In this document: positions 1-64,000 of the stretch, in pieces | Layout of the letters: each line of letters starts with the position of its first letter | Position numbering within the stretch: the first letter of the stretch is position 1 | Origin: an uncultured Alphaproteobacteria bacterium | Lineage (GTDB): Bacteria; Pseudomonadota; Alphaproteobacteria; Acetobacterales; Acetobacteraceae | DNA length: 64,000 nucleotides | NCBI GenBank assembly: GCA_963797305.1 | Contig: CAWCOW010000003.1 | Coordinates: forward strand, 856,043 to 920,042 | Reading direction: 5' to 3' | The notes under the pieces: generated by a model | The model's database searches: none | The model's input: only the letters and a program-made list of their open reading frames with translations | Told to the model about the DNA's origin: nothing | Made by a program: the position numbers and the translations under genes

Positions 1-810
1 GCGGGCGAAGCTGCTGGTCTGCAGGTCCTCCACCGGCAGGCTGGCGGAGACGCCCTTTTCGGACGCGAGCCAATCCTTCGCCTCGCGCTCGCCGCCGATG
101 GCGTCAACCAGGCCTAATGCCAAGGCCTGCCGCCCGGTATAGGGGCGACCATCGGCCAGCGGGCGGATCTTGGATTCATCCATGTGGCGCCCGGACGCCA
201 CCATGCCGACGAACTGGTCGTACATGTCGTTGACCAGGCCCTGCAGCACGACCTTGCCCTCCGGTGACAATGGCCGCACCAGGCTCGGCTCGTCCTTCAG
301 CGGGCCGGAGCGGACAACCTCCGCGGTGATGCCCACTTTGTTCAGCAGGCCGGACACTTCGCCGGTTTCCAGCAGCACGCCGATGGAGCCGGTCAAAGTC
401 GCCTCGCGCGCGTAAATCCGGTTGGCCGGCACCGCGATCATGTAGCCCGCTGAGGCTGCCAGACCGCGCATCACCGCCACGACCGGCTTCTTCGCCACCA
501 CGCGGCCAATGGCATCGTGAATGGTTTCACCGCCGGAGACGCTGCCTCCGGGACTGTTGATCGACAGGATCACCGCCTTGACCGACGAGTCCCCGGCCAG
601 GTCGTCGATCGCCTCGGTCAGCTTGCGGTCCTCGGTGATCAGGCCATCGACCGAAACCCGCGCGATATGGGCGCCGGACGGAGTCCATCCCGCGCCCTTC
701 GCTCCGGCCAAGACCGCGGCAACCACGGCAACGACCGCGCCAACCCGCCAAAGGTTCAGGCGGCGCTTGAGGCGCCGCCTGTCCAGTAGCAGATCAGTTT
801 CCAGCGACAC
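1..810 (-). CDS. sppA: Signal peptide peptidase SppA (S49), 3' end beyond window edge
   Basis: Manual translation from GTG at 810: MSLETDLLLDRRRLKRRLNLWR, a TM segment, then INSPGGSVSGG, AASAGYMIA, TLTGSIGV and SGPLKD motifs. It lies directly downstream of rpsA and is not in the ORF track because there is no stop in the window. Confidence 0.9.
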   Translation of the reverse strand, partial: MSLETDLLLDRRRLKRRLNLWRVGAVVAVVAAVLAGAKGAGWTPSGAHIARVSVDGLITEDRKLTEAIDDLAGDSSVKAVILSINSPGGSVSGGETIHDAIGRVVAKKPVVAVMRGLAASAGYMIAVPANRIYAREATLTGSIGVLLETGEVSGLLNKVGITAEVVRSGPLKDEPSLVRPLSPEGKVVLQGLVNDMYDQFVGMVASGRHMDESKIRPLADGRPYTGRQALALGLVDAIGGEREAKDWLASEKGVSASLPVEDLQTSSFAR

Positions 811-826
811 GCGCCGCCGGCCTTCG

Positions 827-2563
827 TTAGCTGTCTTGGGCTGCCTGGTTGCGGCGACGGATCGCGGCACCCAGGATGTCGCCCAGCGACGCTCCGGAGT
901 TGGAGGACCCGAACTCGGCCATCGCCTGCTTCTCTTCCTCGACTTCCTTGCCCTTGATGGTCAGGGTCAGCTTGCGCGACTGACGATCGACGGCGGTGAT
1001 CTTGGCATCGACCTTTTCGCCGACGGCGAAGCGGTCGGGGCGCTGATCACCCTTGTCGCGGGCGAGTTCGGCTCGGCGGATGAAGCCGGTCAGCACGTCG
1101 TTGACCTTGACCTCGATGCCGTTGGCCTGGACCGCGCTGACGATGCAGGTCACGACGTCACCCTTGTTGACGGTGTCGAGCACGCTGCGAGCCGGGTCAT
1201 CGCGCAACTGCTTGATGCCGAGGCTGATGCGTTCCTTCTCCACGTCGACGTCGAGCACCTTGGCCTTGACGTTCTGGCCCTTTTCGTAGGCCGCCATCGC
1301 CGCCTCGCCGGCCTCGTCCCAGGACAGGTCGGACATGTGGATCATGCCGTCGATGTCCGCGGACAGGCCGATGAACAGGCCGAATTCCGTGATGTTGCGG
1401 ATTTCGCCCTCGACCTCGGAGCCAATCGGATGCTCCTCGACGAACTGCTCCCACGGGTTGCGCTGGACCTGCTTGAGGCCGAGCGAAATCCGCCGCTTGG
1501 AGCTGTCCACGTCGAGCACCATGACGTCGACTTCCTGGCTGGTGGAGACGATCTTGCCGGGATGGACGTTCTTCTTCGTCCAGGACATCTCGGAGACGTG
1601 AACCAGACCCTCGACCCCCGGCTCCAGCTCCACGAAGGCGCCGTAGTCGGTGATGTTGGTGACGCGGCCCGAGTACTTGGCACCCGGCGGATACTTCGCC
1701 GCCACGCCTTCCCACGGATCAGCTTCCAACTGCTTCATGCCCAGGCTGATGCGCTGGGTGTCGGAGTTGAAGCGGATGACCTGGACCTTGACGGCCTGAC
1801 CGATGGTCAGCGCCTCGGACGGGTGATTGATGCGGCGCCAGGCGATGTCGGTGACATGCAGCAGGCCATCGACGCCGCCGAGGTCCACGAACGCGCCGTA
1901 ATCGGTGATGTTCTTCACCACGCCATCCAGGATCATGCCTTCCTTGAGGCCCTGGATCAGCTCGCTGCGCTGCTCCGCCCGGGTCTCTTCGAGCACGGCC
2001 CGGCGGGAGACGACGATGTTGCCTCGAGCCCGGTCCATCTTGAGGATCTGGAACGGCTGCGGCGTGCCCATCAGCGGGCCGACGTCGCGCACCGGGCGGA
2101 TATCGACCTGGCTGCCCGGCAGGAACGCGACCGCGCCGCCGAGATCGACGGTGAAGCCGCCCTTGACCCGCCCGTAGATCGTGCCGTCGACGCGCTTCTG
2201 CGCCTCGAACGCCTTTTCAAGATTGGTCCAGGCTTCTTCGCGGCGGGCCTTCTCGCGGGACAGGATGATGGAGCCGTCGCGGTCTTCGTACCGCTCGACA
2301 TACAGCTCGATCATGTCGCCGGGCTTGACGTCCGGCTTGGCGCCGGGCGGGCCGAATTCCTTGAGGGCGACGCGGCCCTCCGACTTCAGGCCGACATCGA
2401 CGATGGCGAATTCGTCGGTCAGCCGCAGCACGCGGCCGGTGACGACGGAGCCGTCGAAGCTGGCATCGGTGCCGAGTGTTTCGTCGAGGAGCGAGGCGAA
2501 ATCTTCGCCCTTGAAATGGTCTTGCACGGGTTCTTGGACGCGCGCGGTGGCGGATGCTGCCAT
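827..2563 (-). CDS. rpsA: 30S ribosomal protein S1
   Basis: 578 aa with repeated S1 domains (VKGGFTVDLGG, NITDYGAFVDLGGVDGLLHVTD, NITDYGAFVELEPGVEGLVHVSE). Confidence 0.99.
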   Translation of the reverse strand: MAASATARVQEPVQDHFKGEDFASLLDETLGTDASFDGSVVTGRVLRLTDEFAIVDVGLKSEGRVALKEFGPPGAKPDVKPGDMIELYVERYEDRDGSIILSREKARREEAWTNLEKAFEAQKRVDGTIYGRVKGGFTVDLGGAVAFLPGSQVDIRPVRDVGPLMGTPQPFQILKMDRARGNIVVSRRAVLEETRAEQRSELIQGLKEGMILDGVVKNITDYGAFVDLGGVDGLLHVTDIAWRRINHPSEALTIGQAVKVQVIRFNSDTQRISLGMKQLEADPWEGVAAKYPPGAKYSGRVTNITDYGAFVELEPGVEGLVHVSEMSWTKKNVHPGKIVSTSQEVDVMVLDVDSSKRRISLGLKQVQRNPWEQFVEEHPIGSEVEGEIRNITEFGLFIGLSADIDGMIHMSDLSWDEAGEAAMAAYEKGQNVKAKVLDVDVEKERISLGIKQLRDDPARSVLDTVNKGDVVTCIVSAVQANGIEVKVNDVLTGFIRRAELARDKGDQRPDRFAVGEKVDAKITAVDRQSRKLTLTIKGKEVEEEKQAMAEFGSSNSGASLGDILGAAIRRRNQAAQDS

Positions 2564-2719
2564 GAGTTAAGTGTGTTCCGTTACGGATGTCCGGGGCAGG
2601 CCCGGTGATTGCCGTTTTGTATGCGCGTTTCCGTACGGAAACACGGCTTGCCCGCGAGCCGGAGGTGCGGGCCGGGTTACAGCCAGAATCCACGTCGGGA
2701 TGGCGAGGATGGTGTGGGG

Positions 2720-2747
2720 AGATAGACTTTTGCACGTGAAAGTCAAG
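2720..2747 (-). promoter_or_regulatory. Putative sigma70 promoter of rpsA
   Basis: Minus strand reads CTTGAC-N16-CTATCT, about 160 bp upstream of the rpsA ATG, resembling the alphaproteobacterial CTTGAC...CTATAT consensus. Confidence 0.45.
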
Positions 2748-2897
2748 ACAGGTGGCGCGCGGCGGGCTTCCCGCAGAAACCGATGCGCGTTCGCCACCAC
2801 GATCAGCGACCGCGCCAAGCGCCAGGACATCAAAAGTCAGACCGGCGGCGCCTGTCCTGCGACGTATCGCTGCGGCAGCCGGCGGATGCCGGCTTGC

Positions 2898-3326
2898 TCA
2901 GTCCTCGGACAGCAGGTCGTCCAGCGTGTGCTGACAGGTGTGCGGCACCGGGAGTGGCGGCTGGCCGTCGATGGTTTCCGGCAGGCCACGCAAGGCGCGG
3001 CGGTAAAGCCGGTCGAGGTCGATCCGCGGGCGCATGGACGGCGCATAACGATCCGTTGCGTTCGACCGGAATACACGCGCTTCGGCCCGCCAGTGCGGAA
3101 CATGGCCGGAATGCCGCCAAGCCTCGGCCTTCAGCATATGGATCAGCGCCTGCAGCAGGTTCGACGTCACGGCGAGCAGTTGCTCGCTTCCCACGCTGTC
3201 GATTTCCTCAATGATGTTCGGCCAGTCCGGCGCTTCGTTCATCGGTTCCCCGGCGGCGAGGCGGCGCAGCAGGTCGCGCTGCTGTTCGGACCACAGCAGG
3301 ATGTCGGTTTCGCAGAGATCGGGCAT
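2898..3326 (-). CDS. DUF29 family protein
   Basis: 142 aa; ETDILLWSEQQRDLLR, DWPNIIEEIDSVGSEQ, LLQALIHMLK and HWRAE are typical of DUF29. Confidence 0.85.
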   Translation of the reverse strand: MPDLCETDILLWSEQQRDLLRRLAAGEPMNEAPDWPNIIEEIDSVGSEQLLAVTSNLLQALIHMLKAEAWRHSGHVPHWRAEARVFRSNATDRYAPSMRPRIDLDRLYRRALRGLPETIDGQPPLPVPHTCQHTLDDLLSED

Positions 3327-3528
3327 CGGACCCCTCCCTGCCGTTCACCGGCGGACAATGATGGCTGGTGCCTCGGCGATCAACGGCCACCCGCACCACG
3401 CGCCCCGGGCGTCGCCTAACCCCGTCCGCGACGCGCCTGGCAGACACCCCTGGAATGCTTCCCGACCTTGTGACCGAACGCCCTCATCCCTGCGCGTTGC
3501 CGCTCCGACACTGCTGGAGAACCCAATC

Positions 3529-4461
3529 ATGAAAGTCGGGGTCATCGGAGCCGGGGGCGTCGGCGCGGCCTGCGGCATGGCGCTGGTGCTGCGCGGCTCC
3601 GCGCGCGAGATCGTCGTCGTCGACCGAACTGCCAGGCGCGCCAAAGCCGTTGCGACGGATATCCGTTATGGCGTGCCAATCGGCCCGCGCATCGACGTGA
3701 CGGAGGGCGACTATGACGCCCTCGCCGGCGCCGCGCTGGTCATGATCACCGCCGGCGTGAACGAGCAGCAAGGCGGCGCGACCGATCGCTCCGACCCGGA
3801 GGGACGGCTCAAGCTGCTCGACAAGAACGCCGCGATCTACCGCGATATCGTCCCGGCGGTCGTCAAGGCCGCGCCCGGGGCCGTGCTGCTGGCGGTAACC
3901 GATCCGCCCGACCCGCTGGCGGATCTGACCCGCCGGCTGGCGGGACACGACAGGGTGCTGAGCACCGGCACCTGGCTCGACAGCCTGCGCTTTCGCACGC
4001 ACGTCGCCCGCAAGCTGGATGTCAGCCCCGACACAGTGGAGGCGCAGATCCTCGGCGAACACGGCACGTCGGAGGTGTTCGTCTGGTCGGGCGTCCGTGT
4101 GGCGGGCGTCCCGCTGCCGGCGCTGCTGCACCAACGCGGCGATGACGAAGCGGCGTTTCGCAAGGCTGTAGAAGAAGAGGTGCGCTACGCCAACATCGCC
4201 ATCGTCGAGGGCAACGACGCCAGCCAGTACGGCATCGGTATCGTCTGCGCCCGCATCGCCGAGGCGGTGCTGCGCGACGAGGGTCTCGCCGTGCCGATCG
4301 GCGGCTTCAGCCGGGAGCACGGGCTGACCCTGTCGCTGCCCGGCGTTATCGGCCGCCACGGCCTGCGCGCATTCTATCCGCCCGCCTTGTCTGAGGAGGA
4401 GACCCGCCTGCTCGACCGCAGTGTCGCGGCGCTGCGCAAGGCGGGAGAGCGAGTCACGTGA
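3529..4461 (+). CDS. L-lactate/malate dehydrogenase-fold 2-hydroxyacid dehydrogenase (atypical substrate loop)
   Basis: MKVGVIGAGGVG Rossmann motif, LDSLRF, GEHG catalytic His; ATG at 3529 after GGAGA. Confidence 0.88.
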   Translation: MKVGVIGAGGVGAACGMALVLRGSAREIVVVDRTARRAKAVATDIRYGVPIGPRIDVTEGDYDALAGAALVMITAGVNEQQGGATDRSDPEGRLKLLDKNAAIYRDIVPAVVKAAPGAVLLAVTDPPDPLADLTRRLAGHDRVLSTGTWLDSLRFRTHVARKLDVSPDTVEAQILGEHGTSEVFVWSGVRVAGVPLPALLHQRGDDEAAFRKAVEEEVRYANIAIVEGNDASQYGIGIVCARIAEAVLRDEGLAVPIGGFSREHGLTLSLPGVIGRHGLRAFYPPALSEEETRLLDRSVAALRKAGERVT

Positions 4462-4544
4462 CATGAACCCGCGATAATGTGCGGTTCGCAGCCGCCAGGC
4501 CCTGCTTTAGCTTCGTCAGGCAACACCGGAGAGGACCGCAAGAC

Positions 4545-5711
4545 ATGACCTCAGCCATCGATCGCGTGCTGACCGATCCGGTCGAAAGCGGCAAGCTGCC
4601 CGGCGTCGTGGGGCTGGTCGCGGACAACTCCGGGATCATCTACCAGGGCGCGTTCGGCCGCCGCGCGATCGACCGGCCCGATCCGATGACGCTCGACAGC
4701 GTGTTTCGAATCGCGTCGATGACCAAGGCCATCACGGCCACCGCGGCGATGCAGCTTGTGGAGACCGGCCGCATCAGCCTCGACCAGCCCATCGGCGAGC
4801 TGCTGCCGTTCACGCGCGACGTCCAGGTGCTGGAGGGCTTCGACGACGCCGGCAAGCCCCGCCTGCGGGCACCGGTTGGGCCGGTGACGGTGCGGCACCT
4901 GCTGACCCATACCTCCGGCTATAGCTACGACCTCTTCAACCCCGAACTCAGGCGCTTCATCGAGGTGACAGGACTGCCGAGCATCGGCACCTGCCGGCTG
5001 GATTCGCTGACGGTGCCGCTGATGTTCGATCCCGGGACCCAATGGGAATACGGCATCGGCATCGATCTGGTCGGGCGGATCGTCGAAAGCGTCAGCGGAC
5101 AGGACCTCGACGCGTATTTCTGGCAGAACATCTTCGGCCCGCTCGGCATGACCAGCAGCAGCTTCCGGCCCGGCGAGGCGATGCGGTCGCGCCTGGTCGG
5201 CACCCATGCCCGCGATGCTGACGGCAAGCCCGTGCCGATCGATTTCGAGTTCCCGCAGGATGCGGAATTCCGCATGGGCGGGGGCGGGCTTTACTCGACC
5301 GCATCCGATTACATGGCGTTTTGCCGCATGCTGCTTGCCGGCGGCACGCTGGACGGGCGGCAGGTGCTGAAGCCGGAGACGGTGAAGCTGATGAGCCGGA
5401 ACCACATCGGCGAGATGGACGTGCCGATGCTGCGCAGCGACAATCCGCAACTGGCGCTGGAGGTCGAGGCCTTTCCGGGCATCGTCAAGAAGTGGGGTTT
5501 GAGTTTCCTGATCACCGTGGGCGCGGTGCCGGGCGGCCGCGCTGCCGGAAGCCTTGCCTGGGCGGGGGTGCACAACACGTTCTTCTGGATCGATCCAACC
5601 TCGCGGATAACCGCGGTGCTGATGATGCAGTTGCTCCCGGCGAGCGATCCGGCGACGCTGGAAACGCTGATCGGATTCGAGGGGGCGGTTTACGGCACGT
5701 TCCGGCAGTGA
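4545..5711 (+). CDS. Serine hydrolase, beta-lactamase class C/EstB esterase family
   Basis: FRIASMTK (SxxK), LLTHTSG, WEYG, GGGGLYST, WAG motifs; no signal peptide. Confidence 0.9.
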   Translation: MTSAIDRVLTDPVESGKLPGVVGLVADNSGIIYQGAFGRRAIDRPDPMTLDSVFRIASMTKAITATAAMQLVETGRISLDQPIGELLPFTRDVQVLEGFDDAGKPRLRAPVGPVTVRHLLTHTSGYSYDLFNPELRRFIEVTGLPSIGTCRLDSLTVPLMFDPGTQWEYGIGIDLVGRIVESVSGQDLDAYFWQNIFGPLGMTSSSFRPGEAMRSRLVGTHARDADGKPVPIDFEFPQDAEFRMGGGGLYSTASDYMAFCRMLLAGGTLDGRQVLKPETVKLMSRNHIGEMDVPMLRSDNPQLALEVEAFPGIVKKWGLSFLITVGAVPGGRAAGSLAWAGVHNTFFWIDPTSRITAVLMMQLLPASDPATLETLIGFEGAVYGTFRQ

Positions 5712-5792
5712 GTCGGCAGGGTCAGGCGACGCTGATCCGATGGCCACTATGGCGACGCCCAGGAATAAGCGAATTGGGGGGCCGCCCCCTTC

Positions 5793-5869
5793 CGTCATGG
5801 CCCGGCTCGTCCGGGCCACCCCCGCCAGCACCTGCCGCGATAGTGGCCCGGACGAGCCGGGCCATGACG
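5793..5869. repeat. REPIN-like palindromic element, copy 1
   Basis: Perfect 27-bp inverted repeat CGTCATGGCCCGGCTCGTCCGGGCCAC...GTGGCCCGGACGAGCCGGGCCATGACG; each arm has an internal GCCCGG-N5-CCGGGC hairpin. Confidence 0.9.
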
Positions 5870-6162
5870 TTTTAGTTCGCCACCGGCCCGCGGCCCACCC
5901 CACCCTGGATGAAAAACGAGGACCGGACTGGGTTTCGGCCGGCCGCCAAGCCTATTTTCTTCACGGCCGGCTTTGCCGCCAACAGCGCCGCAGGCCGTGG
6001 ATGGCCGGACTGGATCCGGCCATCACACAGGACCACGATGCAGGGGTCGCAAGCATTGCACCCCCGGCGCACCCCATGCCTATACTCCCCCGGCTCCAAG
6101 CAACCGGTAGAGGCTGCGCACGCTTCCCTGCGCGTGACGTGCCCCAAGCAAGGATGACGATC

Positions 6163-7059
6163 ATGGCCAATGACGCAATGCTCGCGCAGATGTCCAAAAA
6201 ACCCGGCTTCATCGCCGCGCTCGACCAGAGCGGCGGATCGACGCCCGGCGCCCTGCGCCTCTACGGCATCCCGGACAGCGCCTACAGCGGCGATGCCGAG
6301 ATGTTCAAGCTGATGCACGAGATGCGCGTGCGCATCATCTCCGCCCCGGCCTTCACCGGCGCCAAGGTCATCGGCGCCATCCTGTTCGAGGCCACGATGG
6401 ACGGCCAGGCGCACGGCCGCCCCGTCCCGACCTTCCTGTGGGAGGACCGCGGCGTCGTCCCGTTCCTCAAAGTCGACAAAGGACTGGAACCGGAAAGCGA
6501 CGGCGTCAGCCTGATGAAGCCCATAGGCGGTCTGGACGCGCTGCTGGAGCGGGCGGTGAAGCTCGGGGTGTTCGGTACCAAGATGCGCTCGGTCATCAAC
6601 CTCGCCTCGAAGTCCGGAATCGCCGCCGTGGTGAAGCAGCAGTTCCACATCGCCGCGCAGATCGCCGCGCACGGGCTGATGCCGATCATCGAGCCGGAGG
6701 TGTCGATCAAAAGCCCGGACAAGGCGGGGGCCGAGACCGTGCTCCTATCGGAAATCAACAAGAACCTCGATGCCCTGCCCTCCGGCCGGCAGGTGATGCT
6801 GAAGCTGACCATTCCGGACAAGCCGGACTTCTACGCCGGATTGGTGAAGGACAAGCGCGTCGCCCGGGTCGTCGCGCTATCCGGCGGCTACTCGCGCACC
6901 GAGGCGTGCCAGCGCCTCGCCGCCAACCACGGCGTGATCGCCAGCTTCTCGCGGGCGCTGACCGAGGGGCTCAAACACGACATGAGCGACGCCGAGTTCG
7001 ACGCCGCGCTGGGTGAGTCGATCGAGGAGATCTTCCAGGCCTCGATCGAGAAAGTCTGA
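6163..7059 (+). CDS. fda: Fructose-1,6-bisphosphate aldolase class I (bacterial Fda type)
   Basis: GFIAALDQSGGSTPGAL, FLKVDKGL, GTKMRSVI, PIIEPEV, VALSGGYSR, ASFSRAL; AAGGA RBS before ATG 6163. Confidence 0.93.
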   Translation: MANDAMLAQMSKKPGFIAALDQSGGSTPGALRLYGIPDSAYSGDAEMFKLMHEMRVRIISAPAFTGAKVIGAILFEATMDGQAHGRPVPTFLWEDRGVVPFLKVDKGLEPESDGVSLMKPIGGLDALLERAVKLGVFGTKMRSVINLASKSGIAAVVKQQFHIAAQIAAHGLMPIIEPEVSIKSPDKAGAETVLLSEINKNLDALPSGRQVMLKLTIPDKPDFYAGLVKDKRVARVVALSGGYSRTEACQRLAANHGVIASFSRALTEGLKHDMSDAEFDAALGESIEEIFQASIEKV

Positions 7060-7200
7060 CGCAGGTGCGTGCGGGAGGGCCGCCGCGGATACGACAACCG
7101 GCGACCCGCCGGACGAGCAGGAGCCGAATACACGAACCGCAAGGCCATACCGCCCGACCCGGCAGCGTTCCGCCCGCTCGTTGCTGCACAGGAGGTTTCG

Positions 7201-7563
7201 ATGCGAACCTGGCTGTTGGTACTCGGCCTTATCGCTGCGCCATTCTGGCCGGCGCGATCGGCCGAGCCTCCGAGCGCCGTGGCAAGCCATCCGGTCAACG
7301 GCGAAAGTCTCGATGAACGATCCGAGGATTTCTTCGTCCGCTTCAATGCGCCGGTCAATCACGTGACGTCTCGCCTGTTCATCGCGCAGTCCGGCACCGT
7401 GATCGTTACACTCAGTCCCAGGCTAGACAGCGCGCCGGATACGCTGTTCGCGCGACGGGGCGCGCTCAGCCCCGGCAACTATGAAATGAGTTGGATTGCA
7501 TACTCGGGAAATGGACAAAGAACCGGCGGGATCGTGCCGTTTTCGGTTCGCGCTGATCGATAG
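7201..7563 (+). CDS. CopC-like exported protein (degenerate Cu ligands)
   Basis: GGAGG RBS, signal peptide, SHPVNG..VRFNAPV..LSPGNYEMSWIAYSGNGQRTGG..FSV matches the CopC layout. Confidence 0.65.
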   Translation: MRTWLLVLGLIAAPFWPARSAEPPSAVASHPVNGESLDERSEDFFVRFNAPVNHVTSRLFIAQSGTVIVTLSPRLDSAPDTLFARRGALSPGNYEMSWIAYSGNGQRTGGIVPFSVRADR

Positions 7564-7584
7564 GCGTTGCCCTCCCGGCCGGTC

Positions 7585-8304
7585 CTACCGCCGGAACCGC
7601 AGATCAAGCCCACGGGCGATCCATCCCGCCTCGATCACATCCAGATCGATCAGGCCGGCGGGATTGGCTTTGCAAGGGGCGATCCCGAGGCGGGAGACGC
7701 CCTGAACCTTCCAGATCGACAGCAGGCGGCGGAGTTCCGACAGCGGCTCCGGGTGATCGTCCACGCGCAGGTCCAGGTCCGGGAAGTCCTCGGTGGTGGC
7801 CATCACCATTGCGGCGGACTGTTTGCCACGCCGATCGCCGCCGGCGTTCTGGCCGGCCTCCATGGCAAGCATCAGGCGATCGGGCATCGGCAGCACCGCA
7901 TTCGCCGTCCACGCGTCGAGCGTCGACGCAAGCACGGCCTCGCCCGCCAGCATGTTGCCGGCGACGCTGACGCCCTTGGCACCGGCGTCGCCGCACCAGT
8001 CAACGCAATTGCCTCCGGTCCAGGCGGCGGTGCGGCCGTGGCGATCGACAGCGTGAACCTGGCGGATGCCGCGCCCCTCGTCGCCCGCCAGCGCGCCCTC
8101 GATCGCGGCCTCCGGGGGAAGGCCGCGCTGCATGGCGTCCAGGATGGCGGGGCCGAGATAGCGGTTGGCCATCGACTGGGTCGACACCGCGCCGACGCCG
8201 GCCCGCACGAACGGGCAGACGGCTCCGACGGCGAAGGCCTTGGTGGCGACGGCGACGGCGAACGCACCGGAGTTCGGGTCTCGGGCGACGATCGACCAGG
8301 TCAT
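7585..8304 (-). CDS. DUF1028 family Ntn-hydrolase-like protein
   Basis: MTWSIVARD start, AVGAVCP, GAVSTQ, AWTG..C, VAGNMLAG, GGDRRGKQSAA, DLRVDDH. Confidence 0.9.
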   Translation of the reverse strand: MTWSIVARDPNSGAFAVAVATKAFAVGAVCPFVRAGVGAVSTQSMANRYLGPAILDAMQRGLPPEAAIEGALAGDEGRGIRQVHAVDRHGRTAAWTGGNCVDWCGDAGAKGVSVAGNMLAGEAVLASTLDAWTANAVLPMPDRLMLAMEAGQNAGGDRRGKQSAAMVMATTEDFPDLDLRVDDHPEPLSELRRLLSIWKVQGVSRLGIAPCKANPAGLIDLDVIEAGWIARGLDLRFRR

Positions 8305-8460
8305 GCCGGTTACTGTCCCTCCCAAACCATCGTCATGGCGTAGCAGACCTCTTTTCCCGCCACCGAAAAAGGTGTTCACGATCTCGTCGGGTAGCCATTT
8401 GCCGCTGCACCGCGCAGCTTGGATGCCCAACTCGAATTTCGGGCGTCACAGGAGTTCATC

Positions 8461-9633
8461 ATGGGCACTGCATTGAAGGACCTCGCCGCCGCCGGGGTCG
8501 CGGTCTGGCTGGACGATTTAAGCCGCACCCGCATCCACTCCGGCAGCCTGGCGCATTCGGTCGAGGCCGGCGAGATCGTCGGCATCACCACCAACCCGAC
8601 GATCTTCTCCAAGGCCATTGGCAGCGGGTCGGGATATGAGGACCAGTTGCGCGACCTCGCCGTTCGCGGCACCGCTATCGGCGAGACGCTGCGGCTGCTG
8701 ACCGCATGGGACGTCCGCGCCGCCTGCGACATCCTGCATCCGGTCTACGAAAAGTCGGGCGGCCGCGATGGCCGCGTCTCCATCGAGGTGGACCCGCGCA
8801 TCGCCGAGGATGCCGGACGCACCGCCGCCGAGGCGCGCGGCCTGTGGTGGCTGGTGGACCGGCCCAACCTGTTCATCAAGATCCCCGCCACCCTGGCCGG
8901 CCTGCCGGCGATCACCGAGACCCTCGCCGCGGGGATCAGCGTCAACGTCACGCTGATCTTCTCGGTGGAACGCTACAAGGCGGTGCTGGAGGCATTCCTC
9001 AGCGGCCTCGAACAGCGACTGAAAGCGGGCGGCAGCCTGCATGGGATCGAAAGCGTCGCCTCTTTCTTCGTCAGTCGCGTCGATACCGAGGTCGACAAGC
9101 GGCTCGGCTCCAACGCCCCGCAATTGCGCGGACAGGCGGCGGTGGCGAACAGCCGGCTGGCGTATGAAGTGTATGAGCACATGCTCGAGACGCCGCGCTG
9201 GCAGGCGCTGGCGGCGGCGGGCGCGATGCCGCAGCGGCTGCTGTGGGCCTCGACCGGCGTGAAGGACAAGTCGTTCCCCGATACCAAGTATGTCGTCGAT
9301 CTGGTGGCCAAGGACACGGTCAACACGATGCCGGAGGCGACGCTGCGAGCGGTGGCCGACCACGGAACGGTGCGCGGCGACACGATCCGCGACGGCTACG
9401 CCGCGGCGCGCAAGGTGATCGCGGATCTGCGCACGGCCGGAGTGGACATCGCGGATGTGGCCGAGGTGCTGGAAAAGCAGGGCGTCGAATTGTTCGAAAA
9501 GAGCTGGGAGGAACTGATCGCCTCGGTCACCGAACAGATCGAGAAGGCCGGCGGCTCGGTGACGCCCGACGGCGCTGTCAAACCAGCCGGTGGCGGCGGG
9601 CCCGCTGCTGCTTCCCTCGGCCGTTCGGCGTAG
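8461..9633 (+). CDS. tal: Transaldolase (large actinobacterial/cyanobacterial-type subfamily)
   Basis: [31 protein letters not shown] (Schiff-base Lys), [30 protein letters not shown]. Confidence 0.95.
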
Positions 9634-9793
9634 GGCTCACGCACGGATGCGCGTCTGCCTCCGGGCAGGCGCGCATGTTGCGTCCCGGCAGTGGGCAGCT
9701 AGAGTTGGCATCGCACCCCAGACCCGGGCGATGCCCGGCTGGAGGTGCTCAACCAACAAGCCGCCCGAAGCGGCGGCACGGGAGGAGTACGCA

Positions 9794-10318
9794 ATGGCCG
9801 ATGGCTTCATCATCGCCAACTTTCGCACTGTGGCGCACGGCCCGCAGGAGGGGCAGTTCGCCGTCGGCGAAAAGCGCCGGGCGGCCAGCCTGGACGATCT
9901 GCCGCCGATCTACCGGCAATTGCTGGATGAACCGATCACCGTGACCCTGGCCATCACCGGACCGGATGGACGGCCGAGCCTGACCCCGATGTGGTTCGAC
10001 CATGCGGACGGGGAGGTTTTGATCAACACCGCCGCCCACCGCAACAAGTGCCAGTGGATTCGCGACAATCCCGGGCTGACGATCCTGATCGTGAACCCGA
10101 AGAACCCGTATCACTGGGTGCAGATCAAGTGCACGGTCCGCCGCGAACTGCGGGAGTGGGAAGAAGGCGGCGACTATGTCACCCGTCAGGTCGATCGGAT
10201 CTGGACCAAGTATACCGGGCAGCCCGGGCCGTATGGACTGCGCGACCCGAAGATCGACGAAAAGCGGGTGCTGTTCTTCTGCGGGATCGACAAGATCGCG
10301 ACATTCGGCGAGCCGTGA
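9794..10318 (+). CDS. PPOX/split-barrel (F420-dependent-like) oxidoreductase
   Basis: LAITGPDGRPSLTPMWF, INT..HRNK..IRDNP, NPYHWVQI; GGAGGAG RBS. Confidence 0.8.
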   Translation: MADGFIIANFRTVAHGPQEGQFAVGEKRRAASLDDLPPIYRQLLDEPITVTLAITGPDGRPSLTPMWFDHADGEVLINTAAHRNKCQWIRDNPGLTILIVNPKNPYHWVQIKCTVRRELREWEEGGDYVTRQVDRIWTKYTGQPGPYGLRDPKIDEKRVLFFCGIDKIATFGEP

Positions 10319-10405
10319 AGCCCGGCGGGATCGCGCGGTCTTGATCGCGTAGACGAACCCCGGGCATCCTGCGCCGGCACCGATCCCGGGGGGAAACAAT
10401 ACAGC

Positions 10406-12418
10406 ATGGTATGGCCGGGCGCGCAGGAGTTCGTGTTCTCCGTGAAGGCGTTCGCTGCGGCGATGCTGGCGTTCTGGATCGCCTGCGCGCTGAACCTGCC
10501 GCATCCGATGTGGGCCATTTTTACGGTTTACGTCGTGATGCAGCCGATCTCCGGGGCCGTGCGGTCCCGCGCCGTCTATCGGATGATCGGCACCCTCGCG
10601 GGCCTGGCTGTCGCGGTGTTTCTGACGGCGCTGCTCGCGAACCTGCCCGGCGCGCTGTTTCTCTCCATCGGCCTGGCTGCCCTGCTCGGCTTCCTCGGCG
10701 CAATGATCGACCAGACCCCGCGGGGATATACGTATTTGCTGGCCGGCATTACCGCGGCCCTGATCGGGTTGCCCGACGCGCTCGATCCGCTGTCCGGCTT
10801 CACCACCGCTATCGCCCGCACGGAGGAGACGCTGCTTGGTATCGTCTGCGCCACGGTGATCGACAGCATTGTCTTTCCGCACCCCGCTGGAGCAATCCTC
10901 AACGCTCGGGTCGCAGCCTGGCTGGAGCGGGCGCGGACCTACACGCTCCAGGGGCTCCTCGGCGCGGACGGTGCGGATGGCAGCTATCGCGAGCTGAGCC
11001 AACTGGCCGCCGATGCCGCTCAGTTGGACACGCTGGCGTTTCACGTCGCCTACGACATCGTGCCGAACCCGCCGCCCCCCCGGGTGGTCCGGCTGTTGCA
11101 CACGCGCATGCTGCTGCTGATCCGGCTTATGTTCGCCGCCCGGGACTGGGCGCCGCTGATGGCCTCCGGCCCTGCCGCGACGCCCCGCACGCGTCTGGCG
11201 GTGCGGGCGCTCAGTAACTGGGTCAGGGCGTTGCCGGCGGTATCGGCCGAGCAGACCGAGGCGACCCAGCGGACGATCGACGATCTGCGTGAGACGCCGG
11301 ATGCGCCAGCCGGCGCGCCGAGCCTGCTGCAAAGCAGCCTGGCGCTGATGCTGGGCGATCTCATGCTCGGCCACCGGGACTGCGTGGCGTTGCAGCGCGC
11401 GGTGGCCGAGGGCGCGCCGCTGCCAGATCATCTGCGGCTGGCCGCGCGGAGCGAAAAGCTTTCGGCGCCGTATCGCGATCCGCTTCGCGCGCTGCTGGTG
11501 CTGTTGCCGGTTGCGCTCGCCTTCCTTTTGGTCGCCTTGTATTGGACCGCGACCGCTTGGGACGAAGGGCGGGAAGCGTCCATGATGACGTTGGTGGCCG
11601 GGCTGTTTGCCACCATGTCGCCCGAGCCGGCGGAGCAGTTGGCGCGCGTTGCGGTGATCCTGGCCGCGTCCGCCGTCGTGGCCATCGGCTACCAGTTCGC
11701 CGTGCTGCCGGGCGTGAACGAGTTCCCCTTGCTGATAGTCGCGGTTGGACTGTTCCTCGTCCCGGCCGGCGCGTTCATCCCGATCACCGCGGGCACGGGC
11801 GTGATGCTGACCGTCCTGACGACGCTGATGATGAGCCTGCAGCCGGAGTATGATGCTCAATTCCACAGCGTGGTCGATGGCGCGCTCGGCGCGCTGGCGG
11901 GGGTGACCGCCGCGGCCGTGCTCGCGCGCATCACCCTGGCCCCCGGTTCGGCCTGGACCGCGCGGCATCTGCTGCGCGCCGGATGGTCGGACCTGGCTTC
12001 CATCGCGGCGCGGCGCTGGCATTCCGGGCGGGCGGCCTATGCCCTACGGGCGCTCGATCGCTTCACGGCCCTGGCGCCGCGGCTGAATGCGCCACGGCAT
12101 GAGCAGGACCTCTCGACGGCCGCGCTGCTGGGCGAGTTGCGCATCGGCCTGAACCTGCTGCGGCTGCGGGAGGATGACGCAACGCTGCCCGCCCCCGCCC
12201 GCGACGCGATCGACGCGATGCGGGCCGCGCTTGCGCGGTATTTCGACGCGCGCCGCCGCAACCGGCCGATCGGCCTTGATGAACTGCGCGAGGCGGCTGC
12301 AGCGGCGATGGCTGCCACGGCGGCGGCGATCCCCGCGGCAGGTGCTCAGGCGGCATGGTTTCATCTGGCCGGGGTGCAGCGGTCGCTGTTCGGGTCCGAG
12401 GTCGCGCATGCGCGGTGA
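10406..12418 (+). CDS. FUSC family (fusaric acid resistance/AaeB-like) membrane protein
   Basis: FSVKAFAAAMLAFWIA, PMWAIFTVYVVMQP.SGAV.SRA.YRMIGTL; multiple TM segments. Confidence 0.9.
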   Translation: MVWPGAQEFVFSVKAFAAAMLAFWIACALNLPHPMWAIFTVYVVMQPISGAVRSRAVYRMIGTLAGLAVAVFLTALLANLPGALFLSIGLAALLGFLGAMIDQTPRGYTYLLAGITAALIGLPDALDPLSGFTTAIARTEETLLGIVCATVIDSIVFPHPAGAILNARVAAWLERARTYTLQGLLGADGADGSYRELSQLAADAAQLDTLAFHVAYDIVPNPPPPRVVRLLHTRMLLLIRLMFAARDWAPLMASGPAATPRTRLAVRALSNWVRALPAVSAEQTEATQRTIDDLRETPDAPAGAPSLLQSSLALMLGDLMLGHRDCVALQRAVAEGAPLPDHLRLAARSEKLSAPYRDPLRALLVLLPVALAFLLVALYWTATAWDEGREASMMTLVAGLFATMSPEPAEQLARVAVILAASAVVAIGYQFAVLPGVNEFPLLIVAVGLFLVPAGAFIPITAGTGVMLTVLTTLMMSLQPEYDAQFHSVVDGALGALAGVTAAAVLARITLAPGSAWTARHLLRAGWSDLASIAARRWHSGRAAYALRALDRFTALAPRLNAPRHEQDLSTAALLGELRIGLNLLRLREDDATLPAPARDAIDAMRAALARYFDARRRNRPIGLDELREAAAAAMAATAAAIPAAGAQAAWFHLAGVQRSLFGSEVAHAR

Positions 12419-12641
12419 GTTCGACCTGTGCGGGGTTTATCTGCCGCCGCTGTTGCCCGCCATCGCGGTCGCCTGGGTACTGACCGCACTGCTGTTGCGG
12501 GGATTGAACGCCGTCGGCTTCTACCGCCTCGTCTGGCACCGGCCGCTGGTCAATCTGGCGCTGTTCGTCCTGGTGCTGGGCGGAACGGTGTTCGGGCTGG
12601 ACGCGGCGTTGCCGGCGCTGCGCGGGGTGCTCCCGTCATGA
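12408..12641 (+). CDS. DUF1656 (AaeX-like) small membrane protein
   Basis: MRGEFDLCGVYLPPLL..FYRLVWHRPLVNLALFV; overlaps both neighbours. Confidence 0.88.
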   Translation: MRGEFDLCGVYLPPLLPAIAVAWVLTALLLRGLNAVGFYRLVWHRPLVNLALFVLVLGGTVFGLDAALPALRGVLPS

Positions 12642-13513
12642 GAGACGAATTGCCGGTGCTGCGCCGCGTCGCCGTGACCGTGCTGCTGGTGGCTGTTGCC
12701 GCGTTCGCCGGCTGGCGGATGTGGATCTACTACCTGGAGGAACCCTGGACGCGCGACGGCATCCTGCGAGCCGATGTCGTCGGCGTGGCGGCCGACGTAT
12801 CCGGGCCGGTGGTGGAGGTGTTCGTCCACGACACGCAGGCGGTGCGGAAGGGCGACGTGTTGTTCCGCATCGATCCGTCCCGCTTCACCCTGGCTCTGCA
12901 GCAAGCGAGGGCGGACGCCGAACGCAAGCAGGCTGTCTTCGCCGAAAGCGACCGTGAGGCACGGCGCCTTTTGAACCTGACCGACATCGCGGTATCGCGT
13001 GAACAGCAGCAGCAGGCATCGGCGCTGGCGATAGAGGCCGCGGCCGACTATCAGCAGGCGCTGGCCGCGCGCGATGTCGCGCAACTGAACCTGGACCGGT
13101 CGCATGTGCGGGCTTCGGTGAACGGTGTGCTGACCAATTTCTACTTGCGGCCGGGCGACTACGTGACTGCCTCGCAACCGATTGCCGCGCTGGTCGATAC
13201 CGACTCGTTTTACGTCGATGGCTACTTTGAGGAAACCAAGCTGCCGCGCATCCATACGGGCGATCGTGCTCGAATCGAACTGATGGGCACACGCGAGGTC
13301 CTGACCGGCGAGGTGATGGGGATCGCCGGCGGCGTTTTCGACCGCCAACGCGCTGTCGGTCGCGATCTGCTGCCTAACATTACCCCAACCTTTACCTGGG
13401 TGCGACTTGCGCAGCGCATCCCCGTGCGGGTGAGTCTGGAGTTCGTGCCGCCTTCGGTGCGTCTCGTCGCCGGGCGAACCGCGACAGTAACGATCTTGCC
13501 GCCGGCACAGTGA
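12638..13513 (+). CDS. HlyD/AaeA family efflux periplasmic adaptor
   Basis: PWTRDG..ADVV.VAADVSG, VRKGDVLFRID, VRASVNG, GYFEETKL, TFTWVRLAQRIPVRV. Confidence 0.92.
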   Translation: MRDELPVLRRVAVTVLLVAVAAFAGWRMWIYYLEEPWTRDGILRADVVGVAADVSGPVVEVFVHDTQAVRKGDVLFRIDPSRFTLALQQARADAERKQAVFAESDREARRLLNLTDIAVSREQQQQASALAIEAAADYQQALAARDVAQLNLDRSHVRASVNGVLTNFYLRPGDYVTASQPIAALVDTDSFYVDGYFEETKLPRIHTGDRARIELMGTREVLTGEVMGIAGGVFDRQRAVGRDLLPNITPTFTWVRLAQRIPVRVSLEFVPPSVRLVAGRTATVTILPPAQ

Positions 13514-13526
13514 GCACGGCTCCTTC

Positions 13527-13606
13527 ATCGTCATGGCCCGGCTTGTCCGGGCCACCGGCCAGCATCTGCCGCGACGGGTGGCCCGGACAAGCCGGGCCAT
13601 GACGAT
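13527..13606. repeat. REPIN-like palindromic element, copy 2
   Basis: 30-bp inverted repeat ATCGTCATGGCCCGGCTTGTCCGGGCCACC / GGTGGCCCGGACAAGCCGGGCCATGACGAT between convergent hlyD-like and motA genes. Confidence 0.9.
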
Positions 13607-13674
13607 AATGACAAGATTTCCCGGCCATCCGCGCCATCAAGGGCACCAGGCCCGGCAAGCGCATTCGGCAGCCA

Positions 13675-14538
13675 TCAAATATCCAGCGACTGCACCGCCT
13701 CCTCCAGTTCCTGGAACGAGGGCATGTGCTCGTTCGGCACCATCTTGCGGCCGGCTTCCACGCTCACCTGCGGCGCGTTGCCGTGCAGATGGGTCACCAG
13801 CACCGCGCGGATGACCTCGAGGTATTTGGCCTCCTCCTCCACGATGCCCTTGATGCGGATGGCAAACGGGCCGACCATGCCGTAGGCCAGCAGGACCCCG
13901 AGAAACGTGCCGACCAGCGCGCCGCCGATCATCGCACCCAGCACCGCCGGCGGCTGGTCGATGTGGGACATCGTCTTGATCACGCCCAGCACCGCCGCGA
14001 CGATCCCCAGCGCCGGCAACGCATCGGCCATCGTCTGCAAGGCGTGCGCCGGATGCAGTTCCTCGTTCAGGGTCTTTTTCAGCTCCCGCGCCATCACGTC
14101 CTCGATCTGGTTCGGGTCGTCGGCGTTCATGCCGACCATGCGCAGGTAGTCGCAGATCACGGTGCTGGCGTGATGGTTGTGCAGGATCTTCGGGAATTTC
14201 TGGAACGCCTTGCTGTCCTCCGGCTTCTCGATATGCGGCTCCAGCGCCATGGCGCCCTTGGTGCTGGCGAGGCGGACGAGGAAATACAGCAGGCTCAGCA
14301 ATTCGACGTAGTCCTGCTTCTTGAACGCCGCGCCTTTGATGGCTTTGCCGAGCCCGCCGAGCGTGTGCTTCACGTCGTGCATGCTGTTGGCCATCAGGAA
14401 CGTGCCGATCGCCGCGCCGCCGATGGTCCACATCTCGAACGGCACGGCCTCGATCAGCGGCCCCATGCTGCCGCCGGACGCCAGGTAGCTGCCGAACACG
14501 CAGCCGAACAGCAGGACCAGGCCGCCGATGACCAGCAT
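13675..14538 (-). CDS. motA: Flagellar motor stator protein MotA
   Basis: TIGGAAIGTF, KG.MALEPHIEKP, ADALPALGIVAAVLGVIKTM, IGGALVGTFLGVLLAYG, VSVEAGRK. Confidence 0.96.
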   Translation of the reverse strand: MLVIGGLVLLFGCVFGSYLASGGSMGPLIEAVPFEMWTIGGAAIGTFLMANSMHDVKHTLGGLGKAIKGAAFKKQDYVELLSLLYFLVRLASTKGAMALEPHIEKPEDSKAFQKFPKILHNHHASTVICDYLRMVGMNADDPNQIEDVMARELKKTLNEELHPAHALQTMADALPALGIVAAVLGVIKTMSHIDQPPAVLGAMIGGALVGTFLGVLLAYGMVGPFAIRIKGIVEEEAKYLEVIRAVLVTHLHGNAPQVSVEAGRKMVPNEHMPSFQELEEAVQSLDI

Positions 14539-14541
14539 GGA

Positions 14542-15641
14542 TCAGGGCTGCGCAGCCGCCGTGGCTGGAGCCGCCGCCGCGGGTGGCGGATCGCGCAGCA
14601 CCAGGATGGCGATCCGCCGGTTGGCCGCCGCCAGCGGATCGGCCGGCAGCAGCGGATCGCGGTCCGCGCAGTCCGGTCACCGAGTGGATGCGCGTCTCCG
14701 GCAGCCCGTCATCCACCAGCAGCCGGCGCGTCGCGTTGGCCCGCTCGGCCGACAATTCCCAGTTGGTGCGTTCCGGTCCCGGGAACGGCGCGGCGTCGGT
14801 GTGGCCGGCGATCGAAATCGGCTGGCTCAGCTTCATCAGCACCGGCACGATCTTCTGCATCAGCAGCTTGACCCGATCGTTCGGCGTAGCCGAACCCGAG
14901 GGGAACATCGGCAGCTTGACCTCGTCCATGATCTGGATGCGCAGGCCCTCCGGCGTCATGTCGATCGCCAATTGCTTGGCCAGATCGGCCAGCGCGGGGT
15001 CGCTGCCGACGGCGTCCTTGATCTGCTGCGCCGCCTGCTCGAACGCCGCCTTCTGCTGCTTCTCCCGTTGCGCGGCGATTTCCGCGTCGGTCGGGACGCG
15101 GCTGCCGTGCGTGGCGCCCTCCCGCTGCACGGCGGCTGCGCCGCCCGGGCCGGGCGCCGGGCGAGTCGCCGCCTGGCCGAGCGGCTTGTCGTCGTCCTCA
15201 TCGTCGGCGTCCTGATCGTCGGCCAACGGGCCAGCGCCCACGCCGTCGCCGGACTTGGCGCGATGGTAGTCGGTGATGACCGTCTCGTTGCCGTCCTCGG
15301 TCTTCTCGACCGGCGGCCGCGCGCCGACGGTGACCTGCACGGCGCCGCGATCCGACACCATGGCGCCCTAGTCGAGGGCGGTAGTGGCCGCCGAACGGCT
15401 CGCCGGTGCCGGACGAGGTGTGCGACAGCACGTTGTTGGGGCTGAAATAGTCGGCGAGGCCCCTGCGCTGGTCCTCGGTGGTGGCGTTCAGCAGCCACAT
15501 CAGCAGGAAGAACGCCATCATGGCGGTGACGAAATCGGCGTACGCCACCTTCCAGGCGCCGCCGTGGTGGCCGCCCTCGACGATCTCCTCCCGCTTGATG
15601 ATGATGGTACCGCCCGCCTTCTTGTCCCGCTTACCTGCCAT
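14542..15641 (-). pseudogene. motB: MotB stator subunit with two +1 frameshifts (pseudogene or sequence error)
   Basis: N-terminus HGGAWKVAYADFVTAMMAFFLLMWLL is in the frame of ATG 15641. The middle (TPEGLRIQI, ISIAGHTDA, NWELSAERANATRR) is shifted by +1 near 15361-15385. The C-terminus (ADRDPLLPADPLAAANRRIAILVL, TGA 14544-14542) is shifted +1 again near 14668. Length is 1100 = 366 codons + 2 nt. Confidence 0.88.
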
Positions 15642-15723
15642 CGCTGCCCTCCGTCGGCGCGGAGGTATGACAGCAAATCGTTAACGCTTTCCTAACCGGC
15701 GATCACGGAATGAAGCGGCGGAG

Positions 15724-16362
15724 CTATCCCGCCGAAACCCCGAGCAGGCCGGCGCGCACCTCCTCGGACGGCGGCCGGGCGCCGATGAAGCCTTCGATGA
15801 TCATGTTGCCGAGACGGTCGCCCGAGAAAGCGATGACCTCGCGCCCGTTGAAGACGACCCGGAAGCTCTTGTCGGTCACGATATAAAGAGTGAGGTCGCC
15901 GTCGTTGACCGGCTCCGCGGAGGCGACAAGCCTCTCGAAATCCGCCTGCAGCGAGGCATCGCAGCCGCCGCCGCCGCAATTGACCTTCTCGCCCTCGCGG
16001 TAGCGGTCCTGCACTTGTGATTTTGATCCGCTATGAATGTGATGGAGCGCGATCACCTTCGGCCCGGGTGAGGCGAGGATGGCACGGGCGTCGGAGCTCT
16101 TTCTCGGCAAATAGAGCGCGGCCACGTAGATCCTGACCTTGAGGAAGGTCAGGGTGCGAAGGCCGACGCCGTTCAGCACGAGCGTGCGGCCGTCGATCCG
16201 CAGCGTGTCCGGCACGTCCACGCCGGCCAGCACCGCCGCGCCGGCTAACGGTGCGATGCACAGCGATGCGGTCAGAAGCAGGGCAGCCAGCAAGAGCGGG
16301 CGGCGGCGCGATATGTTGAGCAAAACAGGGCTGGAACGAGTGTCATGAGTCGGCGCGATCAT
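15724..16362 (-). CDS. Chalcone isomerase-like exported protein
   Basis: AAGGAGG RBS; signal-like N-terminus; LVLNGVGLRT, VRIYVAALYL, FIG..PPSEEVRAGLLG. Confidence 0.85.
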   Translation of the reverse strand: MIAPTHDTRSSPVLLNISRRRPLLLAALLLTASLCIAPLAGAAVLAGVDVPDTLRIDGRTLVLNGVGLRTLTFLKVRIYVAALYLPRKSSDARAILASPGPKVIALHHIHSGSKSQVQDRYREGEKVNCGGGGCDASLQADFERLVASAEPVNDGDLTLYIVTDKSFRVVFNGREVIAFSGDRLGNMIIEGFIGARPPSEEVRAGLLGVSAG

Positions 16363-16803
16363 GGTTTTCTTCCTCCTTCATGCCGACCTGTTTTTGTTAA
16401 CAGCATAGAACGCTATGTGACGCTGCGCGGCATGCAATGGTGCCAGCGATTACAGACTGTCTATTGCACGGTCGCAAGACAGCATCTGACACGTGCGCCG
16501 GCCGCGCATCCCGATCGCGGACCGGCACGCCGATTAGCGGCGGTGCCTGACCGCGGTTGGGCCTGGCGCGTAGGTTGGGCTTGGGTCTTTTTAGCGCAGA
16601 GGCCCTGGCGCGAGCCTCAGGCCGCGACCGAATGAGGCTCGGCGCACCCTCCTCTTGATCGGCCGCGCACTTGAATTGCAGGACCTTCATCAGGCGACGG
16701 CCTGACTCGCCCCCGCATGCCTGTCCCCAATGCCGCGTGAAGCCGCCGGGCGCTGCTAAGGCGACGCCCAAAATTTCCGCCTCAGGAAGGCCGCTTCCTC
16801 AAA

Positions 16804-16881
16804 CGTCATCGCCCGGCTCGTCCGGGCCACCTGTCGCGGCACCGTGCGGCGGGGGTGGCCCGGACAAGCCGGGGCATGACG
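16804..16881. repeat. REPIN-like palindromic element, copy 3 (inside a ~170-bp shell, 16757-16927)
   Basis: CGTCATCGCCCGGCTCGTCCGGGCCACC / GGTGGCCCGGACAAGCCGGGGCATGACG; spacer is inverted relative to copy 1. Confidence 0.88.
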
Positions 16882-16923
16882 GAAGCGGGACGGCCCCCCA
16901 ATTCGCTTATTCTTGGGCGCCGC

Positions 16924-17517
16924 CTAACGAGCCTTGGCGGCGGCGAGTTCCTTGCGCAGCCGCTCGATCTCCGACCGAAGCGCCTCGATTTCCAATTCGT
17001 GCTCGTTGGATGGATTGGTGGGCTCGGTCCCGCGATAGAACGGGGTGAACATGCTGAAGGCGCGCTCCATCATCGCCATGTTCTGGCGGCCGACCTCCTC
17101 GATGTTGCCGAAGGGAAACAGAGTACCCATCGTCTTTTGCATCGCAGTGCGGATCTGCTCCTGCTGCTCGGCGAAAGATGTCATCGCATGTTCAAGGTAC
17201 TTCGGCACCAGCCCTTGCATGGAGCCGCCATACAGGCCGATGAGCTGGCGCAGGAAGTTGGTGGGCAACAGGTTTTGACCCTTGCCCTCTTCCTCGACGA
17301 TGATCTGGGTCAGCACGCCGCGGGTGATGTCGTCGCCGCTTTTGGCATCGTAGACGACAAAGTCCCGCCCCTGCCGAACCATGTCGGCGAGGTTGTCCAA
17401 GGTGATGTAGCTGGAACTTTCCGTGTTGTACAAGCGCCGGTTCGCATACTTCTTGACTACAACCGGGGGTTTATCGCTGGCCGCTATCTCCGTGATGGTC
17501 TCAACCGGAACAGACAT
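16924..17517 (-). CDS. phaR: Polyhydroxyalkanoate synthesis repressor PhaR
   Basis: VKKYANRRLYNTESSSYITLDNLADMVRQG.DFVVYDAKSGDDITR.VLTQIIVEEE; GAGG RBS before ATG 17517. Confidence 0.97.
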   Translation of the reverse strand: MSVPVETITEIAASDKPPVVVKKYANRRLYNTESSSYITLDNLADMVRQGRDFVVYDAKSGDDITRGVLTQIIVEEEGKGQNLLPTNFLRQLIGLYGGSMQGLVPKYLEHAMTSFAEQQEQIRTAMQKTMGTLFPFGNIEEVGRQNMAMMERAFSMFTPFYRGTEPTNPSNEHELEIEALRSEIERLRKELAAAKAR

Positions 17518-17667
17518 GCACACCTCGCTTTGGCTGGCCTATCTAACGCTTATCTCGCAGTTGCGATAGACTGATTCCGTACGCCGAATCGCGCTGGCGC
17601 GGCGGTTTGACGTTTCGCCGCCGAGCCGTCGCGCCTATGGTCCGGCCGCCAGGAGGGTGAATGACGC

Positions 17668-18123
17668 ATGGGGGTCGACCCCGGTTTGAACAACGCCGGA
17701 CGCGACGGGGAGCGCTGGGATTCGGCCGGACAGTCGAGCCTTGGCGGGGGCACGTCCCGTGCCCGCGGGCTGGCGCAGGACTGGATCACCCTGTGGCAGA
17801 GCGAGATCAGCGCCATGGCGGCCGATCCGGAGATGCGCGAGACATGGCAGACCCTGATGGCGCTGTGGGCCGGCACGATGGCGGCATCGCTGCGCGCCAT
17901 TCCGGCCGAGCGAGGCCCGGCCCGGCATGACCACGCGGGCCGACGCGCCGGGGCCGCTGATGCGCCGGGGACCGCGCCCGCTGCTGCTGCACCTGACCCT
18001 CGCGATGCTGAGATCGAACGTCTCGCGCGCCACGTCGCCGCTTTGGAACGCCGGCTGGCCGACATCGAACGTGGCGGAGGTCCTTCAGTCGATCCAAAGC
18101 GCCGTCCGCGACGGAAACCTTGA
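17668..18123 (+). CDS. Hypothetical protein overlapping phaC (possible PhaE-like partner)
   Basis: 151 aa: amphipathic LAQDWITLWQSEISAMAADPE helix, Ala/Pro linker, coiled-coil RDAEIERLARHVAALERRLADIE, basic tail. Start codon uncertain. Confidence 0.6.
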   Translation: MGVDPGLNNAGRDGERWDSAGQSSLGGGTSRARGLAQDWITLWQSEISAMAADPEMRETWQTLMALWAGTMAASLRAIPAERGPARHDHAGRRAGAADAPGTAPAAAAPDPRDAEIERLARHVAALERRLADIERGGGPSVDPKRRPRRKP

Positions 18124-19165
18124 GGCCTCGTTTCCGGCGGAGGTTTGGCTGGAAACGCTGGAGCAGGATGCCGCGCTGATCGAGGGCATCGCGGCCTATC
18201 GGCGGCATGGCTGGCACCGCACGTTGACCGATCCCCCGACGGTCTGGGCCGAAGGCGAAACGCGGTTGGTGGACTACGGCGTTGCCGGCGGGATGCCGGT
18301 GCTGTTCGTGCCGAGCCTGATCAATCGCGCGTATGTGCTCGACCTGGCGGAAGGCCATTCGATGCTGCGCTGGCTGGCGGACAACGGCGTTCGGCCGCTG
18401 CTGCTCGACTGGGGCTGGCCGGCGGAGACCGAGCGGCGTTTCACCTTGACGGACTACGTCGCCGGGCGGCTGGAGCGGGCGATGACAGCGGCGGTGCGCC
18501 ATGCCGAAGCGCCGCCGGTGCTGGCGGGATACTGCATGGGCGGCACGCTGGCGGTCGCCGCGGCGCACCGGCGGCCCGACCTGATCAGCGGGCTGGCGCT
18601 GCTCGCGGCGCCCTGGGACTTTCATGCGCCCGATCCCGAGCGGGCACTTCAGGCGGCGGGGATGCTGCCGCTGCTGGAACCGGCGTTCGCGTTCAGCCGG
18701 ACGCTGCCGGTGGACCTGCTGCAAACGCTGTTCGCCCTGCTCGACCCTTGGGGCGTGGCGGACAAGTACCGAGCCTTCGCGAATGTGCCGCAGGACAGCG
18801 AGCGGGCGACGCTGTTCGTGGCGCTGGAGGACTGGCTGAACGACGGCGTGCCGCTGGCGGCGGAGGTGGCGCGGGCCTGCCTGGGCGAGTGGTACGGCGA
18901 GAACGCCCCCGCGCGCGGATGCTGGCGGATCGCGGGGCTGCCGATCGACCCGGGTGCGATCCGGACTCCCGCGTTCGTCGCGGTGCCGGGACGCGATCGC
19001 ATCGTGCCGCCGGAATCGGCCTGCCCGCTCGCCCGGCTGATCCCGGGTGCGCTGCTGCACCAGCCGGCGGCCGGGCATGTCGGGATGGTTGCCGGGGCGC
19101 GTGCGGAGGTCGCGCTGTGGAAGCCGTTCCTGGGATGGTTGAGGGGCTTACCGGGGACGGTGTGA
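17927..19165 (+). CDS. phaC: Short class III/IV-like PHA synthase (alpha/beta hydrolase)
   Basis: VLFVPSLINRAYVLDL, lipase box GYCMGG (Cys nucleophile), APWDF, LEDWLNDGVPL, DRIVPP (Asp), GHVGM (His). Start is 17927 or 17960. Confidence 0.82.
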   Translation: MTTRADAPGPLMRRGPRPLLLHLTLAMLRSNVSRATSPLWNAGWPTSNVAEVLQSIQSAVRDGNLEASFPAEVWLETLEQDAALIEGIAAYRRHGWHRTLTDPPTVWAEGETRLVDYGVAGGMPVLFVPSLINRAYVLDLAEGHSMLRWLADNGVRPLLLDWGWPAETERRFTLTDYVAGRLERAMTAAVRHAEAPPVLAGYCMGGTLAVAAAHRRPDLISGLALLAAPWDFHAPDPERALQAAGMLPLLEPAFAFSRTLPVDLLQTLFALLDPWGVADKYRAFANVPQDSERATLFVALEDWLNDGVPLAAEVARACLGEWYGENAPARGCWRIAGLPIDPGAIRTPAFVAVPGRDRIVPPESACPLARLIPGALLHQPAAGHVGMVAGARAEVALWKPFLGWLRGLPGTV

Positions 19166-19185
19166 TACCGAACCCTTCGTGCCCA

Positions 19186-19220
19186 CCGTCATGGCCCGGC
19201 GTCAGTCCGGGCCATGACGG
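19186..19220. repeat. Short REP hairpin variant
   Basis: CCGTCATGGCCCGG-N7-CCGGGCCATGACGG between convergent phaC and mazF. Confidence 0.85.
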
Positions 19221-19273
19221 GGAGGCACAAGGGAGGAACAATCGCGGCGGGTCGAACCCAACGGCGGCTGACT

Positions 19274-19600
19274 TCATACCAGACCGAGAAAGACCGCCAG
19301 TGCGCGGCTGACCTCCAACAGGCCAGCGTTGTCCAGCCGCCCGATAGCCGGTCCGACCTTGGTCCGGCGGACTGTCTGCGGCCGGTCGACCGCAATCTGG
19401 GATGGCGCGCGCAAACCGTTTTCCGCGCCTGGAGCCACATCGATCCGGGCCACCGCCGCCGCCTGCAACGTGCTTGTCAAAGGCAGGACGACAACGGTCG
19501 ACAAGGCATCGAACCAGTCCGCCTGAACGACGACTGCCGGGCGCGGCTTGCCGCTGTCCCCCTGTAGGGCAACGACAACGATATCGCCGCGGCGGATCAG
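19274..19600 (-). CDS. mazF: PemK/MazF family toxin (apparent CTG start)
   Basis: Manual translation: (M)IRRGDIVVVALQGDSGKPRPAVVVQADWFDALSTVVVLPLTS..NGLRAPSQIAVD.PQTVRR.KVG..IGRL. An in-frame TGA lies two codons upstream of the CTG. Confidence 0.88.
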   Translation of the reverse strand: MIRRGDIVVVALQGDSGKPRPAVVVQADWFDALSTVVVLPLTSTLQAAAVARIDVAPGAENGLRAPSQIAVDRPQTVRRTKVGPAIGRLDNAGLLEVSRALAVFLGLV

Positions 19601-19827
19601 CCGAGGTCATCCCAGGCATCGGCGGTGGCGCGCTCCCAGAATATTGTTTCCGCGCGGCCGGCCTCGGTATTGTCGGCCGCTGCGATCGAAAGGCACTGGC
19701 GGCGGCATTCCTCGGCGAACCCGGCCGCACGGGTGTCGCGCACCCATATCTGGACAGGACGGAGGCCGGCGACACGCATCTTGTCACGACGGCGTTTGAC
19801 CCGCTCGGCACTGGTTAAACTTCGCAT
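19597..19827 (-). CDS. DUF3018 / MazE-like antitoxin
   Basis: MRSLTSAERVKRRRDKMRVAGLRPVQIWVRDTRAAGFAEECRRQC; its stop overlaps the toxin start. Confidence 0.88.
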   Translation of the reverse strand: MRSLTSAERVKRRRDKMRVAGLRPVQIWVRDTRAAGFAEECRRQCLSIAAADNTEAGRAETIFWERATADAWDDLG

Positions 19828-19951
19828 ACCGCTACATGTAGCGCACGCATCGCGCTCGGGCAAGTCCAAAAGCAGTTCCCGGCCGCCGCCGGTTCGCTTG
19901 ACCCCTATCGCCCGCGCCGCTTTCCTTCCGGCCCGAACCGAGGAGCCCGCC

Positions 19952-20665
19952 ATGCCCGTCAAACAGCCCGTGGCCATCGTTTTCGACACCTTCGGCACTG
20001 TTGTCGATTGGCGGACCAGCCTGATCGCCGATCTGACCGCATATGGCGACGGACGCGGGGTCGCCGCCGACTGGCCGAAGCTGGTCGATGCCTGGCGTGC
20101 GGCCTATCACCCCTCCATGGACCGGGTCCGCAAGGGCGAGCGGCCGTGGACCACGCTTGACGCGCTGCATCGCGGGTCGCTCGATCTGCTGGTGACCGAG
20201 TTCGGCATCACCGGCCTGTCCGAAGCGGATCTGCAATACCTCAACCGCGGCTGGCACCGGCTGCATCCCTGGCCGGACGCGGTGCCCGGTCTAACCCGGC
20301 TGAAGTCTCGCTTCATCATCGGGCCGCTGTCGAACGGCAACGTCTCGCTGCTGCTGAACATGGCGAAGTTCGCCGGCATCCCGTGGGACATGATCTTCGG
20401 CTCCGACCTGTTCGGGCACTTCAAGCCCGATCCGGAGACCTATCTGGGCGTTGCCCGGTTGCTGGACCTGCGGCCGGACCAGGTGATGATGGCGGCGGCG
20501 CATAACGGCGACCTCGCCGCGGCGCGCGGCTGCGGGCTGCTGACCGCTTTTTTCCCGCGTCCAACGGAGTATGGCCCGCTGCAGACGCGGGATTATGCGG
20601 CCGAGCAGGACTGGGATGTCGTCGCCGCCGACATCGAGGACCTCGCCGCGAAATTCGGTCTCTGA
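19952..20665 (+). CDS. Haloacid dehalogenase type II family HAD hydrolase
   Basis: [45 protein letters not shown]. Confidence 0.9.
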
Positions 20666-20732
20666 CCCGGGTTGTTTTCCGGCGGCGCCAAACGCACGTG
20701 ATTGCGTCCAACGGGGAGAAGGAACTCGGCTC

Positions 20733-21905
20733 ATGGATGAGGTCGTCATCGTCTCGGCGGCACGCACGCCCGTCGGCAGCTTCAACGGCGCGCTGAGCAG
20801 CGTTCATGCGCACGAACTTGGTGCCACGGCGTTGCAGGCCGCCATCTCCCGGGCAGGTCTTGAGCCCGGCGATGTCGACGAAGTGATCTACGGCCAGGTG
20901 CTTGCCGCCGGCGAAGGCCAGAACCCGACGCGCCAGGCGGCCCGCATCGCCGGGCTGCCGGATCAGAAGACCGCCTTCGGCATCAACCAGGTCTGCGGGT
21001 CCGGCCTGCGCTCCGTCGCGTTGGCCGCACAGCAGGTCCGCACCGGCGAAAGCGCTATCGTCGCCGCGGGCGGCATGGAGAGCATGAGCCTGGCGCCGCA
21101 TGCCGCGCATCTGCGCAACGGCACCAAGATGGGCGGGCTGGAGTTCGTCGACACCATGCTGAAGGACGGGCTGTGGGACGCCTTCCACGGCTATCACATG
21201 GGCAACACCGCCGAAAACGTCGCCGCCAAATACCAGATCGGCCGGGAGCAGCAGGATGCGTTCGCGCTGGCGTCGCAGCAGAAGGCCTCCGCCGCGCAGA
21301 AATCCGGCCGCTTCAAGGACGAGATCGTCCCGGTGACGGTGAAGACCCGCAAGGGCGAGACCAGCGTGGTGGATGACGAGTACATACGGCACGATTCCTC
21401 CGCCGAGGGCATGGCGCGGCTGCGGCCGGCGTTCAGCAAGGATGGTACGGTGACCGCGGGCAACGCCTCCGGGATCAATGACGGTGCCGCGGCGCTGATT
21501 GTGATGTCCGCGGCTGAGGCGGCCAGGCGCGGCCTGACCCCGCTGGCGCGCATCGCCGGATTCGCGACCGCCGGTGTCGATCCGGCGGTGATGGGCACCG
21601 GGCCGATACCGGCGTCCCGCAAGGTGTTGGAGCGGGTTAGGTGGAAGCCGGACGACCTGGATCTGGTCGAGGCGAACGAGGCGTTCGCGGCTCAGGCGCT
21701 GGCGGTGAACAAGGACCTCGGCTGGGACACCGGCCGCGTGAACGTCAATGGCGGAGCGATCGCCATCGGCCATCCCATCGGCGCCTCGGGCGCTCGCATT
21801 CTCGTGACATTGTTGCATGAGATGGTAAAGCGCGACGCGCGGAAGGGGTTGGCGACGCTGTGCATCGGCGGCGGCATGGGTGTGGCGATGTGCCTGGAGC
21901 GCTGA
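20733..21905 (+). CDS. phaA: Acetyl-CoA C-acetyltransferase (beta-ketothiolase)
   Basis: [59 protein letters not shown]; upstream of phaB. Confidence 0.96.
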
Positions 21906-22047
21906 CCCCCCGGCTTTGGCCCATGACAGAACGTCCATACGAAGCGGTCGCCAACAAATCCGGTTGCCGAAGCGTTTCCACCCTTTGCGATTGTCCCGAA
22001 AGTGCTAAGAAAGCATCGGTTCTAGGAAACAAACTGGGAGGGACCTT

Positions 22048-22770
22048 ATGGCACGCGTCGCATTGGTAACCGGCGGCACTCGCGGAATCGGCTTGGCAAT
22101 CAGCCTGGCCCTGAAGGAACAAGGCCGAACGGTCATTGCCAACTATGCGAGCAATGACGAGGCCGCGGCGGCGTTCAAGGCCGAGCACGGCATCGACGTG
22201 GCGAAATTCAACGTTGCCAACTTCGAGGATACCGAGGCCGGCATCGCCAAGGTGGTGGAACAGTACGGCAAGATCGAGATCCTGGTGAACAACGCGGGCA
22301 TCACCCGCGACGGCACCCTGGTGAAGATGCGCCGCGACATGTGGGATGCGGTCATCGATACGAATCTCGGGTCCTGCTTCAACACCTGCAAGCTGACGTT
22401 CGAGGGCATGCGGGACGCGAAGTTTGGCCGCGTGGTGAACATCGGCAGCCTGAACGGACAGGCCGGGCAGTACGGCCAGGTCAACTACGCCGCCGCCAAG
22501 TCCGGCATCCACGGCTTCACCAAGGCGTTGGCATTGGAAGGCGCGCGATGGGGCATCACCGTCAACGCGCTCGCCCCGGGGTATGTTGATACCGAAATGG
22601 TGCGGGCGGTTCCGGCCGAAGTCCTGAAGAAGATCGTTGCGAAGATCCCGGTTGGCCGCATCGGCCATGCCGAGGACATTGCCCGCGGCGTGGCGTTCCT
22701 GACTTCTGAAGAGGCCGGGTTCATTACTGGATCGACGATTTCGATCAACGGCGGCATGTTCATGTACTAA
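22048..22770 (+). CDS. phaB: Acetoacetyl-CoA reductase
   Basis: VALVTGGTRGIG, NNAGITRD, GQAGQYGQVNYAAAKSG, PGYVDTEMV, KIPVGR, INGGMFMY. Confidence 0.96.
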   Translation: MARVALVTGGTRGIGLAISLALKEQGRTVIANYASNDEAAAAFKAEHGIDVAKFNVANFEDTEAGIAKVVEQYGKIEILVNNAGITRDGTLVKMRRDMWDAVIDTNLGSCFNTCKLTFEGMRDAKFGRVVNIGSLNGQAGQYGQVNYAAAKSGIHGFTKALALEGARWGITVNALAPGYVDTEMVRAVPAEVLKKIVAKIPVGRIGHAEDIARGVAFLTSEEAGFITGSTISINGGMFMY

Positions 22771-22778
22771 GGCTTGCG

Positions 22779-22798
22779 GGGTGGGCCTCGGCCCACCC
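22779..22798 (+). terminator. GC-rich hairpin after phaB
   Basis: GGGTGGGC-CTCG-GCCCACCC, 9 nt after the phaB stop; no clear U-tract. Confidence 0.35.
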
Positions 22799-22860
22799 GG
22801 TTCGCTTGCCTGTTTGGCGGATTCGGAGTCATCCTTTCGTCAAGGAAGGAGGACTCGCCA

Positions 22861-23736
22861 ATGAACGCGCCACGCAACACCCGATATCGCTATCTGGACG
22901 TCCAGAAGATCGCCGGCTCGCTTGGTGCCGATGTGCGCGGTGTCGATTTGTCGCGCGATGTGCCGGACGACGTGCTGGCGGAAATTCGCGCCGCGCTGTT
23001 GGACAATCTGGTGATTGCGATTCGCGATCAGGATATCACACCGGCCCGGCAACTGGCGTTCGCGCGGCGCTGGGGCGACATCCACCTGCATCCGTACATG
23101 GAGGGCATGGCGGATTATCCCGAGATCCTGGCGATCATCAAGCGGCCCTCCGACAAAAAGAATTTCGGCGGATCCTGGCACACCGACCAAATGTTCGCGC
23201 CGAGCCCGGCGATGGGCACGATGCTGTACGCCAAGGAGGTGCCCTCGGCTGGCGGCGATACGCTGTTCACCAATCAATACCTTGCCTATGAGACCCTGTC
23301 GGATGGCATGAAGGCGCTGGCGGCGCAGTTGCGCACGGTGTGCGTCGGGGACAATTTCAAATCGGCGGGCGGGCTTTCGCGCAAGGAACGCTACGCCCGT
23401 CAAATGAGCGAAATGAAGGTCAAGGACCCCGGCGGCGTGCAGACGACCAGCGTGCATCCGCTGGTGCGTACCCATCCGGAAACCGGCCGCAAGGCGATCT
23501 ACATCGGCGGCCATGTGCAGCATTTCGACGGCATGACCGAGGAGGAAAGCCAGCCGCTGATCGACTTCTTCATGCGGCACTCGATCCGGCCGGAGTTCAC
23601 CTGCCGGGTGCGCTGGCAGACCGGGACGCTGACGTTCTGGGACAATCGCTGCACGCAACATTTCGCCGTCAACGATTATCCGGCGGAGACGCGGATCATG
23701 CACCGCATCACGGTGTGCGGCGACGCTCCTTTCTGA
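22861..23736 (+). CDS. TauD/TfdA family Fe(II)/2-oxoglutarate dioxygenase
   Basis: LGADVRGVDL, WHTD (HxD), GGDTLF, HPLVRTHPETGRK, WDNRCTQHFA, MHR.TV.GD. Confidence 0.93.
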   Translation: MNAPRNTRYRYLDVQKIAGSLGADVRGVDLSRDVPDDVLAEIRAALLDNLVIAIRDQDITPARQLAFARRWGDIHLHPYMEGMADYPEILAIIKRPSDKKNFGGSWHTDQMFAPSPAMGTMLYAKEVPSAGGDTLFTNQYLAYETLSDGMKALAAQLRTVCVGDNFKSAGGLSRKERYARQMSEMKVKDPGGVQTTSVHPLVRTHPETGRKAIYIGGHVQHFDGMTEEESQPLIDFFMRHSIRPEFTCRVRWQTGTLTFWDNRCTQHFAVNDYPAETRIMHRITVCGDAPF

Positions 23737-23741
23737 TTTTG

Positions 23742-24521
23742 TTACGCGGCAGTGCCGAGATAGGCCTCGATCACCGCCGGGTTCTGCCGCACCTCCTCCG
23801 GGCGGCCATCGGCGATCTTGCGGCCGAAATTGACTACGACAACCTTGTCCGACACTGACATCACCAGGCTCATGTGATGTTCCACGAGCAGCACGGTGAC
23901 GTGTTGCACGTCGCGTACGCGGCGGATCTGGCCTTCCAGGGTGTGGACTTCATCGTGGTTCAGGCCGGCCGCGGGTTCGTCAAGCAGCAGCAGCTTTGGT
24001 TCGGCCGCCAGGGCGCGCGCGAGTTCGACCCGTTTGCGTATCGGAAACGGCAGGCCGGCGGCAGGGCGGTGGGTAAAGCCGCCGAGGTTCATGAACTCGA
24101 TCAGTTCCTTGGCTTTGTCGCGCACCGCGGCTTCCTGCCGCGCGACGCCTGGCAGGCGCAGGGCGTTGGCGACGAAGCCGCCGCTGCTGCGGCTGTGACG
24201 GCCGACCATTACATTTTCGAGTACGGTCAGGTGGTCGAACAGGGCTACGTTCTGGAAGGTGCGGCCGATCCCGATCGTTGCAATGCGGTGACGTGGCAGC
24301 GGCAGGACGGAGCGGCCTTCGAACAGGATGTCTCCGGCGCTGGGCTGATACAAGCGGCTTAGGCAATTGAACAAGGTGGTCTTGCCGGCGCCGTTGGGCC
24401 CGATCAGACCGGCGATCTGGCCGGGGGCGACGTCGAAACTGACCTTGTCGAGGGCTACCACGCCGCCGAAACGAAGCGTCACTCCCTGCACGGATAGAAG
24501 CGGTGTCGCGTTGGTTGTCAT
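23742..24521 (-). CDS. Branched-chain amino acid-type ABC ATPase (LivG-like), orphan
   Basis: LRFGGVVAL, GPNGAGKTT, RTFQN, LLLDEPAAG, LVEHHM, VIEAYLG. Confidence 0.92.
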   Translation of the reverse strand: MTTNATPLLSVQGVTLRFGGVVALDKVSFDVAPGQIAGLIGPNGAGKTTLFNCLSRLYQPSAGDILFEGRSVLPLPRHRIATIGIGRTFQNVALFDHLTVLENVMVGRHSRSSGGFVANALRLPGVARQEAAVRDKAKELIEFMNLGGFTHRPAAGLPFPIRKRVELARALAAEPKLLLLDEPAAGLNHDEVHTLEGQIRRVRDVQHVTVLLVEHHMSLVMSVSDKVVVVNFGRKIADGRPEEVRQNPAVIEAYLGTAA

Positions 24522-24719
24522 TGCGCTTGTTCGTCCCCGGGTCTCGCGGACAGGACACTGCGCAAGGTCGGGTTCGGATGCAAGTGCCGGTCCGGGGCTG
24601 CCGCCACGGGAACGTGAAAACGCCGCCGGGCCGTGTCCGTTGACCGGGCCGTCGCCGAACATCAGGCTTCGGTTGGCGCCGGGCGAGTGTCCGGCGGTTG
24701 CTGTTTTGTGCAAATAACG

Positions 24720-26081
24720 ATGAGGCCGGCCGTGACTGCTTCGGGTCGTCTGCTTCTGGCAATCAGCCTGGCCGTTGGTTTCGGCACCGGTACGCCTTCG
24801 GCTTACGCCACTGTGGCCGATCAACCGCCCGGAACGATCGCCGGGATAGTTGCGCATGTGCGGGATTCGGTCATGCGGATCGTGGTCGTGCATCCGCCCG
24901 AGACCGCGGACGACACCGGCCAAAACAAGGCTCAGGCCGGCGACTCGCACCCGGTCACGCGGATCGGCTCCGGCTTCGTCATCGACCCGAGCGGACTGGT
25001 GGCGACCAACCGCCATGTCGTGGAAAACACGCTGGCAATTTTCGTCGGGACACCCGACGGCGGACGCTACCGGGCGGAAGTCGTCGGCATGCCCGCCAAG
25101 GCGGACATCGCGCTGCTGCGCATCGTCCATCCGCCCGCGCACCTGACCGCGGTGAAATTCGGCGACAGCGACAAAATCCGGCCGGGGGACACGGTGATCG
25201 CCATCGGCAGTCCGTTCGGGTTCGATAACACTGTCACAGCGGGCATCGTCAGCAGCGTCAATCGCGACATCATGGAAAGCCCGTTCGACGACTATATCCA
25301 GACCGACGCCGCAATCAATCACGGCAATTCCGGCGGTCCGCTGTTCAACATGGCCGGCGAAGTTGTAGGCATGACCAGCGTTTTATATGCGCCTGGCAAT
25401 TACTCGGGTTCGGTCGGGCTTGGGTTCGCAATTCCATCCAACGACCTGCGCTTTGTATTTTCGCGGTTGGAACAATACGGCGAGGTGCGCGCCGGGATGC
25501 TGCCGCTGCGGACGCAGCAGGTCACCGAATTCATGGCGCAGGCGATCGGGTCGCCGGACGCGGGCGGGGCGCTGATCGCGGCGCTGGGTTCGAGGGCGGA
25601 TGAAATGAACCATCAGATCGAACCGGGCGATATCGTGCGGACGTTCAACGGACAACCGGTGATCGACCCGCGCGATCTGGCGCGCAAGGCGGCGCGGGCG
25701 GAAATCGGCAGCATGGCGACGCTGGGGATTTGCCGCAGCGGCACGATCATGTCGGTGCAGGTGCCGATTTTGCCGTTCGAGCACGGGCCGCAAAGTCACG
25801 ACGTTCTTCCCGGGCCGCCCCCGAAAACCCTGGGTCTGCAGCTTGCCGCCGCGCCCGGCGGCGTCACGGTGTCCGCGGTCGATCCGTCCGGAAGCGTAGC
25901 GGACAGCGGCTTGCAGCCCGGGGACGTCATTCTGCGCGTGCAACAGCAGCGCGTTCGCACGCCGCAGGAAGCGGAGGCGGCGCTGAAGGCGCGCGAGGCG
26001 GCGAAGCAGCCATACGCTGCGATTTTGGTAGAGAGGGACGACAAGCCGAGCTGGATTCCCATAGCGTTGCCGGGCGAATAG
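24720..26081 (+). CDS. DegP/DegQ-type trypsin-like serine protease with PDZ domains
   Basis: Signal peptide, GSGFVID, TNRHVV (His), DIALL (Asp), IQTDAAINHGNSGGPL (Ser), two PDZ-like regions. Confidence 0.93.
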   Translation: MRPAVTASGRLLLAISLAVGFGTGTPSAYATVADQPPGTIAGIVAHVRDSVMRIVVVHPPETADDTGQNKAQAGDSHPVTRIGSGFVIDPSGLVATNRHVVENTLAIFVGTPDGGRYRAEVVGMPAKADIALLRIVHPPAHLTAVKFGDSDKIRPGDTVIAIGSPFGFDNTVTAGIVSSVNRDIMESPFDDYIQTDAAINHGNSGGPLFNMAGEVVGMTSVLYAPGNYSGSVGLGFAIPSNDLRFVFSRLEQYGEVRAGMLPLRTQQVTEFMAQAIGSPDAGGALIAALGSRADEMNHQIEPGDIVRTFNGQPVIDPRDLARKAARAEIGSMATLGICRSGTIMSVQVPILPFEHGPQSHDVLPGPPPKTLGLQLAAAPGGVTVSAVDPSGSVADSGLQPGDVILRVQQQRVRTPQEAEAALKAREAAKQPYAAILVERDDKPSWIPIALPGE

Positions 26082-26338
26082 GCGTGGCGGCTGTCATTCC
26101 CTGTAAACAACGGGTATGTTGCCCACCGACGCGGCACCTTTTCGGCCACGAGAAGTTGATCGAAGTTTGTTAGCGATAGCAGGCTGGTTTTCGTCCCGCG
26201 CCCTTGCGACGACTGAGCGTGGCGGCGGAGCATCTGGACAGCCGTCGCGGGGTAAGCATAGACTTGACCCAACGGTGATAGAATGAAAAGCGCGCAGGGA
26301 CGGGCTAACCTGCGCGGTTGGCGAGGAAAACCAGGATA

Positions 26339-26917
26339 ATGAGTGTCAGCGATGCGCACGAAATCGGAGTTTGCCGCCGCCGCGCCCTGTTAGGGGCTGG
26401 ACTGGCTTTGGCGCCCCTGGCGTTGTCGGCCGCGCGGGCGGACGATGCGGCTTCGGAAATGCCGCCGCAGCCGGGCGATCAGCTTGTGTTTTTGACAGGG
26501 CCCAAGACCGGCCAACCTATTCACGTCGAGGATTTGCCGAAAGGCGGCCCACAGGTGCAGGCTTATCCGAGAGCCCCGGATGGCACGGTGCGTGATGGCA
26601 CGCGGCTAAATCTGGTGATCGTGGCTCGCATCGGCGACGAAGGTGTCGATGAAGTGACGCTCGGGCGCATGGCGGATGGTGTCGTGGCCTATTCGGGTGT
26701 CTGCACCCATCAGGCCTGTCCGGTAAACATGTGGTCGGACGCCAATCGCACGTTCGTTTGTTCCTGCCACGGATCGGTGTACGACCCGCGCAACGATGCC
26801 GAGGTACTGGACGGGCCGGCGCCGCATCACCTGGCGGGCCTGCCGTTAAAGACCGAGAATGGCGTGCTGATTGTCGCCGGTGGATTTACCGGGCGCGTCG
26901 GTATGCAAACGACTTGA
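26339..26917 (+). CDS. Tat-exported Rieske [2Fe-2S] protein
   Basis: RRRALL..ARA Tat-type signal, boxes CTHQAC and CSCHGSVY, GPAP motif; about 100 bp upstream of a PQQ dehydrogenase. Confidence 0.9.
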   Translation: MSVSDAHEIGVCRRRALLGAGLALAPLALSAARADDAASEMPPQPGDQLVFLTGPKTGQPIHVEDLPKGGPQVQAYPRAPDGTVRDGTRLNLVIVARIGDEGVDEVTLGRMADGVVAYSGVCTHQACPVNMWSDANRTFVCSCHGSVYDPRNDAEVLDGPAPHHLAGLPLKTENGVLIVAGGFTGRVGMQTT

Positions 26918-27013
26918 TGCGCACAGCAACCGCTGACGGGACCGCGCGGCCCGGCCGCATCATGGCAAGTAAAGCGCGAACGCGTTGACCTGAACGACTT
27001 CAAGGGGGAAATA

Positions 27014-28735
27014 ATGAAGAAGCTACTGGTTGGCTCAAGTCTGGCGGTGCTGATGATGGCGGGCATTCCGGGCGTGGCCCGCAGCGCCGACTACTCACCG
27101 GTTACCGATGCGCGCCTGCAAAATCCCGAGCCGCAGAACTGGCTGATGACACGCGGCAATTACCAGGGCTGGAGCTACAGCCCGCTCGAACAGATCAACG
27201 CCAGCAACGTCAAAAAGCTCACCCCCGTCTGGGCTGTTTCGACAGGCGTCGATTCCGGCCACGAATCGCCGCCAATCGTTAACAACGGGATGATGTTCGT
27301 GGCGACGCCGTATAGTCAGGTGTTGGCGCTGGATGCGGCGTCAGGGACCTTGCTGTGGCGTTACAAGCGCCGGCTGCCGGAGGGCTTCAGCGCCCTGCAT
27401 AACACCAGCCGCGGCGTGGCGCTGTATGGCGACAAGGTGTTCATGCCGACGCTGGACGCTGTCCTGGTGGCGTTGGACGCCAAGACTGGCAAGGTCGCGT
27501 GGGAAGCCAAGGTCGAGGACTGGAAGACCGGCTATTACATGACCATGGCTCCGCTTATCGTAAAGGGTAAAGTCCTGGTCGGCGTCGCGGGCGGAGAGTT
27601 CGGGGTGCGCGGGTTCATCGAGGCGTTCGATGCCGACACGGGAAAGCCGGCCTGGAAGACCTATACCATTCCGGCGCCCGGCGAGCCCGGCAGCGACACT
27701 TGGCAGAAGCCCGATACCTGGAAGACCGGCGGTGCTTCTACCTGGATGACAGGCAATTACGATCCGGCTACGAATGTGGTGTATTGGGGCACCGGAAACG
27801 GTTCGCCGTGGTTCGGCGATCAGCGGCCGGGCGACAATCTTTACACATCCTCAACGCTCGCGCTGGATGGCGATACCGGCAAGATCAAGGGGCATTTCCA
27901 GTATCACCAGAACAAGTCGTGGGACTGGGACGCGATGAACGCGCCGATGCTGGTGGATTTCCAGCGCAATGGCAAAACGACAAAAGGCCTGCTGACGCCG
28001 CAGCGCAACGGTTATCTGTATTGGCTGGGGCGCGAACCTGACGGCGGCATCTCGTACCTGAACTCCATCGCGTACGTTCCGCAGAACGTTTTCAAAGGCA
28101 TCGATCCGGAAACCGGACGGCCGGATGTGGACCTGGCGCACAAGCCGGGGACCGGCAAGGCCGCGCAGTTCTGTCCCGGGCTTTGGGGTGGCAAGGACTG
28201 GCCGTTCGAGGCTTACAATCCGAAGACCGGCATCGTCTATATCCCATCGAACGAAAACCACTGCAACACGCTGGAAGGAAAGGTCGAGCAACGCGTGCCC
28301 GGCCAATGGTGGACCGGCGTTGCGGTGCCAGACCTGCATTTCTCGGTCGATACGAAGGCGCCTTTCTACGGCGAGCTTCAAGCCTATGACGTCAACACCG
28401 GCAAGCGCGCGTGGCGGGACACCTACAAGGATTCCATGATGTGGGGTTCGGTGCTGACCACGGCGGGCGACCTGGTATTTGCCGGCGGCACCAACGATCG
28501 GGACTTCCGCGCCTATAATGCGAAAAGCGGCGAGGAACTCTGGAAGTTCAGGACCAACTCCGGGGTGATCGCGCCGCCGTCGACGTTCGAAGTCAACGGC
28601 ACACAATATATCGCGGTGGCCTCCGGCTACGGCGTCGATCCGGCGTTCCAGCAGGGGCTGATGGCCAATCTGGTGGGCTGGAATGCCGACGTGCCACAGG
28701 GTGGCGTGATCTGGGTGTTCGCTCTTTCGAAGTGA
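27014..28735 (+). CDS. PQQ-dependent alcohol dehydrogenase family protein 1 (no vicinal disulfide, D-x-D motif)
   Basis: Signal peptide, NWLMTRGNYQGWSYSPLEQIN, ESPPIV, GGEFGVRG, GGASTW, GTGNGSPW, WDWD, CPG..GGKDW, W-repeat propeller; no haem c domain. Confidence 0.92.
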   Translation: MKKLLVGSSLAVLMMAGIPGVARSADYSPVTDARLQNPEPQNWLMTRGNYQGWSYSPLEQINASNVKKLTPVWAVSTGVDSGHESPPIVNNGMMFVATPYSQVLALDAASGTLLWRYKRRLPEGFSALHNTSRGVALYGDKVFMPTLDAVLVALDAKTGKVAWEAKVEDWKTGYYMTMAPLIVKGKVLVGVAGGEFGVRGFIEAFDADTGKPAWKTYTIPAPGEPGSDTWQKPDTWKTGGASTWMTGNYDPATNVVYWGTGNGSPWFGDQRPGDNLYTSSTLALDGDTGKIKGHFQYHQNKSWDWDAMNAPMLVDFQRNGKTTKGLLTPQRNGYLYWLGREPDGGISYLNSIAYVPQNVFKGIDPETGRPDVDLAHKPGTGKAAQFCPGLWGGKDWPFEAYNPKTGIVYIPSNENHCNTLEGKVEQRVPGQWWTGVAVPDLHFSVDTKAPFYGELQAYDVNTGKRAWRDTYKDSMMWGSVLTTAGDLVFAGGTNDRDFRAYNAKSGEELWKFRTNSGVIAPPSTFEVNGTQYIAVASGYGVDPAFQQGLMANLVGWNADVPQGGVIWVFALSK

Positions 28736-28794
28736 TCCGAGTGCGGGCCGGCCGCCAGAAATGGCGTCTGGCCCATCGGCTTTAGGATATGTCC

Positions 28795-29232
28795 ATGAAA
28801 ACTGTATATGCACTGTCCCGGCGTTTCGCCCTTGCGCTGACGGTCGCGGGTCTGACTGTATCGGCCGCGGGTAGCGTGGCGGCCGGCGAACCTGACGCCT
28901 ACGATGTCAATGTGAGCGACGTCACCGCCAAAGTCGGAGAGCCCGCTGTAATGCTCGCGACCTTGAAGGTCCGCGATGGCTATCGGATTTTGACGGCCTA
29001 CAACAACCGGGTCATCAAACTGTCTTCGTGGGATGACGGCGTCGTCTTCGAACAGGACATGGTGCCGGCGAAGGTTGAAGATGGTGCCTTGGTTTTCAAG
29101 GTTGGCCTGAAAGCGACCAAGCCCGGCACCCACCCGATCAACGGGCTGCTGCGTGTCGGTTATATCCAGGGCACCGACGAAATGGCTATGGTGTCAATGA
29201 AGCTGATCGCCAACGTTACGGGAACCGAGTAA
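28795..29232 (+). CDS. Exported hypothetical protein, beta-rich (DsbD-N/Ig-like appearance)
   Basis: AGGA RBS, signal peptide (FALALTVAGLTVSAAGSVAA), alternating hydrophobic beta pattern, no Cys. Start is 28789 or 28795. Confidence 0.65.
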   Translation: MKTVYALSRRFALALTVAGLTVSAAGSVAAGEPDAYDVNVSDVTAKVGEPAVMLATLKVRDGYRILTAYNNRVIKLSSWDDGVVFEQDMVPAKVEDGALVFKVGLKATKPGTHPINGLLRVGYIQGTDEMAMVSMKLIANVTGTE

Positions 29233-29247
29233 CGTCTCACCGTGCGC

Positions 29248-29853
29248 CTACCCGGCTTTCAGGATCGTTAGCTGGGTGGCATTGGTGAAGTCGCGCAAAT
29301 CCTTCGACGGATCGCGGTACAGTTGACGATCGAGCAAAAACCGCCGCGATTCCGTCACCTTCTCACAATGCTCATGCACGAACACTCCGCCAACCGGCTG
29401 TTCAGTCGCAGTCGGTTCGATTGTATGGCAGCGCCAGCCATCTTCGCCGAACCGCGCCTTTGCCTGGATGGCGAACAGGAAAGCCTTCTTGTGCTGATAC
29501 AGCCTGACATGCGGATCTGTTTCGATCCGTAGCCCGGCGACCTGTGCCGCATCATCGATCAGCAACGCCAGGGTTACCGGCTGCCCACCCACAACCGTTT
29601 CGCCCTCATCGTAACGGAAGCTGATGGCGTGATAACCGTCCGAAGACGGCGCGCAAGCATTGTAATCCTGCCAATTCGTCAGCTTCCGCGCGGGATCGTT
29701 GGCGCATGCAAATTCGCCGTATCCGCTTTGCGGCAGCGCAGAAACCGGCATGCCGACGCGGAACTCGCGCAGATCGTTCTGCTGCGAGGGCGCCGCCGCC
29801 GCACATAGCGGCAGCAGCATCGCGGCTGTCATCACGGAACGGGATATCGTCAC
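29248..29853 (-). CDS. Exported hypothetical protein with four Cys
   Basis: GTG start after GGAAGG, signal peptide, DLREFRVGM, FAC..C..FRYD, WRC..HEHC; follows the cytochrome c gene by 4 bp. Confidence 0.7.
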   Translation of the reverse strand: MTISRSVMTAAMLLPLCAAAAPSQQNDLREFRVGMPVSALPQSGYGEFACANDPARKLTNWQDYNACAPSSDGYHAISFRYDEGETVVGGQPVTLALLIDDAAQVAGLRIETDPHVRLYQHKKAFLFAIQAKARFGEDGWRCHTIEPTATEQPVGGVFVHEHCEKVTESRRFLLDRQLYRDPSKDLRDFTNATQLTILKAG

Positions 29854-29857
29854 GAGG

Positions 29858-30457
29858 TTACCTTCCTGCATCCTGATGCGGTGCATTGGAATCGGTCGCC
29901 GCGTCGACCTTCATGTGTTCATGCGCCGGGGCTTGGTCTTGCTCCGCGGCCGCGTGCTGAATTCCGCCTTCATCCTTGGCATACATGTCACAGACGCGGC
30001 TGCCGGTGCCGAAGAACGACCGGCATTGATCGATTGTTGCCTCGCCCTGACCCTTGATGTGTTCCACCACATATTTGGCGACCGCATCGATATCCGCCGG
30101 GCGCAGCGGGTGATCGGCTGCGGGCGGGATCTGGCCCGGCCCGAGCTGGGCCGCTTTCATTCCGTAGCATCGGCCATCGGAATACGCATCGGTATCGAAA
30201 TGCGGCATCCCTTTCGAGATGCGTCCGCATTTGATCGTCAGTTCGATCTGATCAAGCGACAGCTTTGTCTTTCGCAGATTCGCCGCGGCACCGCCATAGC
30301 CGCCGCCACCGGTGCCGGTCCATTTATGGCAGCCGACGCAATTAGCGGCCTTGAATACCCGCAGCCCCTCGTCGGAGGAATCGGCCAGGGCGAAACCTGA
30401 ACCGGCAATCATCGCCGCGAAAACCGCGGCCGGAATGAGATAAAATCCCTTGATCAC
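29858..30457 (-). CDS. Periplasmic monohaem cytochrome c
   Basis: Signal peptide, ANCVGCHKW (CxxCH), GMPHF (axial Met candidate), four extra Cys. Confidence 0.9.
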   Translation of the reverse strand: MIKGFYLIPAAVFAAMIAGSGFALADSSDEGLRVFKAANCVGCHKWTGTGGGGYGGAAANLRKTKLSLDQIELTIKCGRISKGMPHFDTDAYSDGRCYGMKAAQLGPGQIPPAADHPLRPADIDAVAKYVVEHIKGQGEATIDQCRSFFGTGSRVCDMYAKDEGGIQHAAAEQDQAPAHEHMKVDAATDSNAPHQDAGR

Positions 30458-30524
30458 AGCATGCGACTTTCTGGTTCTGAACAGTGGCCGGGGCGGGTCG
30501 GCGGCCCGCGCCCGGTTCCTGTCA

Positions 30525-32285
30525 TCAGTTCAACGAGAAGACATACAAAGCTGAACTCGGATGTATCGCCTTGAGTTCCGGCGTCCCCTCGATAAACCAT
30601 TTGTCCCAGGCGCCGCCTTGGCCGACCAGTATCGCGATATACTGCTTGCCGTCGGACGTGAACGTCATGGGGGGCGCGTTCACTCCGCCGCCAGTGTTGA
30701 AGCTCCAAAGTTCCTGCAGATTTTTCGCGTCCAGGGCTGCAACCTTGCCGTCCGGCTGGCCATAGAATACGAGGTCCGGTGTGGTCAGCAGGCCGCCAAG
30801 CATCGGAAACGGCGTTTCATGCTTGCCGACTTCCTTACCGGTGGTCACGTCGATCGCGGTCACACTGCCGGTTATGCGTTCAGGCTGATCCGGTCCGCCA
30901 CCAGTGAAGAACTCCCGCTTCGCGACCGGCTTGCCGGGTGTCTCCGGTTTGACGGTAATGCGGTTGCAACTTTCAATAACCGGAATGTACCATTCCTTCA
31001 GCACCGGATTATAGGCGGTCGGCGGCCAGTTCTTGCCGCCCATGTTGCCCGGACAGATGATCGTTACCGGGTTTTCTTTGCTGGGTGTGACCGAGGCATT
31101 GTACTTCTGAACATCCGCCTTCGGATCATACTCAACCGGCTTGCCGGTTTCCTGATCCAAACCCTTCGTCCAGGTCACTTTCTTTACGAACGGCAGACCC
31201 CAAACGAACTGGCCGTTATCCCGATCCAGCGCATAGGCAAAACCGTTGCGATCAGCTTCCAGATCGAGGTGCCGAGGCTGTCCGTGGACGGGCGCGTCGG
31301 CCAGCACGTTCTCCGAGACACTGTCATAGTCGAACGCGTCGTTCGGAGTATGCTGGAAGTGCCACTTGATCTTTCCGGAATCAGCATCGAGGGCCAAAGT
31401 GCTGTCCGTATACAGGTCGTCGCCGGGACGATACGCCGAATCCCAGTCCGGCCCGGGATTGCCAACGCCCCAGTACAGCGTATTCGTCCGCGGATCGTAA
31501 CTGCCGGTCACCCATGTCGATCCGCCACCGGTAGCCGCCGCGTTATGGCTGTCCTTCCAGGTCTCGCTGCCAGGCTCGCCCTTCGCCGGAATCGTGTAAG
31601 TGCGCCAGACTTCCTTCTGCGTCCCGATATCGGTCGCCGCGATCCATCCGCGAATGCCATACTCCGCCCCGGCCACACCCGTAATGACCAAGTTCTTCAC
31701 CACCAATGGCGCGCCGGTAATCACTTCGCTCTTGTCTGGATCGGCCACTTGCCGCTGCCATGCGATCTGACCAGTCTTCTTGTTGGTGGCGATCAACCGC
31801 CCGTCCAGCGAATGCGACAGGACAAGATCGCCGGACAATGCCACGCCGCGGTTGTCCACGCCGCAACAGGCAACAGCCCCGGCCCAATCGTGGTCCGTCT
31901 TCGGATCCATGCGCCACAGCACTTTAGCCTGGCCGCCTTTCGTATCGATTTTGTAAACAGACCCCCAACCGTCCGTCACATACATGAACCCGTCCTGCAC
32001 GATCGGCGTGCCTTCCAGGCCACCATGCGACCAGATCCCCCCGCCCTCGATCCCGCCCAGTTGAAGCGTCCAGGCAACGTGCAGGTTCTTGACGTTATCC
32101 TTGTTGATCTGGTTCAGCGGCGAGAACCGTTGCGCCGAGTAATCCTTATGGTGCGTCAGCCAATTACCCGGATCCGAGTCAGCCTTCAGAAGTTGGTCGG
32201 ACGTCACCTCGTCGGCCGCAAAAACCGCTGTCTGGCTCCCGAGGATCAATGCGACGATCGCCGCGGCGCATTTTGTTTTTTTCAT
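30525..32285 (-). CDS. PQQ-dependent alcohol dehydrogenase family protein 2 (vicinal CC, DYD motif)
   Basis: Signal peptide, NWLTHHKDYSAQRFSPLNQIN, ACCGVDNRG, GAEYGIRG, GGGSTW, GVGNPGP, PNDAFDYD, CPGNMGGKNW. Confidence 0.93.
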   Translation of the reverse strand: MKKTKCAAAIVALILGSQTAVFAADEVTSDQLLKADSDPGNWLTHHKDYSAQRFSPLNQINKDNVKNLHVAWTLQLGGIEGGGIWSHGGLEGTPIVQDGFMYVTDGWGSVYKIDTKGGQAKVLWRMDPKTDHDWAGAVACCGVDNRGVALSGDLVLSHSLDGRLIATNKKTGQIAWQRQVADPDKSEVITGAPLVVKNLVITGVAGAEYGIRGWIAATDIGTQKEVWRTYTIPAKGEPGSETWKDSHNAAATGGGSTWVTGSYDPRTNTLYWGVGNPGPDWDSAYRPGDDLYTDSTLALDADSGKIKWHFQHTPNDAFDYDSVSENVLADAPVHGQPRHLDLEADRNGFAYALDRDNGQFVWGLPFVKKVTWTKGLDQETGKPVEYDPKADVQKYNASVTPSKENPVTIICPGNMGGKNWPPTAYNPVLKEWYIPVIESCNRITVKPETPGKPVAKREFFTGGGPDQPERITGSVTAIDVTTGKEVGKHETPFPMLGGLLTTPDLVFYGQPDGKVAALDAKNLQELWSFNTGGGVNAPPMTFTSDGKQYIAILVGQGGAWDKWFIEGTPELKAIHPSSALYVFSLN

Positions 32286-32313
32286 TCTGTTTCTTCCCTT
32301 GGGTGGTTCGGCG

Positions 32314-32556
32314 CTACTTGCCGTTAGCCTCGACCTTCGACTTTTCGCTGTTGTTCATGGCTTTGACGGTCTTGCTTTGATCGGTTTCCCCCGTCGTCCG
32401 CGTAGTCGTTGCAGGCGGTGCCGAAGACGGCACCGACTTTTCCATTGCCGGACCATTGCCGATGTGCGCCTTGGCCGGCGGCGGGATGTCGTCAGCCAGG
32501 GCAGCCCCGCCCCAAACGAGCAGGGCTGCACCGGCGGTCAGTAATAAATGTCTCAA
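32314..32556 (-). CDS. Small exported low-complexity protein
   Basis: TTG start after AAGGAGAG; signal peptide [18 protein letters not shown], then a Pro/Thr/Lys-rich tail; lies between iorB-like and PQQ DH2. Confidence 0.6.
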
Positions 32557-32570
32557 ACAGCTCTCCTTGT

Positions 32571-34856
32571 TCAGGCGTTTTCCAACTGCTTGCCGATAGG
32601 CAGGCTGCGGATGCGCTTGCCGGTGGCCGCGAAGATCGCATTGCAAAGCGCCGGAGCGAACGGCGGCACGCCCGGTTCGCCAACCCCGCTCGGAGGTGTC
32701 TCCGGTCCAGGCGGCATAATGTAGACGTTCGTCACCACCGGTCCCTCGTCGATGCGGGCGACTTTGAAGTCGTCGAAGTTCTTCTGCTGCACGCGTCCGT
32801 TCTTGAAGGTGATTTCTCCATATTTGGCCAGGCTGAGGCCCATGATCGCGGCCCCTTCGATCTGCGACTGAATCCGCTCCGGGTTCACGTAGGTACCGCA
32901 ATCGATGGCGGTATCGACACGCGGAATGGTTAGTTTACCCTTGTCGTCCACCGCTACTTCCACGATCGTTGCAACATAGCTGACAAAGCTGCGGTGCGCC
33001 GCGATGCCTAGCCCGTGACCTTTCGGCAACGAACGTCCCCACTGGCCCTTCTGCGCCACCAGTTCGACGACCTTGCGAAGCCGCCCGGCATCGATCGGAT
33101 AGCTGCTGATGGGCTCGCCATAATCCCAAAGGTCCTTTACGGATGGACCGACATTAACAATCCGCGCAGGGCCGATCAGTTCCAGCAGCATGTCCTTGGG
33201 ATCGCGTCCGGTCTCGTGGGCAAGCTCGGCAACCATCGTTTGCACGGCGAAGGCGTGGGGAATATTCGACACCGATCGGAACCAGCCAATGCGGGTGTAG
33301 GCGGCGGCTTCCGGGTTTTCGCAGCGAATGTTGGGGATGTCGAACGGCACATCGACCAACCCCATGCCGAGCTCGAACGGCGCCTGATGCTTGGCGCCGG
33401 CAGCAAACGTCGACATGATTGTCGGCGCCACGCTGCGATGCCGCCAGGCGATCACCTTGCCGCCCTTGTCCAATCCGGCCTCGATCCGTTCGGCGGACAC
33501 CGTGTGAAGGAAGTCGTGCTGGATATCATCCTCACGGGTCCACTGCACTTTCACCGGCGCGCCGACGGCCTTGGACAGCAGCGCCGCTTCCAACGCGAAG
33601 TCGCATTTCGACTTGCGGCCGAAACCGCCGCCCAGCAACGTCACGTTGACCGTAACATTTTCCGGAGAAATGCCCAGCGTTTTGGCGACATCATCGCGGG
33701 TCCCTTGCGGACTTTGCACCGGGGCCCAAACCACCGCCTTGCCGTCCGAGACATGCGCGGTGGCGACGGGACTTTCCATGGCGGCGTGGGCGAAATGCGG
33801 CGCGTAATACTCCCCGACGACAACCTTGTCCGCTGATTTCATTGCAGCGTCCACATCGCCGTTGTTCCGAACTACCTCACCCGGCTGGCGCGACGCGTCC
33901 TCTAGTTCCTTGCGGTAGGCTACGGAATCGTAGGAGGCGTTGGGGCCGTCATCCCACACCACTTTCAGCGCGTCGCGACCTTTGATCGCGGCACCGGTGT
34001 TGCGGGCGATGACGGCGACACCGCCGAGCGGCTGGAACTTCGAGGGCCAGGGCCAGCCCTGCACCTCGATCACCTGCTCCACACCGGACACCTTCAGGGC
34101 ATCGGAAGCATCGAACGAAACCAGTTTGCCGCCGGTGACGGGGGGGCGGGCGATGACGGCGTATTTCATCCCCGGTAGCCTGGTGTCGATGCCGTACATT
34201 GCCTTCCCAACGGTGATGTCGTGAAGATCGACGATGCTTATACGACCCTTGCCGATATACCGGTAATCCTTGGGATCCTTCAGCTTCAGCTTCGACGCGT
34301 CCGCGACCGGTTGATCCGCGGCATCTTCCGCCAGTTCGCCATATCCCAGCTTCTGATTCGTGCCGACACGGATGACTTCATGGTTCACCGCCCTTACTTG
34401 ACTAACTGGAACATTCCACCGCTTGGCGGCGGCGGCTTCCAGCATCATGCGAGCGGAGGCGCCGACCTGCCGCATCGGAATCAGGAAGTGGCGGGTGCTG
34501 CGGGACCCGTCGGTGTCCTGGTTGCCGTATTTCGCCTCGTCGCCCGGCGCCTGTTGGACCCTGACCTTGTTCCAGTCCGCTTCCATTTCATCCGCAACGA
34601 CCATCGGCAGGCTGGTGCGCACGCCGGTCCCCATCTCCGACCGCGATGCGATGATGGTGACGATGCCATCCGGAGCGATGGAAACGAACACCTTCGGATC
34701 GTTGACCGTGCCATGCGGCATCTTGTCCGCGCCGGTCGAATAGGCCGCCATGGAGCGCCGCGTGCTCACCGGAACGGCAAGCACCAGACCGGCGGTGACG
34801 CCCAATCCGCGCAGGACACCGCGTCGGGAAACGTTCTCTATACGATTCTGGAACAT
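32571..34856 (-). CDS. Xanthine dehydrogenase-family molybdopterin subunit (IorB-like)
   Basis: SRRGVLRG Tat-like N-terminus, [76 protein letters not shown]. Confidence 0.95.
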
Positions 34857-34859
34857 GAC

Positions 34860-35312
34860 TCAGGCCCCCGTCGATGCAAGCCGCACAGCCGTTTCGATCC
34901 GCGCATAACAGCCGCACCGACAGATGTTGCCGGCCATGGATTCGCGGATGTCGTCGTGCGACGGATGAGGGTTGTGGGAGATGAGAGAGGCCGCCTGCAT
35001 GATCTGCCCGGACTGACAGTATCCGCATTGCGGCACGTTGACTTCTCGCCAGGCTTTCTGCACCGGATGATTGCCGGCAGGATCCAGGCCCTCAATCGTC
35101 GTGACCCTCTTGCCCGATGCTTGCAGCAACGTCGTGCTGCAGGAGCGCACGGCGATGCCCTCCAGATGCACCGTGCAGGCGCCACAGAAGCCATGGCCGC
35201 AGCCGAACTTGGTGCCGGTCAGGCCGGCCTCATCGCGAAGATACCACAACAGAGGCAGCGACGGATCGCCGTCCCACGTGTGTTCCTGCCCGTTGACTGT
35301 CAGTGTTATCAT
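34860..35312 (-). CDS. (2Fe-2S) small subunit (IorA-like)
   Basis: LLWYLRD..GLTGTKFGCGHGFCGACTV, QCGYCQSGQIM, GNICRCGCY. Confidence 0.95.
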   Translation of the reverse strand: MITLTVNGQEHTWDGDPSLPLLWYLRDEAGLTGTKFGCGHGFCGACTVHLEGIAVRSCSTTLLQASGKRVTTIEGLDPAGNHPVQKAWREVNVPQCGYCQSGQIMQAASLISHNPHPSHDDIRESMAGNICRCGCYARIETAVRLASTGA

Positions 35313-35743
35313 TGGTCGTGTTTTCCCTTGCTTTAGTTCTGATTGGATGGGTGCCATGTTGCACCGCAATATCAGGCCATCGATCGTTGTTCATTTGGAT
35401 TGGAATTGCGTGGTGCGAAACCAGCGCTCACCTCTGGCCAACAATTTCACATTGTTCGACACCTTGACCGTTCCCCCAATCCGGATCTTCTTCTTGTGCT
35501 TGTTCGGACATTCGAGCCTAGGAGATGACGCCGCGGCTGACTACCGCCTTCACGCGGTTTTGCGTCTGGATCGCCTACACGCCGCCCACGTTGGACGGAA
35601 CTTCATTGCCTACGCCGGCTGAATGCCGATGCGATGACCAAGCAAAATCGAAAATCACCGCGCTTACTTATCAACCCGTGACGGGCACAACACTTTTCGC
35701 CATGCCCGATCGCGAATTTGATGCGACCGGGCGCGCGTGATCC

Positions 35744-36142
35744 TTATCCCATCGCCTGCGTGGCCGACGGCGTAATCTCGTAGATCACCCGGACGTCCTT
35801 GTCGTTGTGCCAGGGATAGACGTCCTTATCGAGATACTTCTTCGCCAGGCTGTCGATATGCGCAACCGCGCCGTCTTCAGTCTCCTTGGTGACCGCGCCG
35901 CGGATCTGGATGTAGCGATAGGGGTTGTCGGGATCGAGGATCGCCAGCGCCACCTTCGACCCCACCGACAGATTGCGCGCCTTGACCCGGCCCTTCGCGG
36001 TATTCACGCGGACGATGCCGTTGGTGTAGTCGAACCAGACCGGCGTCACCTGCGGCGAGCCGTCCGGCTGGATTGTGGCGATGTTCGCAAAGGCTTTTTT
36101 CTCGGTTAGCAGATCGAGAAAACCGGCGGGAATTTCGGCCAT
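35744..36142 (-). CDS. PPOX class F420-dependent-like oxidoreductase (Rv1155-like)
   Basis: FANIATIQPDGSPQVTPVWF, NTAKGRVKARNL, DPDNPYRYIQIRG, IDSLAKKYL..YP; AGGAG RBS. Confidence 0.88.
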   Translation of the reverse strand: MAEIPAGFLDLLTEKKAFANIATIQPDGSPQVTPVWFDYTNGIVRVNTAKGRVKARNLSVGSKVALAILDPDNPYRYIQIRGAVTKETEDGAVAHIDSLAKKYLDKDVYPWHNDKDVRVIYEITPSATQAMG

Positions 36143-36201
36143 GATGCACTCCTAACTCGTTGACTAATCGTAAGTGGGGCTGGCGGCCCTGCTGGCAAGA
36201 T

Positions 36202-37344
36202 TCAACTCAATGCCCGTTTCGCGACCGCTGCAAGATAGCCAGCGGCGGCCGGCAATATGGCATCGTTGAAATCATAGTTGGCGCTATGCAGTTCCCTCCC
36301 GCCGTCCGAAGGACCGTTGCCGATCCAGACGAAGGCCCCGGGGCGCTGGCGGAGATACCAAGCGAAGTCCTCGCCCGCCATCGCGGGCGCGAGGTCCCGC
36401 CGCAATTTCAACCCCGCGGACAAGACCGCCTCCACCGCGAGATCGCGTTCGGCCGGCGTGTTCCGCGTGACGGGATTGCCGTAGGGAATCTGCACGTCGA
36501 TATCGACACCGAAACTCAGTGCCACGCCGTCGGCGATACGGTGAATCGCCTGCTCCACGTGATCCCCGACCTCGTCGCGCAGGCAGCGCATGGTGCCACG
36601 CATCAGCACGCTGTCGGGAATCTGGTTTGCCGCCGATCCGGCCTGCATCATCGCGATGGAAACCACGGCGGCATCCAGCGGATCGACAGTGCGCGAGACG
36701 ATCGACTGCAACGCGATCAACAAATGCGCAGCGGCGACCATCGGATCTCGCGTCAGGTGCGGCAGGCCCGCGTGGCCGCCGTGGCCCGTAACGGTGAACC
36801 ACAAACGGTTGCCCGCGGCCATGACTGGACCGTCGTGCACCGCAACGGTACCGGCCTCCAGACCCGGCCAATTGTGGTAGCCGAAAATGCGCTCCATCGG
36901 AAAGCGGTCGAACAGGCCGTCGGCGATCATGCGCTTGGCGCCTCCACCGCCCTCTTCCGCCGGTTGGAACACGAAGCGAACCGTTCCGGACCAGTCGTGA
37001 TCCGCCGTCAGTAGCGCCGCGGCTCCGAGCAAGGATGTTGTGTGGCCGTCATGGCCGCAGGCATGCATCACGCCCGGATTGCGCGACACATGCTCAACGC
37101 CCGTCATCTCATTGATCGGCAGCGCGTCCATGTCCGCACGCAATCCGACCGAGCGGTTCGATCGGCCGCGGCTGATCGTTGCCACGACGCCGTAGCCGCC
37201 GACATCAGCAACAAAAGGAACCCCCAGTTCGCTCAGACATGCTTGCACGAACGCCGAGGTTCGGGATTCCTCAAGGGTAAGCTCGGGGTTTGCGTGGAGA
37301 TGACGCCGCCATCCGATCAGCCTGTCGTGCAGCGTCTTATCCAA
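36202..37344 (-). CDS. M20 family amidohydrolase (hippurate hydrolase-like)
   Basis: WRRHLHANPEL, RADMDALP, MHACGHDGHT, FQPAEEG, HNWP, GEDF, LHS..YDFND. Confidence 0.93.
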   Translation of the reverse strand: MDKTLHDRLIGWRRHLHANPELTLEESRTSAFVQACLSELGVPFVADVGGYGVVATISRGRSNRSVGLRADMDALPINEMTGVEHVSRNPGVMHACGHDGHTTSLLGAAALLTADHDWSGTVRFVFQPAEEGGGGAKRMIADGLFDRFPMERIFGYHNWPGLEAGTVAVHDGPVMAAGNRLWFTVTGHGGHAGLPHLTRDPMVAAAHLLIALQSIVSRTVDPLDAAVVSIAMMQAGSAANQIPDSVLMRGTMRCLRDEVGDHVEQAIHRIADGVALSFGVDIDVQIPYGNPVTRNTPAERDLAVEAVLSAGLKLRRDLAPAMAGEDFAWYLRQRPGAFVWIGNGPSDGGRELHSANYDFNDAILPAAAGYLAAVAKRALS

Positions 37345-37380
37345 TGCGGTCTCCTTGGCTTCGGCGAAACGCGCCGAACT

Positions 37381-38400
37381 TCACGGTTCGGCGGAAACCC
37401 TTACCAGCAACTTGCCGAAATTGCGTCCGGTCAGGATGCCGCTTAGCGCATCGGGAGCGTTTTCCAGGCCATCGATTACGTCCTCCCGATAGATCAGGCT
37501 ACCGTCGGCGACGAGTGGTTCGGCCATCCTGCGCCATTCGGTGAATCGCTCCATCCGATCGGTGACGATGAAGCCTTGGATCAACACCCGCTTGCCGACG
37601 ACGAAGCCCAGATTCGGTCCCGGCGGCATCGTCTTTTCGTTGTATTGCGACACCATGCCGCACATCGCGACGCGGGCGAACGGGTTGAGATTATCGAACA
37701 CCGCGGCCTGCACCGCGCCGCCGACATTCTCGAAATATGCATCGACTCCGTTCGGGCACGCGGCATGAAGTTCCTGCCGCAGATTCATCGACCGATGGTC
37801 GACGCAGTCGTCAAAACCCAGGCTGTCCTGCACCCACAAGCATTTTTCCGCTCCGCCCGCGACGCCAACAACCCGCGCCCCGGCGCGCTTGGCGAGTTGA
37901 CCCGCAACCGATCCGACCGCGCCCGATGCCGCCGACACTACGAATGTTTCGCCCGGCTTGGGCTTGCAGATTTCCGTCACCCCGGCGTAGGCGGTTGCGC
38001 CCGGCATGCCGAGGACGCCAAGGTAAGCCGACAGCGGCGCCTTGCCCTTGGGGATTTTCACCAGTTGCTTGCCCGGTGACACAGTATGCGTCTGCCAACC
38101 GCGTGCACCGGAAACCAATTCCCCCGGCTCGAACGCCGGATCGGCCGACGCCACGACCTGACCGATCGTTTCACCGGTCATGACCTCGCCGATTTGCACG
38201 GCAACGGCGTAGGTTTGTTCCTCGCGCAACCGGCCGCGCATATAGGGATCAATCGACAGCCAGATCGTGCGGGTAACGACCTCGCCCGGCTGCGGGTGCG
38301 GAATGGAGTCTTCGCGGATCTCGAAGTCCGCCTTGGAAGGCTCGCCGGACGGACGGCGCTTCAGAACGACCGAGCGGCGCAGACCGGTCGTGCTCATCAC
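37381..38400 (-). CDS. NADP-dependent oxidoreductase (CurA/prostaglandin reductase family MDR)
   Basis: LSIDPYMRGR, LGVLGMPGATAY, VSAASGAVGS, YFENVGG, CGMVSQYN, GRNFGKLLV. Confidence 0.93.
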   Translation of the reverse strand: MMSTTGLRRSVVLKRRPSGEPSKADFEIREDSIPHPQPGEVVTRTIWLSIDPYMRGRLREEQTYAVAVQIGEVMTGETIGQVVASADPAFEPGELVSGARGWQTHTVSPGKQLVKIPKGKAPLSAYLGVLGMPGATAYAGVTEICKPKPGETFVVSAASGAVGSVAGQLAKRAGARVVGVAGGAEKCLWVQDSLGFDDCVDHRSMNLRQELHAACPNGVDAYFENVGGAVQAAVFDNLNPFARVAMCGMVSQYNEKTMPPGPNLGFVVGKRVLIQGFIVTDRMERFTEWRRMAEPLVADGSLIYREDVIDGLENAPDALSGILTGRNFGKLLVRVSAEP

Positions 38401-39467
38401 GCGGCCTCGGCCTTCAGCACCAGACGGCCTGTCACCTTGCCGTCCTTCAGACGCATCAGTGCCTCATAGGCGTGGCTCTGCGGCACCGTCGCCACCGGCA
38501 GGGCCAGAAGCTCTCCGTCCTGCGCCAGCCTTACCAGTTCCCGCAATTCCTTCGGGTTCCCGACATAACTTCCCTGAACAGTCACCGCCTTGATCGCCAT
38601 GATCGGCAGCGGCAACATCAATTCGCCCCCGAACAATCCAACCTGGATCAGCTTACCGCCCTTGGCCAGCGCGTTGAACGCGAAACGGGCCGTTGCGGTG
38701 CCATTCACCAGATCGATCACCGCGAGCACCGGGCCGCCCGCTGCCTCGATGATCCGCTTGGTGACCGTTGCGGAATCGCCGCTGCCGTCAACGACCTTGT
38801 GGGCGCCCGCCTTCAGCGCCGCGTCGCGCTTCTCCGCGCTGACATCCACCGAAATGATATTCTGGTGCCTCAGAGCCTTCAGCACGGATATCGCGTTCAG
38901 TCCCAGGCCGCCCGCTCCAACCAGCACAATCGCCTGGCCCGGGGTCAGCGGCATGGCTTTCTTGATGGCAGCGAAAACAGTGATCCCCGAACACGCGTAG
39001 GTCGCGGCCACCGCCGGATCGAGCGTGCCATAATCGACCAGATGACGCGGGTGCGGCGCCACGACATGGGTGCCGTACCCGCCGTTCTGGTAAACGCCGA
39101 GGCTGCGGTTTTTCACCGCACACATATTATCTTCTTCGGCGAGGCACTTTTCACACTGGCCACATCCGACCCACGGGAACACAATGCGAACGTCGCCAAT
39201 CTTCACGCCCTTGGCGTCTGGGCCGAGCTTGACGACACGGCCGATAATCTCGTGTCCCATGGCCAGCGGAAGCGACACCCCGCGATCGAGCAGCGACATT
39301 TTTTGGCCCGCGCCAATGTCGTAGTAGCCGTCCCAGATGTGCAGGTCCGAATGGCAGACGCCGCAATGGGTGACCTCCAGCAGGACCTCGGTGCCTGTCG
39401 GCTCCGGCGTCGGCAGTTCGATCTCCTTCAACGGCTGCCCATTCTCGACCACGGCCCAGGCGCGCAT
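38397..39467 (-). CDS. Zn-dependent alcohol dehydrogenase
   Basis: GVCHSDLH, GHEIIG, CGQCEKC..C structural Zn site, ACSGIT, GAGGLG, GRLVL. Confidence 0.93.
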   Translation of the reverse strand: MRAWAVVENGQPLKEIELPTPEPTGTEVLLEVTHCGVCHSDLHIWDGYYDIGAGQKMSLLDRGVSLPLAMGHEIIGRVVKLGPDAKGVKIGDVRIVFPWVGCGQCEKCLAEEDNMCAVKNRSLGVYQNGGYGTHVVAPHPRHLVDYGTLDPAVAATYACSGITVFAAIKKAMPLTPGQAIVLVGAGGLGLNAISVLKALRHQNIISVDVSAEKRDAALKAGAHKVVDGSGDSATVTKRIIEAAGGPVLAVIDLVNGTATARFAFNALAKGGKLIQVGLFGGELMLPLPIMAIKAVTVQGSYVGNPKELRELVRLAQDGELLALPVATVPQSHAYEALMRLKDGKVTGRLVLKAEAA

Positions 39468-39528
39468 TTTCGTCTCCTGCTTTCTTGCGTTGCCTGATGG
39501 AAACCGCTTGCCGCGCGGCGGTCAAGAG

Positions 39529-41139
39529 TCAGTGGAGTTCGGGCAGGCGCATGGCATGGCCAAAGCGGCGCGACGGTTCCTGCGGGTCACCGTATTTTCG
39601 GTGCATCGCGGTATGATAGGCTGCCGCCAGCAGCAGCTTGTCGCGGTCCGGCTGCCGGTTGGTCTCGAAGTCCATCAGCATGCACTGGGCGATTTCCTGG
39701 TTGTGCGGGTCATTGCCCAGCTTGCAGGCAGCCAGCGCGATCCGTTGCAAAAGGTTGTCACGATCGGAGACGTTGTCACAGTAAGCCTGCGTCCAGCCCA
39801 TGGCTTCGTCGCCGTTCAGCGCGCAGATCGATGCATCGACACGGTCCAGAAGCTGAGCGGCATTCAGCGATGCCGCCGCAGACGGAACCTGCAACGAGAC
39901 CGGATGCACCTCGCCGATGCCGTGCTGATGATACGCGACACGGTTGGCGAACATCGCGGCGACGTACAGCAGGCGCAGCCGGCGCGGGTGGTCGAAGGTG
40001 TCGTAGAACCAGGCCAGCGTGTTCTGATATTCATAGCAGTGGTGCGGCATGTTGAACGCCGCTTGATCCCGGGTTTCCAGCACGATTTGCGCCGCGGTCA
40101 CTTGCAACACATCCAGGATACTGCGCGGGTCCTTGCCGGACTTCAGCAGTTTCGTCACCGCCTCCAACGTTTCGATCTCGCCCTTCTGCAAAATCGCCAT
40201 GCTGAGTTCAGCCGCTTCCTGTTGGTTCACCGGTTCCTTGTTGCGCAGCATCGCGAGTTCCGCGTCGCTGACGCCGCTGTACGGGACTGCGTGCAGCGCT
40301 TCGCCCTCGATCATCATCTTGATGTAGTTGCAGGCGACTTCGTACGTAGAATACCAGCGCGGCCCGACGGCGATATCCAGCGCGCCGGCATAAATGATGT
40401 TGTGCGCATGATCCCAGCCAATCGCGTTGCCGAGTTCCACCGTCGATCGGGCGCGGTAGGCTTTGTGGCCGGTGGTATAGGAACGGTTATGTAACAGACG
40501 ATCCTGCACGTCAATCAGGCCGGCGAAACAGAGTTCGGCGAGAACCTCCGGGCGCTCCGCCGGATCTTGCATCAGGCCGAGGAACAGCCTGTAGGCATCG
40601 ATCACGTTGCCTCGATGCACATGGGTCATCCAGGTGTTCAGCCGTTCGCCCAGCGGTCCGGTCTGCCGCACGGGTTCCTGATCAGGCCAGTACACGACGG
40701 GGGGCGGAGGCGCTTCCACGACGCCGAGGTTGCCGCGCTGGCGTGTATAGTGGCCGGGTGCCTTGTTGATCTTCTGGTTCCAGATATCGAGGCCGGTTGG
40801 AATGTACCAGATCGTCTGCGCCATCGGCAGCATCGCCAGATGCGAGGGCATCATGCGGTTCAGATTGAGCGTTGCCCGCGCACTGAGCAGGCAATGGTCG
40901 TTGTTGACGAAATTCGGGTAACCGTCGTCGATACGCTCATGATACGGCACATGCGTGTAAGGGGCATGGATGCGAACGCTTTCGGAGACGATCTCGTTCA
41001 GCGGGCGATTGGCGCGCACAAGATCGTAAAAGACATCGCTGGCGCCTTTTTGGTCCCGCATTAGGCAACGGTCTTCCAACCTGTCATAAAGACCGCGGAC
41101 TACGCTGGTTTTCCGATCGGGATCGCAGGTCGTATCCAT
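39529..41139 (-). CDS. Hypothetical alpha-helical protein with four periodic His motifs
   Basis: 536-aa ORF, GGAGG RBS, normal codon pattern; no family recognised with confidence. Confidence 0.8.
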   Translation of the reverse strand: MDTTCDPDRKTSVVRGLYDRLEDRCLMRDQKGASDVFYDLVRANRPLNEIVSESVRIHAPYTHVPYHERIDDGYPNFVNNDHCLLSARATLNLNRMMPSHLAMLPMAQTIWYIPTGLDIWNQKINKAPGHYTRQRGNLGVVEAPPPPVVYWPDQEPVRQTGPLGERLNTWMTHVHRGNVIDAYRLFLGLMQDPAERPEVLAELCFAGLIDVQDRLLHNRSYTTGHKAYRARSTVELGNAIGWDHAHNIIYAGALDIAVGPRWYSTYEVACNYIKMMIEGEALHAVPYSGVSDAELAMLRNKEPVNQQEAAELSMAILQKGEIETLEAVTKLLKSGKDPRSILDVLQVTAAQIVLETRDQAAFNMPHHCYEYQNTLAWFYDTFDHPRRLRLLYVAAMFANRVAYHQHGIGEVHPVSLQVPSAAASLNAAQLLDRVDASICALNGDEAMGWTQAYCDNVSDRDNLLQRIALAACKLGNDPHNQEIAQCMLMDFETNRQPDRDKLLLAAAYHTAMHRKYGDPQEPSRRFGHAMRLPELH

Positions 41140-41199
41140 GTTTTGGTTTCCTCCGACTGTTGATCGATCCTACGCCCGGGAGCGAATGACCGACAACCT

Positions 41200-42261
41200 T
41201 CAGCCGACAACCGCGCGCATGATCGCGACTGCTTCGTCGATCTGCTCCGCGCTGATGTCCAGATGCGTGCAGGCCCTTCCGCGATACGCGGCCGAGACGG
41301 AAATGGTCACGCCCAACGGCCGCAGCCGTGCGGCGAACTCCGCGGCAGTCAGCCCGGCGGCGCCGGTGTCGAAGAAAACCAGATTGGTCTCCGGCGTTTC
41401 TACCGTGATGCCGGGGATTTGCGCCATGCCGCGAGCCAGGGTAGCGGCGTTGGCGTGATCTTCCGCCAGACGATCGATATTGTGTTGCAGAGCGTATATA
41501 CAGGCCGCGGCATTCATGCCGCCCTGCCGCATGGACCCGCCCAGCCGCTGCTTCCAGCGCCAGGCCTCGCCGATGAAATCCTTCCGCCCGGCCAGCACGG
41601 CACCCAGCGGCGCGCCCAATCCCTTGGTGAAATCCAGCATGACTGTGTCGCAGTGCACCACCACGTCGCTGACAGCGACCCCCAGCGCAACCGCCGCATT
41701 GACGACCCGGGCCCCATCCATGTGGACATTCATTTCGTGCTCGTGCGCGACCTGCGTTACCGCCTGCAAGCCAGCGACCTGCCAGCACGCTCCGCCGCCT
41801 TTGTTGGCGGTCTGCTCCACCTCCACCAAACGTTGCGGAGGTGCATAGCGTGACACCGGCCGGATCGCTTCCCGCAGCGTCTGCGCGGAAAAAAAGCCGC
41901 GCGGCCCCTGCAATCCGCGGATCATAACGCCCGCGATCGCGCCCGGGGCGCCCCCCTCGCTGCCCTGGATATGCGCATCCTCGTGCGCCAGGACCTCATC
42001 CCCCGGGCGGCAATGCGTCGCCAGTGCCACCTGGTTGCACATCGTTCCGGACGGCATGAACATCGCCGCTTCCTTGCCCAGCAGTTCGGCCACCCGGTCG
42101 CACAGTTCCCAGACCGTCGGGTCGGAGCCGCCCTGTTCGTCGCCGACCTCCGCCGCCAGCATGGCTTCTTTCATGGCGCGAGACGGGCGGGTCTGCGTGT
42201 CGGAATAGAGGTTGATCCGGACGGGCACGGAAAAATCGGCCCGCTTGGGTTCGTAACTCAT
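41200..42261 (-). CDS. Low-specificity threonine aldolase family PLP enzyme
   Basis: LYSDTQT, PSGTMCNQ, EQTAN.GGG, HMDGAR, DFTKGLGAPLG (PLP Lys), WKQRLGG.MRQGG. Confidence 0.92.
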   Translation of the reverse strand: MSYEPKRADFSVPVRINLYSDTQTRPSRAMKEAMLAAEVGDEQGGSDPTVWELCDRVAELLGKEAAMFMPSGTMCNQVALATHCRPGDEVLAHEDAHIQGSEGGAPGAIAGVMIRGLQGPRGFFSAQTLREAIRPVSRYAPPQRLVEVEQTANKGGGACWQVAGLQAVTQVAHEHEMNVHMDGARVVNAAVALGVAVSDVVVHCDTVMLDFTKGLGAPLGAVLAGRKDFIGEAWRWKQRLGGSMRQGGMNAAACIYALQHNIDRLAEDHANAATLARGMAQIPGITVETPETNLVFFDTGAAGLTAAEFAARLRPLGVTISVSAAYRGRACTHLDISAEQIDEAVAIMRAVVG

Positions 42262-42343
42262 CGGCGCGGCGCTCCATCGACGGTCGTCCGGTGGTACCAG
42301 ATGAGGCATTGCCTGCAAAGCCGCCGCGTCGGATGCTGCGGCC

Positions 42344-43561
42344 ATGGACAGTCTGGCTATCGAGGAGCACGGCACCACCCACTGGAAGCGCAACCTCTGG
42401 GTCTGTGTTTTTGGTTCGTTCACTACCATCATTGCAATGACGTTGCTGCTGCCGTTTTTGCCGATATATGTCGAACAGCTCGGCGTGACCGACCACGCCG
42501 CGATCGTGCAATGGTCGGGCGCGGCCTATGGCGCGACATTCCTGAGCGCCGCGATGTTCGCGCCGCTGTGGGGCCGGCTGGGCGACCGGTACGGCCGCAA
42601 ATTGATGCTGATTCGTGCCAGCCTCGGCATGGCGGTGGCAATGTCGCTGATCGGCCTGTCGCAAAACGTCTACCAGCTTGTCGGACTGCGACTGCTGACG
42701 GGGTTGCTGGGCGGCTACTCGTCCGGTTCGACCATTCTGGTGGCGACGCAAACGCCGCGGGCGCAAACCGCGTGGGCCTTGGGCGTGATGTCATCCGGCA
42801 TCATGGCCGGAAACCTCGCCGGCCCGCTGATCGGCGGCGTGCTGCCGCAGATGATCGGCATCAGAATGACATTCCTGGCGGCTGGGGCGATCATCTTTGT
42901 TGCGTTCCTGGCGACGACGTTTCTGATTAGGGAAGCACCTCGGCCGCCACGCCTGACCGCATCCGGGCGGCACGGTGGGTGGGCGAGCATTCCGGACAAG
43001 CGGCCGGTGGTGGCGATGCTGGTGACGGGCATGCTGCTGATGCTCGCCAACATGTCGATCGAGCCAATCATTACAGTCTATGTGGCGACGATCGTTCCGG
43101 ACGCTTCGCGGGTGACCATCGTCGCCGGATTGGCGATGTCGGCGGCGGCGCTGGGCAGCATTCTCTCCGCCTCGCGCCTCGGAAAATTGGCCGATCGGCT
43201 CGGGCATTTGCGGGTTATTGTGGGATGCTTGCTGGTTTCGGCGGTGCTGCTGATCCCGCAGGCGTTCGTCGCCGCCGGTTGGCAACTGGTGGGCCTGCGG
43301 TTCCTGATGGGGCTTTCGCTGGGCGGGCTGTTGCCGTGCGTCGCGGCGGTGATCCGCCATAACGTGCCGGAACGAAACGCCGGCAGCATCCTGGGCCTCT
43401 CGACGTCCTCGCAGTATGTCGGGCAGGTTGTTGGACCGCTGGCCGGCGGCTTCGTCGGCGGCCATATCGGAATGCGGGCCGTGTTCCTGGGGACGTCGGT
43501 TCTGATGGCCGTCGGCGCGGCCTATGCCTGGTTATCCCGGTCTAGCAACAGACCACGTTGA
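42344..43561 (+). CDS. MFS transporter (MdtG/YceE-like)
   Basis: WKRNLW..F..MT..LPFLPIYVEQLG, APLWGRLGDRYGRKLM, 12-TM pattern. Confidence 0.92.
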   Translation: MDSLAIEEHGTTHWKRNLWVCVFGSFTTIIAMTLLLPFLPIYVEQLGVTDHAAIVQWSGAAYGATFLSAAMFAPLWGRLGDRYGRKLMLIRASLGMAVAMSLIGLSQNVYQLVGLRLLTGLLGGYSSGSTILVATQTPRAQTAWALGVMSSGIMAGNLAGPLIGGVLPQMIGIRMTFLAAGAIIFVAFLATTFLIREAPRPPRLTASGRHGGWASIPDKRPVVAMLVTGMLLMLANMSIEPIITVYVATIVPDASRVTIVAGLAMSAAALGSILSASRLGKLADRLGHLRVIVGCLLVSAVLLIPQAFVAAGWQLVGLRFLMGLSLGGLLPCVAAVIRHNVPERNAGSILGLSTSSQYVGQVVGPLAGGFVGGHIGMRAVFLGTSVLMAVGAAYAWLSRSSNRPR

Positions 43562-45203
43562 CCAACGCTTGTTGACCCGCCCGCACCGCCGCCGCCGCGC
43601 GTTGCAGCGCCGCCGGCAGATCGGCCGGCCGATCGACACGTTCGCCATGCCCATCGTGCGCCGCAACGATTTTTTCGAACGCTGGCGCGGGCAAATCCGC
43701 GAGGAACCGTCCATCCGCCTCGGCGGCCGTTCCGCTCGGGTACATGTCGAGCGTGGAATGGCGAACCGCGCCATACAGGCTGTTGTTGTATATGATCGTC
43801 AGAACCGGCAGGTTCTGCATCTGCGCCGTGTAATGACACGCTGTCGGGTTCGCGAACATGTAAGCGCCATCGCCGAGAACGGAAACCACAAGACTGTTCG
43901 GCGATGCCAGCTTGATGCCGAGCGAGGCCCCTAAGCCCCAGCCCAGACCGCCCGCGGAACTGACAGCAAACAGGCTGCCGGGCGCGGCCAGCGGGCAATA
44001 TTCCTGCCGGAACGAGTATTCGCTGACCACCTTCGTCTCGGCATCGATCACATCGCGGAGGCAGTGGTTCAACCAGGGCAGCGTAATCGCTTCCGACCGC
44101 CCGGCGTGCTCCACTTCCGCGTTCCACCCTTGATGCAGCTTGCGCGACCGTTCCCGCAGCCGGGCATCCCGTTCGCCGGCATCAGGTGTCGGCAGCGCGC
44201 TTTCCAGCGCCTCCAGCACTGACAGGCACGTCGCAGTAATCGTCAGGTCTGACGGAAACCCGCGCATGGGCAGGCGGCAATGCAACGGGTCCTCGCCGAC
44301 CTGCACGATACGCGCATGGGCAGGCGGCGACTGTTTCGACGGTAACCAAGGCACATCCGATTCGAAAACGATAACCAGATCGGCTTCGTCCATTAGCGGG
44401 CCGGGTGCGGAGCCCTGGAACATCGGATGATCGGATGACAGAGCGAAATATCGGGTCTGATACGGGATCACCGGCAGCGCGTAACGCTCCGCGAGCCGCG
44501 CGAGCACCACGCTGTCGCGCGGGTCCTTGCCCAACATGCCCGTGATGATCAGCGGATTTTTCGCCGCGGCGATCCAGCCGGCCAGCGTTTCGATGTCTGC
44601 CGGCAGTGGCACCGGCGGCCGAGGGCCGATACGCCGCTCGCGATTGCTTGCGGCCGGGTCGGTGACCACTTCGCCCAGCACTTCCCGAGGCAGGCTGAGA
44701 TACACCGGTCCCTGCGGTGACGCGGAAGCGATTTCCAAAGCCCGATCCACGACGGAAGCCGCCTGGCTGCCGCGTTTCATTTCGTAGTCCCATTTGACCA
44801 ATTCGCGCAGCATGCCCGCCTGATCGAACATTTCCTGCGCCCATTGGATATGCGCGCTGCGAGAACCGCTCACACCGCTTTCCGTATAAGGCGTGCGCCC
44901 GGAGGTCAGCAGCATCGGAATCCGATCGCGGCTGGCATTGACCAGCATATTGATCGCATTCGCCGTTCCAACATTGGTGTGCAGCATCACCGCCTGCGGC
45001 CGCCCGGTCACGGCGGTGAAGCCGTGCGCCATCGCGACCGCGACGCTTTCATGTGGAACCACCATGGGACGCGGCAAATTTCGATTGGTGCGAGCATATG
45101 CTTCGACGATCGGCGGAAAATCAGTACCGGGATTGGCGAACAAATGCTCGATCCCATGCGTGGCGAGGGCTTCCAGGTAATCTTCCGCGGCGATCCTCGT
45201 CAT
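43542..45203 (-). CDS. Thiamine diphosphate-dependent enzyme (acetolactate synthase-like family)
   Basis: FANPGTDFPP, HE..AVAMAHG, QEMFDQ, GDGAYMF..NN TPP motif; its 3' end overlaps the MFS gene by 20 bp. Confidence 0.92.
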   Translation of the reverse strand: MTRIAAEDYLEALATHGIEHLFANPGTDFPPIVEAYARTNRNLPRPMVVPHESVAVAMAHGFTAVTGRPQAVMLHTNVGTANAINMLVNASRDRIPMLLTSGRTPYTESGVSGSRSAHIQWAQEMFDQAGMLRELVKWDYEMKRGSQAASVVDRALEIASASPQGPVYLSLPREVLGEVVTDPAASNRERRIGPRPPVPLPADIETLAGWIAAAKNPLIITGMLGKDPRDSVVLARLAERYALPVIPYQTRYFALSSDHPMFQGSAPGPLMDEADLVIVFESDVPWLPSKQSPPAHARIVQVGEDPLHCRLPMRGFPSDLTITATCLSVLEALESALPTPDAGERDARLRERSRKLHQGWNAEVEHAGRSEAITLPWLNHCLRDVIDAETKVVSEYSFRQEYCPLAAPGSLFAVSSAGGLGWGLGASLGIKLASPNSLVVSVLGDGAYMFANPTACHYTAQMQNLPVLTIIYNNSLYGAVRHSTLDMYPSGTAAEADGRFLADLPAPAFEKIVAAHDGHGERVDRPADLPAALQRAAAAVRAGQQALVNVVCC

Positions 45204-45207
45204 GCAT

Positions 45208-46257
45208 TCAAATCCCCAGCCTATCGATGACGCCATAGTCTTCAGCCAGCGCGCGTATCTTCTCCCATGTGGAATCCTCCACGGGCACGCCGTTCTTGCG
45301 GCGCTCCTGCTCCTTCCGGAATTCGATTTCGCCGGGATAATAGACTTCGGTGAATCCCGCGGCGGGCGGCGTGGCCTTTAGATACCGCGCGAATTCGCTC
45401 ACTTCCCGCCTGAACGTCTCCAGTGGCCGGAAAGCGTCCACTTTGAACACCGCGATGAAGCAGCCGTCGTTGTGCCGCCCCGTCGGTTCGACACCAAATC
45501 CAAGTCCGGTCAGCAGCCCGGACAAAATCTCAACGATCGCGGCAAGACCGGTGCCTTTGTAGCCTTCGGTCCCGCCGAGAGGCAGCAGCGCCCCGCCCGA
45601 CTTCAACACACGAGGATCGGTGGACGGCTTGCCCTCGGCATCGATCAGCCAGCCGCCGGGAACCTGATCGCCGCGCGCCGTGGCAACGTTGATCTTTCCC
45701 GCAGCGGCGGCCGAGGTCGCCATGTCGAACACCAGCGGCCCGTCCAGGTCCGACGGCACGGCGAAACAGATCGGATTTGTTCCAAGCCGGGCCTTTGCCC
45801 CGCCGTACGGCGCCACATGCTTCGGACCTCGCCCGGAGTCCGCCGTGATCATCGCGATCATGCCCTCGGCGGCGGCCAGCAGCGGATAACTGGCAAGACG
45901 TCCGATATGGCTCTGGCGGAACACCGTCGCCGCCGCGACGTTCTGCGTCTTCGCTTTCTCGATGGTGTGGCGCATCGCCCGGTCGGTCACCGCGTAGCCA
46001 AAACCCCAGTTGCCATCGATCACCGTTGTCGTTGCGGCTTCTTGCGTGATCACCCACGGCGCCCGCGGCACGATGTGTCCGGCCTTGATGCGGTCGATGT
46101 AGGTCGGGATCAGTATAATGCCGTGCGAATCGTGCCCCGCGAGGTTGGCGCCGATGTTGTTCCGCGCCGTCACCGCCGCCTCCTCTTCGGAAGCGCCGGC
46201 TGCGATCAGCAACGCCTCGGCAATCTCGACCAGCTTATCCGCGGGCACGATTGGCAT
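45208..46257 (-). CDS. Ldh_2 family (malate/L-sulfolactate/ureidoglycolate DH-like) oxidoreductase
   Basis: GHDSHG, IDGNWGFG, SHIGRL, LGTNPI, FDMATS, GYKGTGL, YYPGE.E. Confidence 0.92.
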   Translation of the reverse strand: MPIVPADKLVEIAEALLIAAGASEEEAAVTARNNIGANLAGHDSHGIILIPTYIDRIKAGHIVPRAPWVITQEAATTTVIDGNWGFGYAVTDRAMRHTIEKAKTQNVAAATVFRQSHIGRLASYPLLAAAEGMIAMITADSGRGPKHVAPYGGAKARLGTNPICFAVPSDLDGPLVFDMATSAAAAGKINVATARGDQVPGGWLIDAEGKPSTDPRVLKSGGALLPLGGTEGYKGTGLAAIVEILSGLLTGLGFGVEPTGRHNDGCFIAVFKVDAFRPLETFRREVSEFARYLKATPPAAGFTEVYYPGEIEFRKEQERRKNGVPVEDSTWEKIRALAEDYGVIDRLGI

Positions 46258-46360
46258 GGATGTGTTTCCCGGCTTTCCTCGAGGACAGGCTATCGCAGTT
46301 GGCGGGTTGCGCAAATCCGGCGTAGCGTCGGCGCGGGAGACGAACCAACGGGAGCAGTCA

Positions 46361-47413
46361 ATGCCAGTCAAATCCAATGTCTACGCCGCCCTGGCGGGAT
46401 ATGTCGGCCGGCCGGACCAAAAGGGCGCGATCGGCGTGTTCAGCCGTCAGGCGGACACCGGGCGATGGGAGCATGTATTGGCCGATCATGACGCGTACAC
46501 CGTAAACGTTCATCCAGCCGACGCGAATGTCGTGCTGGCTGGCACGGCGGATGGCGTGTACCGCAGCACCGATCGAGGCAAGACGTTCCGGCGCACCAAC
46601 TTCCCCGACAAGGGCCGGCAGATCTGGTCGTTCCTGATCAACTCCGCCGATTCCAGACTGATCTATGCAGGCGGCTCGCCGATCGGCGTGTATCGCAGCG
46701 AGGATTGCGGGGAGACGTGGCGTGCCCTGCCCGACCCCGGGATGCCTGACCGCGCAGTGATGCCGTTCGCCTGCCGGGTGATGCGGATGGCGCAACACCC
46801 GAGGAAACCCGGAACAATTTTTGCGGCGCTGGAAGTCAACGGGGTGATGCGCACAACGGACGGAGGCGAAAGCTGGCAAGACTGCAGCACGGACCTGATC
46901 CGGCTGGCGCAGCTTCCGCACCTGAAAAGCAAGATCGTCAGCGACACGTTCAACGAGGGCATGCTCGACGGCCACGCAATCGCCATCAGCCCGGCCGCGC
47001 CCGACAAGGTGATCGTTGCGCTGCGCATGGGATTGTTCGAGACATCGGATGCCGGGGAAACCTGGCAGGACATGGAAATCCGCCGGTTCTCGCCGACGAC
47101 CTACGGCCGCGACATCAAGGTGTCGCCGCAGGATCCGAACACGCTGTATGCCGCGCTCAGCGTGGCGGCGGCGAGCAAGGACGGCGGGATCTACCGCAGC
47201 ATCGACAAGGGCGCGACATGGAGCCGTTTCGACAAGGTGCAAGTGCACGGCACAATCATGTCGGTAGCGTTGCATCATGGCGATGCCGATCAGGTCATCA
47301 TCGGCGCACGGTACGACGGGGAAATTTACGGCACGGGCGATGGCGGGGCCACGTGGGAGGCGCTGCCTCTACCCTCCGGCGTGAAGGATATCTATTCGGT
47401 CGCGGTCGGATAA
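46361..47413 (+). CDS. BNR/Asp-box beta-propeller protein, cytoplasmic
   Basis: Repeated S/T-x-D-x-G-x-T/S-W boxes (STDRGKTF, SEDCGETW, TTDGGESW, TSDAGETW, SIDKGATW, TGDGGATW); no signal peptide. Confidence 0.85.
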   Translation: MPVKSNVYAALAGYVGRPDQKGAIGVFSRQADTGRWEHVLADHDAYTVNVHPADANVVLAGTADGVYRSTDRGKTFRRTNFPDKGRQIWSFLINSADSRLIYAGGSPIGVYRSEDCGETWRALPDPGMPDRAVMPFACRVMRMAQHPRKPGTIFAALEVNGVMRTTDGGESWQDCSTDLIRLAQLPHLKSKIVSDTFNEGMLDGHAIAISPAAPDKVIVALRMGLFETSDAGETWQDMEIRRFSPTTYGRDIKVSPQDPNTLYAALSVAAASKDGGIYRSIDKGATWSRFDKVQVHGTIMSVALHHGDADQVIIGARYDGEIYGTGDGGATWEALPLPSGVKDIYSVAVG

Positions 47414-47416
47414 TAC

Positions 47417-47773
47417 CTACCCCAACGAACTCCACGCCAGCAGCAGAACATATCCGGTAATGGCGACCCCAGCGTGGATCGCCATCGTCACCACCGGCAC
47501 CATGCGCCGCCGCGCGAGGATCGCCAGGCCCGTCACCAGTGCCGCAACGAACAAAACCGCCGCCGTGGCGCCAAACGACCCGACCCCGGCGGCGACTCCG
47601 CGAGGCGGCCCGCGCAACGCCAGCAGCAACGCCACCAGTCCGACCGCGGCGATCCCGCCATGCAGGGCACCCGCCGCCGGCGGCGGACGCGCACCGCCGC
47701 GCAGATACCACAATGCCAGACCGGTGCCGGCGGCGACGCCAAGCGTCAGCAGCGTAACGGCGACGGACAGCAC
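47417..47773 (-). CDS. Small 4-TM membrane protein
   Basis: 118 aa, four hydrophobic segments each of about 20 aa, two His in TM segments; last gene of the operon. Confidence 0.65.
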   Translation of the reverse strand: MLSVAVTLLTLGVAAGTGLALWYLRGGARPPPAAGALHGGIAAVGLVALLLALRGPPRGVAAGVGSFGATAAVLFVAALVTGLAILARRRMVPVVTMAIHAGVAITGYVLLLAWSSLG

Positions 47774-47779
47774 CGGCTG

Positions 47780-48970
47780 TCAGGCCACCGCGCCGAGGCC
47801 GCGCAAGCGCTCGATATCGTCAGCGGAATAACCCGACTCCGCCAGCACGGCCGCGCTGTGCTGCCCGACGGACGGGGCACGCGATGCCGGCACTTTCTCG
47901 ACGCCGTCGATATCGAACGGAGTCATCACCGTCAGCCCCTGGCCGTCGGCGAACGGCGCCAACGCGCCTGACTCGCGCATCTGCGGGTCGTCCAGCGCCT
48001 CGTCCACAGTCGCAACGATGCCGAACGTGACCCCCACGGCATCCAACACAGTGCGCCACTCGGCGAGGTCGCGGCGGGAAAACATCTCATCCAGGATCAG
48101 CACCAACTCCCGGGCATGCTGCTTGCGCGCGTCGGGCGTCGCGAAGCGCGGATCGTCCAGCAAATCCGGCCGGCCGATCGCGGAACAGAACCCCGGCAAC
48201 TGCCGCTGTTCGTTGTACAGCGCCATGATGAACCACCGCCCGTCGCGCGTACGGTAATGGTTCGCCAGCGCGTTCGGCGCCTGATCGCGCTTTGGCCGCA
48301 ACGGCACATGTTCGCCGAACAGCCGGGTCTGGATCGCGCAGCCGTTCGCCCACAACCCGTTCTGCAAGAGCGACGACCGCACCAACCCGCCCTGTCCGGT
48401 CTTCTCTCGCCTGTAAAGCGCCATAACGATTGCCGCGAACAGCGAAGTTCCGCTCGGATGATCGCCCATGCCCGGCATGGACCGTGACGGCGTCGTGTGC
48501 TCGTCCGCCCGCACCATGTCCATCATACCGGTGCGCGCCCAGTACGCGGTGGAATCGAAACCGGATTTCGCGGCCTCCTCGCCTTGCTCCCCGTATGCGG
48601 TGAAAGAGGCATATATCAGCCGCGGATTCAGTGGCAGCAAATCCCCCGACGCCATCAGCAACCGGTGCCGCACCGGCGGCGGAAAGTTGGTAATGAAAAC
48701 ATCCGCGGACCCAACCAGGCGGTGCAGCACCGCCTGCCCGTCCGGATGTTTCAGATCGAGCGCCAGGCTCCGCTTGTTCCGCGACGTCAACTGCCAGTAA
48801 TAATCCAGAGTCTTGCCGGGGATCGGCGATGCCGCCCGCCACGGATCGCCCGCGCCGGGCGGCTCGATCTTGATCACGTCCGCACCGAAATCCGACAACA
48901 TCGTCGCCGCGGCCGGTCCGGCGATCCAGCTCGCGCAATCGATGACCTTCAGGCCGGCGAACAGGCTCAT
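47780..48970 (-). CDS. CaiB/BaiF family III CoA-transferase
   Basis: GLKVID..IAGPAA..LSDFGADVIKIEPPG.GDPWR, RNKRSLALDLK, ADVFITNF, APSVGQHS. Confidence 0.94.
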   Translation of the reverse strand: MSLFAGLKVIDCASWIAGPAAATMLSDFGADVIKIEPPGAGDPWRAASPIPGKTLDYYWQLTSRNKRSLALDLKHPDGQAVLHRLVGSADVFITNFPPPVRHRLLMASGDLLPLNPRLIYASFTAYGEQGEEAAKSGFDSTAYWARTGMMDMVRADEHTTPSRSMPGMGDHPSGTSLFAAIVMALYRREKTGQGGLVRSSLLQNGLWANGCAIQTRLFGEHVPLRPKRDQAPNALANHYRTRDGRWFIMALYNEQRQLPGFCSAIGRPDLLDDPRFATPDARKQHARELVLILDEMFSRRDLAEWRTVLDAVGVTFGIVATVDEALDDPQMRESGALAPFADGQGLTVMTPFDIDGVEKVPASRAPSVGQHSAAVLAESGYSADDIERLRGLGAVA

Positions 48971-50109
48971 GGCGCCTGATTGCTGAAAATGATCGTGCCG
49001 GACGCCGCGAACATGCCACCGACGCCGTGGCAGACGGAGATTTTAGCACCCGGGATCTGCGCCGGGGCAATCCCGCGCATCTGCCGCACGCTTTCCTGCA
49101 GCGCGTACATCCCGTACATGCCGGAGTGCATATACGACAGCCCTCCGCCATTAGTATTCAACGGCAACGATCCACCGGGAGCGGTGTTGCGACCGGCAAT
49201 AAACGCGGCACCCTCTCCGCGCGGCACGAACCCCAGATCCTCCAGCCCGTAAATCGGGAGATGAGCGAAGGCATCGTAGATCATCAGATGATCGACGTCC
49301 TTGTGCGTGATCCCCGCTTCCTTGAACGCCGTCGGACCGGCCACGCGGAAGGCGCGCGAACTGGTGAAGTCCTCCATCTGGCTGATCATCGGCGTTTCCG
49401 CGCTCTCACCCGTGCCCAGGATATAAACCGGCTTGGTTGGAAAATCCTTGGCCCGATCGGCGGATGTCACGATCAGCGCGCCTCCGCCATCGGTCACCAG
49501 GCAGCACATCAGCAGCCGGAACGGATACGCGATCATCCGGCTGTTCAGCACATCGTCAACCGTAATCGGATTGCGAAACGTCGCCCGCGGATTCTTCCCC
49601 GCCCATTCCCGCTGCACCACTGCGACCTGGGCAATCTGCTCCACCGTCACGCCATAGGTTTTCATGAACCGCAGCACCGGAATAGTGAACATGCTGGGCG
49701 GACCCATCGGCCCGAACGGCTGCTCGAACTGCCCGTTCAGCGACGCCGGATGCACTGACCGAGGCGGCGCGCCGACACGGGACTTGCCGCTCTCGCCGTG
49801 CGTGACCAGAATGGTTTTCGCCAGCCCCGCCTCGATCGCCGCCGCCGCGTGGCGGACATGGATCATGAAGCTACAGCCGCCGACGGATGTGCCGTCGATC
49901 CATGTCGGCGTGATGCCAAGGTAATGAGCCAGTTGCACCGGCGTTTCCGCGGCTGTTGCAATACCGTCGATATCCTTCGGCTTCAGGCCGCAATCGGCCA
50001 TGGCGTTCAAGGCCGCGTCGGCGTGCAGGCCAATCTGGGACAGGCCCGGGATGACACCCAGCTCGGTGGTTTCGGCGGCGCCGACGACGGCGACTGTATT
50101 GTGCGGCAT
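48967..50109 (-). CDS. Thiolase-fold protein, SCP2/Ltp2-like
   Basis: VAVVGAAET, RSRMIA.P..LLMCCLVTDGGGALIV, IYDAF, LNTNGGGLSY.H, CHGVGG. Confidence 0.88.
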   Translation of the reverse strand: MPHNTVAVVGAAETTELGVIPGLSQIGLHADAALNAMADCGLKPKDIDGIATAAETPVQLAHYLGITPTWIDGTSVGGCSFMIHVRHAAAAIEAGLAKTILVTHGESGKSRVGAPPRSVHPASLNGQFEQPFGPMGPPSMFTIPVLRFMKTYGVTVEQIAQVAVVQREWAGKNPRATFRNPITVDDVLNSRMIAYPFRLLMCCLVTDGGGALIVTSADRAKDFPTKPVYILGTGESAETPMISQMEDFTSSRAFRVAGPTAFKEAGITHKDVDHLMIYDAFAHLPIYGLEDLGFVPRGEGAAFIAGRNTAPGGSLPLNTNGGGLSYMHSGMYGMYALQESVRQMRGIAPAQIPGAKISVCHGVGGMFAASGTIIFSNQAP

Positions 50110-50113
50110 CGGC

Positions 50114-50524
50114 TCAGCCCTTCGCCGGACGAAACAAAGGCAGCGTAATCGAGTCGGTTTGCGGCGCGAACACGACTTCAACCGGCATGTCCAGCACCAG
50201 CGCTTCCGGAGTTTGCGGGCATTCGACAATGTTGGTCATCATGCGAGGCCCCTCATCCAGTTGCACCACCGCAATGGCATAGGGCGGAACAAATCCCGGC
50301 GCCGGACGGTGATGGATCACATAGCTGTAAAGCGTCCCCTTTCCGCTGGCCGGGGTAACGGAGACGTGCCGGGACGCGCAGGCGGGGCAGAACGGACGCG
50401 GTGGAAAGTAGACCTTGCCGCATTCATCGCAGCGCTGCAGCAGCAGTTGCCGAGCCTTGGTGCCTTCCCAGAAATGCAGCGTTTCGGGCGTCGGCTGCGG
50501 CAAAGCGCGTCCGGGTTCAGCCAT
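50114..50524 (-). CDS. DUF35 Zn-ribbon/OB-fold protein (ChsH2-like)
   Basis: PFWEG-like HFWEG, QRCDECG..YFPPRPFCPAC, GTLYSY, VQLDEGPRMMTNI, PLFRP. Confidence 0.93.
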   Translation of the reverse strand: MAEPGRALPQPTPETLHFWEGTKARQLLLQRCDECGKVYFPPRPFCPACASRHVSVTPASGKGTLYSYVIHHRPAPGFVPPYAIAVVQLDEGPRMMTNIVECPQTPEALVLDMPVEVVFAPQTDSITLPLFRPAKG

Positions 50525-50587
50525 TGTCGGTTTCCTCCAATCCCAGGAACCAAACGTTATGCCGCGCCCGGACAGCCGGCAACCGGC

Positions 50588-51563
50588 TCAGCCTAGCAGC
50601 ACCGCCTTGCCGATGACCGTCCGGTCGATGACCGCCTGCAATGCCTCCGCCGCCTGATCCAGCCGGAACGCCCCGGAAATCCGAGGCCGTAATTTGCCGT
50701 CTTCCGCCAACCGCAGAAGCGCCCGCATATTCGCGTTCGCCACCTCCGGTTCGGCATCGTTCAGCCCGCCGACGCGCACGCCGATCGCGTCGATGCCTTT
50801 GATCAGCAGATAGTTACTGCGAATATTCGTCGGGCCGCCGCCCAGGAAGCCCAGAATCAGGAGCCGGCCGCCCCACGCCAGGCAGCGCAGCGACTCCTCC
50901 GCCACTTTGTCGCCGACGGGATCATAGACGATGTCAACGCCGCGTCCGCCGGTCAGCGCCTTGACCTGGTCAACAAAGCCGGAGCGGTAGTCGATCGCGT
51001 GATCCGCTCCCTCCTCCAGGCAGGCCATGCGCTTGGCCTCACTGCCGGCGGTCGCGATGACATTGGCGCCCAGTGCCTTCGCAACCTGGATCGCCGCGAT
51101 GCCGATTCCCCCGGCCGCGCCATGCACCAAAACCCACTCGCCATTCCTCAGCCGCCCCCGCTGCACCAAGGCATGAAAAGCCGTCGTATAAGCCCCGCGA
51201 AAAACGCCTGCCTGGGGCAAACTCAGCCCCGCCGGCACCCGATCGCATAGAACTGCCTTCGCATTTCCAAGTTCCGCGAAGGCGCCCCGTTGCGTGATGC
51301 GACATCACCGCATCGCCAACCGCGTAATTCGTTACGTCAGAGCCGATAGCGACCACGTGACCAGCCGCCTCGCTGCCGGGAACGAACGGAGGTTCCGGCC
51401 GAAACTGGTACTTTCCCTCCAGCATCAAAACGTCTACGTATTGGACGCCGCGCGCCGCGATGCGGACCTGAATCTCTCCCGGACCGGGCGGCGGCGGGTC
51501 GGGAACCTCCCGTAACGCTAAAACGTCCGGTCCGCCGAACCGCTCGCACACCATTGCCTGCAT
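50588..51563 (-). pseudogene. NADPH:quinone oxidoreductase family (zeta-crystallin) with one +1 frameshift
   Basis: MQAMVCERFGGPDVL..GKYQFRPEPPFVPGSEAAG, then an extra base in the GGGG run at 51285-51288. The frame continues AFAELG..AYTTAFHAL..HGAAGGIG..YDPVG..IGKAVL. Length is 976 = 325 codons + 1. Confidence 0.85.
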
Positions 51564-51638
51564 GATCACCTGCTCCCGGCCGCCCATAACGAATTGTAAC
51601 AGCCACCTTGCAACCCGCGAGGCCCGACACCCCATAGC

Positions 51639-51652
51639 TTGATTGTGGTCAA
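51639..51652. promoter_or_regulatory. FNR/FixK-type box
   Basis: TTGAT-TGTG-GTCAA, one mismatch to TTGAT-N4-ATCAA, in the AT-rich gap between divergent genes and 65 bp upstream of the Crp/Fnr ATG. Confidence 0.6.
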
Positions 51653-51716
51653 ATCTATCGTTTAGACGTTAAGGTTCGAAGGCCTCGGGTTAACGAAAAT
51701 AGCAGTCAGGTAAACT

Positions 51717-52466
51717 ATGCCCAATCCAGCCTTGGTCAAAGACTTGCCTTCAGTCAATTATGACGCGGCGGACATTACAGACGCGCTTCGTGCCATCCCA
51801 TTTCTGCACGACCTCGACGATCATGTCATTGAACGCCTGGCGACTGTCAGTTCGATCGCCGTGGCGTCCGAAGGCACCGAACTGTGCCACCAGGGCGACG
51901 CTGCCGAGCAGCTCTACATCGTGCTGGAGGGTCAGTTGACCGCCGTCAACACCGCACCCAACGGCACGACGGCCGTGGTCGATGTGATCCGGCCGGGTGA
52001 AACGCTGGGCCTGCCCACGCTGCTCGCGCAGCTGCCCCGATTGCTCAGCGTGCGCACCATCGCGCCGTCCCGTTTGCTGTGCATCGACGCCAAGGGCCTG
52101 CTGTCGCTGATCGAGGATGAGACCTCCCTGGTCATCGCGCTGTTGCGCGCTGAGGCGAGGGAGTTCCGCTCGTTGCTGCGTCAGGTCTGCGACCTGAAGC
52201 TGCGCACCACGGCGCAGCGGTTGGGCTGCTATCTGCTGTCGTTGGCGCCCGAGCATCAGGGCAACGCGACGGCCATGCGGCTGCCGTTCGACAAGCGCCT
52301 GCTGGCCGCGCGGCTTGGCTGCCGGCAGGAAAACCTGTCGCGCGCCTTCGCCGCCTTGCGCAACTTCGGGGTCGAGACGCACGGCGCGCGGGTGATTCTG
52401 CACGACATCAGGAAGCTGCAGGAATACTCGGTGCCGGACGAGATCATGGACGAGGCGTTCGCTTAG
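51717..52466 (+). CDS. Crp/Fnr family transcriptional regulator
   Basis: cNMP-binding-like domain (LCHQGDAAEQLYIVLEG), QRLGCYLL, HTH LPFDKRLLAARLGCRQENLSRAF; no N-terminal FNR Cys cluster. Confidence 0.93.
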   Translation: MPNPALVKDLPSVNYDAADITDALRAIPFLHDLDDHVIERLATVSSIAVASEGTELCHQGDAAEQLYIVLEGQLTAVNTAPNGTTAVVDVIRPGETLGLPTLLAQLPRLLSVRTIAPSRLLCIDAKGLLSLIEDETSLVIALLRAEAREFRSLLRQVCDLKLRTTAQRLGCYLLSLAPEHQGNATAMRLPFDKRLLAARLGCRQENLSRAFAALRNFGVETHGARVILHDIRKLQEYSVPDEIMDEAFA

Positions 52467-52509
52467 GCAACGGCCAAAAATTACGCTTCAGGGACACGGC
52501 TTCCTGCAA

Positions 52510-52540
52510 CGTCATGGCTCGGCTTGTCCGCGCCATGACG
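52510..52540. repeat. Short REP hairpin variant
   Basis: CGTCATGGCTCGGCTTGTCCGCGCCATGACG between convergent genes. Confidence 0.75.
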
Positions 52541-52551
52541 AGTAAGCACCG

Positions 52552-53601
52552 CTAAGCTGCGGTGATTTCCTCCCACAGCCGATCGGCGCCGGCCGCGGCC
52601 ATGTGGCGGCCGAGGAGCCGATTCCAGGCGGCATCGTTGCCGAACTCGTCGCGCCAGGACCACAAGCGGCGGGTGAGAAAATGCAGGCTGTGCTCGAAGG
52701 TGAAGCCGATGGCGCCGTGCACCTGGTGCGCGATCGCGGCACCGATCCCCGCCGCCTCGCCCGCCCGCGCCTTCCCCGCCGCGATCGGCAGTATCTTGAT
52801 GCCATCGGCGACCGCCTCCGCCGCGAGATCCGCGCCTGCCATGGCGGCGGCGGTTTGGCCGGCAAGCACGGCGAGGTTCTGCTGCACCGCCTGGAACTTG
52901 CCGATGGGCCGCCCGAACTGAACGCGGTCCCGAGCGTATTGGGTGGTCATTCCGGTCAGCCGGGTCAGCGCCCCGGCAATCTGCTGCGTCCGCATCGCGG
53001 CTCCCATCGCCGTCAGCGAGGACACAGCAACGGTCGTTGCGGCCGAAACGACCTGACCGTCGAACCGCACGGTATCGCGCGGCTCCCGCGCCACGTTGTC
53101 CCCCGGTTCAATCGACCAGGACGCCTTGCCAGCAAGCACAACCCGGTCCTGTTCGCCGTGCCGGGCCAGAACGGCCAAATGATCGGCGTTCCGGGCCCAG
53201 GGAACCCGGGTCAGCGTGCCGGTCAGGTGCCAGGCGTCAGCCGAACCTGTCAGGACCAGGGATTCACCGTCCCGCACCGGGCCGACGGACAACGCGCCGT
53301 CCGGTAACGGCAATCCCGCCTCAGCCAAAAGCCAGCACGCCAGCATCGTCTCCGCCAATGGCAGCGGCAGCGCGTGTGCTCCGGCGACGCGCAGCAGCGA
53401 CAGCGCATCGGCAACCGGCAGGCCGAACCCGCCGGCCTCCTCGGGCACCAGGGCGCGATGGAGCGCCGCTTCCTCTACCGCCGCCCACAACGCCGCCGGC
53501 CATGTCCCTTGTTCGGCCGCGCGCAGGGTCGCGGAGTCGCACCGGGCCGCAAACAAACGATCGGCGGTTTCCCGCAGCATGTCGCCTTCGGTATCCATCA
53601 T
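52552..53601 (-). CDS. Acyl-CoA dehydrogenase family protein (short, heteromer beta-subunit-like)
   Basis: LPLAETML, VPWAR, QYARDRVQFGRPIGKFQAVQQ, AHQVHGAIGFTFEH.LH..TRRLW.WRDEFG; GGAGA RBS. Confidence 0.9.
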   Translation of the reverse strand: MMDTEGDMLRETADRLFAARCDSATLRAAEQGTWPAALWAAVEEAALHRALVPEEAGGFGLPVADALSLLRVAGAHALPLPLAETMLACWLLAEAGLPLPDGALSVGPVRDGESLVLTGSADAWHLTGTLTRVPWARNADHLAVLARHGEQDRVVLAGKASWSIEPGDNVAREPRDTVRFDGQVVSAATTVAVSSLTAMGAAMRTQQIAGALTRLTGMTTQYARDRVQFGRPIGKFQAVQQNLAVLAGQTAAAMAGADLAAEAVADGIKILPIAAGKARAGEAAGIGAAIAHQVHGAIGFTFEHSLHFLTRRLWSWRDEFGNDAAWNRLLGRHMAAAGADRLWEEITAA

Positions 53602-53705
53602 GCTTTCTCCCTGGCACCGTGCTTTCATAACGCCCATCGACGGTCAACCAGGACGCCGACGCTCGTGCATGACTTTCGCGTACCCGCGGATTACGACGCA
53701 GCTGC

Positions 53706-55103
53706 ATGTTCGGCATCCACCACGCGGCAGCGGCAACGCGTTCGGCATGGCTGCGGGAGGCCGGCGCTATCGTCCGGCTGAGCTGGCCGCTGATACTCAC
53801 CAACATCGCGCAGATCGCGATGGGAACGACCAACGTCATGATGATGGGCAGGCTGGGGCCGGACGTCCTCGCCGCCGGCGCGCTCGGCACCAATCTCTAT
53901 TTCATCGCGCTGATCTTCGGAATTGGGCTGCTGAATGCGACCTCGCCGATGATCGCGCACAGCCTCGGCCGCGATCCCGGCGAGATCGACGCGGTGCGAG
54001 GCGCCGTCCAGCAAGGTCTGTGGCTGGCCGCCTGCATCGCGCTGCCATTCTGGTTTCTGCTGTGGTGGAGCAAGCCGATCCTGATCTTGATGGGACAGGA
54101 CCCGGCTTTGTCCGTGATGGCCGGAGACTATATGCGCGTGATGCAGTGGGCACTCCTCCCGTCGTGGGGTTACATCGTGCTGCGATCACTCGTCAGCGCC
54201 GTGGAACGGCCGCTGTGGTTGCTTCTGATCGGCCTCGCGGCGGTGGCGGTGAATGCGGTGGCCAACTGGTGCCTGATGCTGGGGCATTGCGGCTGCCGGC
54301 CGCTCGGGATCGCCGGGTCGGGCCTCGCGACGCTGCTGTCCGATTGTCTGGAGTTCGTGGCGCTGGGGTTTGTCGTGCATGCCGCCAAGCCGTTTCGGCA
54401 CTACCGGACGTTCGCCTGGTTCCGTTTTCCCGACTGGCATCAGTTTCGCCGGCTGTTGCGTCTCGGCCTGCCCATGGCGGCGACACTCAGCTTCGAAGTG
54501 ACGATGTTCAACGCAGCGGTTTTCCTGATGGGCCTGATCGGAACGGCGGCCCTGGCGGCCCATGCGATCGCGATCCAACTCGCCTCGCTGACCTTCATGG
54601 TGCCGTTGGGCATCGGACAGGCCGCGACGGTTCGCGTCGGACGAGCCTACGGGGCGCAAGATCGCGAGGGCATTCGGCTGGCAGGATGGACGGCCTTCTG
54701 GCTGGGCGTCGTTTTCATGGCGGCGATGTCACTGATGATGGTCCTGGCCTCGTGGCTGTTGATTTCAGCCTTCATCGACGTGGCGGACCCGAACAACGCA
54801 CAGGTCGTCGACCTGGCGACCGCGTTCCTGATGTTCGCCGCCTTGTTCCAGATTGCGGATGGGGCACAGGCGGTGGGCTCCGGCATGCTGCGCGGGCTAC
54901 ACGACACACGCTCGCCGATGCTGTTTGCACTGGCCGGGTATTGGGGGATCGGCCTGCCGCTCGGCGTGGTGCTTGCGTTCCCGGGGGGCTTGGGAGGCAT
55001 CGGCATCTGGATCGGTTTGGCGACCGGATTGATAGTCGTGGCGATCCTCATGGTCCGGCGGTGGCTGCACCGGGAGGCGTACGGCCTCCTGGCGCCGCGT
55101 TGA
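53706..55103 (+). CDS. MATE family efflux transporter
   Basis: RLSWPLIL, MGRLG..LAAGALG, GLPMA, LAAHAIAIQ, FQIADGAQAV.SG.LRGL.DTR.PM, YW.IGLP. Confidence 0.94.
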   Translation: MFGIHHAAAATRSAWLREAGAIVRLSWPLILTNIAQIAMGTTNVMMMGRLGPDVLAAGALGTNLYFIALIFGIGLLNATSPMIAHSLGRDPGEIDAVRGAVQQGLWLAACIALPFWFLLWWSKPILILMGQDPALSVMAGDYMRVMQWALLPSWGYIVLRSLVSAVERPLWLLLIGLAAVAVNAVANWCLMLGHCGCRPLGIAGSGLATLLSDCLEFVALGFVVHAAKPFRHYRTFAWFRFPDWHQFRRLLRLGLPMAATLSFEVTMFNAAVFLMGLIGTAALAAHAIAIQLASLTFMVPLGIGQAATVRVGRAYGAQDREGIRLAGWTAFWLGVVFMAAMSLMMVLASWLLISAFIDVADPNNAQVVDLATAFLMFAALFQIADGAQAVGSGMLRGLHDTRSPMLFALAGYWGIGLPLGVVLAFPGGLGGIGIWIGLATGLIVVAILMVRRWLHREAYGLLAPR

Positions 55104-55144
55104 GGTACGCTGGACGGGTCGGAAGGGAGCGGCCGGGCGGCCTC

Positions 55145-55309
55145 TTATACCAGACGCCGTCGAGTTTGACCCACCTTAGCCCGTCTCCCCCGTCATGGCC
55201 CGGCTTGTCCGGGCCACCCCCGCCAGCACCTGCCGCGACAGGTGGCCCGGACAAGCCGGGCCATGACGAGTTGGAGGCGGAGAGTCGCTATCACCGGCCG
55301 CTGGAACTA
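55145..55309. mobile_element. Composite MITE-like element (arm A - REPIN 55191-55268 - arm B')
   Basis: TTATACCAGACGCCGTCGAGTTTGACCC, then REPIN, then GAGAGTCGCTATCACCGGCCGCTGGAACTA. An inverted homologue is at 62581-62741. The right end is the mpg stop codon. Confidence 0.6.
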
Positions 55310-55906
55310 CGCCACCAGCGATTTCGAACCGCTGACGAACGGACTGCCCCGGAGATAAAACCGCAGCAGCCGCTCCGCATCGCGCGAAATGCCGATCCTG
55401 ACGCTCTGCCCGATTTCGCCCGGTTCACGGTCACCGTGTCCGAGCCATAAAGGGCCTTCCCGGCACAGATCGATCCCGTCGAGTGCACGGTCGATCCGCA
55501 ATGCCGCGGCGAGCCTTCCCGGGCCTCGCGCCAGGTCGCGCAAGCGCTCGATGCGGCGGTTTGACCGCATGATCGGAATCCCATCGAGCGGTTCGAGCGC
55601 CCTGATCAGGATGCCGGCTCCGGTCCCCGGCAACTCGCTCGAAACATTCAGCATGTATGAGATGCCGTAGGCGAGATAAACGTAGGCGTGCCCCGGCTCG
55701 AGGAACAGCGAGCGATTGCGCGGGGTCATTCCGCGGTACGCGTGTCCCGCGGCATCGCCGACGACGTACGCCTCCGTTTCGACGATACGGCCGCTGGCGA
55801 CACCGTCAGGCAACGCCCGCAGCAACACCTTGCCGATGAGCCAGCGGGCGAGAGAAACCGTATCGATCGGCAGTTCCGACCGGGCGAGCGGCGGATGGCC
55901 AGCCAT
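55307..55906 (-). CDS. mpg: DNA-3-methyladenine glycosylase (MPG)
   Basis: LARWLIGKVL, GRIVETEAY, D.A.HAY, PGHAYVY..YG...MLNV, ILIRALEP, ARGPGRL, RIGIS. Confidence 0.95.
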   Translation of the reverse strand: MAGHPPLARSELPIDTVSLARWLIGKVLLRALPDGVASGRIVETEAYVVGDAAGHAYRGMTPRNRSLFLEPGHAYVYLAYGISYMLNVSSELPGTGAGILIRALEPLDGIPIMRSNRRIERLRDLARGPGRLAAALRIDRALDGIDLCREGPLWLGHGDREPGEIGQSVRIGISRDAERLLRFYLRGSPFVSGSKSLVA

Positions 55907-55920
55907 ACCGCGCCGGGGTT

Positions 55921-56301
55921 TCAGGGCATCTTCTCGACCCATTGCGCACGTGAAGGTCCCGGCTCGAACGGATCGCCGAAATACTGAGTCTCCCGGGCCA
56001 CCTTGCCGTCGAGGAACTCCATGATGCTGACAGTGTAAGACGGCCGCCCGTCATAGGTTATGACATACTCGGTGACCCAAAGGTCGCCCGCGCCGATAAT
56101 CCGCCGCACGGCGAAGCGTTTCCGGTTCGGCTGCGCGGTGCGGGACCACTGGATCTTCTGCCGCCCACGGATGCGCTCGCCCGATTGCGGATATTCGAGC
56201 ACCGCGTCCTCCCGGTAGATCCGGTGCTCCGCCTCGAAGTCATTCGTATCGGAGGCGGCCCAATGGCGATCCAGGGCTGCACGAATCTCTTGGTCTTGCA
56301 T
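55921..56301 (-). CDS. NTF2/SnoaL-like protein
   Basis: IY.EDAVLEYPQSGERIRGR, GAGDLWVTEY, VSIMEF.DGKVARETQYF.DPF; GGAGG RBS. Confidence 0.9.
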   Translation of the reverse strand: MQDQEIRAALDRHWAASDTNDFEAEHRIYREDAVLEYPQSGERIRGRQKIQWSRTAQPNRKRFAVRRIIGAGDLWVTEYVITYDGRPSYTVSIMEFLDGKVARETQYFGDPFEPGPSRAQWVEKMP

Positions 56302-56630
56302 TCTCACGTCCTCCCTTGACCATCGCCGTCACTGTTCAGCGGTTGCCCGGGGAAACACCGGGCTCCTGCGGATGGTTTTTGAACGCTCGCCGATCATCGG
56401 ATGCCTGCATCTTCATCAAACCGGCGCTTCCCGTTGCCCCGCAGATGGACGGACCAGTTATCGTGCCCTTGTCGATGACCGGGCCAGACCCGAGCGTCTG
56501 GTCCCCTCGCCCTTTACAGCGATCCATTCATCGTGATGTGCCAAGCCACAATACCGGCATCCGCGTTGCACTCTGATTAAACCGGCCATGCATCCCGGGC
56601 AGGTCACCCGGCTGACGAAGGGACATCCAG

Positions 56631-58088
56631 ATGTCGCAGACAGGACTCATGACGCGGAAATCCGTGGATGAATGCATGAAAAGCGGCGACGCCGAGGGCG
56701 TCCAGCTTTCCAAATCCCTCGGCGTGGTCAGCATCACCTCGATGGGCATCGGCGCCATCATCGGCGCCGGCATCTTCGTGCTGACCGGCACGGCGGCAGC
56801 GCGCTATGCCGGGCCGGCGATCATGCTGTCCTTCGTCCTCGGCGGCATCGTCTGCGCCTTCGTCGGGCTGTGCTACTCCGAGCTGGCCGCGATGATCCCG
56901 GTCTGCGGCAGCACATACACTTATACCTACGCGACGCTCGGCGAGATTTTCGCCTGGATCATCGGCTGGGACCTGATCCTGGAATACGCGATGGGTGCGG
57001 CTACCGTCGCCGTCGGCTGGTCCGGCTACATCAGCAGCCTGCTGAAGAATTTCGGCATTACCATACCCCCGGAGTGGGCGGCGGCGCCGGGCACCGCGGT
57101 CAAGCTGGCAGACGGCACCGCCGCCACCGCCATCCTCAACCTGCCCGCCGCACTGATCGTCGCCGCCCTGACCGCCATGCTGATCTTCGGCACCAAGGAA
57201 TCCTCCCGCCTCAACAACATCATGGTCGCGGTCAAGCTGGTCGTCGTGGTGGCGTTCATCGCATTGGGAGCATTCTTCGTGAACCCGGCGCACTGGCATC
57301 CGCTGATCCCCGACAACAAGGGCAGCTTCGGCGAATACGGCCTCAGCGGCATCCTGCGCGGTTCGGGCGTGGTGTTCTTCGCGTTCATCGGATTTGACGC
57401 CGTCTCCACCGCCGCGCAGGAGGCGCAGAAGCCGCAGCGCGACATGCCCATCGGCATCCTCGGCTCGCTGGTGATCTGCACGGTACTGTATATCCTGGTG
57501 TCGGCGGTGCTGACCGGGCTGGTGCCGTATACCGAGCTGAACGTTCCCGACCCGATCGCCAAGGGCGTCGATGTCATCGGCCTGACCTGGTTCTCCATTC
57601 TGATCAAGATCGGCGCACTGGCGGGTCTGACCACGGTGATCCTGGTGTCGCTGTACGGCCAGGGACGGATTTTCTACACCATGTCGCATGACGGGCTGCT
57701 GCCGGGGTTCTTCAACAAGATCCATCCCACGCTGCGCACGCCGTTCCTCAGCCAGATGCTGATCGGCTTCCTCGTCGCCTGCGTCGCGGCGCTGGTGCCG
57801 ATCTCGGTGCTGGGGGAGCTGGTCAGCATCGGCACGCTGTTCGCGTTCGTGCTGGTGTGCGCCGCGGTGATCTACCTGCGCCGCTCCGACTCCGAGGTGT
57901 TCCGCCCGTTCCGCGTGCCCGGCGTGCCGGTGGTGCCGATTTTGGGGATCCTGTTCTGCCTGCTGCTGATGGCGGGGCTGCCGGCGGTGACCTGGCTGCG
58001 GCTGGCGGTTTGGCTGGCCGTCGGGATGGTGATTTATGTCGCCTATGGCCGGAAGCACTCGACGCTGCGCTACGGGAGGAGCCATTGA
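56631..58088 (+). CDS. APC family amino acid permease
   Basis: MGIGAIIGAGIFVLTG, AGPAI, CYSELA, GSTYTY, IIGWDLILEY, FFAFIGFDAVST, ELVSIGTL.AF. Confidence 0.96.
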   Translation: MSQTGLMTRKSVDECMKSGDAEGVQLSKSLGVVSITSMGIGAIIGAGIFVLTGTAAARYAGPAIMLSFVLGGIVCAFVGLCYSELAAMIPVCGSTYTYTYATLGEIFAWIIGWDLILEYAMGAATVAVGWSGYISSLLKNFGITIPPEWAAAPGTAVKLADGTAATAILNLPAALIVAALTAMLIFGTKESSRLNNIMVAVKLVVVVAFIALGAFFVNPAHWHPLIPDNKGSFGEYGLSGILRGSGVVFFAFIGFDAVSTAAQEAQKPQRDMPIGILGSLVICTVLYILVSAVLTGLVPYTELNVPDPIAKGVDVIGLTWFSILIKIGALAGLTTVILVSLYGQGRIFYTMSHDGLLPGFFNKIHPTLRTPFLSQMLIGFLVACVAALVPISVLGELVSIGTLFAFVLVCAAVIYLRRSDSEVFRPFRVPGVPVVPILGILFCLLLMAGLPAVTWLRLAVWLAVGMVIYVAYGRKHSTLRYGRSH

Positions 58089-58122
58089 GTTCCGCAGTCC
58101 CGAAGCGGCCCGGACGATCCTG

Positions 58123-58460
58123 TTGGCGCCAACCTAAGCCGGGTTGAGCGTGGTCGTCGTTTTTGTGTCATGGCCGGGCTTGGCCCCATTCGTATCAGGA
58201 TAAGCGTCAGCGAGGGAAAAGTTTGGCCGGAGCATTGGTCTTTCACCGTCATGGCCCGGCTTGTCCGGGCCACCTATGCCAGCACGTGCCGCGACGGGTG
58301 GCCCGGACGAGCCGGGCCATGACGAATATGGAGAGCGCCGTGCTCCGCGAGACCCCTTATCCTGACGCCTCCAGGGCTTGGCCGGCCATGACACAACAGG
58401 AGAGGCCGTTCCGATCCCGCCAAGTTAAATCCTTTCTGAACCGGCCGGGCCATGACGGAA
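58123..58460. repeat. Cluster of REP arms including full REPIN (58247-58324)
   Basis: Full CGTCATGGCCCGGCTTGTCCGGGCCACC...GGTGGCCCGGACGAGCCGGGCCATGACG plus partial arms near 58157 (GTCATGGCCGGGCTTG), 58372-58392 and 58440-58460. Confidence 0.8.
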
Positions 58461-58596
58461 GGGGGGCAGCGTCCTGGACAAGCGTTCTCCCGGCATGGCA
58501 CGTTGGCGTACGAATGCTGGAAGAGGACCAACGCTTGCGGGCTTACACGACACCGGTCCCACCGCCCGGCGCGACCGGCACGGTAAGCGACGCGAT

Positions 58597-61089
58597 ATGA
58601 CGGGCGACAGTCCACTCGACGAAATGGGGGACGGCGCCGGCCAGGCGAAGCCGCACTGGCGCCCGCTGCTTTCGACCATGTTCGCGCTCGGCCGTGAAAC
58701 CCTGGCGGAACGGGCGCATCTGCTCGACCAGGCGTTCGCAGAGGAAGGCATCACCGCCATCCTGCCGGGGGAGCGCGCGGTCAACTGGCGCTGCGACCCG
58801 ATCCCGCTGCTGATCTCCGCCCCCGAGTTCGCCGCGCTGGAAAGCGGCCTGGCACAGCGGGCCGAGCTGATGGAGCTGATCCTCGCCGACATCTACGGGC
58901 CGCGGACACTGATGGCGGAGGGGCTGATCCCGCCCGATATCATTTACGGCAACCCGGCCTTCCTGCGTCCGTGCTGCTCCACCGACGGCGTGCGCCGCGA
59001 CCGCTATCTGTCGTTCTACGCCGCGGACATGCTGCGCGGGCCGGACGGCGCGTGGCGCGTGCTGGCGGACCGCACCGGCCAGGCGCAGGGCATCGCCTAC
59101 GCGCTGGAGAACCGCCGCATCCTCGCCCGCGTCGTGCCCGAACTGTTCCAGCACCAGAAGATCGAACCGCTGCGCCGCTATCTCGACATCACCAGTGAGG
59201 CGCTGCAAACGCTGGCCTCGGACGACGGCGCCGGTGTCGCGTTGCTGAGCAGCGGCCACGGCGACCCGCTATGGTTCGAGCACGTGCTGCTGTCGCGGGA
59301 GATGTCCATCGGCCTGGTCGAGGGCGGCGACCTGACCTTGCGCGACGGCAAGCTGTTCCTGAAGACGCTGCGCGGCCTGCAGCGCATCGGCGTGCTGTTC
59401 CGCCGCAAGGACGGCGACCGGATCGATTCGCTCGAACTGGCGTCCGGCACCGGCGTGCCCGGGCTGCTCGACGCGATCCGCGGCGGCTCCGTGCGCATGG
59501 TCAACGACGCCGGTTCGGCGCTGGCCGAGGCCCCCGCCCTCGCGGCGTTCCTGCCGGCGCTGTCCCGCCGCCTGCTGGGCGAGGATTTGCGGCTCGCCAG
59601 CCAGGCCACCCTGTGGCTCGGCGAGGGCGCGGTGGTGCGGACCGTGCTGCGCGACCTGGAGGGCTGGCTGATCCGCCCGGCCACCGACGGCAATTCGCGG
59701 CCGGTGGTGCCGATGATGCTGTCAGCGGCCGACCGCGAGGATCTGGCGGCGCGGATGGAGGCGAACCCCGCCGGCTGGGCGGCCTCGGTCGCCCCGGCGC
59801 CGTCCCTGGCGCCGTGCTCCGGGTCGGCCGGGCTGGAGGCCAAGCCGATCGCGCTGCGCATGTTCGCGACGTTCGACGGGACGCGGTGGCGGGCATTTCC
59901 CGGCGGCCTCGCCCGCGCCCTGTCGGAAGAAGACGCGCTGGCCGGGCGGCTGCCGCGCAACGCGGTGTCGAAAGACGTCTGGGTGATGGCCGATGAGACG
60001 AGCATGGTACAGAGCGTGCTCGGCCTGCTGACACCGACGCTGGCGATCCGCCGCACCGCGGGCGACCTGCCATCGCGCGTCGCCGACAATTTCTACTGGC
60101 TCGGCCGGTACCTGGAGCGCCTGGAGGAAGCGGCCCGGCTGCAACGGGCGGTGATCACGCGCATCCTGCGGCCGATGCCCTCGGCGCGGGAAGTGTCGGA
60201 ACTGGAAATCCTCATCGCCAGCCTGGGCAGCATCAAGATGATCGCCGCCGAGGATGTCAGCGTCGTCGGCATGAATATGCTGACCGCGGCGATTTTGAAG
60301 GCGTTCCGCCACAACGGCGGTATGCGCCGGACGCTCGCGCATGTGTCGCGGCAGGTCGAGACGCTGCGCGACCGGCTGACCGGGGAGATGCACGCGGTGC
60401 TGACCCGCTCCTTGCGGGAACTCGGCGAGACGATGCGCAAGCTGCCACCCGAGGCGAACGCGCGGACGCTGGAAGCCGCGTCGCATCTCACCTCCGAGAT
60501 CCTGGAATTCGCCGCCACCGTCGCCGGTCTGGCGGCGGAGAACATGGTGCGCGGCGGCGGGCGGCTGTTCCTCGATTTCGGCCGCCGGATGGAGCGGGCG
60601 CAGGCGATCGCGGCGGAGCTGCGGCAGGTGCTCGACCAGCCGGGGGCGGCGACCCAGCCGGGACGCGTCGAAACCGGGCTGCGGCTGGCGCTGGAGCTGC
60701 GGGATTCCGTCATCACCTATCGCACCCGCTATCTGGCGGTGCTGCAGCCGGCCCCGGCGCTCGACCTGATCCTGGCCGATGAGGGCAATCCGCGCGGCCT
60801 GGCGTTCCAGTTGGTCGCGGCGCGGGAGCTGCTGCGGGAGATCGTCGAGGACGGCGATTTGCTGCTGCTGGCGATGGAGCCACTGCTGCAGGAGACGCGG
60901 GATATCGTGCAGGACGTGCTGCGCTCGCCCGACCAGACGGCGGCGACCGCGCGGCTGCCGGCGCGGCTGCGCAAGCTGGACCATGCCATCGGCGCTGTCG
61001 GCGACCGGGTGTCGCGGCGGTATTTCACCCTGCTGCCGGTGGCGCGCAGCCTGGGCGTGGAAAGCGAGCCGCGGCGCGGGGCGGCGTGA
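58597..61089 (+). CDS. Circularly permuted type 2 ATP-grasp fused to alpha-E domain
   Basis: W..DPIPLLI, GL.QRA.L...IL.DIYG, DGAWRVLADRT, YALENR, RRKD..D.LEL, GVPGLL.A.R.G.V..VN..GS; alpha-E part has SRVADNFYWLGRYLER and FLDFGRRMERA. The start may be further upstream. Confidence 0.92.
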   Translation: MTGDSPLDEMGDGAGQAKPHWRPLLSTMFALGRETLAERAHLLDQAFAEEGITAILPGERAVNWRCDPIPLLISAPEFAALESGLAQRAELMELILADIYGPRTLMAEGLIPPDIIYGNPAFLRPCCSTDGVRRDRYLSFYAADMLRGPDGAWRVLADRTGQAQGIAYALENRRILARVVPELFQHQKIEPLRRYLDITSEALQTLASDDGAGVALLSSGHGDPLWFEHVLLSREMSIGLVEGGDLTLRDGKLFLKTLRGLQRIGVLFRRKDGDRIDSLELASGTGVPGLLDAIRGGSVRMVNDAGSALAEAPALAAFLPALSRRLLGEDLRLASQATLWLGEGAVVRTVLRDLEGWLIRPATDGNSRPVVPMMLSAADREDLAARMEANPAGWAASVAPAPSLAPCSGSAGLEAKPIALRMFATFDGTRWRAFPGGLARALSEEDALAGRLPRNAVSKDVWVMADETSMVQSVLGLLTPTLAIRRTAGDLPSRVADNFYWLGRYLERLEEAARLQRAVITRILRPMPSAREVSELEILIASLGSIKMIAAEDVSVVGMNMLTAAILKAFRHNGGMRRTLAHVSRQVETLRDRLTGEMHAVLTRSLRELGETMRKLPPEANARTLEAASHLTSEILEFAATVAGLAAENMVRGGGRLFLDFGRRMERAQAIAAELRQVLDQPGAATQPGRVETGLRLALELRDSVITYRTRYLAVLQPAPALDLILADEGNPRGLAFQLVAARELLREIVEDGDLLLLAMEPLLQETRDIVQDVLRSPDQTAATARLPARLRKLDHAIGAVGDRVSRRYFTLLPVARSLGVESEPRRGAA

Positions 61090-61130
61090 CCGGTCCTGAC
61101 AGACCGCTCCGCTTCGGCTAGACAGACGTC

Positions 61131-62015
61131 ATGCGATACCGCGTGCAACACACCACCCGTTACGCCTACGGCAGCCCGGTCGAGCTGGCGGCGCACATGG
61201 TGCACCTGCGGCCGCGTTCGCAGCCATGGCAGACGGTGATCTCCGAACGCATCTTTACTGATCCCGAGCCGGCGCGGCGGCGGGACGGGCTGGACCATTT
61301 CGGCAATTACGTGACCTGGCTGTTCCTCGACCTGCCGCATGCCGATTTCGAGGTGACGTCGGAATCGATCGTCGAGGTCGATCGGTGGCCTCCGGGCGAC
61401 CCGGCCGCCTCGCCGCGGTGGGAATGCGTCGTGGAGGCCGCGCGCATGCCGGAAGGCTGGCAGGCGGTCGAATTCCAGTTCGGTACGCCGATGGCGCCAA
61501 TCAATGCGGACACGAAAGCGTATGTCAGCGAGTCGTTCACGCCCGGGCGGCCGGCGCTGGAGGCGCTGCTGGAGCTGAACGAGCGGTTCTATGCCGACTT
61601 CCGCTTCCGCTCCGGCGTGACCACGCTGTCCACCCCGGTATCGCAGGTGATGGAGCGGCGGGAGGGCGTCTGCCAGGACTTCTCCCACGCCATGGTCAGC
61701 GGGTTGCGCGGCATCGGCATCCCGGCGCGGTACACGTCGGGCTATATCCGCACCAAGCCGCCGCCCGGCCAGGTCAAGCGCCAGGGCGCCGACCAGTCGC
61801 ACGCCTGGGTCGGCTGTTGGCTAGGGCCGGAGCTTGGCTGGATAGACGTCGATCCGACCAACGGCATCGTCATCCGGGACGAGCACGTGCTGCTCGGCTG
61901 GGGGCGCGACTACAGCGATGTCAGCCCGGTGCGCGGCGTGATTCTCGGCGGCGGCGACCACAGCGTGGTGGTTGGCGTGGACCTTGAACCGGTGGACGAT
62001 GAGGCGGCGGTTTGA
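61131..62015 (+). CDS. Transglutaminase-like protein with N-terminal bacterial TGase domain
   Basis: YRVQHTTRYAY, D.FGN, catalytic GVCQDFSH (Cys), ARYTSGY, SHAWV (His), DVDPTN (Asp), GRDYSDVSP.RG. Confidence 0.95.
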   Translation: MRYRVQHTTRYAYGSPVELAAHMVHLRPRSQPWQTVISERIFTDPEPARRRDGLDHFGNYVTWLFLDLPHADFEVTSESIVEVDRWPPGDPAASPRWECVVEAARMPEGWQAVEFQFGTPMAPINADTKAYVSESFTPGRPALEALLELNERFYADFRFRSGVTTLSTPVSQVMERREGVCQDFSHAMVSGLRGIGIPARYTSGYIRTKPPPGQVKRQGADQSHAWVGCWLGPELGWIDVDPTNGIVIRDEHVLLGWGRDYSDVSPVRGVILGGGDHSVVVGVDLEPVDDEAAV

Positions 62016-62016
62016 G

Positions 62017-62436
62017 TCACGACGCCGGAGATACGCGTGCCCAGAACTCGTCGAACTCCCGCGTGTCGAAAAAGGCTATCACGTTGACGGCCTTTCCTTC
62101 CGCCATCTGAAAATACCAGGTGTAGGTGTTGCGATAGGGCTGGCCGTCCCTTGCCGTCGCGGCGGCGTCGAACAGGATAATGACCATATCGCCGTCGCCA
62201 AAGATACCTCGCACCGTCGGCACCAGCGGCGTCGCCATGCGGGCGTTGAACGGGTTGATCACCTCATCAAGAAACGCCTGCCGCCCCAGGTAGGTCTTCG
62301 ACAGGGGGGACGAGCCTACGATCGTCCACCTGGTCTCGGGAACCAGGAGCTCGAACGGACTTCCGGTTCCGCTTCGCCAGCGATCAAAGCTCGCCTGCAC
62401 CAGCGCTTTGTTGCTGCCTGCTGTATGTTCTGTCAT
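62017..62436 (-). CDS. NTF2/SnoaL-like protein
   Basis: NKALVQASFDRW, GSSPLS.TY.G, GDGDMVII.FD..ATA.DG.PY.NTY.W, FFDT..F. Confidence 0.88.
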   Translation of the reverse strand: MTEHTAGSNKALVQASFDRWRSGTGSPFELLVPETRWTIVGSSPLSKTYLGRQAFLDEVINPFNARMATPLVPTVRGIFGDGDMVIILFDAAATARDGQPYRNTYTWYFQMAEGKAVNVIAFFDTREFDEFWARVSPAS

Positions 62437-62580
62437 GGGCAATGCCTCCAAATAAAAGGCTTCCGTGCGAGGGCTGAAATGAGTGGCCGCCAATCGCGCG
62501 CAACAGTTTGGCACGCCTTCAGCGAACATCAACCCGAAGCCGTTTGCCGCAAAGTCATGCCGGGGAGGCAGGATCTGCTG

Positions 62581-62741
62581 TCATACCAGTCCGCGTTGAG
62601 AGCGACTCTCGCCATAAACCGATAGGGGCCGGCTTGTCCGGGCCACCCTTCGAGGCTCGTGCTGGCGGCGCTGGCCCGGACAAGCCGGGCCAAGACGGGG
62701 AAGCGAGGATCGATGGGTCGAACTCAAGGCAGGTGGTATCA
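62581..62741. mobile_element. Composite MITE-like element, inverted copy (arm B - REPIN 62627-62697 - arm A')
   Basis: TCATACCAGTCCGCGTTGAGAGCGACTCTC, then REPIN with reversed spacer, then GGGTCGAACTCAAGGCAGGTGGTATCA. The right end is the HD-GYP gene stop codon. Confidence 0.6.
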
Positions 62742-63851
62742 GTGCGACGCGTTACCAACCGGGCCGGCATCAAGCAATATCGTCCGGAACACCCGCAGAA
62801 GCTGCTGATCGATCTGCTGCTTCATCTCCCCCGACATGATGGCAAGCGCCTTTTCAGACGTCATCGCGGCCCGGTAGACGCGGCGATCCGTCATCGCACT
62901 GAACACGTCCACGATCGTCGCCATGCGGGCCAATTCGTTGAGTTGCGAGCCTTGCAGGCCGTTCGGATACCCCGATCCATCCAGCTTTTCGTGATGTTGC
63001 TCCGCGATGGTGATGACCGTCGCGGGGATCGCAGGAATTGTCTTTAGAACTCTGGCCGTCTCGGTCACGTGGGTCTGCATGAGCGTCCGTTCGGCGTCGC
63101 TCAATGCCCCGGGCTTGTTGAGCAGTGCTTGAGGAATCGCCAGTTTGCCAACATCGTGCAGCAGCCCGCCGCTGGCCAGCGCCAGCAGGGCGGCATTATC
63201 CAACCCGCTTGCCTGGCCGAACAGAGTCAGTATGGTCGCCACGCGCAGGCTGTGCACATACGTATAATTGTCGTAGTTATTCACCGCCGACAGAATATTG
63301 CGGAAATCGTTATTGCCGATTGAAGTCACCAGCGGCTGGCAGGCATCGATTACGTGGTTGTATGTCGGCGGTATGCCCGTGGCGATGGTGTCCGCGAGGC
63401 CGTTGAAGACATCGACCGTCCCGCGCAGCGCCGCCCGTTGCGTCGCGGGCAGATCCTCCCAGGTCCGCTCGACGGTCCGGTTTCGCAGCGAGGAGATCGT
63501 CTTGATCAGCGCGCTCTGGCGATACGGCTTTGACAATGTCGCGTCCGCCCCGCATTCGAGCGCCGATGCGGCCACCGCTGCCGCTCTGGCGCGCGACGTC
63601 ACTATGATCGCCGTTTTCGCGAACAGGCTGTCCGCGCGCAACGCCCGCACGAACGCCAATCCGCCGCGGGGTGCGACCTGCTCATCGATGATCGCCACAT
63701 CGGGCGGCGCGGCGCGCAGGAAAGGCAGCGCCTGGTCGCAATCGGGGTAATCGCTCAGCCGATAGAGCGACCGCAGCGCCAAGGCAACTTGTCCACGATG
63801 GGCTGCGCTGCCATCCACGACCGAGACTTTGGCAATGCGGCCGGGGCACAT
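62739..63851 (-). CDS. Response regulator receiver + HD-GYP c-di-GMP phosphodiesterase
   Basis: REC domain: IIDEQ (Asp), IVTS, LSKPY. HD-GYP domain: YTYVHS.RV, LLHDVGK, QHHEKLDGSGYPNGL, VDVFSAMT.RRVYR. Start uncertain. Confidence 0.9.
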   Translation of the reverse strand: MCPGRIAKVSVVDGSAAHRGQVALALRSLYRLSDYPDCDQALPFLRAAPPDVAIIDEQVAPRGGLAFVRALRADSLFAKTAIIVTSRARAAAVAASALECGADATLSKPYRQSALIKTISSLRNRTVERTWEDLPATQRAALRGTVDVFNGLADTIATGIPPTYNHVIDACQPLVTSIGNNDFRNILSAVNNYDNYTYVHSLRVATILTLFGQASGLDNAALLALASGGLLHDVGKLAIPQALLNKPGALSDAERTLMQTHVTETARVLKTIPAIPATVITIAEQHHEKLDGSGYPNGLQGSQLNELARMATIVDVFSAMTDRRVYRAAMTSEKALAIMSGEMKQQIDQQLLRVFRTILLDAGPVGNASH

Positions 63852-64000
63852 GTCGTCCGCTACACGCCAACGCCAGGGTCGCCATTGCCACCGGACCCGC
63901 GGAGCGATCCTGGCAGCCGGGGAGACGACATCCGGTGCTGGCAATGCCTCAGTATCGGAGAATGATCGGCGCGGGACACGTGAATCCTCCAGAAAGTCAG

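Follow-up and report, generated by a model that had tools for sequence, protein, structure and literature searches.

Conserved pairing of a Tat-type Rieske protein with a soluble PQQ dehydrogenase suggests a candidate route of electron transfer

In the 64,000-nucleotide stretch of DNA analysed here (the window), a gene for a Rieske [2Fe-2S] protein lies beside one for a soluble PQQ-dependent dehydrogenase, and this pairing is conserved beyond chance. Together the two genes constitute a conserved periplasmic redox module, probably transcribed as a single operon, and we propose from gene context and sequence that the Rieske protein acts within this module as the dedicated one-electron acceptor of the PQQ enzyme (a probability of roughly 0.6). 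The more general claim—that a widespread clade of soluble PQQ alcohol dehydrogenases (PQQ-ADHs), with predicted lanthanide and calcium members, uses a dedicated Tat-exported soluble Rieske protein rather than a haem protein as its physiological acceptor—we hold a little less firmly, while still favouring it. The electron acceptors known to us for PQQ dehydrogenases are c-type cytochromes, whether separate or fused, along with ubiquinone and a cupredoxin. We found no description of a PQQ-dehydrogenase/Rieske pairing in the searchable literature, in keeping with its presentation as new in a first-pass annotation of this DNA; all of the sequence features named there were present in the translations, each in its expected place (Table 1).

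Table 1. Features of the Rieske/PQQ-dehydrogenase locus and its surroundings, in window coordinates
Feature	Position	Strand	Remarks
Rieske [2Fe-2S] protein gene	26339..26917	+	192 aa from ATG 26339; in-frame TTG at 26318
Predicted twin-arginine (Tat) signal peptide of Rieske protein	26339..26440	+	MSVSDAHEIGVCRRRALLGAGLALAPLALSAARA; predicted cleavage before DD
Rieske box I, CTHQAC	26702..26719	+	cluster ligands Cys122, His124; disulfide Cys127
Rieske box II, CSCHGSVY	26759..26782	+	cluster ligands Cys141, His144; disulfide Cys143
PQQ-dependent dehydrogenase, methanol/ethanol family, His-type	27014..28735	+	573 aa
Sec-type signal peptide of PQQ enzyme	27014..27085	+	MKKLLVGSSLAVLMMAGIPGVARS; read from sequence; low pLDDT segment
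ALHNTSRG, Leu128-His129 replacing vicinal Cys-Cys	27392..27415	+	aligned to Cys-Cys of PedH and of the second PQQ-ADH in the window
Glu195 (GGEFG), metal ligand of PQQ enzyme	27596..27598	+	alignment to PedH
Asn262 (GTGNG), metal ligand of PQQ enzyme	27797..27799	+	alignment to PedH
K301-S-W-D304-W-D306 of PQQ enzyme	27914..27931	+	catalytic Asp304, lanthanide-type Asp306, minority Lys301
p147, secreted Ig-like beta-sandwich accessory protein	28789..29232	+	no known family; database gene call from 28795
p212, secreted, by second PQQ-ADH	29248-29886	-	whole context block 29248..32285
Monohaem cytochrome c gene of second PQQ-ADH	29858-30457	-	1.1 kb away
Second PQQ-ADH, canonical Cys-Cys, DYD-type	30525-32285	-	Pfam/NCBIfam; internal control
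Periplasmic (Tat-signal) molybdopterin aldehyde-oxidoreductase-like large subunit	32571-34856	-	Pfam MoCoBD_1/2
2Fe-2S small subunit of molybdopterin oxidoreductase	34860-35369	-	Pfam Fer2_2

That the Rieske gene and a dehydrogenase lacking the vicinal Cys-Cys pair might be conserved neighbours, a point that the first-pass annotation had proposed to check, was borne out by co-occurrence analysis in both directions. Among the 80 best-scoring of at least 582 enzyme relatives from a genome scan (57–92% identity, fetched by clade-specific peptide patterns, such that the statistics are valid only at 57% identity or above), 77 carried an adjacent, co-directional Rieske homologue. At the level of phylum or class these paired loci spanned no fewer than six groups (Alpha-, Beta-, and Gammaproteobacteria, Rokubacteria/Methylomirabilota, Acidobacteria, and Entotheonella), and they were arranged either as Rieske followed by dehydrogenase (67 loci) or as dehydrogenase, p147, and Rieske (10 loci). 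Two of the three unpaired loci are readily explained, one by an IS transposase upstream (L029) and one by its position at a contig edge (L039), leaving L049 as a genuine solo dehydrogenase gene. Soil and freshwater Proteobacteria were among the sources of the 80 best relatives, and Bradyrhizobium, Acetobacteraceae, and uncultured soil lineages commonly carry the module.

For the reverse comparison, a metagenome scan was seeded with the Rieske alignment, yielding 80 loci of which 70 were informative and 10 uninformative. Nearly all informative loci (67 of 70) carried the dehydrogenase or the accessory gene p147; the dehydrogenase itself was visible in 53, and in the other 14 p147 stood beside the Rieske gene with no visible dehydrogenase, mostly because of contig ends (one locus, L130, was rearranged). 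Three loci of the Rieske subfamily had no enzyme (L143, L153, and L154), the first of these lying near the gene for a 7-haem cytochrome. Pairwise identities of the two proteins were correlated (r = 0.87 across 74 loci), indicating co-diversification, and the 96 nt separating the two genes contained no terminator-like site. In rhizosphere and soil metatranscriptomes, contigs (which may contain DNA) covered the whole trio of genes at a Bradyrhizobium-type locus and ran across the junction from p147 to the Rieske gene.

The Rieske open reading frame, preceded by a plausible ribosome-binding site (GAGGA, ~10 nt upstream of 26339), translates to a protein containing CRRRALLGAGLALAPLALSAARADD, CTHQAC, and CSCHGSVYD. 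It matches Pfam PF00355 (E 4e-9), its top match among solved structures is 1NYK, the Rieske protein of Thermus thermophilus (E 5e-34), and its database homologues, of 187–200 aa, are labelled ‘Rieske Fe-S protein’. Its description as a Tat-exported, cleavable protein of the high-potential type is supported by the expected marks in the sequence, namely the twin-arginine signal, the AxA site, and the cluster boxes. A signal pattern of two arginines, 13–20 hydrophobic residues, and a small-x-small site recurred in at least 67 of 73 homologues, and these signal peptides combine an AxA cleavage motif with Pro/Gly-rich h-regions, unlike a membrane-anchor helix. The ligand and disulfide residues (C122, H124, C127, C141, C143, and H144) were invariant in the homologue alignment. 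Ser146 and Tyr148 of box II occupy the positions of the bc1 hydrogen-bond donors, and published work describes how Ser/Tyr donors after this box (CPCHGS.Y) affect the potential. In many relatives Ala or Phe stands here instead, and variants of the box include CSCHASIFD, CNCHGSTFD, and CPCHESEFD.

Affiliation with a known Rieske family was less clear-cut. Scores against the bc1 and b6f NCBIfam models fell far under the cut-offs, the best match being the bc1 QcrA model, and the score for the arsenite oxidase small subunit AioB (TIGR02694) was 49 bits against a cut-off of 95.65. The window protein resembles the Thermus bc-complex Rieske protein about as closely as it does the Rieske partner of a more distant PQQ enzyme, P0126, and so is not set sharply apart as a ‘PQQ-only’ family. 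Neither a cytochrome b nor a c1 gene was found among the open reading frames scanned from 13.6 to 42.4 kb or among conserved neighbours. To this extent the earlier remark on missing cytochrome genes stands; it had, however, overlooked the monohaem cytochrome c gene nearby, which belongs to the second PQQ-ADH.

The dehydrogenase, whose gene is preceded by a plausible ribosome-binding site (AAGGGGGA, before 27014), matches Pfam PF01011 (E 1e-79) and is placed in the methanol/ethanol family by its NCBIfam TIGR03075 score (578.9 bits, cut-off 480.05). Its match to PedH (6ZCV) is strong (E 2e-111) at an identity of only ~38%, and the PedH segments RPCCDVINRG, GGEFG, GTGNP, and GWDFD align with SALHN-TSRG, GGEFG, GTGNG, and SWDWD in the window enzyme, which has no CxxCH motif. 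An AlphaFold model (pTM 0.83; TM-score 0.83 to PedH) reproduced the eight-bladed beta-propeller fold, with TM-scores of 0.79–0.84 to structures of PedH, XoxF, ExaA, and MxaF. Residues E195, N262, and D304 were kept in nearly every complete sequence from the 80 loci; R133 and W244 were invariant and R331 and W477 kept in nearly all, these four (the Arg following the Cys-Cys site, the stacking Trp, the Arg of RNG, and a C-terminal-side Trp, respectively) being residues that we take to be PQQ contacts by analogy with methanol dehydrogenase numbering. The enzyme fell below the cut-off of the ‘Acido-empty-quinoprotein’ group A of PQQ-less propellers (TIGR04528; 388.9 bits versus 650) and far below that of the membrane glucose/quinate dehydrogenases (TIGR03074; 195.8 versus 832.65 bits), and it has no N-terminal transmembrane region. 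With its ligands conserved, its model superposing on PedH, and its score under the empty-quinoprotein cut-off, the enzyme looks functional. Its signal peptide lacks a twin arginine, and it is therefore probably exported separately from the Rieske protein.

Two features of the active site stand out. First, the vicinal Cys-Cys is indeed absent: Leu128-His129 takes its place, every one of the 80 loci has a residue pair ending in His at this site, as do 116 of the 120 closest homologues, and His129 (ALHNTSRG) aligns with His-262 (FQHVTCRG) of Gcd, the membrane glucose dehydrogenase of E. coli. Second, the window enzyme has the lanthanide-type Asp at +2 (WDWD), as had been noted; of the 80 loci, 65 share this motif and 15 have the Ca-type WDWA. 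The WDWA loci retain the Rieske gene, and the partnership is thus independent of metal type. We predict that the window enzyme uses a lanthanide and the Ca-type subclade calcium. The Lys preceding WDWD, which had been singled out as unusual, proved to be a minority variant (3 of the 120 closest homologues, most having Glu or Asp).

The suggestion that disulfide loss is tied to use of a Rieske protein was not supported by comparison with more distant relatives. Loss does not define the partnership: a Tat-Rieske gene lies 39 nt upstream of the one for P0126, which has the Cys-Cys (VVCCDVVNRG), and two sampled, more distant His-type lineages have cytochrome c partners (P0122, with the partner fused to the enzyme in P0121, and P0134).

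Unbiased clustering of all neighbouring open reading frames revealed no conserved cytochrome c gene in the neighbourhoods of the 80 loci; the only widely shared clusters were the dehydrogenase (80 loci), the Rieske protein (77), and the molybdopterin (35) and 2Fe-2S (34) subunits of an oxidoreductase. The second PQQ-ADH of the window serves as an internal control, as a cytochrome c gene adjoins its close homologue in all five loci having one, with p212 in four of these (L001, L002, L053, and L056). Among sampled Cys-Cys relatives, P0136 and P0139 likewise have a cytochrome c gene alongside. The slot upstream of the enzyme is filled, in the nearest sister lineage, by a cytochrome-c-domain protein, which in P0121 is fused to the dehydrogenase; this fits a position that holds an electron carrier.

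The accessory protein p147, encoded directly 3′ of the dehydrogenase in 52 of the 80 loci, had no Pfam or NCBIfam match; every one of its 480 homologues is named ‘hypothetical’, and its model has a confident core with generic fold matches only. As a third conserved small secreted protein it could be a structural subunit, and this, along with tight synteny, short intergenic gaps, co-diversification of the two proteins, and the natural fusion of the equivalent cytochrome c partner in P0121, would suit a reading that we consider unlikely but not far-fetched: that the Rieske protein is a permanent subunit, bound stably to the dehydrogenase as a heterodimer (perhaps along with p147), and that the complex reduces an external cytochrome or cupredoxin. 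The Rieske protein would then act much as AioB does in arsenite oxidase, or as the fused cytochrome c domain does in type II quinohaemoprotein ADHs. Yet the export signals of the two proteins differ (Tat versus Sec), and any complex must therefore assemble in the periplasm; moreover, no Rieske–dehydrogenase fusion occurred among the proteins examined, and the variable gene order, with the Rieske gene 3′ of p147 in some loci, also speaks against it.

Enzymes expected to oxidise aldehydes are encoded close to many of these pairs, which fits with a working alcohol dehydrogenase. Homologues (at least 50% identity) of the window's Mo/2Fe-2S genes occur in 35 of the 80 loci, while the Ca-type subclade has an AldA-type NAD-dependent dehydrogenase in this role; LutAB genes near these latter loci hint at a route from 1,2-propanediol via lactaldehyde to lactate. 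It is very unlikely, in our estimation, that the Rieske protein serves the Mo/2Fe-2S aldehyde oxidoreductase, or both dehydrogenases, with the PQQ enzyme using a cytochrome c encoded elsewhere. The Mo/2Fe-2S genes do lie near the pair without a gene for a cytochrome subunit, and the window has a cytochrome c gene close by; but the Rieske gene is far more widely retained than the Mo enzyme, abuts the PQQ gene or p147 rather than the Mo genes where both are present, and is kept in the Ca-type subclade, where the AldA-type enzyme is presumably cytoplasmic and needs no periplasmic carrier, whereas the cytochrome c accompanies the second, Cys-Cys PQQ-ADH. Least probable of all is that the pairing is without direct redox significance, with the Rieske protein an alternative, condition-specific bc-type subunit co-regulated with alcohol oxidation, or the PQQ-like protein a propeller that is cofactor-less or not a dehydrogenase: the nearest solved relative (the Thermus bc-complex subunit), the QcrA match, and the empty-quinoprotein match point this way, but the Rieske signals do not resemble a membrane anchor, cytochrome b genes are missing from the scanned region and conserved neighbours, the enzyme exceeds the TIGR03075 cut-off and not that of TIGR04528 with all metal and PQQ ligands kept, and the aldehyde-oxidising neighbours suit an active enzyme.

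Under the acceptor mechanism that we favour, the [2Fe-2S] cluster would be inserted in the cytoplasm and the folded Rieske protein exported by Tat, with cleavage after ARA releasing a soluble protein of ~158 aa. The dehydrogenase would be exported by Sec and take up PQQ and metal in the periplasm—a lanthanide, via Asp306, in the window copy and most relatives, and calcium in the Ala subclade—with PQQ stacked between Trp244 and His129, the His standing where the Cys-Cys ring would be, like His-262 of membrane glucose dehydrogenase. Oxidation of an alcohol to its aldehyde would leave PQQH2 to be re-oxidised by the Rieske cluster in two one-electron steps, the Rieske protein thereby filling the role that cytochrome cL, c550, or XoxG has for canonical enzymes; its potential, estimated from its motifs and studies of bc1 mutants, is predicted at ~+150 to +300 mV. 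Judging from gene context, the aldehyde may be oxidised further by a neighbouring enzyme, either the periplasmic Mo/2Fe-2S oxidoreductase (the window and other loci encoding it) or the AldA-type enzyme (the Ca-type subclade), and the reduced Rieske protein would pass its electron to an acceptor encoded outside this region, for example an oxidase, cupredoxin, or c-type cytochrome.

If true, this would be the first quinoprotein-to-Rieske respiratory branch: an iron-sulfur acceptor would connect the oxidation of alcohols in the periplasm to the respiratory chain in a new way, and soluble ‘orphan’ Rieske proteins would gain a defined job. Since His-type and Cys-Cys enzymes both appear to be Rieske-paired, the pairing would also inform the long debate over what the vicinal disulfide does, and the Asp and Ala sister subclades, sharing the same partner, offer a natural comparison of lanthanide and calcium enzymes on one scaffold. 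Given its frequency in soil lineages and its presence in metatranscriptomes of the rhizosphere, the module may be relevant to how soils turn over volatile alcohols and diols, and to the way in which lanthanide availability shapes this process.

Several known systems share parts of the proposed arrangement. The lanthanide-type enzymes PedH, ExaF, and XoxF resemble the window enzyme in TIGR03075 membership, Glu/Asn/Asp ligands, +2 Asp, Sec signal, and soluble periplasmic character, with PedH the closest solved structure by both sequence and fold; the window enzyme differs in having Leu-His for Cys-Cys and an adjacent Tat-Rieske gene where theirs is a cytochrome c, and its clade also holds Ca-type (Ala) members with the same partner. 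The type II alcohol dehydrogenases ADH IIB and IIG (1KV9 and 1YIQ), the next-best PDB sequence matches after two PedH entries, are soluble periplasmic PQQ-ADHs with a dedicated one-electron relay attached; theirs is a fused C-terminal cytochrome c domain, in a Cys-Cys enzyme, whereas the relay candidate here, a Rieske protein, is separate. The inducers of ADH IIG include 1,2-propanediol, which gene context hints at as a substrate of the Ca-type enzymes. Membrane glucose dehydrogenase (mGDH/Gcd, TIGR03074) has the H-x-T-x-R-G motif in common with the window enzyme and, as in the system proposed here, is a PQQ enzyme with an acceptor other than cytochrome c, in its case ubiquinone; the window enzyme, by contrast, is a soluble methanol/ethanol-family propeller with no N-terminal membrane anchor.

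On the Rieske side, the Thermus thermophilus protein (1NYK/3FOU), which we take to be a subunit of a menaquinol-oxidising bc complex, aligns over residues 48–198, including the N-terminal subdomain, and has the boxes CTHxGC...CxCHG.VYD in common with the window protein. The latter differs in its cleavable-looking Tat signal, in the Ser of CSCHGS (Gly in Thermus), and in being encoded with a PQQ enzyme rather than cytochrome b. Arsenite oxidase (AioAB) is among the systems in which a Tat-exported Rieske subunit relays electrons to soluble cytochrome c or azurin. In AioAB, as in the window, a bc1-like Rieske protein with a Tat signal is encoded beside a periplasmic dehydrogenase with no cytochrome b, and AioB chains are among the PDB matches of the window protein (E 1e-8 to 1e-5). 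The window protein carries the Thermus-type N-terminal subdomain, unlike AioB, and its catalytic partner, a PQQ propeller, has a Sec signal of its own and so does not hitch-hike on Tat as in AioAB; AioAB nonetheless sets a precedent, in that a Rieske cluster there forms the exit relay from a periplasmic oxidoreductase.

Taken as a conserved module, the tandem Rieske and PQQ dehydrogenase genes represent a well-supported finding: a type I PQQ-ADH lineage with a His like that of membrane glucose dehydrogenase and with a dedicated Rieske partner. As an electron-transfer route, the module is a candidate put forward on sequence grounds. A full-text literature search returned no paper that connects Rieske proteins to PQQ dehydrogenases; the co-mentions that we traced concerned other matters (reference lists, Bathyarchaeia, and bc1 in Acetobacteraceae), and recent surveys of lanthanide PQQ enzymes mention neither Rieske proteins nor the disulfide. 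In databases the proteins bear generic names ('alcohol dehydrogenase (cytochrome c)', 'Rieske Fe-S protein', and 'hypothetical protein'). The clade may figure in the PQQ-ADH type classification of Keltjens et al. 2014.

Coordinates of the features discussed (window positions, except for the fetched comparison loci, numbered L)
Feature	Position	Strand	Remarks
Rieske protein gene	26339-26917	+	ATG start to stop, 192 aa
PQQ dehydrogenase gene	27014-28735	+	573 aa, Sec-type signal
p147	28789-29232	+	secreted, no family; directly 3' of PQQ dehydrogenase gene
Secreted 212-aa protein	29248-29886	-	no family match; in module of second PQQ-ADH
Monohaem cytochrome c	29858-30457	-	in module of second PQQ-ADH
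Second, canonical PQQ-ADH	30525-32285	-	ACCGVDNRG, DAFDYD
Tat-signal molybdopterin large subunit + 2Fe-2S small subunit	32571-35369	-	resembles IorAB / aldehyde oxidoreductase type
Ca-type subclade loci	L054-L077		e.g. L064 3868-9710 and 12396-15360

Against TIGR03075, the model of the PQQ methanol/ethanol dehydrogenase family, the PQQ dehydrogenase scored 578.9 bits, above the curated cut-off of 480, and it has no haem motif. Among solved structures it is closest to the lanthanide enzyme PedH (E 2e-111), to which a single-chain AlphaFold model (pTM 0.83) compares with a TM-score of 0.83. Alignment with PedH bore out the motifs described in the first-pass annotation: GGEFG, GTGNG, and the catalytic Asp are retained, the Asp two residues further on is present (SWDWD vs GWDFD in PedH), and the vicinal Cys-Cys is missing, with ALHN-TSRG lying under PCCDVINRG. 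The Lys that had also been stressed as unusual does not typify the group, occurring in 3 of the 120 closest database homologues, where Glu or Asp is usual. Among these homologues (69-100% identity), 116 carry (S/A/G)ALHNT(S/N/T) at the Cys-Cys position and nearly all have WDWD. The closest relatives in the database belong to Rhodopila and other Acetobacteraceae. On alignment, the replacement for the disulfide is a specific His: His129 of the window enzyme (ALHNTSRG) matches His-262 of the E. coli membrane glucose dehydrogenase (FQHVTCRG), which in that enzyme, a ubiquinone reducer, reportedly stands where the disulfide ring would be. Enzymes with x-His at this position are here called His-type. 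The 982-aa homologue P0097 was considered as a possible Rieske fusion and rejected, as it shows no additional domain and its length probably reflects an over-extended ORF.

The Rieske protein matched PF00355, and the features recognised at first pass are present: the boxes CTHQAC and CSCHGSVYD, and a twin-arginine leader, CRRRALLGAGLALAPLALSAARA, followed by DD. The leader pattern—RR, a Pro/Gly-rich h-region, and small-x-small—recurs in at least 67 of 73 homologues. An in-frame TTG stands at 26318, ahead of the ATG at 26339. Shine-Dalgarno-like sequences precede both genes of the pair, and no terminator-like site was seen in the 96-nt spacer between them.

For a forward test of the pairing, the clade alignment was scanned against one genome per species (185,579 species), giving at least 582 relatives of the PQQ enzyme, of which the best 80 (57-92% identity) were analysed using tblastn coordinates with the window proteins as queries. 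These loci came from Acetobacteraceae, Bradyrhizobium and other Hyphomicrobiales, Stellaceae, Geminicoccaceae, Skermanella, Hyphomicrobium, and Methyloligella, from Azoarcus, Zoogloea, other Burkholderiales, Xanthomonadales/Lysobacterales, and Nevskia, and from Rokubacteria/Methylomirabilota, Acidobacteria, and Candidatus Entotheonella. A Rieske homologue adjoins the PQQ enzyme in 77 of the 80, on the same strand every time—a figure that, like the other 80-locus figures, is valid for the 57-92% identity range only, because the loci were fetched with two clade-specific peptide patterns. The Rieske gene lies immediately upstream of the PQQ gene in 67 loci and after p147, a small secreted-protein gene, in 10 Bradyrhizobium-type loci. 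The exceptions are an IS transposase inserted upstream of the PQQ gene (L029), a contig that ends 455 nt upstream (L039), and one real solo PQQ gene (L049). Every one of the 80 has x-His at the disulfide position (ALHNT, VLHNT, ALH(V/M/R)T or QLHPT), and pairwise identities of the Rieske and PQQ proteins correlate (r = 0.87, 74 loci).

The reverse test started from the Rieske alignment: a metagenome scan with it yielded 80 loci, mostly on short contigs. A His-type dehydrogenase is adjacent in 53. A further 14 have p147 beside the Rieske gene and no visible dehydrogenase, mostly at a contig end, as the second gene order predicts; 10 are uninformative, and three (L143, L153, L154) are without a dehydrogenase. 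In L143 (123-2217), a seven-haem cytochrome c gene precedes the Rieske gene by about 1 kb, and neither p147 nor a PQQ dehydrogenase occurs in the 1.7 kb upstream; this neighbour could point to the downstream acceptor or could simply reflect rearrangement. L130 (550-3085), one of the 14 loci with p147 and no visible dehydrogenase, is rearranged, with a distant PQQ-like propeller (27% identity, SCCSFRG) and a 40-aa p147 remnant before the subfamily Rieske gene.

Label-free clustering of all neighbouring ORFs in the 80 genome loci recovered only four families of wide occurrence (the dehydrogenase, the Rieske protein, and two Mo-enzyme subunits), with no cytochrome c family among them. A coding-like CxxCH ORF was found within 3.5 kb in 4 of the 80, a lower bound, as the scan overlooked some known cytochrome c genes; in contrast, a cytochrome c gene sits beside the window's own Cys-Cys PQQ-ADH in all five loci with a close homologue. 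Three other readings bear on these neighbourhoods. The Rieske protein might serve the Mo enzyme, whose gene pair occurs in 35 of the 80 loci and is accompanied in the window by no FAD or cytochrome subunit gene. It might instead be an alternative bc-complex subunit: its closest solved relative is the respiratory Rieske protein of Thermus thermophilus (1NYK/3FOU; E 5e-34, whole soluble domain). No NCBIfam Rieske model was matched at cut-off (bc1 QcrA, 73 bits vs 275; AioB, 49 vs 95.65). Against the bc-complex reading, the first-pass statement that cytochrome b and c1 genes are absent nearby holds for the ORFs scanned, from 13.6 to 42.4 kb. Lastly, the propeller could be an empty one, in a protein that keeps its metal ligands and reached the cut-offs of neither the 'empty' quinoproteins nor the membrane glucose dehydrogenases. 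All three are less well supported than a partnership with the PQQ enzyme, because it is the PQQ gene with which the Rieske gene co-occurs, rather than the genes that these readings invoke.

The first-pass annotation had paired the Rieske protein with a disulfide-less, lanthanide-motif enzyme; in wider sampling, neither trait is tied to the partnership. A calcium-type Ala (SWDWA) replaces the lanthanide-type Asp in 15 of the best 80 loci (Azoarcus, Zoogloea, Hyphomicrobium, Methyloligella, Pseudoxanthomonas, Rhodanobacter, Dokdonella, Nevskia, Lysobacterales), and all 15 keep the Rieske gene; the partnership is therefore independent of the predicted metal. More distant lineages were sampled as the nearest 50%-identity cluster representatives, whose contigs were looked up. 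P0126, a Cys-Cys enzyme (VVCCDVVNRG, DLWDYD; 48% identity), has a Tat-Rieske gene 39 nt upstream (L169, 2820-5204), whose product (CTHLGC / CPCHEAAFD) is 37% identical to the window Rieske protein (E 7e-28), so the Rieske partnership reaches beyond the disulfide-less clade. Conversely, the His-type P0122 (QVHPT, 52% identity) is preceded by a gene for a secreted protein of 508 aa whose C-terminal domain is a monohaem cytochrome c, in P0121 that protein is fused to the dehydrogenase, and P0134 (VFHPN, 44% identity) has a cytochrome c next after the dehydrogenase. The Cys-Cys relatives P0136 and P0139 have adjacent cytochrome c genes, and P0129 and P0133 showed neither a Rieske nor a cytochrome c partner on the contigs examined. 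Disulfide loss thus neither requires a Rieske partner nor is required for one, and we rejected it as an explanation of the partner switch. In a rough neighbour-joining tree without bootstrap, the Rieske-linked His-type subclades cluster with the cytochrome-c-linked P0121/P0122 as sister; Cys-Cys lineages branch next, P0126 outermost. Judged from these sequences, partners were swapped during the evolution of the PQQ enzymes, which argues that the gene in the upstream position encodes an electron carrier of some kind, once fused to the enzyme (P0121). That natural fusion (L168, 112-3339), also considered as a Rieske fusion until the fused part proved to be cytochrome c instead, combines an SGL-like propeller, a monohaem cytochrome c, and a His-type dehydrogenase; in L164 (2404-5788) and L165, from samples whose names begin QH_Go, the parts are unfused and two neighbouring genes encode them.

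Conserved neighbours of the pair are aldehyde oxidisers, which fits an alcohol-to-aldehyde-to-acid route. In the window subclade this is the periplasmic Mo/2Fe-2S enzyme, and in the calcium-type subclade an AldA-type NAD aldehyde dehydrogenase (NF007497, 763 bits vs cut-off 500), encoded in an operon in which it follows genes for a sigma-54 activator, an outer-membrane channel, and a 159-aa membrane protein, in that order, and precedes first the Rieske and then the PQQ dehydrogenase gene. LutB is nearby in eight loci of the latter subclade (TIGR00273, 473 bits vs 445) and a LutA-like gene in six, which hints, for the calcium-type subclade and with modest strength, at conversion of 1,2-propanediol through lactaldehyde and lactate to pyruvate.

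The third gene, p147, is present in 52 of the 80 genome loci, there only beside x-L-H-N-T (ALHNT or VLHNT) dehydrogenases, and was not detected in calcium-type (WDWA) or QLHPT loci. Its product matched no Pfam or NCBIfam family, even at E 10; 480 database homologues, every one named 'hypothetical', are known, and the motif KPG.HP.NG..R is invariant. A confident single-chain model is a plain Ig-like sandwich, and a fold search gave only generic ones (sialidase linker domains, cohesins), which are not informative.

On the opposite strand, the canonical PQQ-ADH, likewise predicted to be lanthanide-type by its DAFDYD, forms a trio with the cytochrome c and the 212-aa protein, so that two PQQ-ADH modules with different partners lie back to back in the window. 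The trio was found again in L001, L002, L053, and L056. Third-position GC is 0.72-0.79 in genes of this alcohol-oxidation island (~26000-36000) vs 0.83-0.90 in most other window genes, and overall GC falls from about 0.66-0.69 to about 0.60-0.62. The island is possibly a horizontal acquisition. Just upstream, a polyhydroxybutyrate set at 16924-22770 (PhaR-like regulator, PhaC-like hydrolase-fold protein, thiolase, acetoacetyl-CoA reductase) looks like ordinary chromosomal context. Further along, an ORF of 536 aa (39529-41139, minus strand) has a coding-like codon composition and matched nothing in Pfam; genes for Zn-dependent alcohol dehydrogenases (37381-39467) and for a beta-eliminating lyase (41200-42432) are its neighbours.

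In a search for RNA evidence, the window sequence itself was matched in soil-metagenome DNA runs only. Rhizosphere and soil metatranscriptome contigs are 90-99% identical to a Bradyrhizobium-type locus (L018) and cover its dehydrogenase, p147, and Rieske genes, two of them (~640 nt) crossing the p147-to-Rieske junction; this suggests that the genes are transcribed in situ on one message, though metatranscriptome assemblies can contain DNA.

With a probability of roughly 0.6, the Rieske protein takes electrons from the PQQ enzyme and then reduces an acceptor encoded outside the locus. The Rieske protein would be exported by Tat and its signal cleaved, and the PQQ enzyme would leave by Sec and then be loaded with PQQ and metal. 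The enzyme would oxidise an alcohol, PQQH2 would give two single electrons to the Rieske cluster, and the reduced protein, either a diffusible carrier or a bound subunit, would pass them to an acceptor absent from the local gene set. The PQQ/PQQH2 potential lies near +90 mV, that of the Thermus Rieske protein near +140 mV, and those of bc1-type clusters with Ser/Tyr hydrogen bonds at +150 to +300 mV; transfer in this direction is thermodynamically plausible. Arsenite oxidase offers the nearest functional parallel for a Tat-Rieske relay serving a periplasmic dehydrogenase; the window system differs from it in family, by score (AioB, 49 vs 95.65), and in export logic: Tat hitch-hiking as in AioAB was considered and set aside, as the PQQ enzyme carries a Sec signal of its own.

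Follow-up and report, generated by a model that had tools for sequence, protein, structure and literature searches.

A Rieske protein gene paired with a PQQ dehydrogenase lacking the vicinal Cys-Cys, in a three-module putative periplasmic oxidation locus of an uncultured Acetobacteraceae bacterium

To our knowledge, all characterised soluble PQQ alcohol and methanol dehydrogenases have either a c-type cytochrome or a fused haem domain as electron acceptor, and the ring formed by a vicinal Cys-Cys is considered a typical feature that matters for activity. In the Pseudomonas ped/exa systems, for example, PedH/ExaF and PedE/ExaA work with cytochrome c550, and alcohol oxidation in the periplasm is followed by oxidation of the aldehyde, in the ped system by the NAD-dependent PedI. 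The membrane-bound glucose dehydrogenase Gcd of E. coli differs in that its electron acceptor is ubiquinone, not cytochrome c. A further group, PQQ-ADH type 6a, is reportedly contained in the classification of Keltjens et al. 2014. Type 6a enzymes, including Adh4 and Adh6 of Methylobacterium aquaticum, have been described as uncharacterised (PMC7356819). La3+ represses the Ca-type adh6 of M. aquaticum, and expression of both adh4 and adh6 is low on methanol and ethanol substrates (PMC5784242). In this organism, MxaF and XoxF1 are the only enzymes credited with growth on methanol, while XoxF1 and ExaF are credited with growth on ethanol in the presence of lanthanum; since the credited enzymes exclude Adh4 and Adh6, strains left with only adh4 or adh6 by implication did not grow (PMC7356819), and the type 6a substrate is thus not an obvious one.

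Here we describe a locus in a window of 64,000 nucleotides, by which we mean the whole stretch of DNA that was analysed; this DNA matches soil metagenome runs only, and no RNA run is listed among them. A preliminary description of the window had read nine genes as a single periplasmic oxidation island, and all nine ORFs lie within 26339-35312, the two ends coinciding with the start codons most likely used by the Rieske gene and by iorA. The Rieske, DH1 and 145-aa genes are read from the plus strand, while iorA, iorB, an 80-aa ORF, DH2, a cytochrome c gene and a 207-aa gene follow one another on the minus strand. We assign the Rieske protein, DH1 and the 145-aa protein to module A, IorAB and the 80-aa accessory ORF to module B, and DH2, the cytochrome c and the 207-aa protein to module C:

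26339..26917, plus strand: Rieske [2Fe-2S] protein, 192 aa, Tat signal (PF00355; motifs CTHQAC and CSCHGSVY)
27014..28735, plus strand: DH1, periplasmic PQQ dehydrogenase, 573 aa (TIGR03075, 578.9 bits)
28795..29232, plus strand: 145-aa exported protein, Ig-like beta-sandwich fold in the AlphaFold2 model
29248..29871, minus strand: 207-aa exported protein with four invariant Cys (C56, C73, C148, C169), no family match
29858..30457, minus strand: monohaem cytochrome c, 199 aa, CVGCH at residue 40 (PF13442, PF00034)
30525..32285, minus strand: DH2, PQQ dehydrogenase, 586 aa (TIGR03075, 547.4 bits)
32314..32556, minus strand: 80-aa exported low-complexity protein, module B accessory (TTG start, AAGGAG ribosome-binding site)
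32571..34856, minus strand: IorB-like molybdopterin subunit, 761 aa, Tat motif SRRGVL (PF02738, MoCoBD_1; PF20256, MoCoBD_2)
34860..35312, minus strand: IorA-like protein, 150 aa, two [2Fe-2S] (PF01799, Fer2_2; PF00111, Fer2)

Profile matches bore out the gene content and domain assignments given previously, both dehydrogenases exceeding the 480-bit cut-off of TIGR03075 (PQQ-dependent dehydrogenase, methanol/ethanol family). The claim that nearly all products are exported stands as well: as read from the sequences, eight of the nine carry Sec or Tat signals, with Tat motifs in the Rieske protein (RRRALL) and IorB (SRRGVL) and Sec-type signals in DH1, DH2, the cytochrome c, the 80-aa ORF and the two uncharacterised proteins of 145 and 207 aa. 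IorA, whose 150-aa form agrees with the gene calls of Rhodopila globiformis, has no export signal in its sequence and is presumably exported together with IorB.

The block consists of three separately conserved modules rather than the one unit initially proposed, and the spread across taxa differs greatly between them. In 80 loci with DH1 homologues, one per species-level genome, module A occurs without module C more than 70 times and without module B more than 40 times; module C is present alone at locus L083, and locus L058 has kept modules A and B with only a decayed remnant of DH2. That the nine genes form one co-regulated system, an island gained as a block, is therefore unlikely, even though the full set stays together in Rhodopila-like genomes, where it is collinear on one strand at locus L002 and, without the 145-aa gene, also in R. 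globiformis (L081) and at L084. Composition had been the hint of acquisition, and the block does differ: its GC3 averages 0.726 (eight genes, the 80-aa ORF excluded) against 0.815 for the 41 other genes of the window (Mann-Whitney p = 9e-6), and the difference persists relative to the nearer flanks (0.787; p = 7e-4). However, the zone of low GC3 extends from about 22 to 51 kb of the window, well past the block, and the same genes with the same flanks (DegP, M20 amidohydrolase, PPOX) are found in R. globiformis and in Rhodopila MAGs, which argues against recent acquisition. Nor is an island marked in the window by a tRNA gene or flanking repeat, or by an integrase or transposase among the window genes with a family match. 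As noted before, pqq and lanthanide-uptake genes are not in sight: no pqq, lut or lanM gene is found among the roughly 50 window genes scanned, four ORFs having no family match.

Both dehydrogenases have the extra aspartate of lanthanide-type enzymes, as had been proposed. The best solved match of DH1 is PedH (6ZCV, E = 1.7e-111), to whose DFD motif its D304-W-D306 aligns, and DH1 has in common with the PedH/ExaF and PedE/ExaA enzymes an eight-bladed propeller for PQQ as well as the residues that bind metal and PQQ (E195, N262, D304, D306 and R331). In contrast to these enzymes, however, DH1 has Leu128-His129 at the usual position of the vicinal Cys-Cys, an absence that the preliminary description had missed, and a Rieske gene replaces the cognate cytochrome c gene. 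The substitution is a property of the family: none of 80 DH1 homologues has Cys-Cys, all carry the motif [AQ]LH.T.RG and the PQQ and metal ligands are kept, in both lanthanide (DWD) and calcium (DWA) forms. In an alignment with E. coli Gcd, the counterpart of His129 is His262: there, too, a histidine takes the place of the disulfide ring, and both residues lie in a common motif, FQHVTCRG in Gcd and ALHNTSRG in DH1. Gcd, however, has an N-terminal membrane anchor and reduces ubiquinone, whereas DH1 is soluble and belongs to the alcohol dehydrogenase family (TIGR03075); against the Gcd family profile, DH1 scores 196 bits, far below the cut-off of 833. Cys-Cys is also missing from the solved enzymes 4CVB, 7WMD, 9M2C and 22VI, which have no known Rieske partner, so that its loss is not peculiar to the DH1 family.

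Among the proteins of M. aquaticum 22A, DH1 is 61% identical to Adh6 and 55% to Adh4, and the His motif is common to all three. Judged by this similarity to Adh4 and Adh6, the DH1 family would already be catalogued as PQQ-ADH type 6a, a widespread type in soil bacteria that is matched by at least 582 stretches among species-representative genomes. Locating the M. aquaticum genes by published primers, we found adh4 and adh6 each directly downstream of a Rieske gene; in the literature we found no mention of this Rieske gene or of the missing Cys-Cys for either of them.

The closest solved structure to the window Rieske protein is that of Thermus (1NYK/3FOU, E = 5e-34). Its CTHQAC and CSCHGS boxes, spaced by 19 residues, mark it by motif as a disulfide-bearing, high-potential type. 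Box II is followed by the Ser and Tyr of CSCHGSVY, and the presence of an AxA site suggests that the protein is cleaved and soluble. In its Tat signal, its disulfide-bearing cluster motifs and a one-electron relay from a periplasmic oxidation site it would resemble the Rieske proteins of arsenite oxidase AioAB and of the bc1/b6f complexes, quinol being the electron donor in bc1. It differs from them in lacking an adjacent aioA, cytochrome b or cytochrome c1 gene, none of which was found near it when the window genes were scanned by family profiles, and in the apparently soluble form. Assignment to either group failed on the profiles too, the protein falling below the cut-offs of the bc1, b6f and AioB models, with 73 bits against 275 (NF050121), 36 against 97 (TIGR01416, bc1 Rieske subunit) and 49 against 96 (TIGR02694, arsenite oxidase small subunit AioB).

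The Rieske gene is a near-universal companion of DH1, a pairing that the preliminary description had missed. A Rieske homologue adjoins the DH1 homologue in 77 of the 80 species-level genomes, which span Alpha-, Beta- and Gammaproteobacteria as well as MAGs labelled Rokubacteria, Methylomirabilota and Acidobacteria; at the three remaining DH1 loci no Rieske gene was seen, one of these being cut by a contig end. In the 64 pairs with both ORFs called, the Rieske gene is invariably on the strand of DH1, lying upstream of it in 54 pairs and downstream in the other 10. The boxes CxHxxC and CxCH occur in every one of these 64 Rieske partners, with the 19-residue spacing in 62, and a twin-arginine motif is present in 56. 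Pairwise distances of Rieske and DH1 proteins correlate with r = 0.86, a value reached by none of 999 permutations and explained in part by shared species history, and Rieske subtypes follow DH1 subtypes even for paralogous pairs inside one genome. Cytochromes, on the other hand, are scarce: a CxxCH ORF lies no more than 5 kb from DH1 in only 8 of 76 loci, and in five of these eight the locus also has a Cys-Cys dehydrogenase beside or near that ORF. A reverse search from the Rieske protein in annotated plasmids found an adjoining PQQ dehydrogenase in Paracoccus, Roseomonas, Alteromonas, Azoarcus and at two M. aquaticum loci, shown to be of the His type in all except Azoarcus; the Roseomonas locus also carries iorAB, and the Thermus Rieske gene has no PQQ dehydrogenase neighbour in this search.

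The third member of module A, the 145-aa protein, matches nothing in Pfam or NCBIfam, and each of the 480 homologues found carries a hypothetical-protein annotation. Its AlphaFold2 model (pLDDT 77) gives generic beta-sandwich matches only, with TM-scores of at most 0.5. The gene accompanies the Rieske-DH1 cluster, mostly straight after DH1, at about 51 loci, in which DH1 identity is at least 64%.

In module B, iorA and iorB are separated by 3 nt and have the layout of a two-subunit molybdenum hydroxylase: the small subunit carries two [2Fe-2S] clusters, the large one has MoCo-binding domains, and the operon contains no FAD-subunit gene. Residues 22-754 of IorB match the large subunit of the Gluconobacter membrane aldehyde dehydrogenase (8GY3_C, E = 8e-82). 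The pair resembles 8GY3 and enzymes of the IorAB and PaoABC kind in a large subunit that aligns full-length with that of 8GY3, a small subunit with two [2Fe-2S] clusters, and Tat export, but the block has neither the gene for a trihaem cytochrome c subunit nor an FAD subunit. IorAB is thus not the three-subunit aldehyde dehydrogenase of acetic acid bacteria, whose trihaem subunit gene is absent, and the score for the PaoC model is far under its cut-off (124 against 1180 bits). No multihaem cytochrome gene lies beside iorAB in the window, and nearly all iorAB-bearing loci have no CxxCH ORF flagged within 5 kb of DH1. The 80-aa ORF has counterparts with 56-73% identity in the corresponding place in L001, L002, L056 and L058 and no match outside loci of the Rhodopila-like clade; at this position in L081, L082 and L084 a small unannotated ORF of 74-92 aa is called, known by position alone.

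About 35 of the 80 genomes encode IorAB orthologues (53-88% identity) no more than 10 kb from the DH1 orthologue, often as one Rieske-DH1-unknown-iorA-iorB operon, while in another branch of the DH1 family, at 12 further loci, an NAD-dependent aldehyde dehydrogenase replaces IorAB. The recurrence of two unrelated aldehyde-oxidising enzymes beside Rieske-DH1 points to an aldehyde product, and together with the match to 8GY3_C the proximity of IorAB lends support to the alcohol-to-aldehyde-to-acid chain proposed at the outset. As read here, the block thus parallels the ped/exa sequence of reactions, with a periplasmic molybdenum enzyme taking the aldehyde step of PedI.

Module C has both classical features, a Cys-Cys and an adjacent cytochrome c gene. 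DH2 is 38-39% identical to DH1, has PedH as its best solved match (E = 2e-102), and carries Cys140-Cys141 and D319-Y-D321, the latter aligned to the DFD of PedH, confirming the CC and DYD motifs noted previously. The cytochrome c, which has no close solved relative (best E = 0.012), is presumed to be the acceptor of DH2; its stop overlaps the start of the 207-aa gene by 14 nt, and the 207-aa gene follows DH2 and the cytochrome c at every locus examined. For the 207-aa protein, neither Pfam nor NCBIfam gives a match; its 197 homologues are all hypothetical, and those with a name (Rhodopila and a Rhodospirillales MAG) point to Rhodopila-like Acetobacteraceae. Its AlphaFold2 model (pLDDT 86, pTM 0.77) matches no solved structure (best E = 0.06, TM-score below 0.3). 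The order of a Cys-Cys/DYD dehydrogenase, a cytochrome c and an exported accessory protein in a conserved unit is also that of xoxF-xoxG-xoxJ, but gene order is all that the two have in common: as the cytochrome has no relative among solved structures and the 207-aa protein has neither a family nor a solved-structure match, they are not shown to be homologous to XoxG and XoxJ.

From gene content, motifs, synteny and the observed co-variation of Rieske protein and DH1, we infer electron flow, substrates and metal use as follows. The reading that we consider fairly probable is a three-module periplasmic oxidation locus of a Rhodopila-like bacterium, with module A as its conserved core, in which the Rieske protein accepts the electrons of DH1 and IorAB oxidises an aldehyde. 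DH1 would be a soluble type 6a PQQ dehydrogenase with a lanthanide-type metal site that oxidises some alcohol, and its reduced PQQ would be re-oxidised, one electron per step, by the dedicated Tat-exported, high-potential Rieske protein, which would fill the role of cytochrome c in other PQQ alcohol dehydrogenases and then deliver the electrons into the pool of cytochrome c and oxidase. In place of the disulfide ring above PQQ, DH1 would use its histidine, as in the cytochrome-c-independent membrane glucose dehydrogenase. The 145-aa beta-sandwich protein may be an accessory, and IorAB, a molybdenum enzyme that leaves by the Tat route and lacks FAD and cytochrome subunits, would oxidise the aldehyde product to the acid. 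Module C would represent a conventional set of a Cys-Cys dehydrogenase, its own cytochrome c and an accessory protein.

More tentatively, and with a likelihood slightly short of even, type 6a as a whole may constitute a distinct quinoprotein class, with lanthanide and calcium forms, whose acceptor is a dedicated Tat-exported high-potential Rieske protein; this protein might oxidise PQQH2 much as the bc1 Rieske subunit oxidises quinol at the Qo site, with His standing in for the disulfide ring. If true, the loss of the ring together with an obligate Rieske neighbour would represent a new electron-transfer route for quinoprotein and lanthanide biochemistry, and would offer a testable function for type 6a enzymes, which are common in acid-soil Alphaproteobacteria such as Bradyrhizobium, Methylobacterium and Rhodopila. 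It may also account for the difficulty of studying these enzymes with standard redox partners, a matter of relevance to bioelectrocatalysis, where the choice of redox partner counts.

Two further readings concern the partners and the substrate. DH1 and the Rieske protein could be a two-subunit enzyme for a diol, sugar, lactol or aldehyde, the link to IorAB being one of metabolic neighbourhood only. Such substrates would fit the implied failure of M. aquaticum strains with only adh4 or only adh6 to grow on methanol or ethanol (PMC7356819), the relative nearness of DH1 to the sugar- and toxin-oxidising enzymes 4CVB and 7WMD, and the neighbours of the Ca-type branch, where lutABC, an aldA-like dehydrogenase, pyruvate dehydrogenase E1 and a sigma-54 regulator are consistent with a 1,2-propanediol or lactaldehyde route. 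We nevertheless consider this quite unlikely, given that the aldehyde-oxidising neighbour occurs in two unrelated forms, pointing to an aldehyde product, and that the closest solved relative of DH1 is an ethanol dehydrogenase, PedH. That the Rieske protein serves IorAB or acts as a general electron carrier in the periplasm, instead of partnering DH1, is highly improbable: IorAB does need an acceptor, having no FAD or cytochrome subunit, and the Rieske protein is the sole redox carrier encoded in the Rieske-DH1-unknown-iorA-iorB operons, but it accompanies DH1 in more than 40 loci without IorAB within 10 kb, some of them with the NAD-dependent aldehyde dehydrogenase instead, and its gene is always on the strand of DH1 and mostly directly upstream. 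The pairing of Rieske protein and DH1 that we favour is accessible in cultured hosts, namely R. globiformis, M. aquaticum 22A, Azoarcus and Paracoccus. Deletion strains of M. aquaticum 22A also exist.

All nine open reading frames named in the preliminary description are present in the block at 26339-35312, whose ends are the likeliest start codons of the Rieske gene and iorA. Family scans bore out their assignments. Two products score as PQQ dehydrogenases of the methanol/ethanol family (here DH1, at 579 bits, and DH2, at 547; cut-off 480); also recognised were a Rieske protein, a monohaem cytochrome c and the subunits of IorAB, of which the small one carries two [2Fe-2S] clusters and the large one binds molybdopterin. 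The other three products matched no family. The shortest frame deserves separate mention:

32314-32556, minus strand: small open reading frame (80 aa) between iorB and DH2, with a TTG start and an AAGGAG site

It recurs with 56-73% identity at the equivalent position in four related genomes and is a genuine gene. Spacing on the minus strand ranges from a 14-nt overlap to a 67-nt gap, tight enough to fit one six-gene operon, while in the plus-strand trio the genes for Rieske, DH1 and the 145-aa protein are set 96 and 59 nt apart. Convergent orientation leaves 15 nt between the stop codons of the two units. A promoter and terminator scan yielded fewer sites than shuffled controls and was uninformative. 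Directly upstream of iorA (35744-37344, minus strand) lie genes for a PPOX-class, F420-type protein (TIGR03618, 109 bits) and an M20 amidohydrolase, an arrangement also seen in the related loci L001, L056, L081 (Rhodopila globiformis) and L084.

The most interesting feature of the block, which the preliminary description had missed, is the replacement of a Cys-Cys pair by histidine in DH1, coupled to a Rieske partner. For DH1 and DH2 alike, the best alignment is with the lanthanide enzyme PedH (6ZCV), and in each the Glu, Asn, Asp and extra Asp ligands are retained together with the PQQ-binding Arg. DH2 has the vicinal Cys-Cys, whereas DH1 carries Leu128-His129 instead, within a motif, [AQ]LH.T.RG, that is common to all 80 DH1 relatives and their paralogues; the family comprises DWD (lanthanide-type) and DWA (calcium-type) members. 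In the membrane glucose dehydrogenase of E. coli, the exact counterpart of the DH1 histidine is His262 (motif FQHVTCRG), a residue proposed to stand in for the disulfide ring; that enzyme passes electrons to ubiquinone, not cytochrome c. Loss of the Cys-Cys pair is not unique to the DH1 family: it is likewise absent from the solved enzymes 4CVB, 7WMD, 9M2C and 22VI, whose local sequence differs. A 982-aa DH1 homologue, P0097, was considered as a Rieske fusion and rejected, its N-terminal extension having no Rieske motif.

Every window protein was mapped onto 80 species-level genomes encoding a DH1 relative (57-92% identical). A Rieske homologue adjoins DH1 in 77 of these 80 loci, which come from Alpha-, Beta- and Gammaproteobacteria and from metagenome-assembled genomes (MAGs) labelled Rokubacteria, Methylomirabilota and Acidobacteria. 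The two genes always share a strand, with the Rieske gene upstream in 54 of 64 pairs. All 64 partner Rieske proteins contain CxHxxC and CxCH with two extra cysteines, and most have a twin-arginine signal. In the window Rieske protein, box II is also followed by the Ser and Tyr that raise the potential in bc1-type Rieske proteins. It falls below the curated cut-offs for the bc1, b6f and AioB subunits; among solved structures it is closest to the Thermus Rieske protein (E = 5e-34). Pairwise distances of Rieske proteins and DH1 are correlated (r = 0.86, part of which stems from shared species history), and Rieske subtypes track DH1 subtypes, even for paralogous pairs inside one genome. An ORF with a CxxCH motif lies within 5 kb in only 8 of 76 DH1 loci, and five of these ORFs belong to loci that encode a Cys-Cys dehydrogenase as well, beside or near it. 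The window holds both arrangements side by side, the Cys-Cys enzyme with cytochrome c and the His enzyme with the Rieske protein.

The reverse search, with the Rieske protein against annotated plasmids, returned 19 records. At all six proteobacterial plasmid loci examined (Paracoccus, Roseomonas, Alteromonas, Azoarcus and two on the M. aquaticum 22A megaplasmid) the Rieske gene adjoins a PQQ dehydrogenase; the His motif was confirmed in five of the six enzymes, the Azoarcus one being missed by the pattern search, and at the Roseomonas locus iorAB follows directly downstream. The Thermus gene stands in a different context. The Rieske-DH1 synteny signal is strong.

Two of the plasmid-borne enzymes have been studied before. 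The primers published for deleting adh6 (Maq22A_1p30675) and adh4 (Maq22A_1p32165) match the two Rieske-adjacent dehydrogenase ORFs of M. aquaticum exactly. Adh4 and Adh6 were assigned to PQQ-ADH type 6a, a family called uncharacterised (PMC7356819); expression of both genes is weak on methanol or succinate, and adh6, which is calcium-type, is repressed by La3+ (PMC5784242). According to the conclusions of PMC7356819, MxaF and XoxF1 alone account for growth on methanol, and XoxF1 and ExaF for growth on ethanol when lanthanum is present, implying that strains retaining only adh4 or adh6 do not grow on methanol or ethanol. Neither paper on adh4 and adh6 (PMC7356819, PMC5784242) mentions the Rieske gene, and in the open-access full-text literature no publication turned up in which a Rieske protein and a PQQ dehydrogenase are linked, although the pairing could still be known elsewhere. 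The enzyme family of DH1 is already catalogued, if uncharacterised, whereas its apparent Rieske redox partner is undescribed in the accessible literature. At the M. aquaticum 22A locus L089 (1058-2857), a gene for a methyl-accepting chemotaxis protein lies just upstream of the Rieske-adh6 pair.

The best-supported reading of the block is a modular periplasmic oxidation locus, in which the Rieske protein would probably act as the dedicated one-electron acceptor of a PQQ enzyme whose His replaces the disulfide ring. Gene content, motifs, synteny and Rieske-DH1 sequence co-variation are direct observations; electron flow, substrates, metal use and re-oxidation of the Rieske protein are what we infer from them. 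The acceptor role, for which the support is computational throughout, is open to test in cultured strains.

As to the fate of the product, the whole length of IorB can be aligned to the large subunit of a membrane aldehyde dehydrogenase from Gluconobacter (8GY3_C, E = 8e-82). IorAB has neither an FAD subunit nor a multihaem cytochrome subunit. IorB has a Tat signal, while IorA has none and is presumably exported together with IorB. In the calcium-type branch of the DH1 family (Azoarcus, Xanthomonadales and Hyphomicrobium; DWA members at loci L054-L077, L057, L062 and L075), the neighbours are instead an aldA-like NAD-dependent aldehyde dehydrogenase, an outer-membrane channel, a sigma-54 AcoR-like regulator and lutABC, in some cases with pyruvate dehydrogenase E1, as at the Hyphomicrobium locus. 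Since two unrelated aldehyde-oxidising enzymes thus recur beside the Rieske-DH1 pair, an aldehyde product is supported. The alcohol-to-aldehyde-to-acid chain envisaged in the preliminary description holds; that IorAB is the enzyme oxidising the aldehyde is a view we favour by a little. The lactate genes hint at 1,2-propanediol as a substrate in the calcium-type branch only, where the context fits a route from 1,2-propanediol via lactaldehyde and lactate to pyruvate. Beside the calcium-type pair of Xanthomonadales (loci L059, L067, L069, L072 and L077), a gene for a TonB-dependent receptor recurs, which could import PQQ or a metal.

The remaining genes differ in their spread, so that the nine, earlier taken for a single system, resolve into three modules. 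The 145-aa protein belongs to the Rieske-DH1 cluster in about 51 loci, mostly directly downstream of DH1 and always where DH1 identity is at least 64%. IorAB orthologues (53-88% identical) lie within 10 kb of DH1 in about 35 of the 80 loci, frequently in the single-operon order Rieske-DH1-unknown-iorA-iorB. DH2, cytochrome c and a 207-aa four-Cys protein, in contrast, occur in only four loci of the 80-genome set, all Rhodopila-like; further look-ups showed the three kept together in R. globiformis and in a second complete genome. At L083 this third module stands alone, beside unrelated genes, and a decayed DH2 fragment at the Rhodopila MAG locus L058 indicates its loss in that lineage. The fragment (12328-12537, minus strand) keeps CC...GVALSG...WQRQVA and is flanked by the 145-aa gene and the small ORF. 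The full gene set is collinear on a single strand at L002, as it is, minus the 145-aa gene, at L081 and L084. Given this distribution, the nine genes stay together only within a narrow Rhodopila-like clade.

The third module is best read as an independent unit, in which a lanthanide-type dehydrogenase is conventionally paired with a cytochrome c and joined by an accessory protein. It resembles xoxFGJ in gene order, but its second and third genes could not be shown to be homologues of XoxG and XoxJ. DH2 is not equated with M. aquaticum ExaF (type 6b), only a similar C-terminal peptide having been seen. The cytochrome c has no close relative among solved structures. The four-Cys protein (29248-29871, minus strand) gave a confident AlphaFold2 model (pLDDT 86, pTM 0.77) with no match among solved structures (best E = 0.06), and may, on this model, represent a fold without a solved representative.

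The window has a G+C content of about 65%, and the closest relatives of its proteins, in uncultured Rhodopila, Acidisphaera and Acidicaldus, mark it as coming from an acidophilic member of the Acetobacteraceae; among sequencing runs, its DNA was found in soil metagenome only. An excess of A/T-ending codons in the block, previously noted by eye, is real: mean GC3 is 0.726 in eight block genes (the 80-aa ORF left out), against 0.815 in the 41 other window genes (p = 9e-6) and 0.787 in the nearer flanks (p = 7e-4). The idea of an acquired island built upon it did not survive. The low-GC3 zone is broad (22000-51000, about 29 kb, GC3 about 0.79, against 0.83 in the outer parts) and far wider than the block; a search for tRNA genes and flanking repeats as boundary marks found none, nor is there an integrase or transposase among window genes with a family match. 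In Rhodopila MAGs and in cultured R. globiformis, the block genes likewise adjoin a DegP protease, the M20 amidohydrolase and the PPOX-family protein, in an order rearranged relative to the window, and these common neighbours point to inheritance within Rhodopila rather than recent acquisition. An older transfer among acid-soil Alphaproteobacteria is possible, as MAGs labelled Bradyrhizobium and Hyphomicrobiales encode proteins that share 83-84% identity with DH1. In agreement with the first impression, no pqq or lanthanide-uptake genes were found among the scanned window genes; four ORFs with gene-like GC3 had no family match at all:

39529-41139, minus strand: 536 aa, the largest of the four; scanned against Pfam and NCBIfam
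5740-7059, plus strand: scanned against Pfam only
12521-13600, minus strand: scanned against Pfam only
62017-62532, minus strand: scanned against Pfam only

For the 145-aa protein, a generic beta-sandwich was modelled (pLDDT 77), the Ig-like matches of which are too generic for a function to be inferable. Its signal peptide (28795-28890) contains a Tat-like motif, SRRFAL; Tat export is not claimed, as only 19 of 38 homologues have the RR pair. Finally, at L002 the first Rieske-dehydrogenase pair has a second, paralogous one (6607-9030; CTHAQC/CPCHQS with QLHPT) immediately upstream of it; L006 likewise encodes a second dehydrogenase of this kind, with a Rieske match alongside, and R. globiformis has only this second type.
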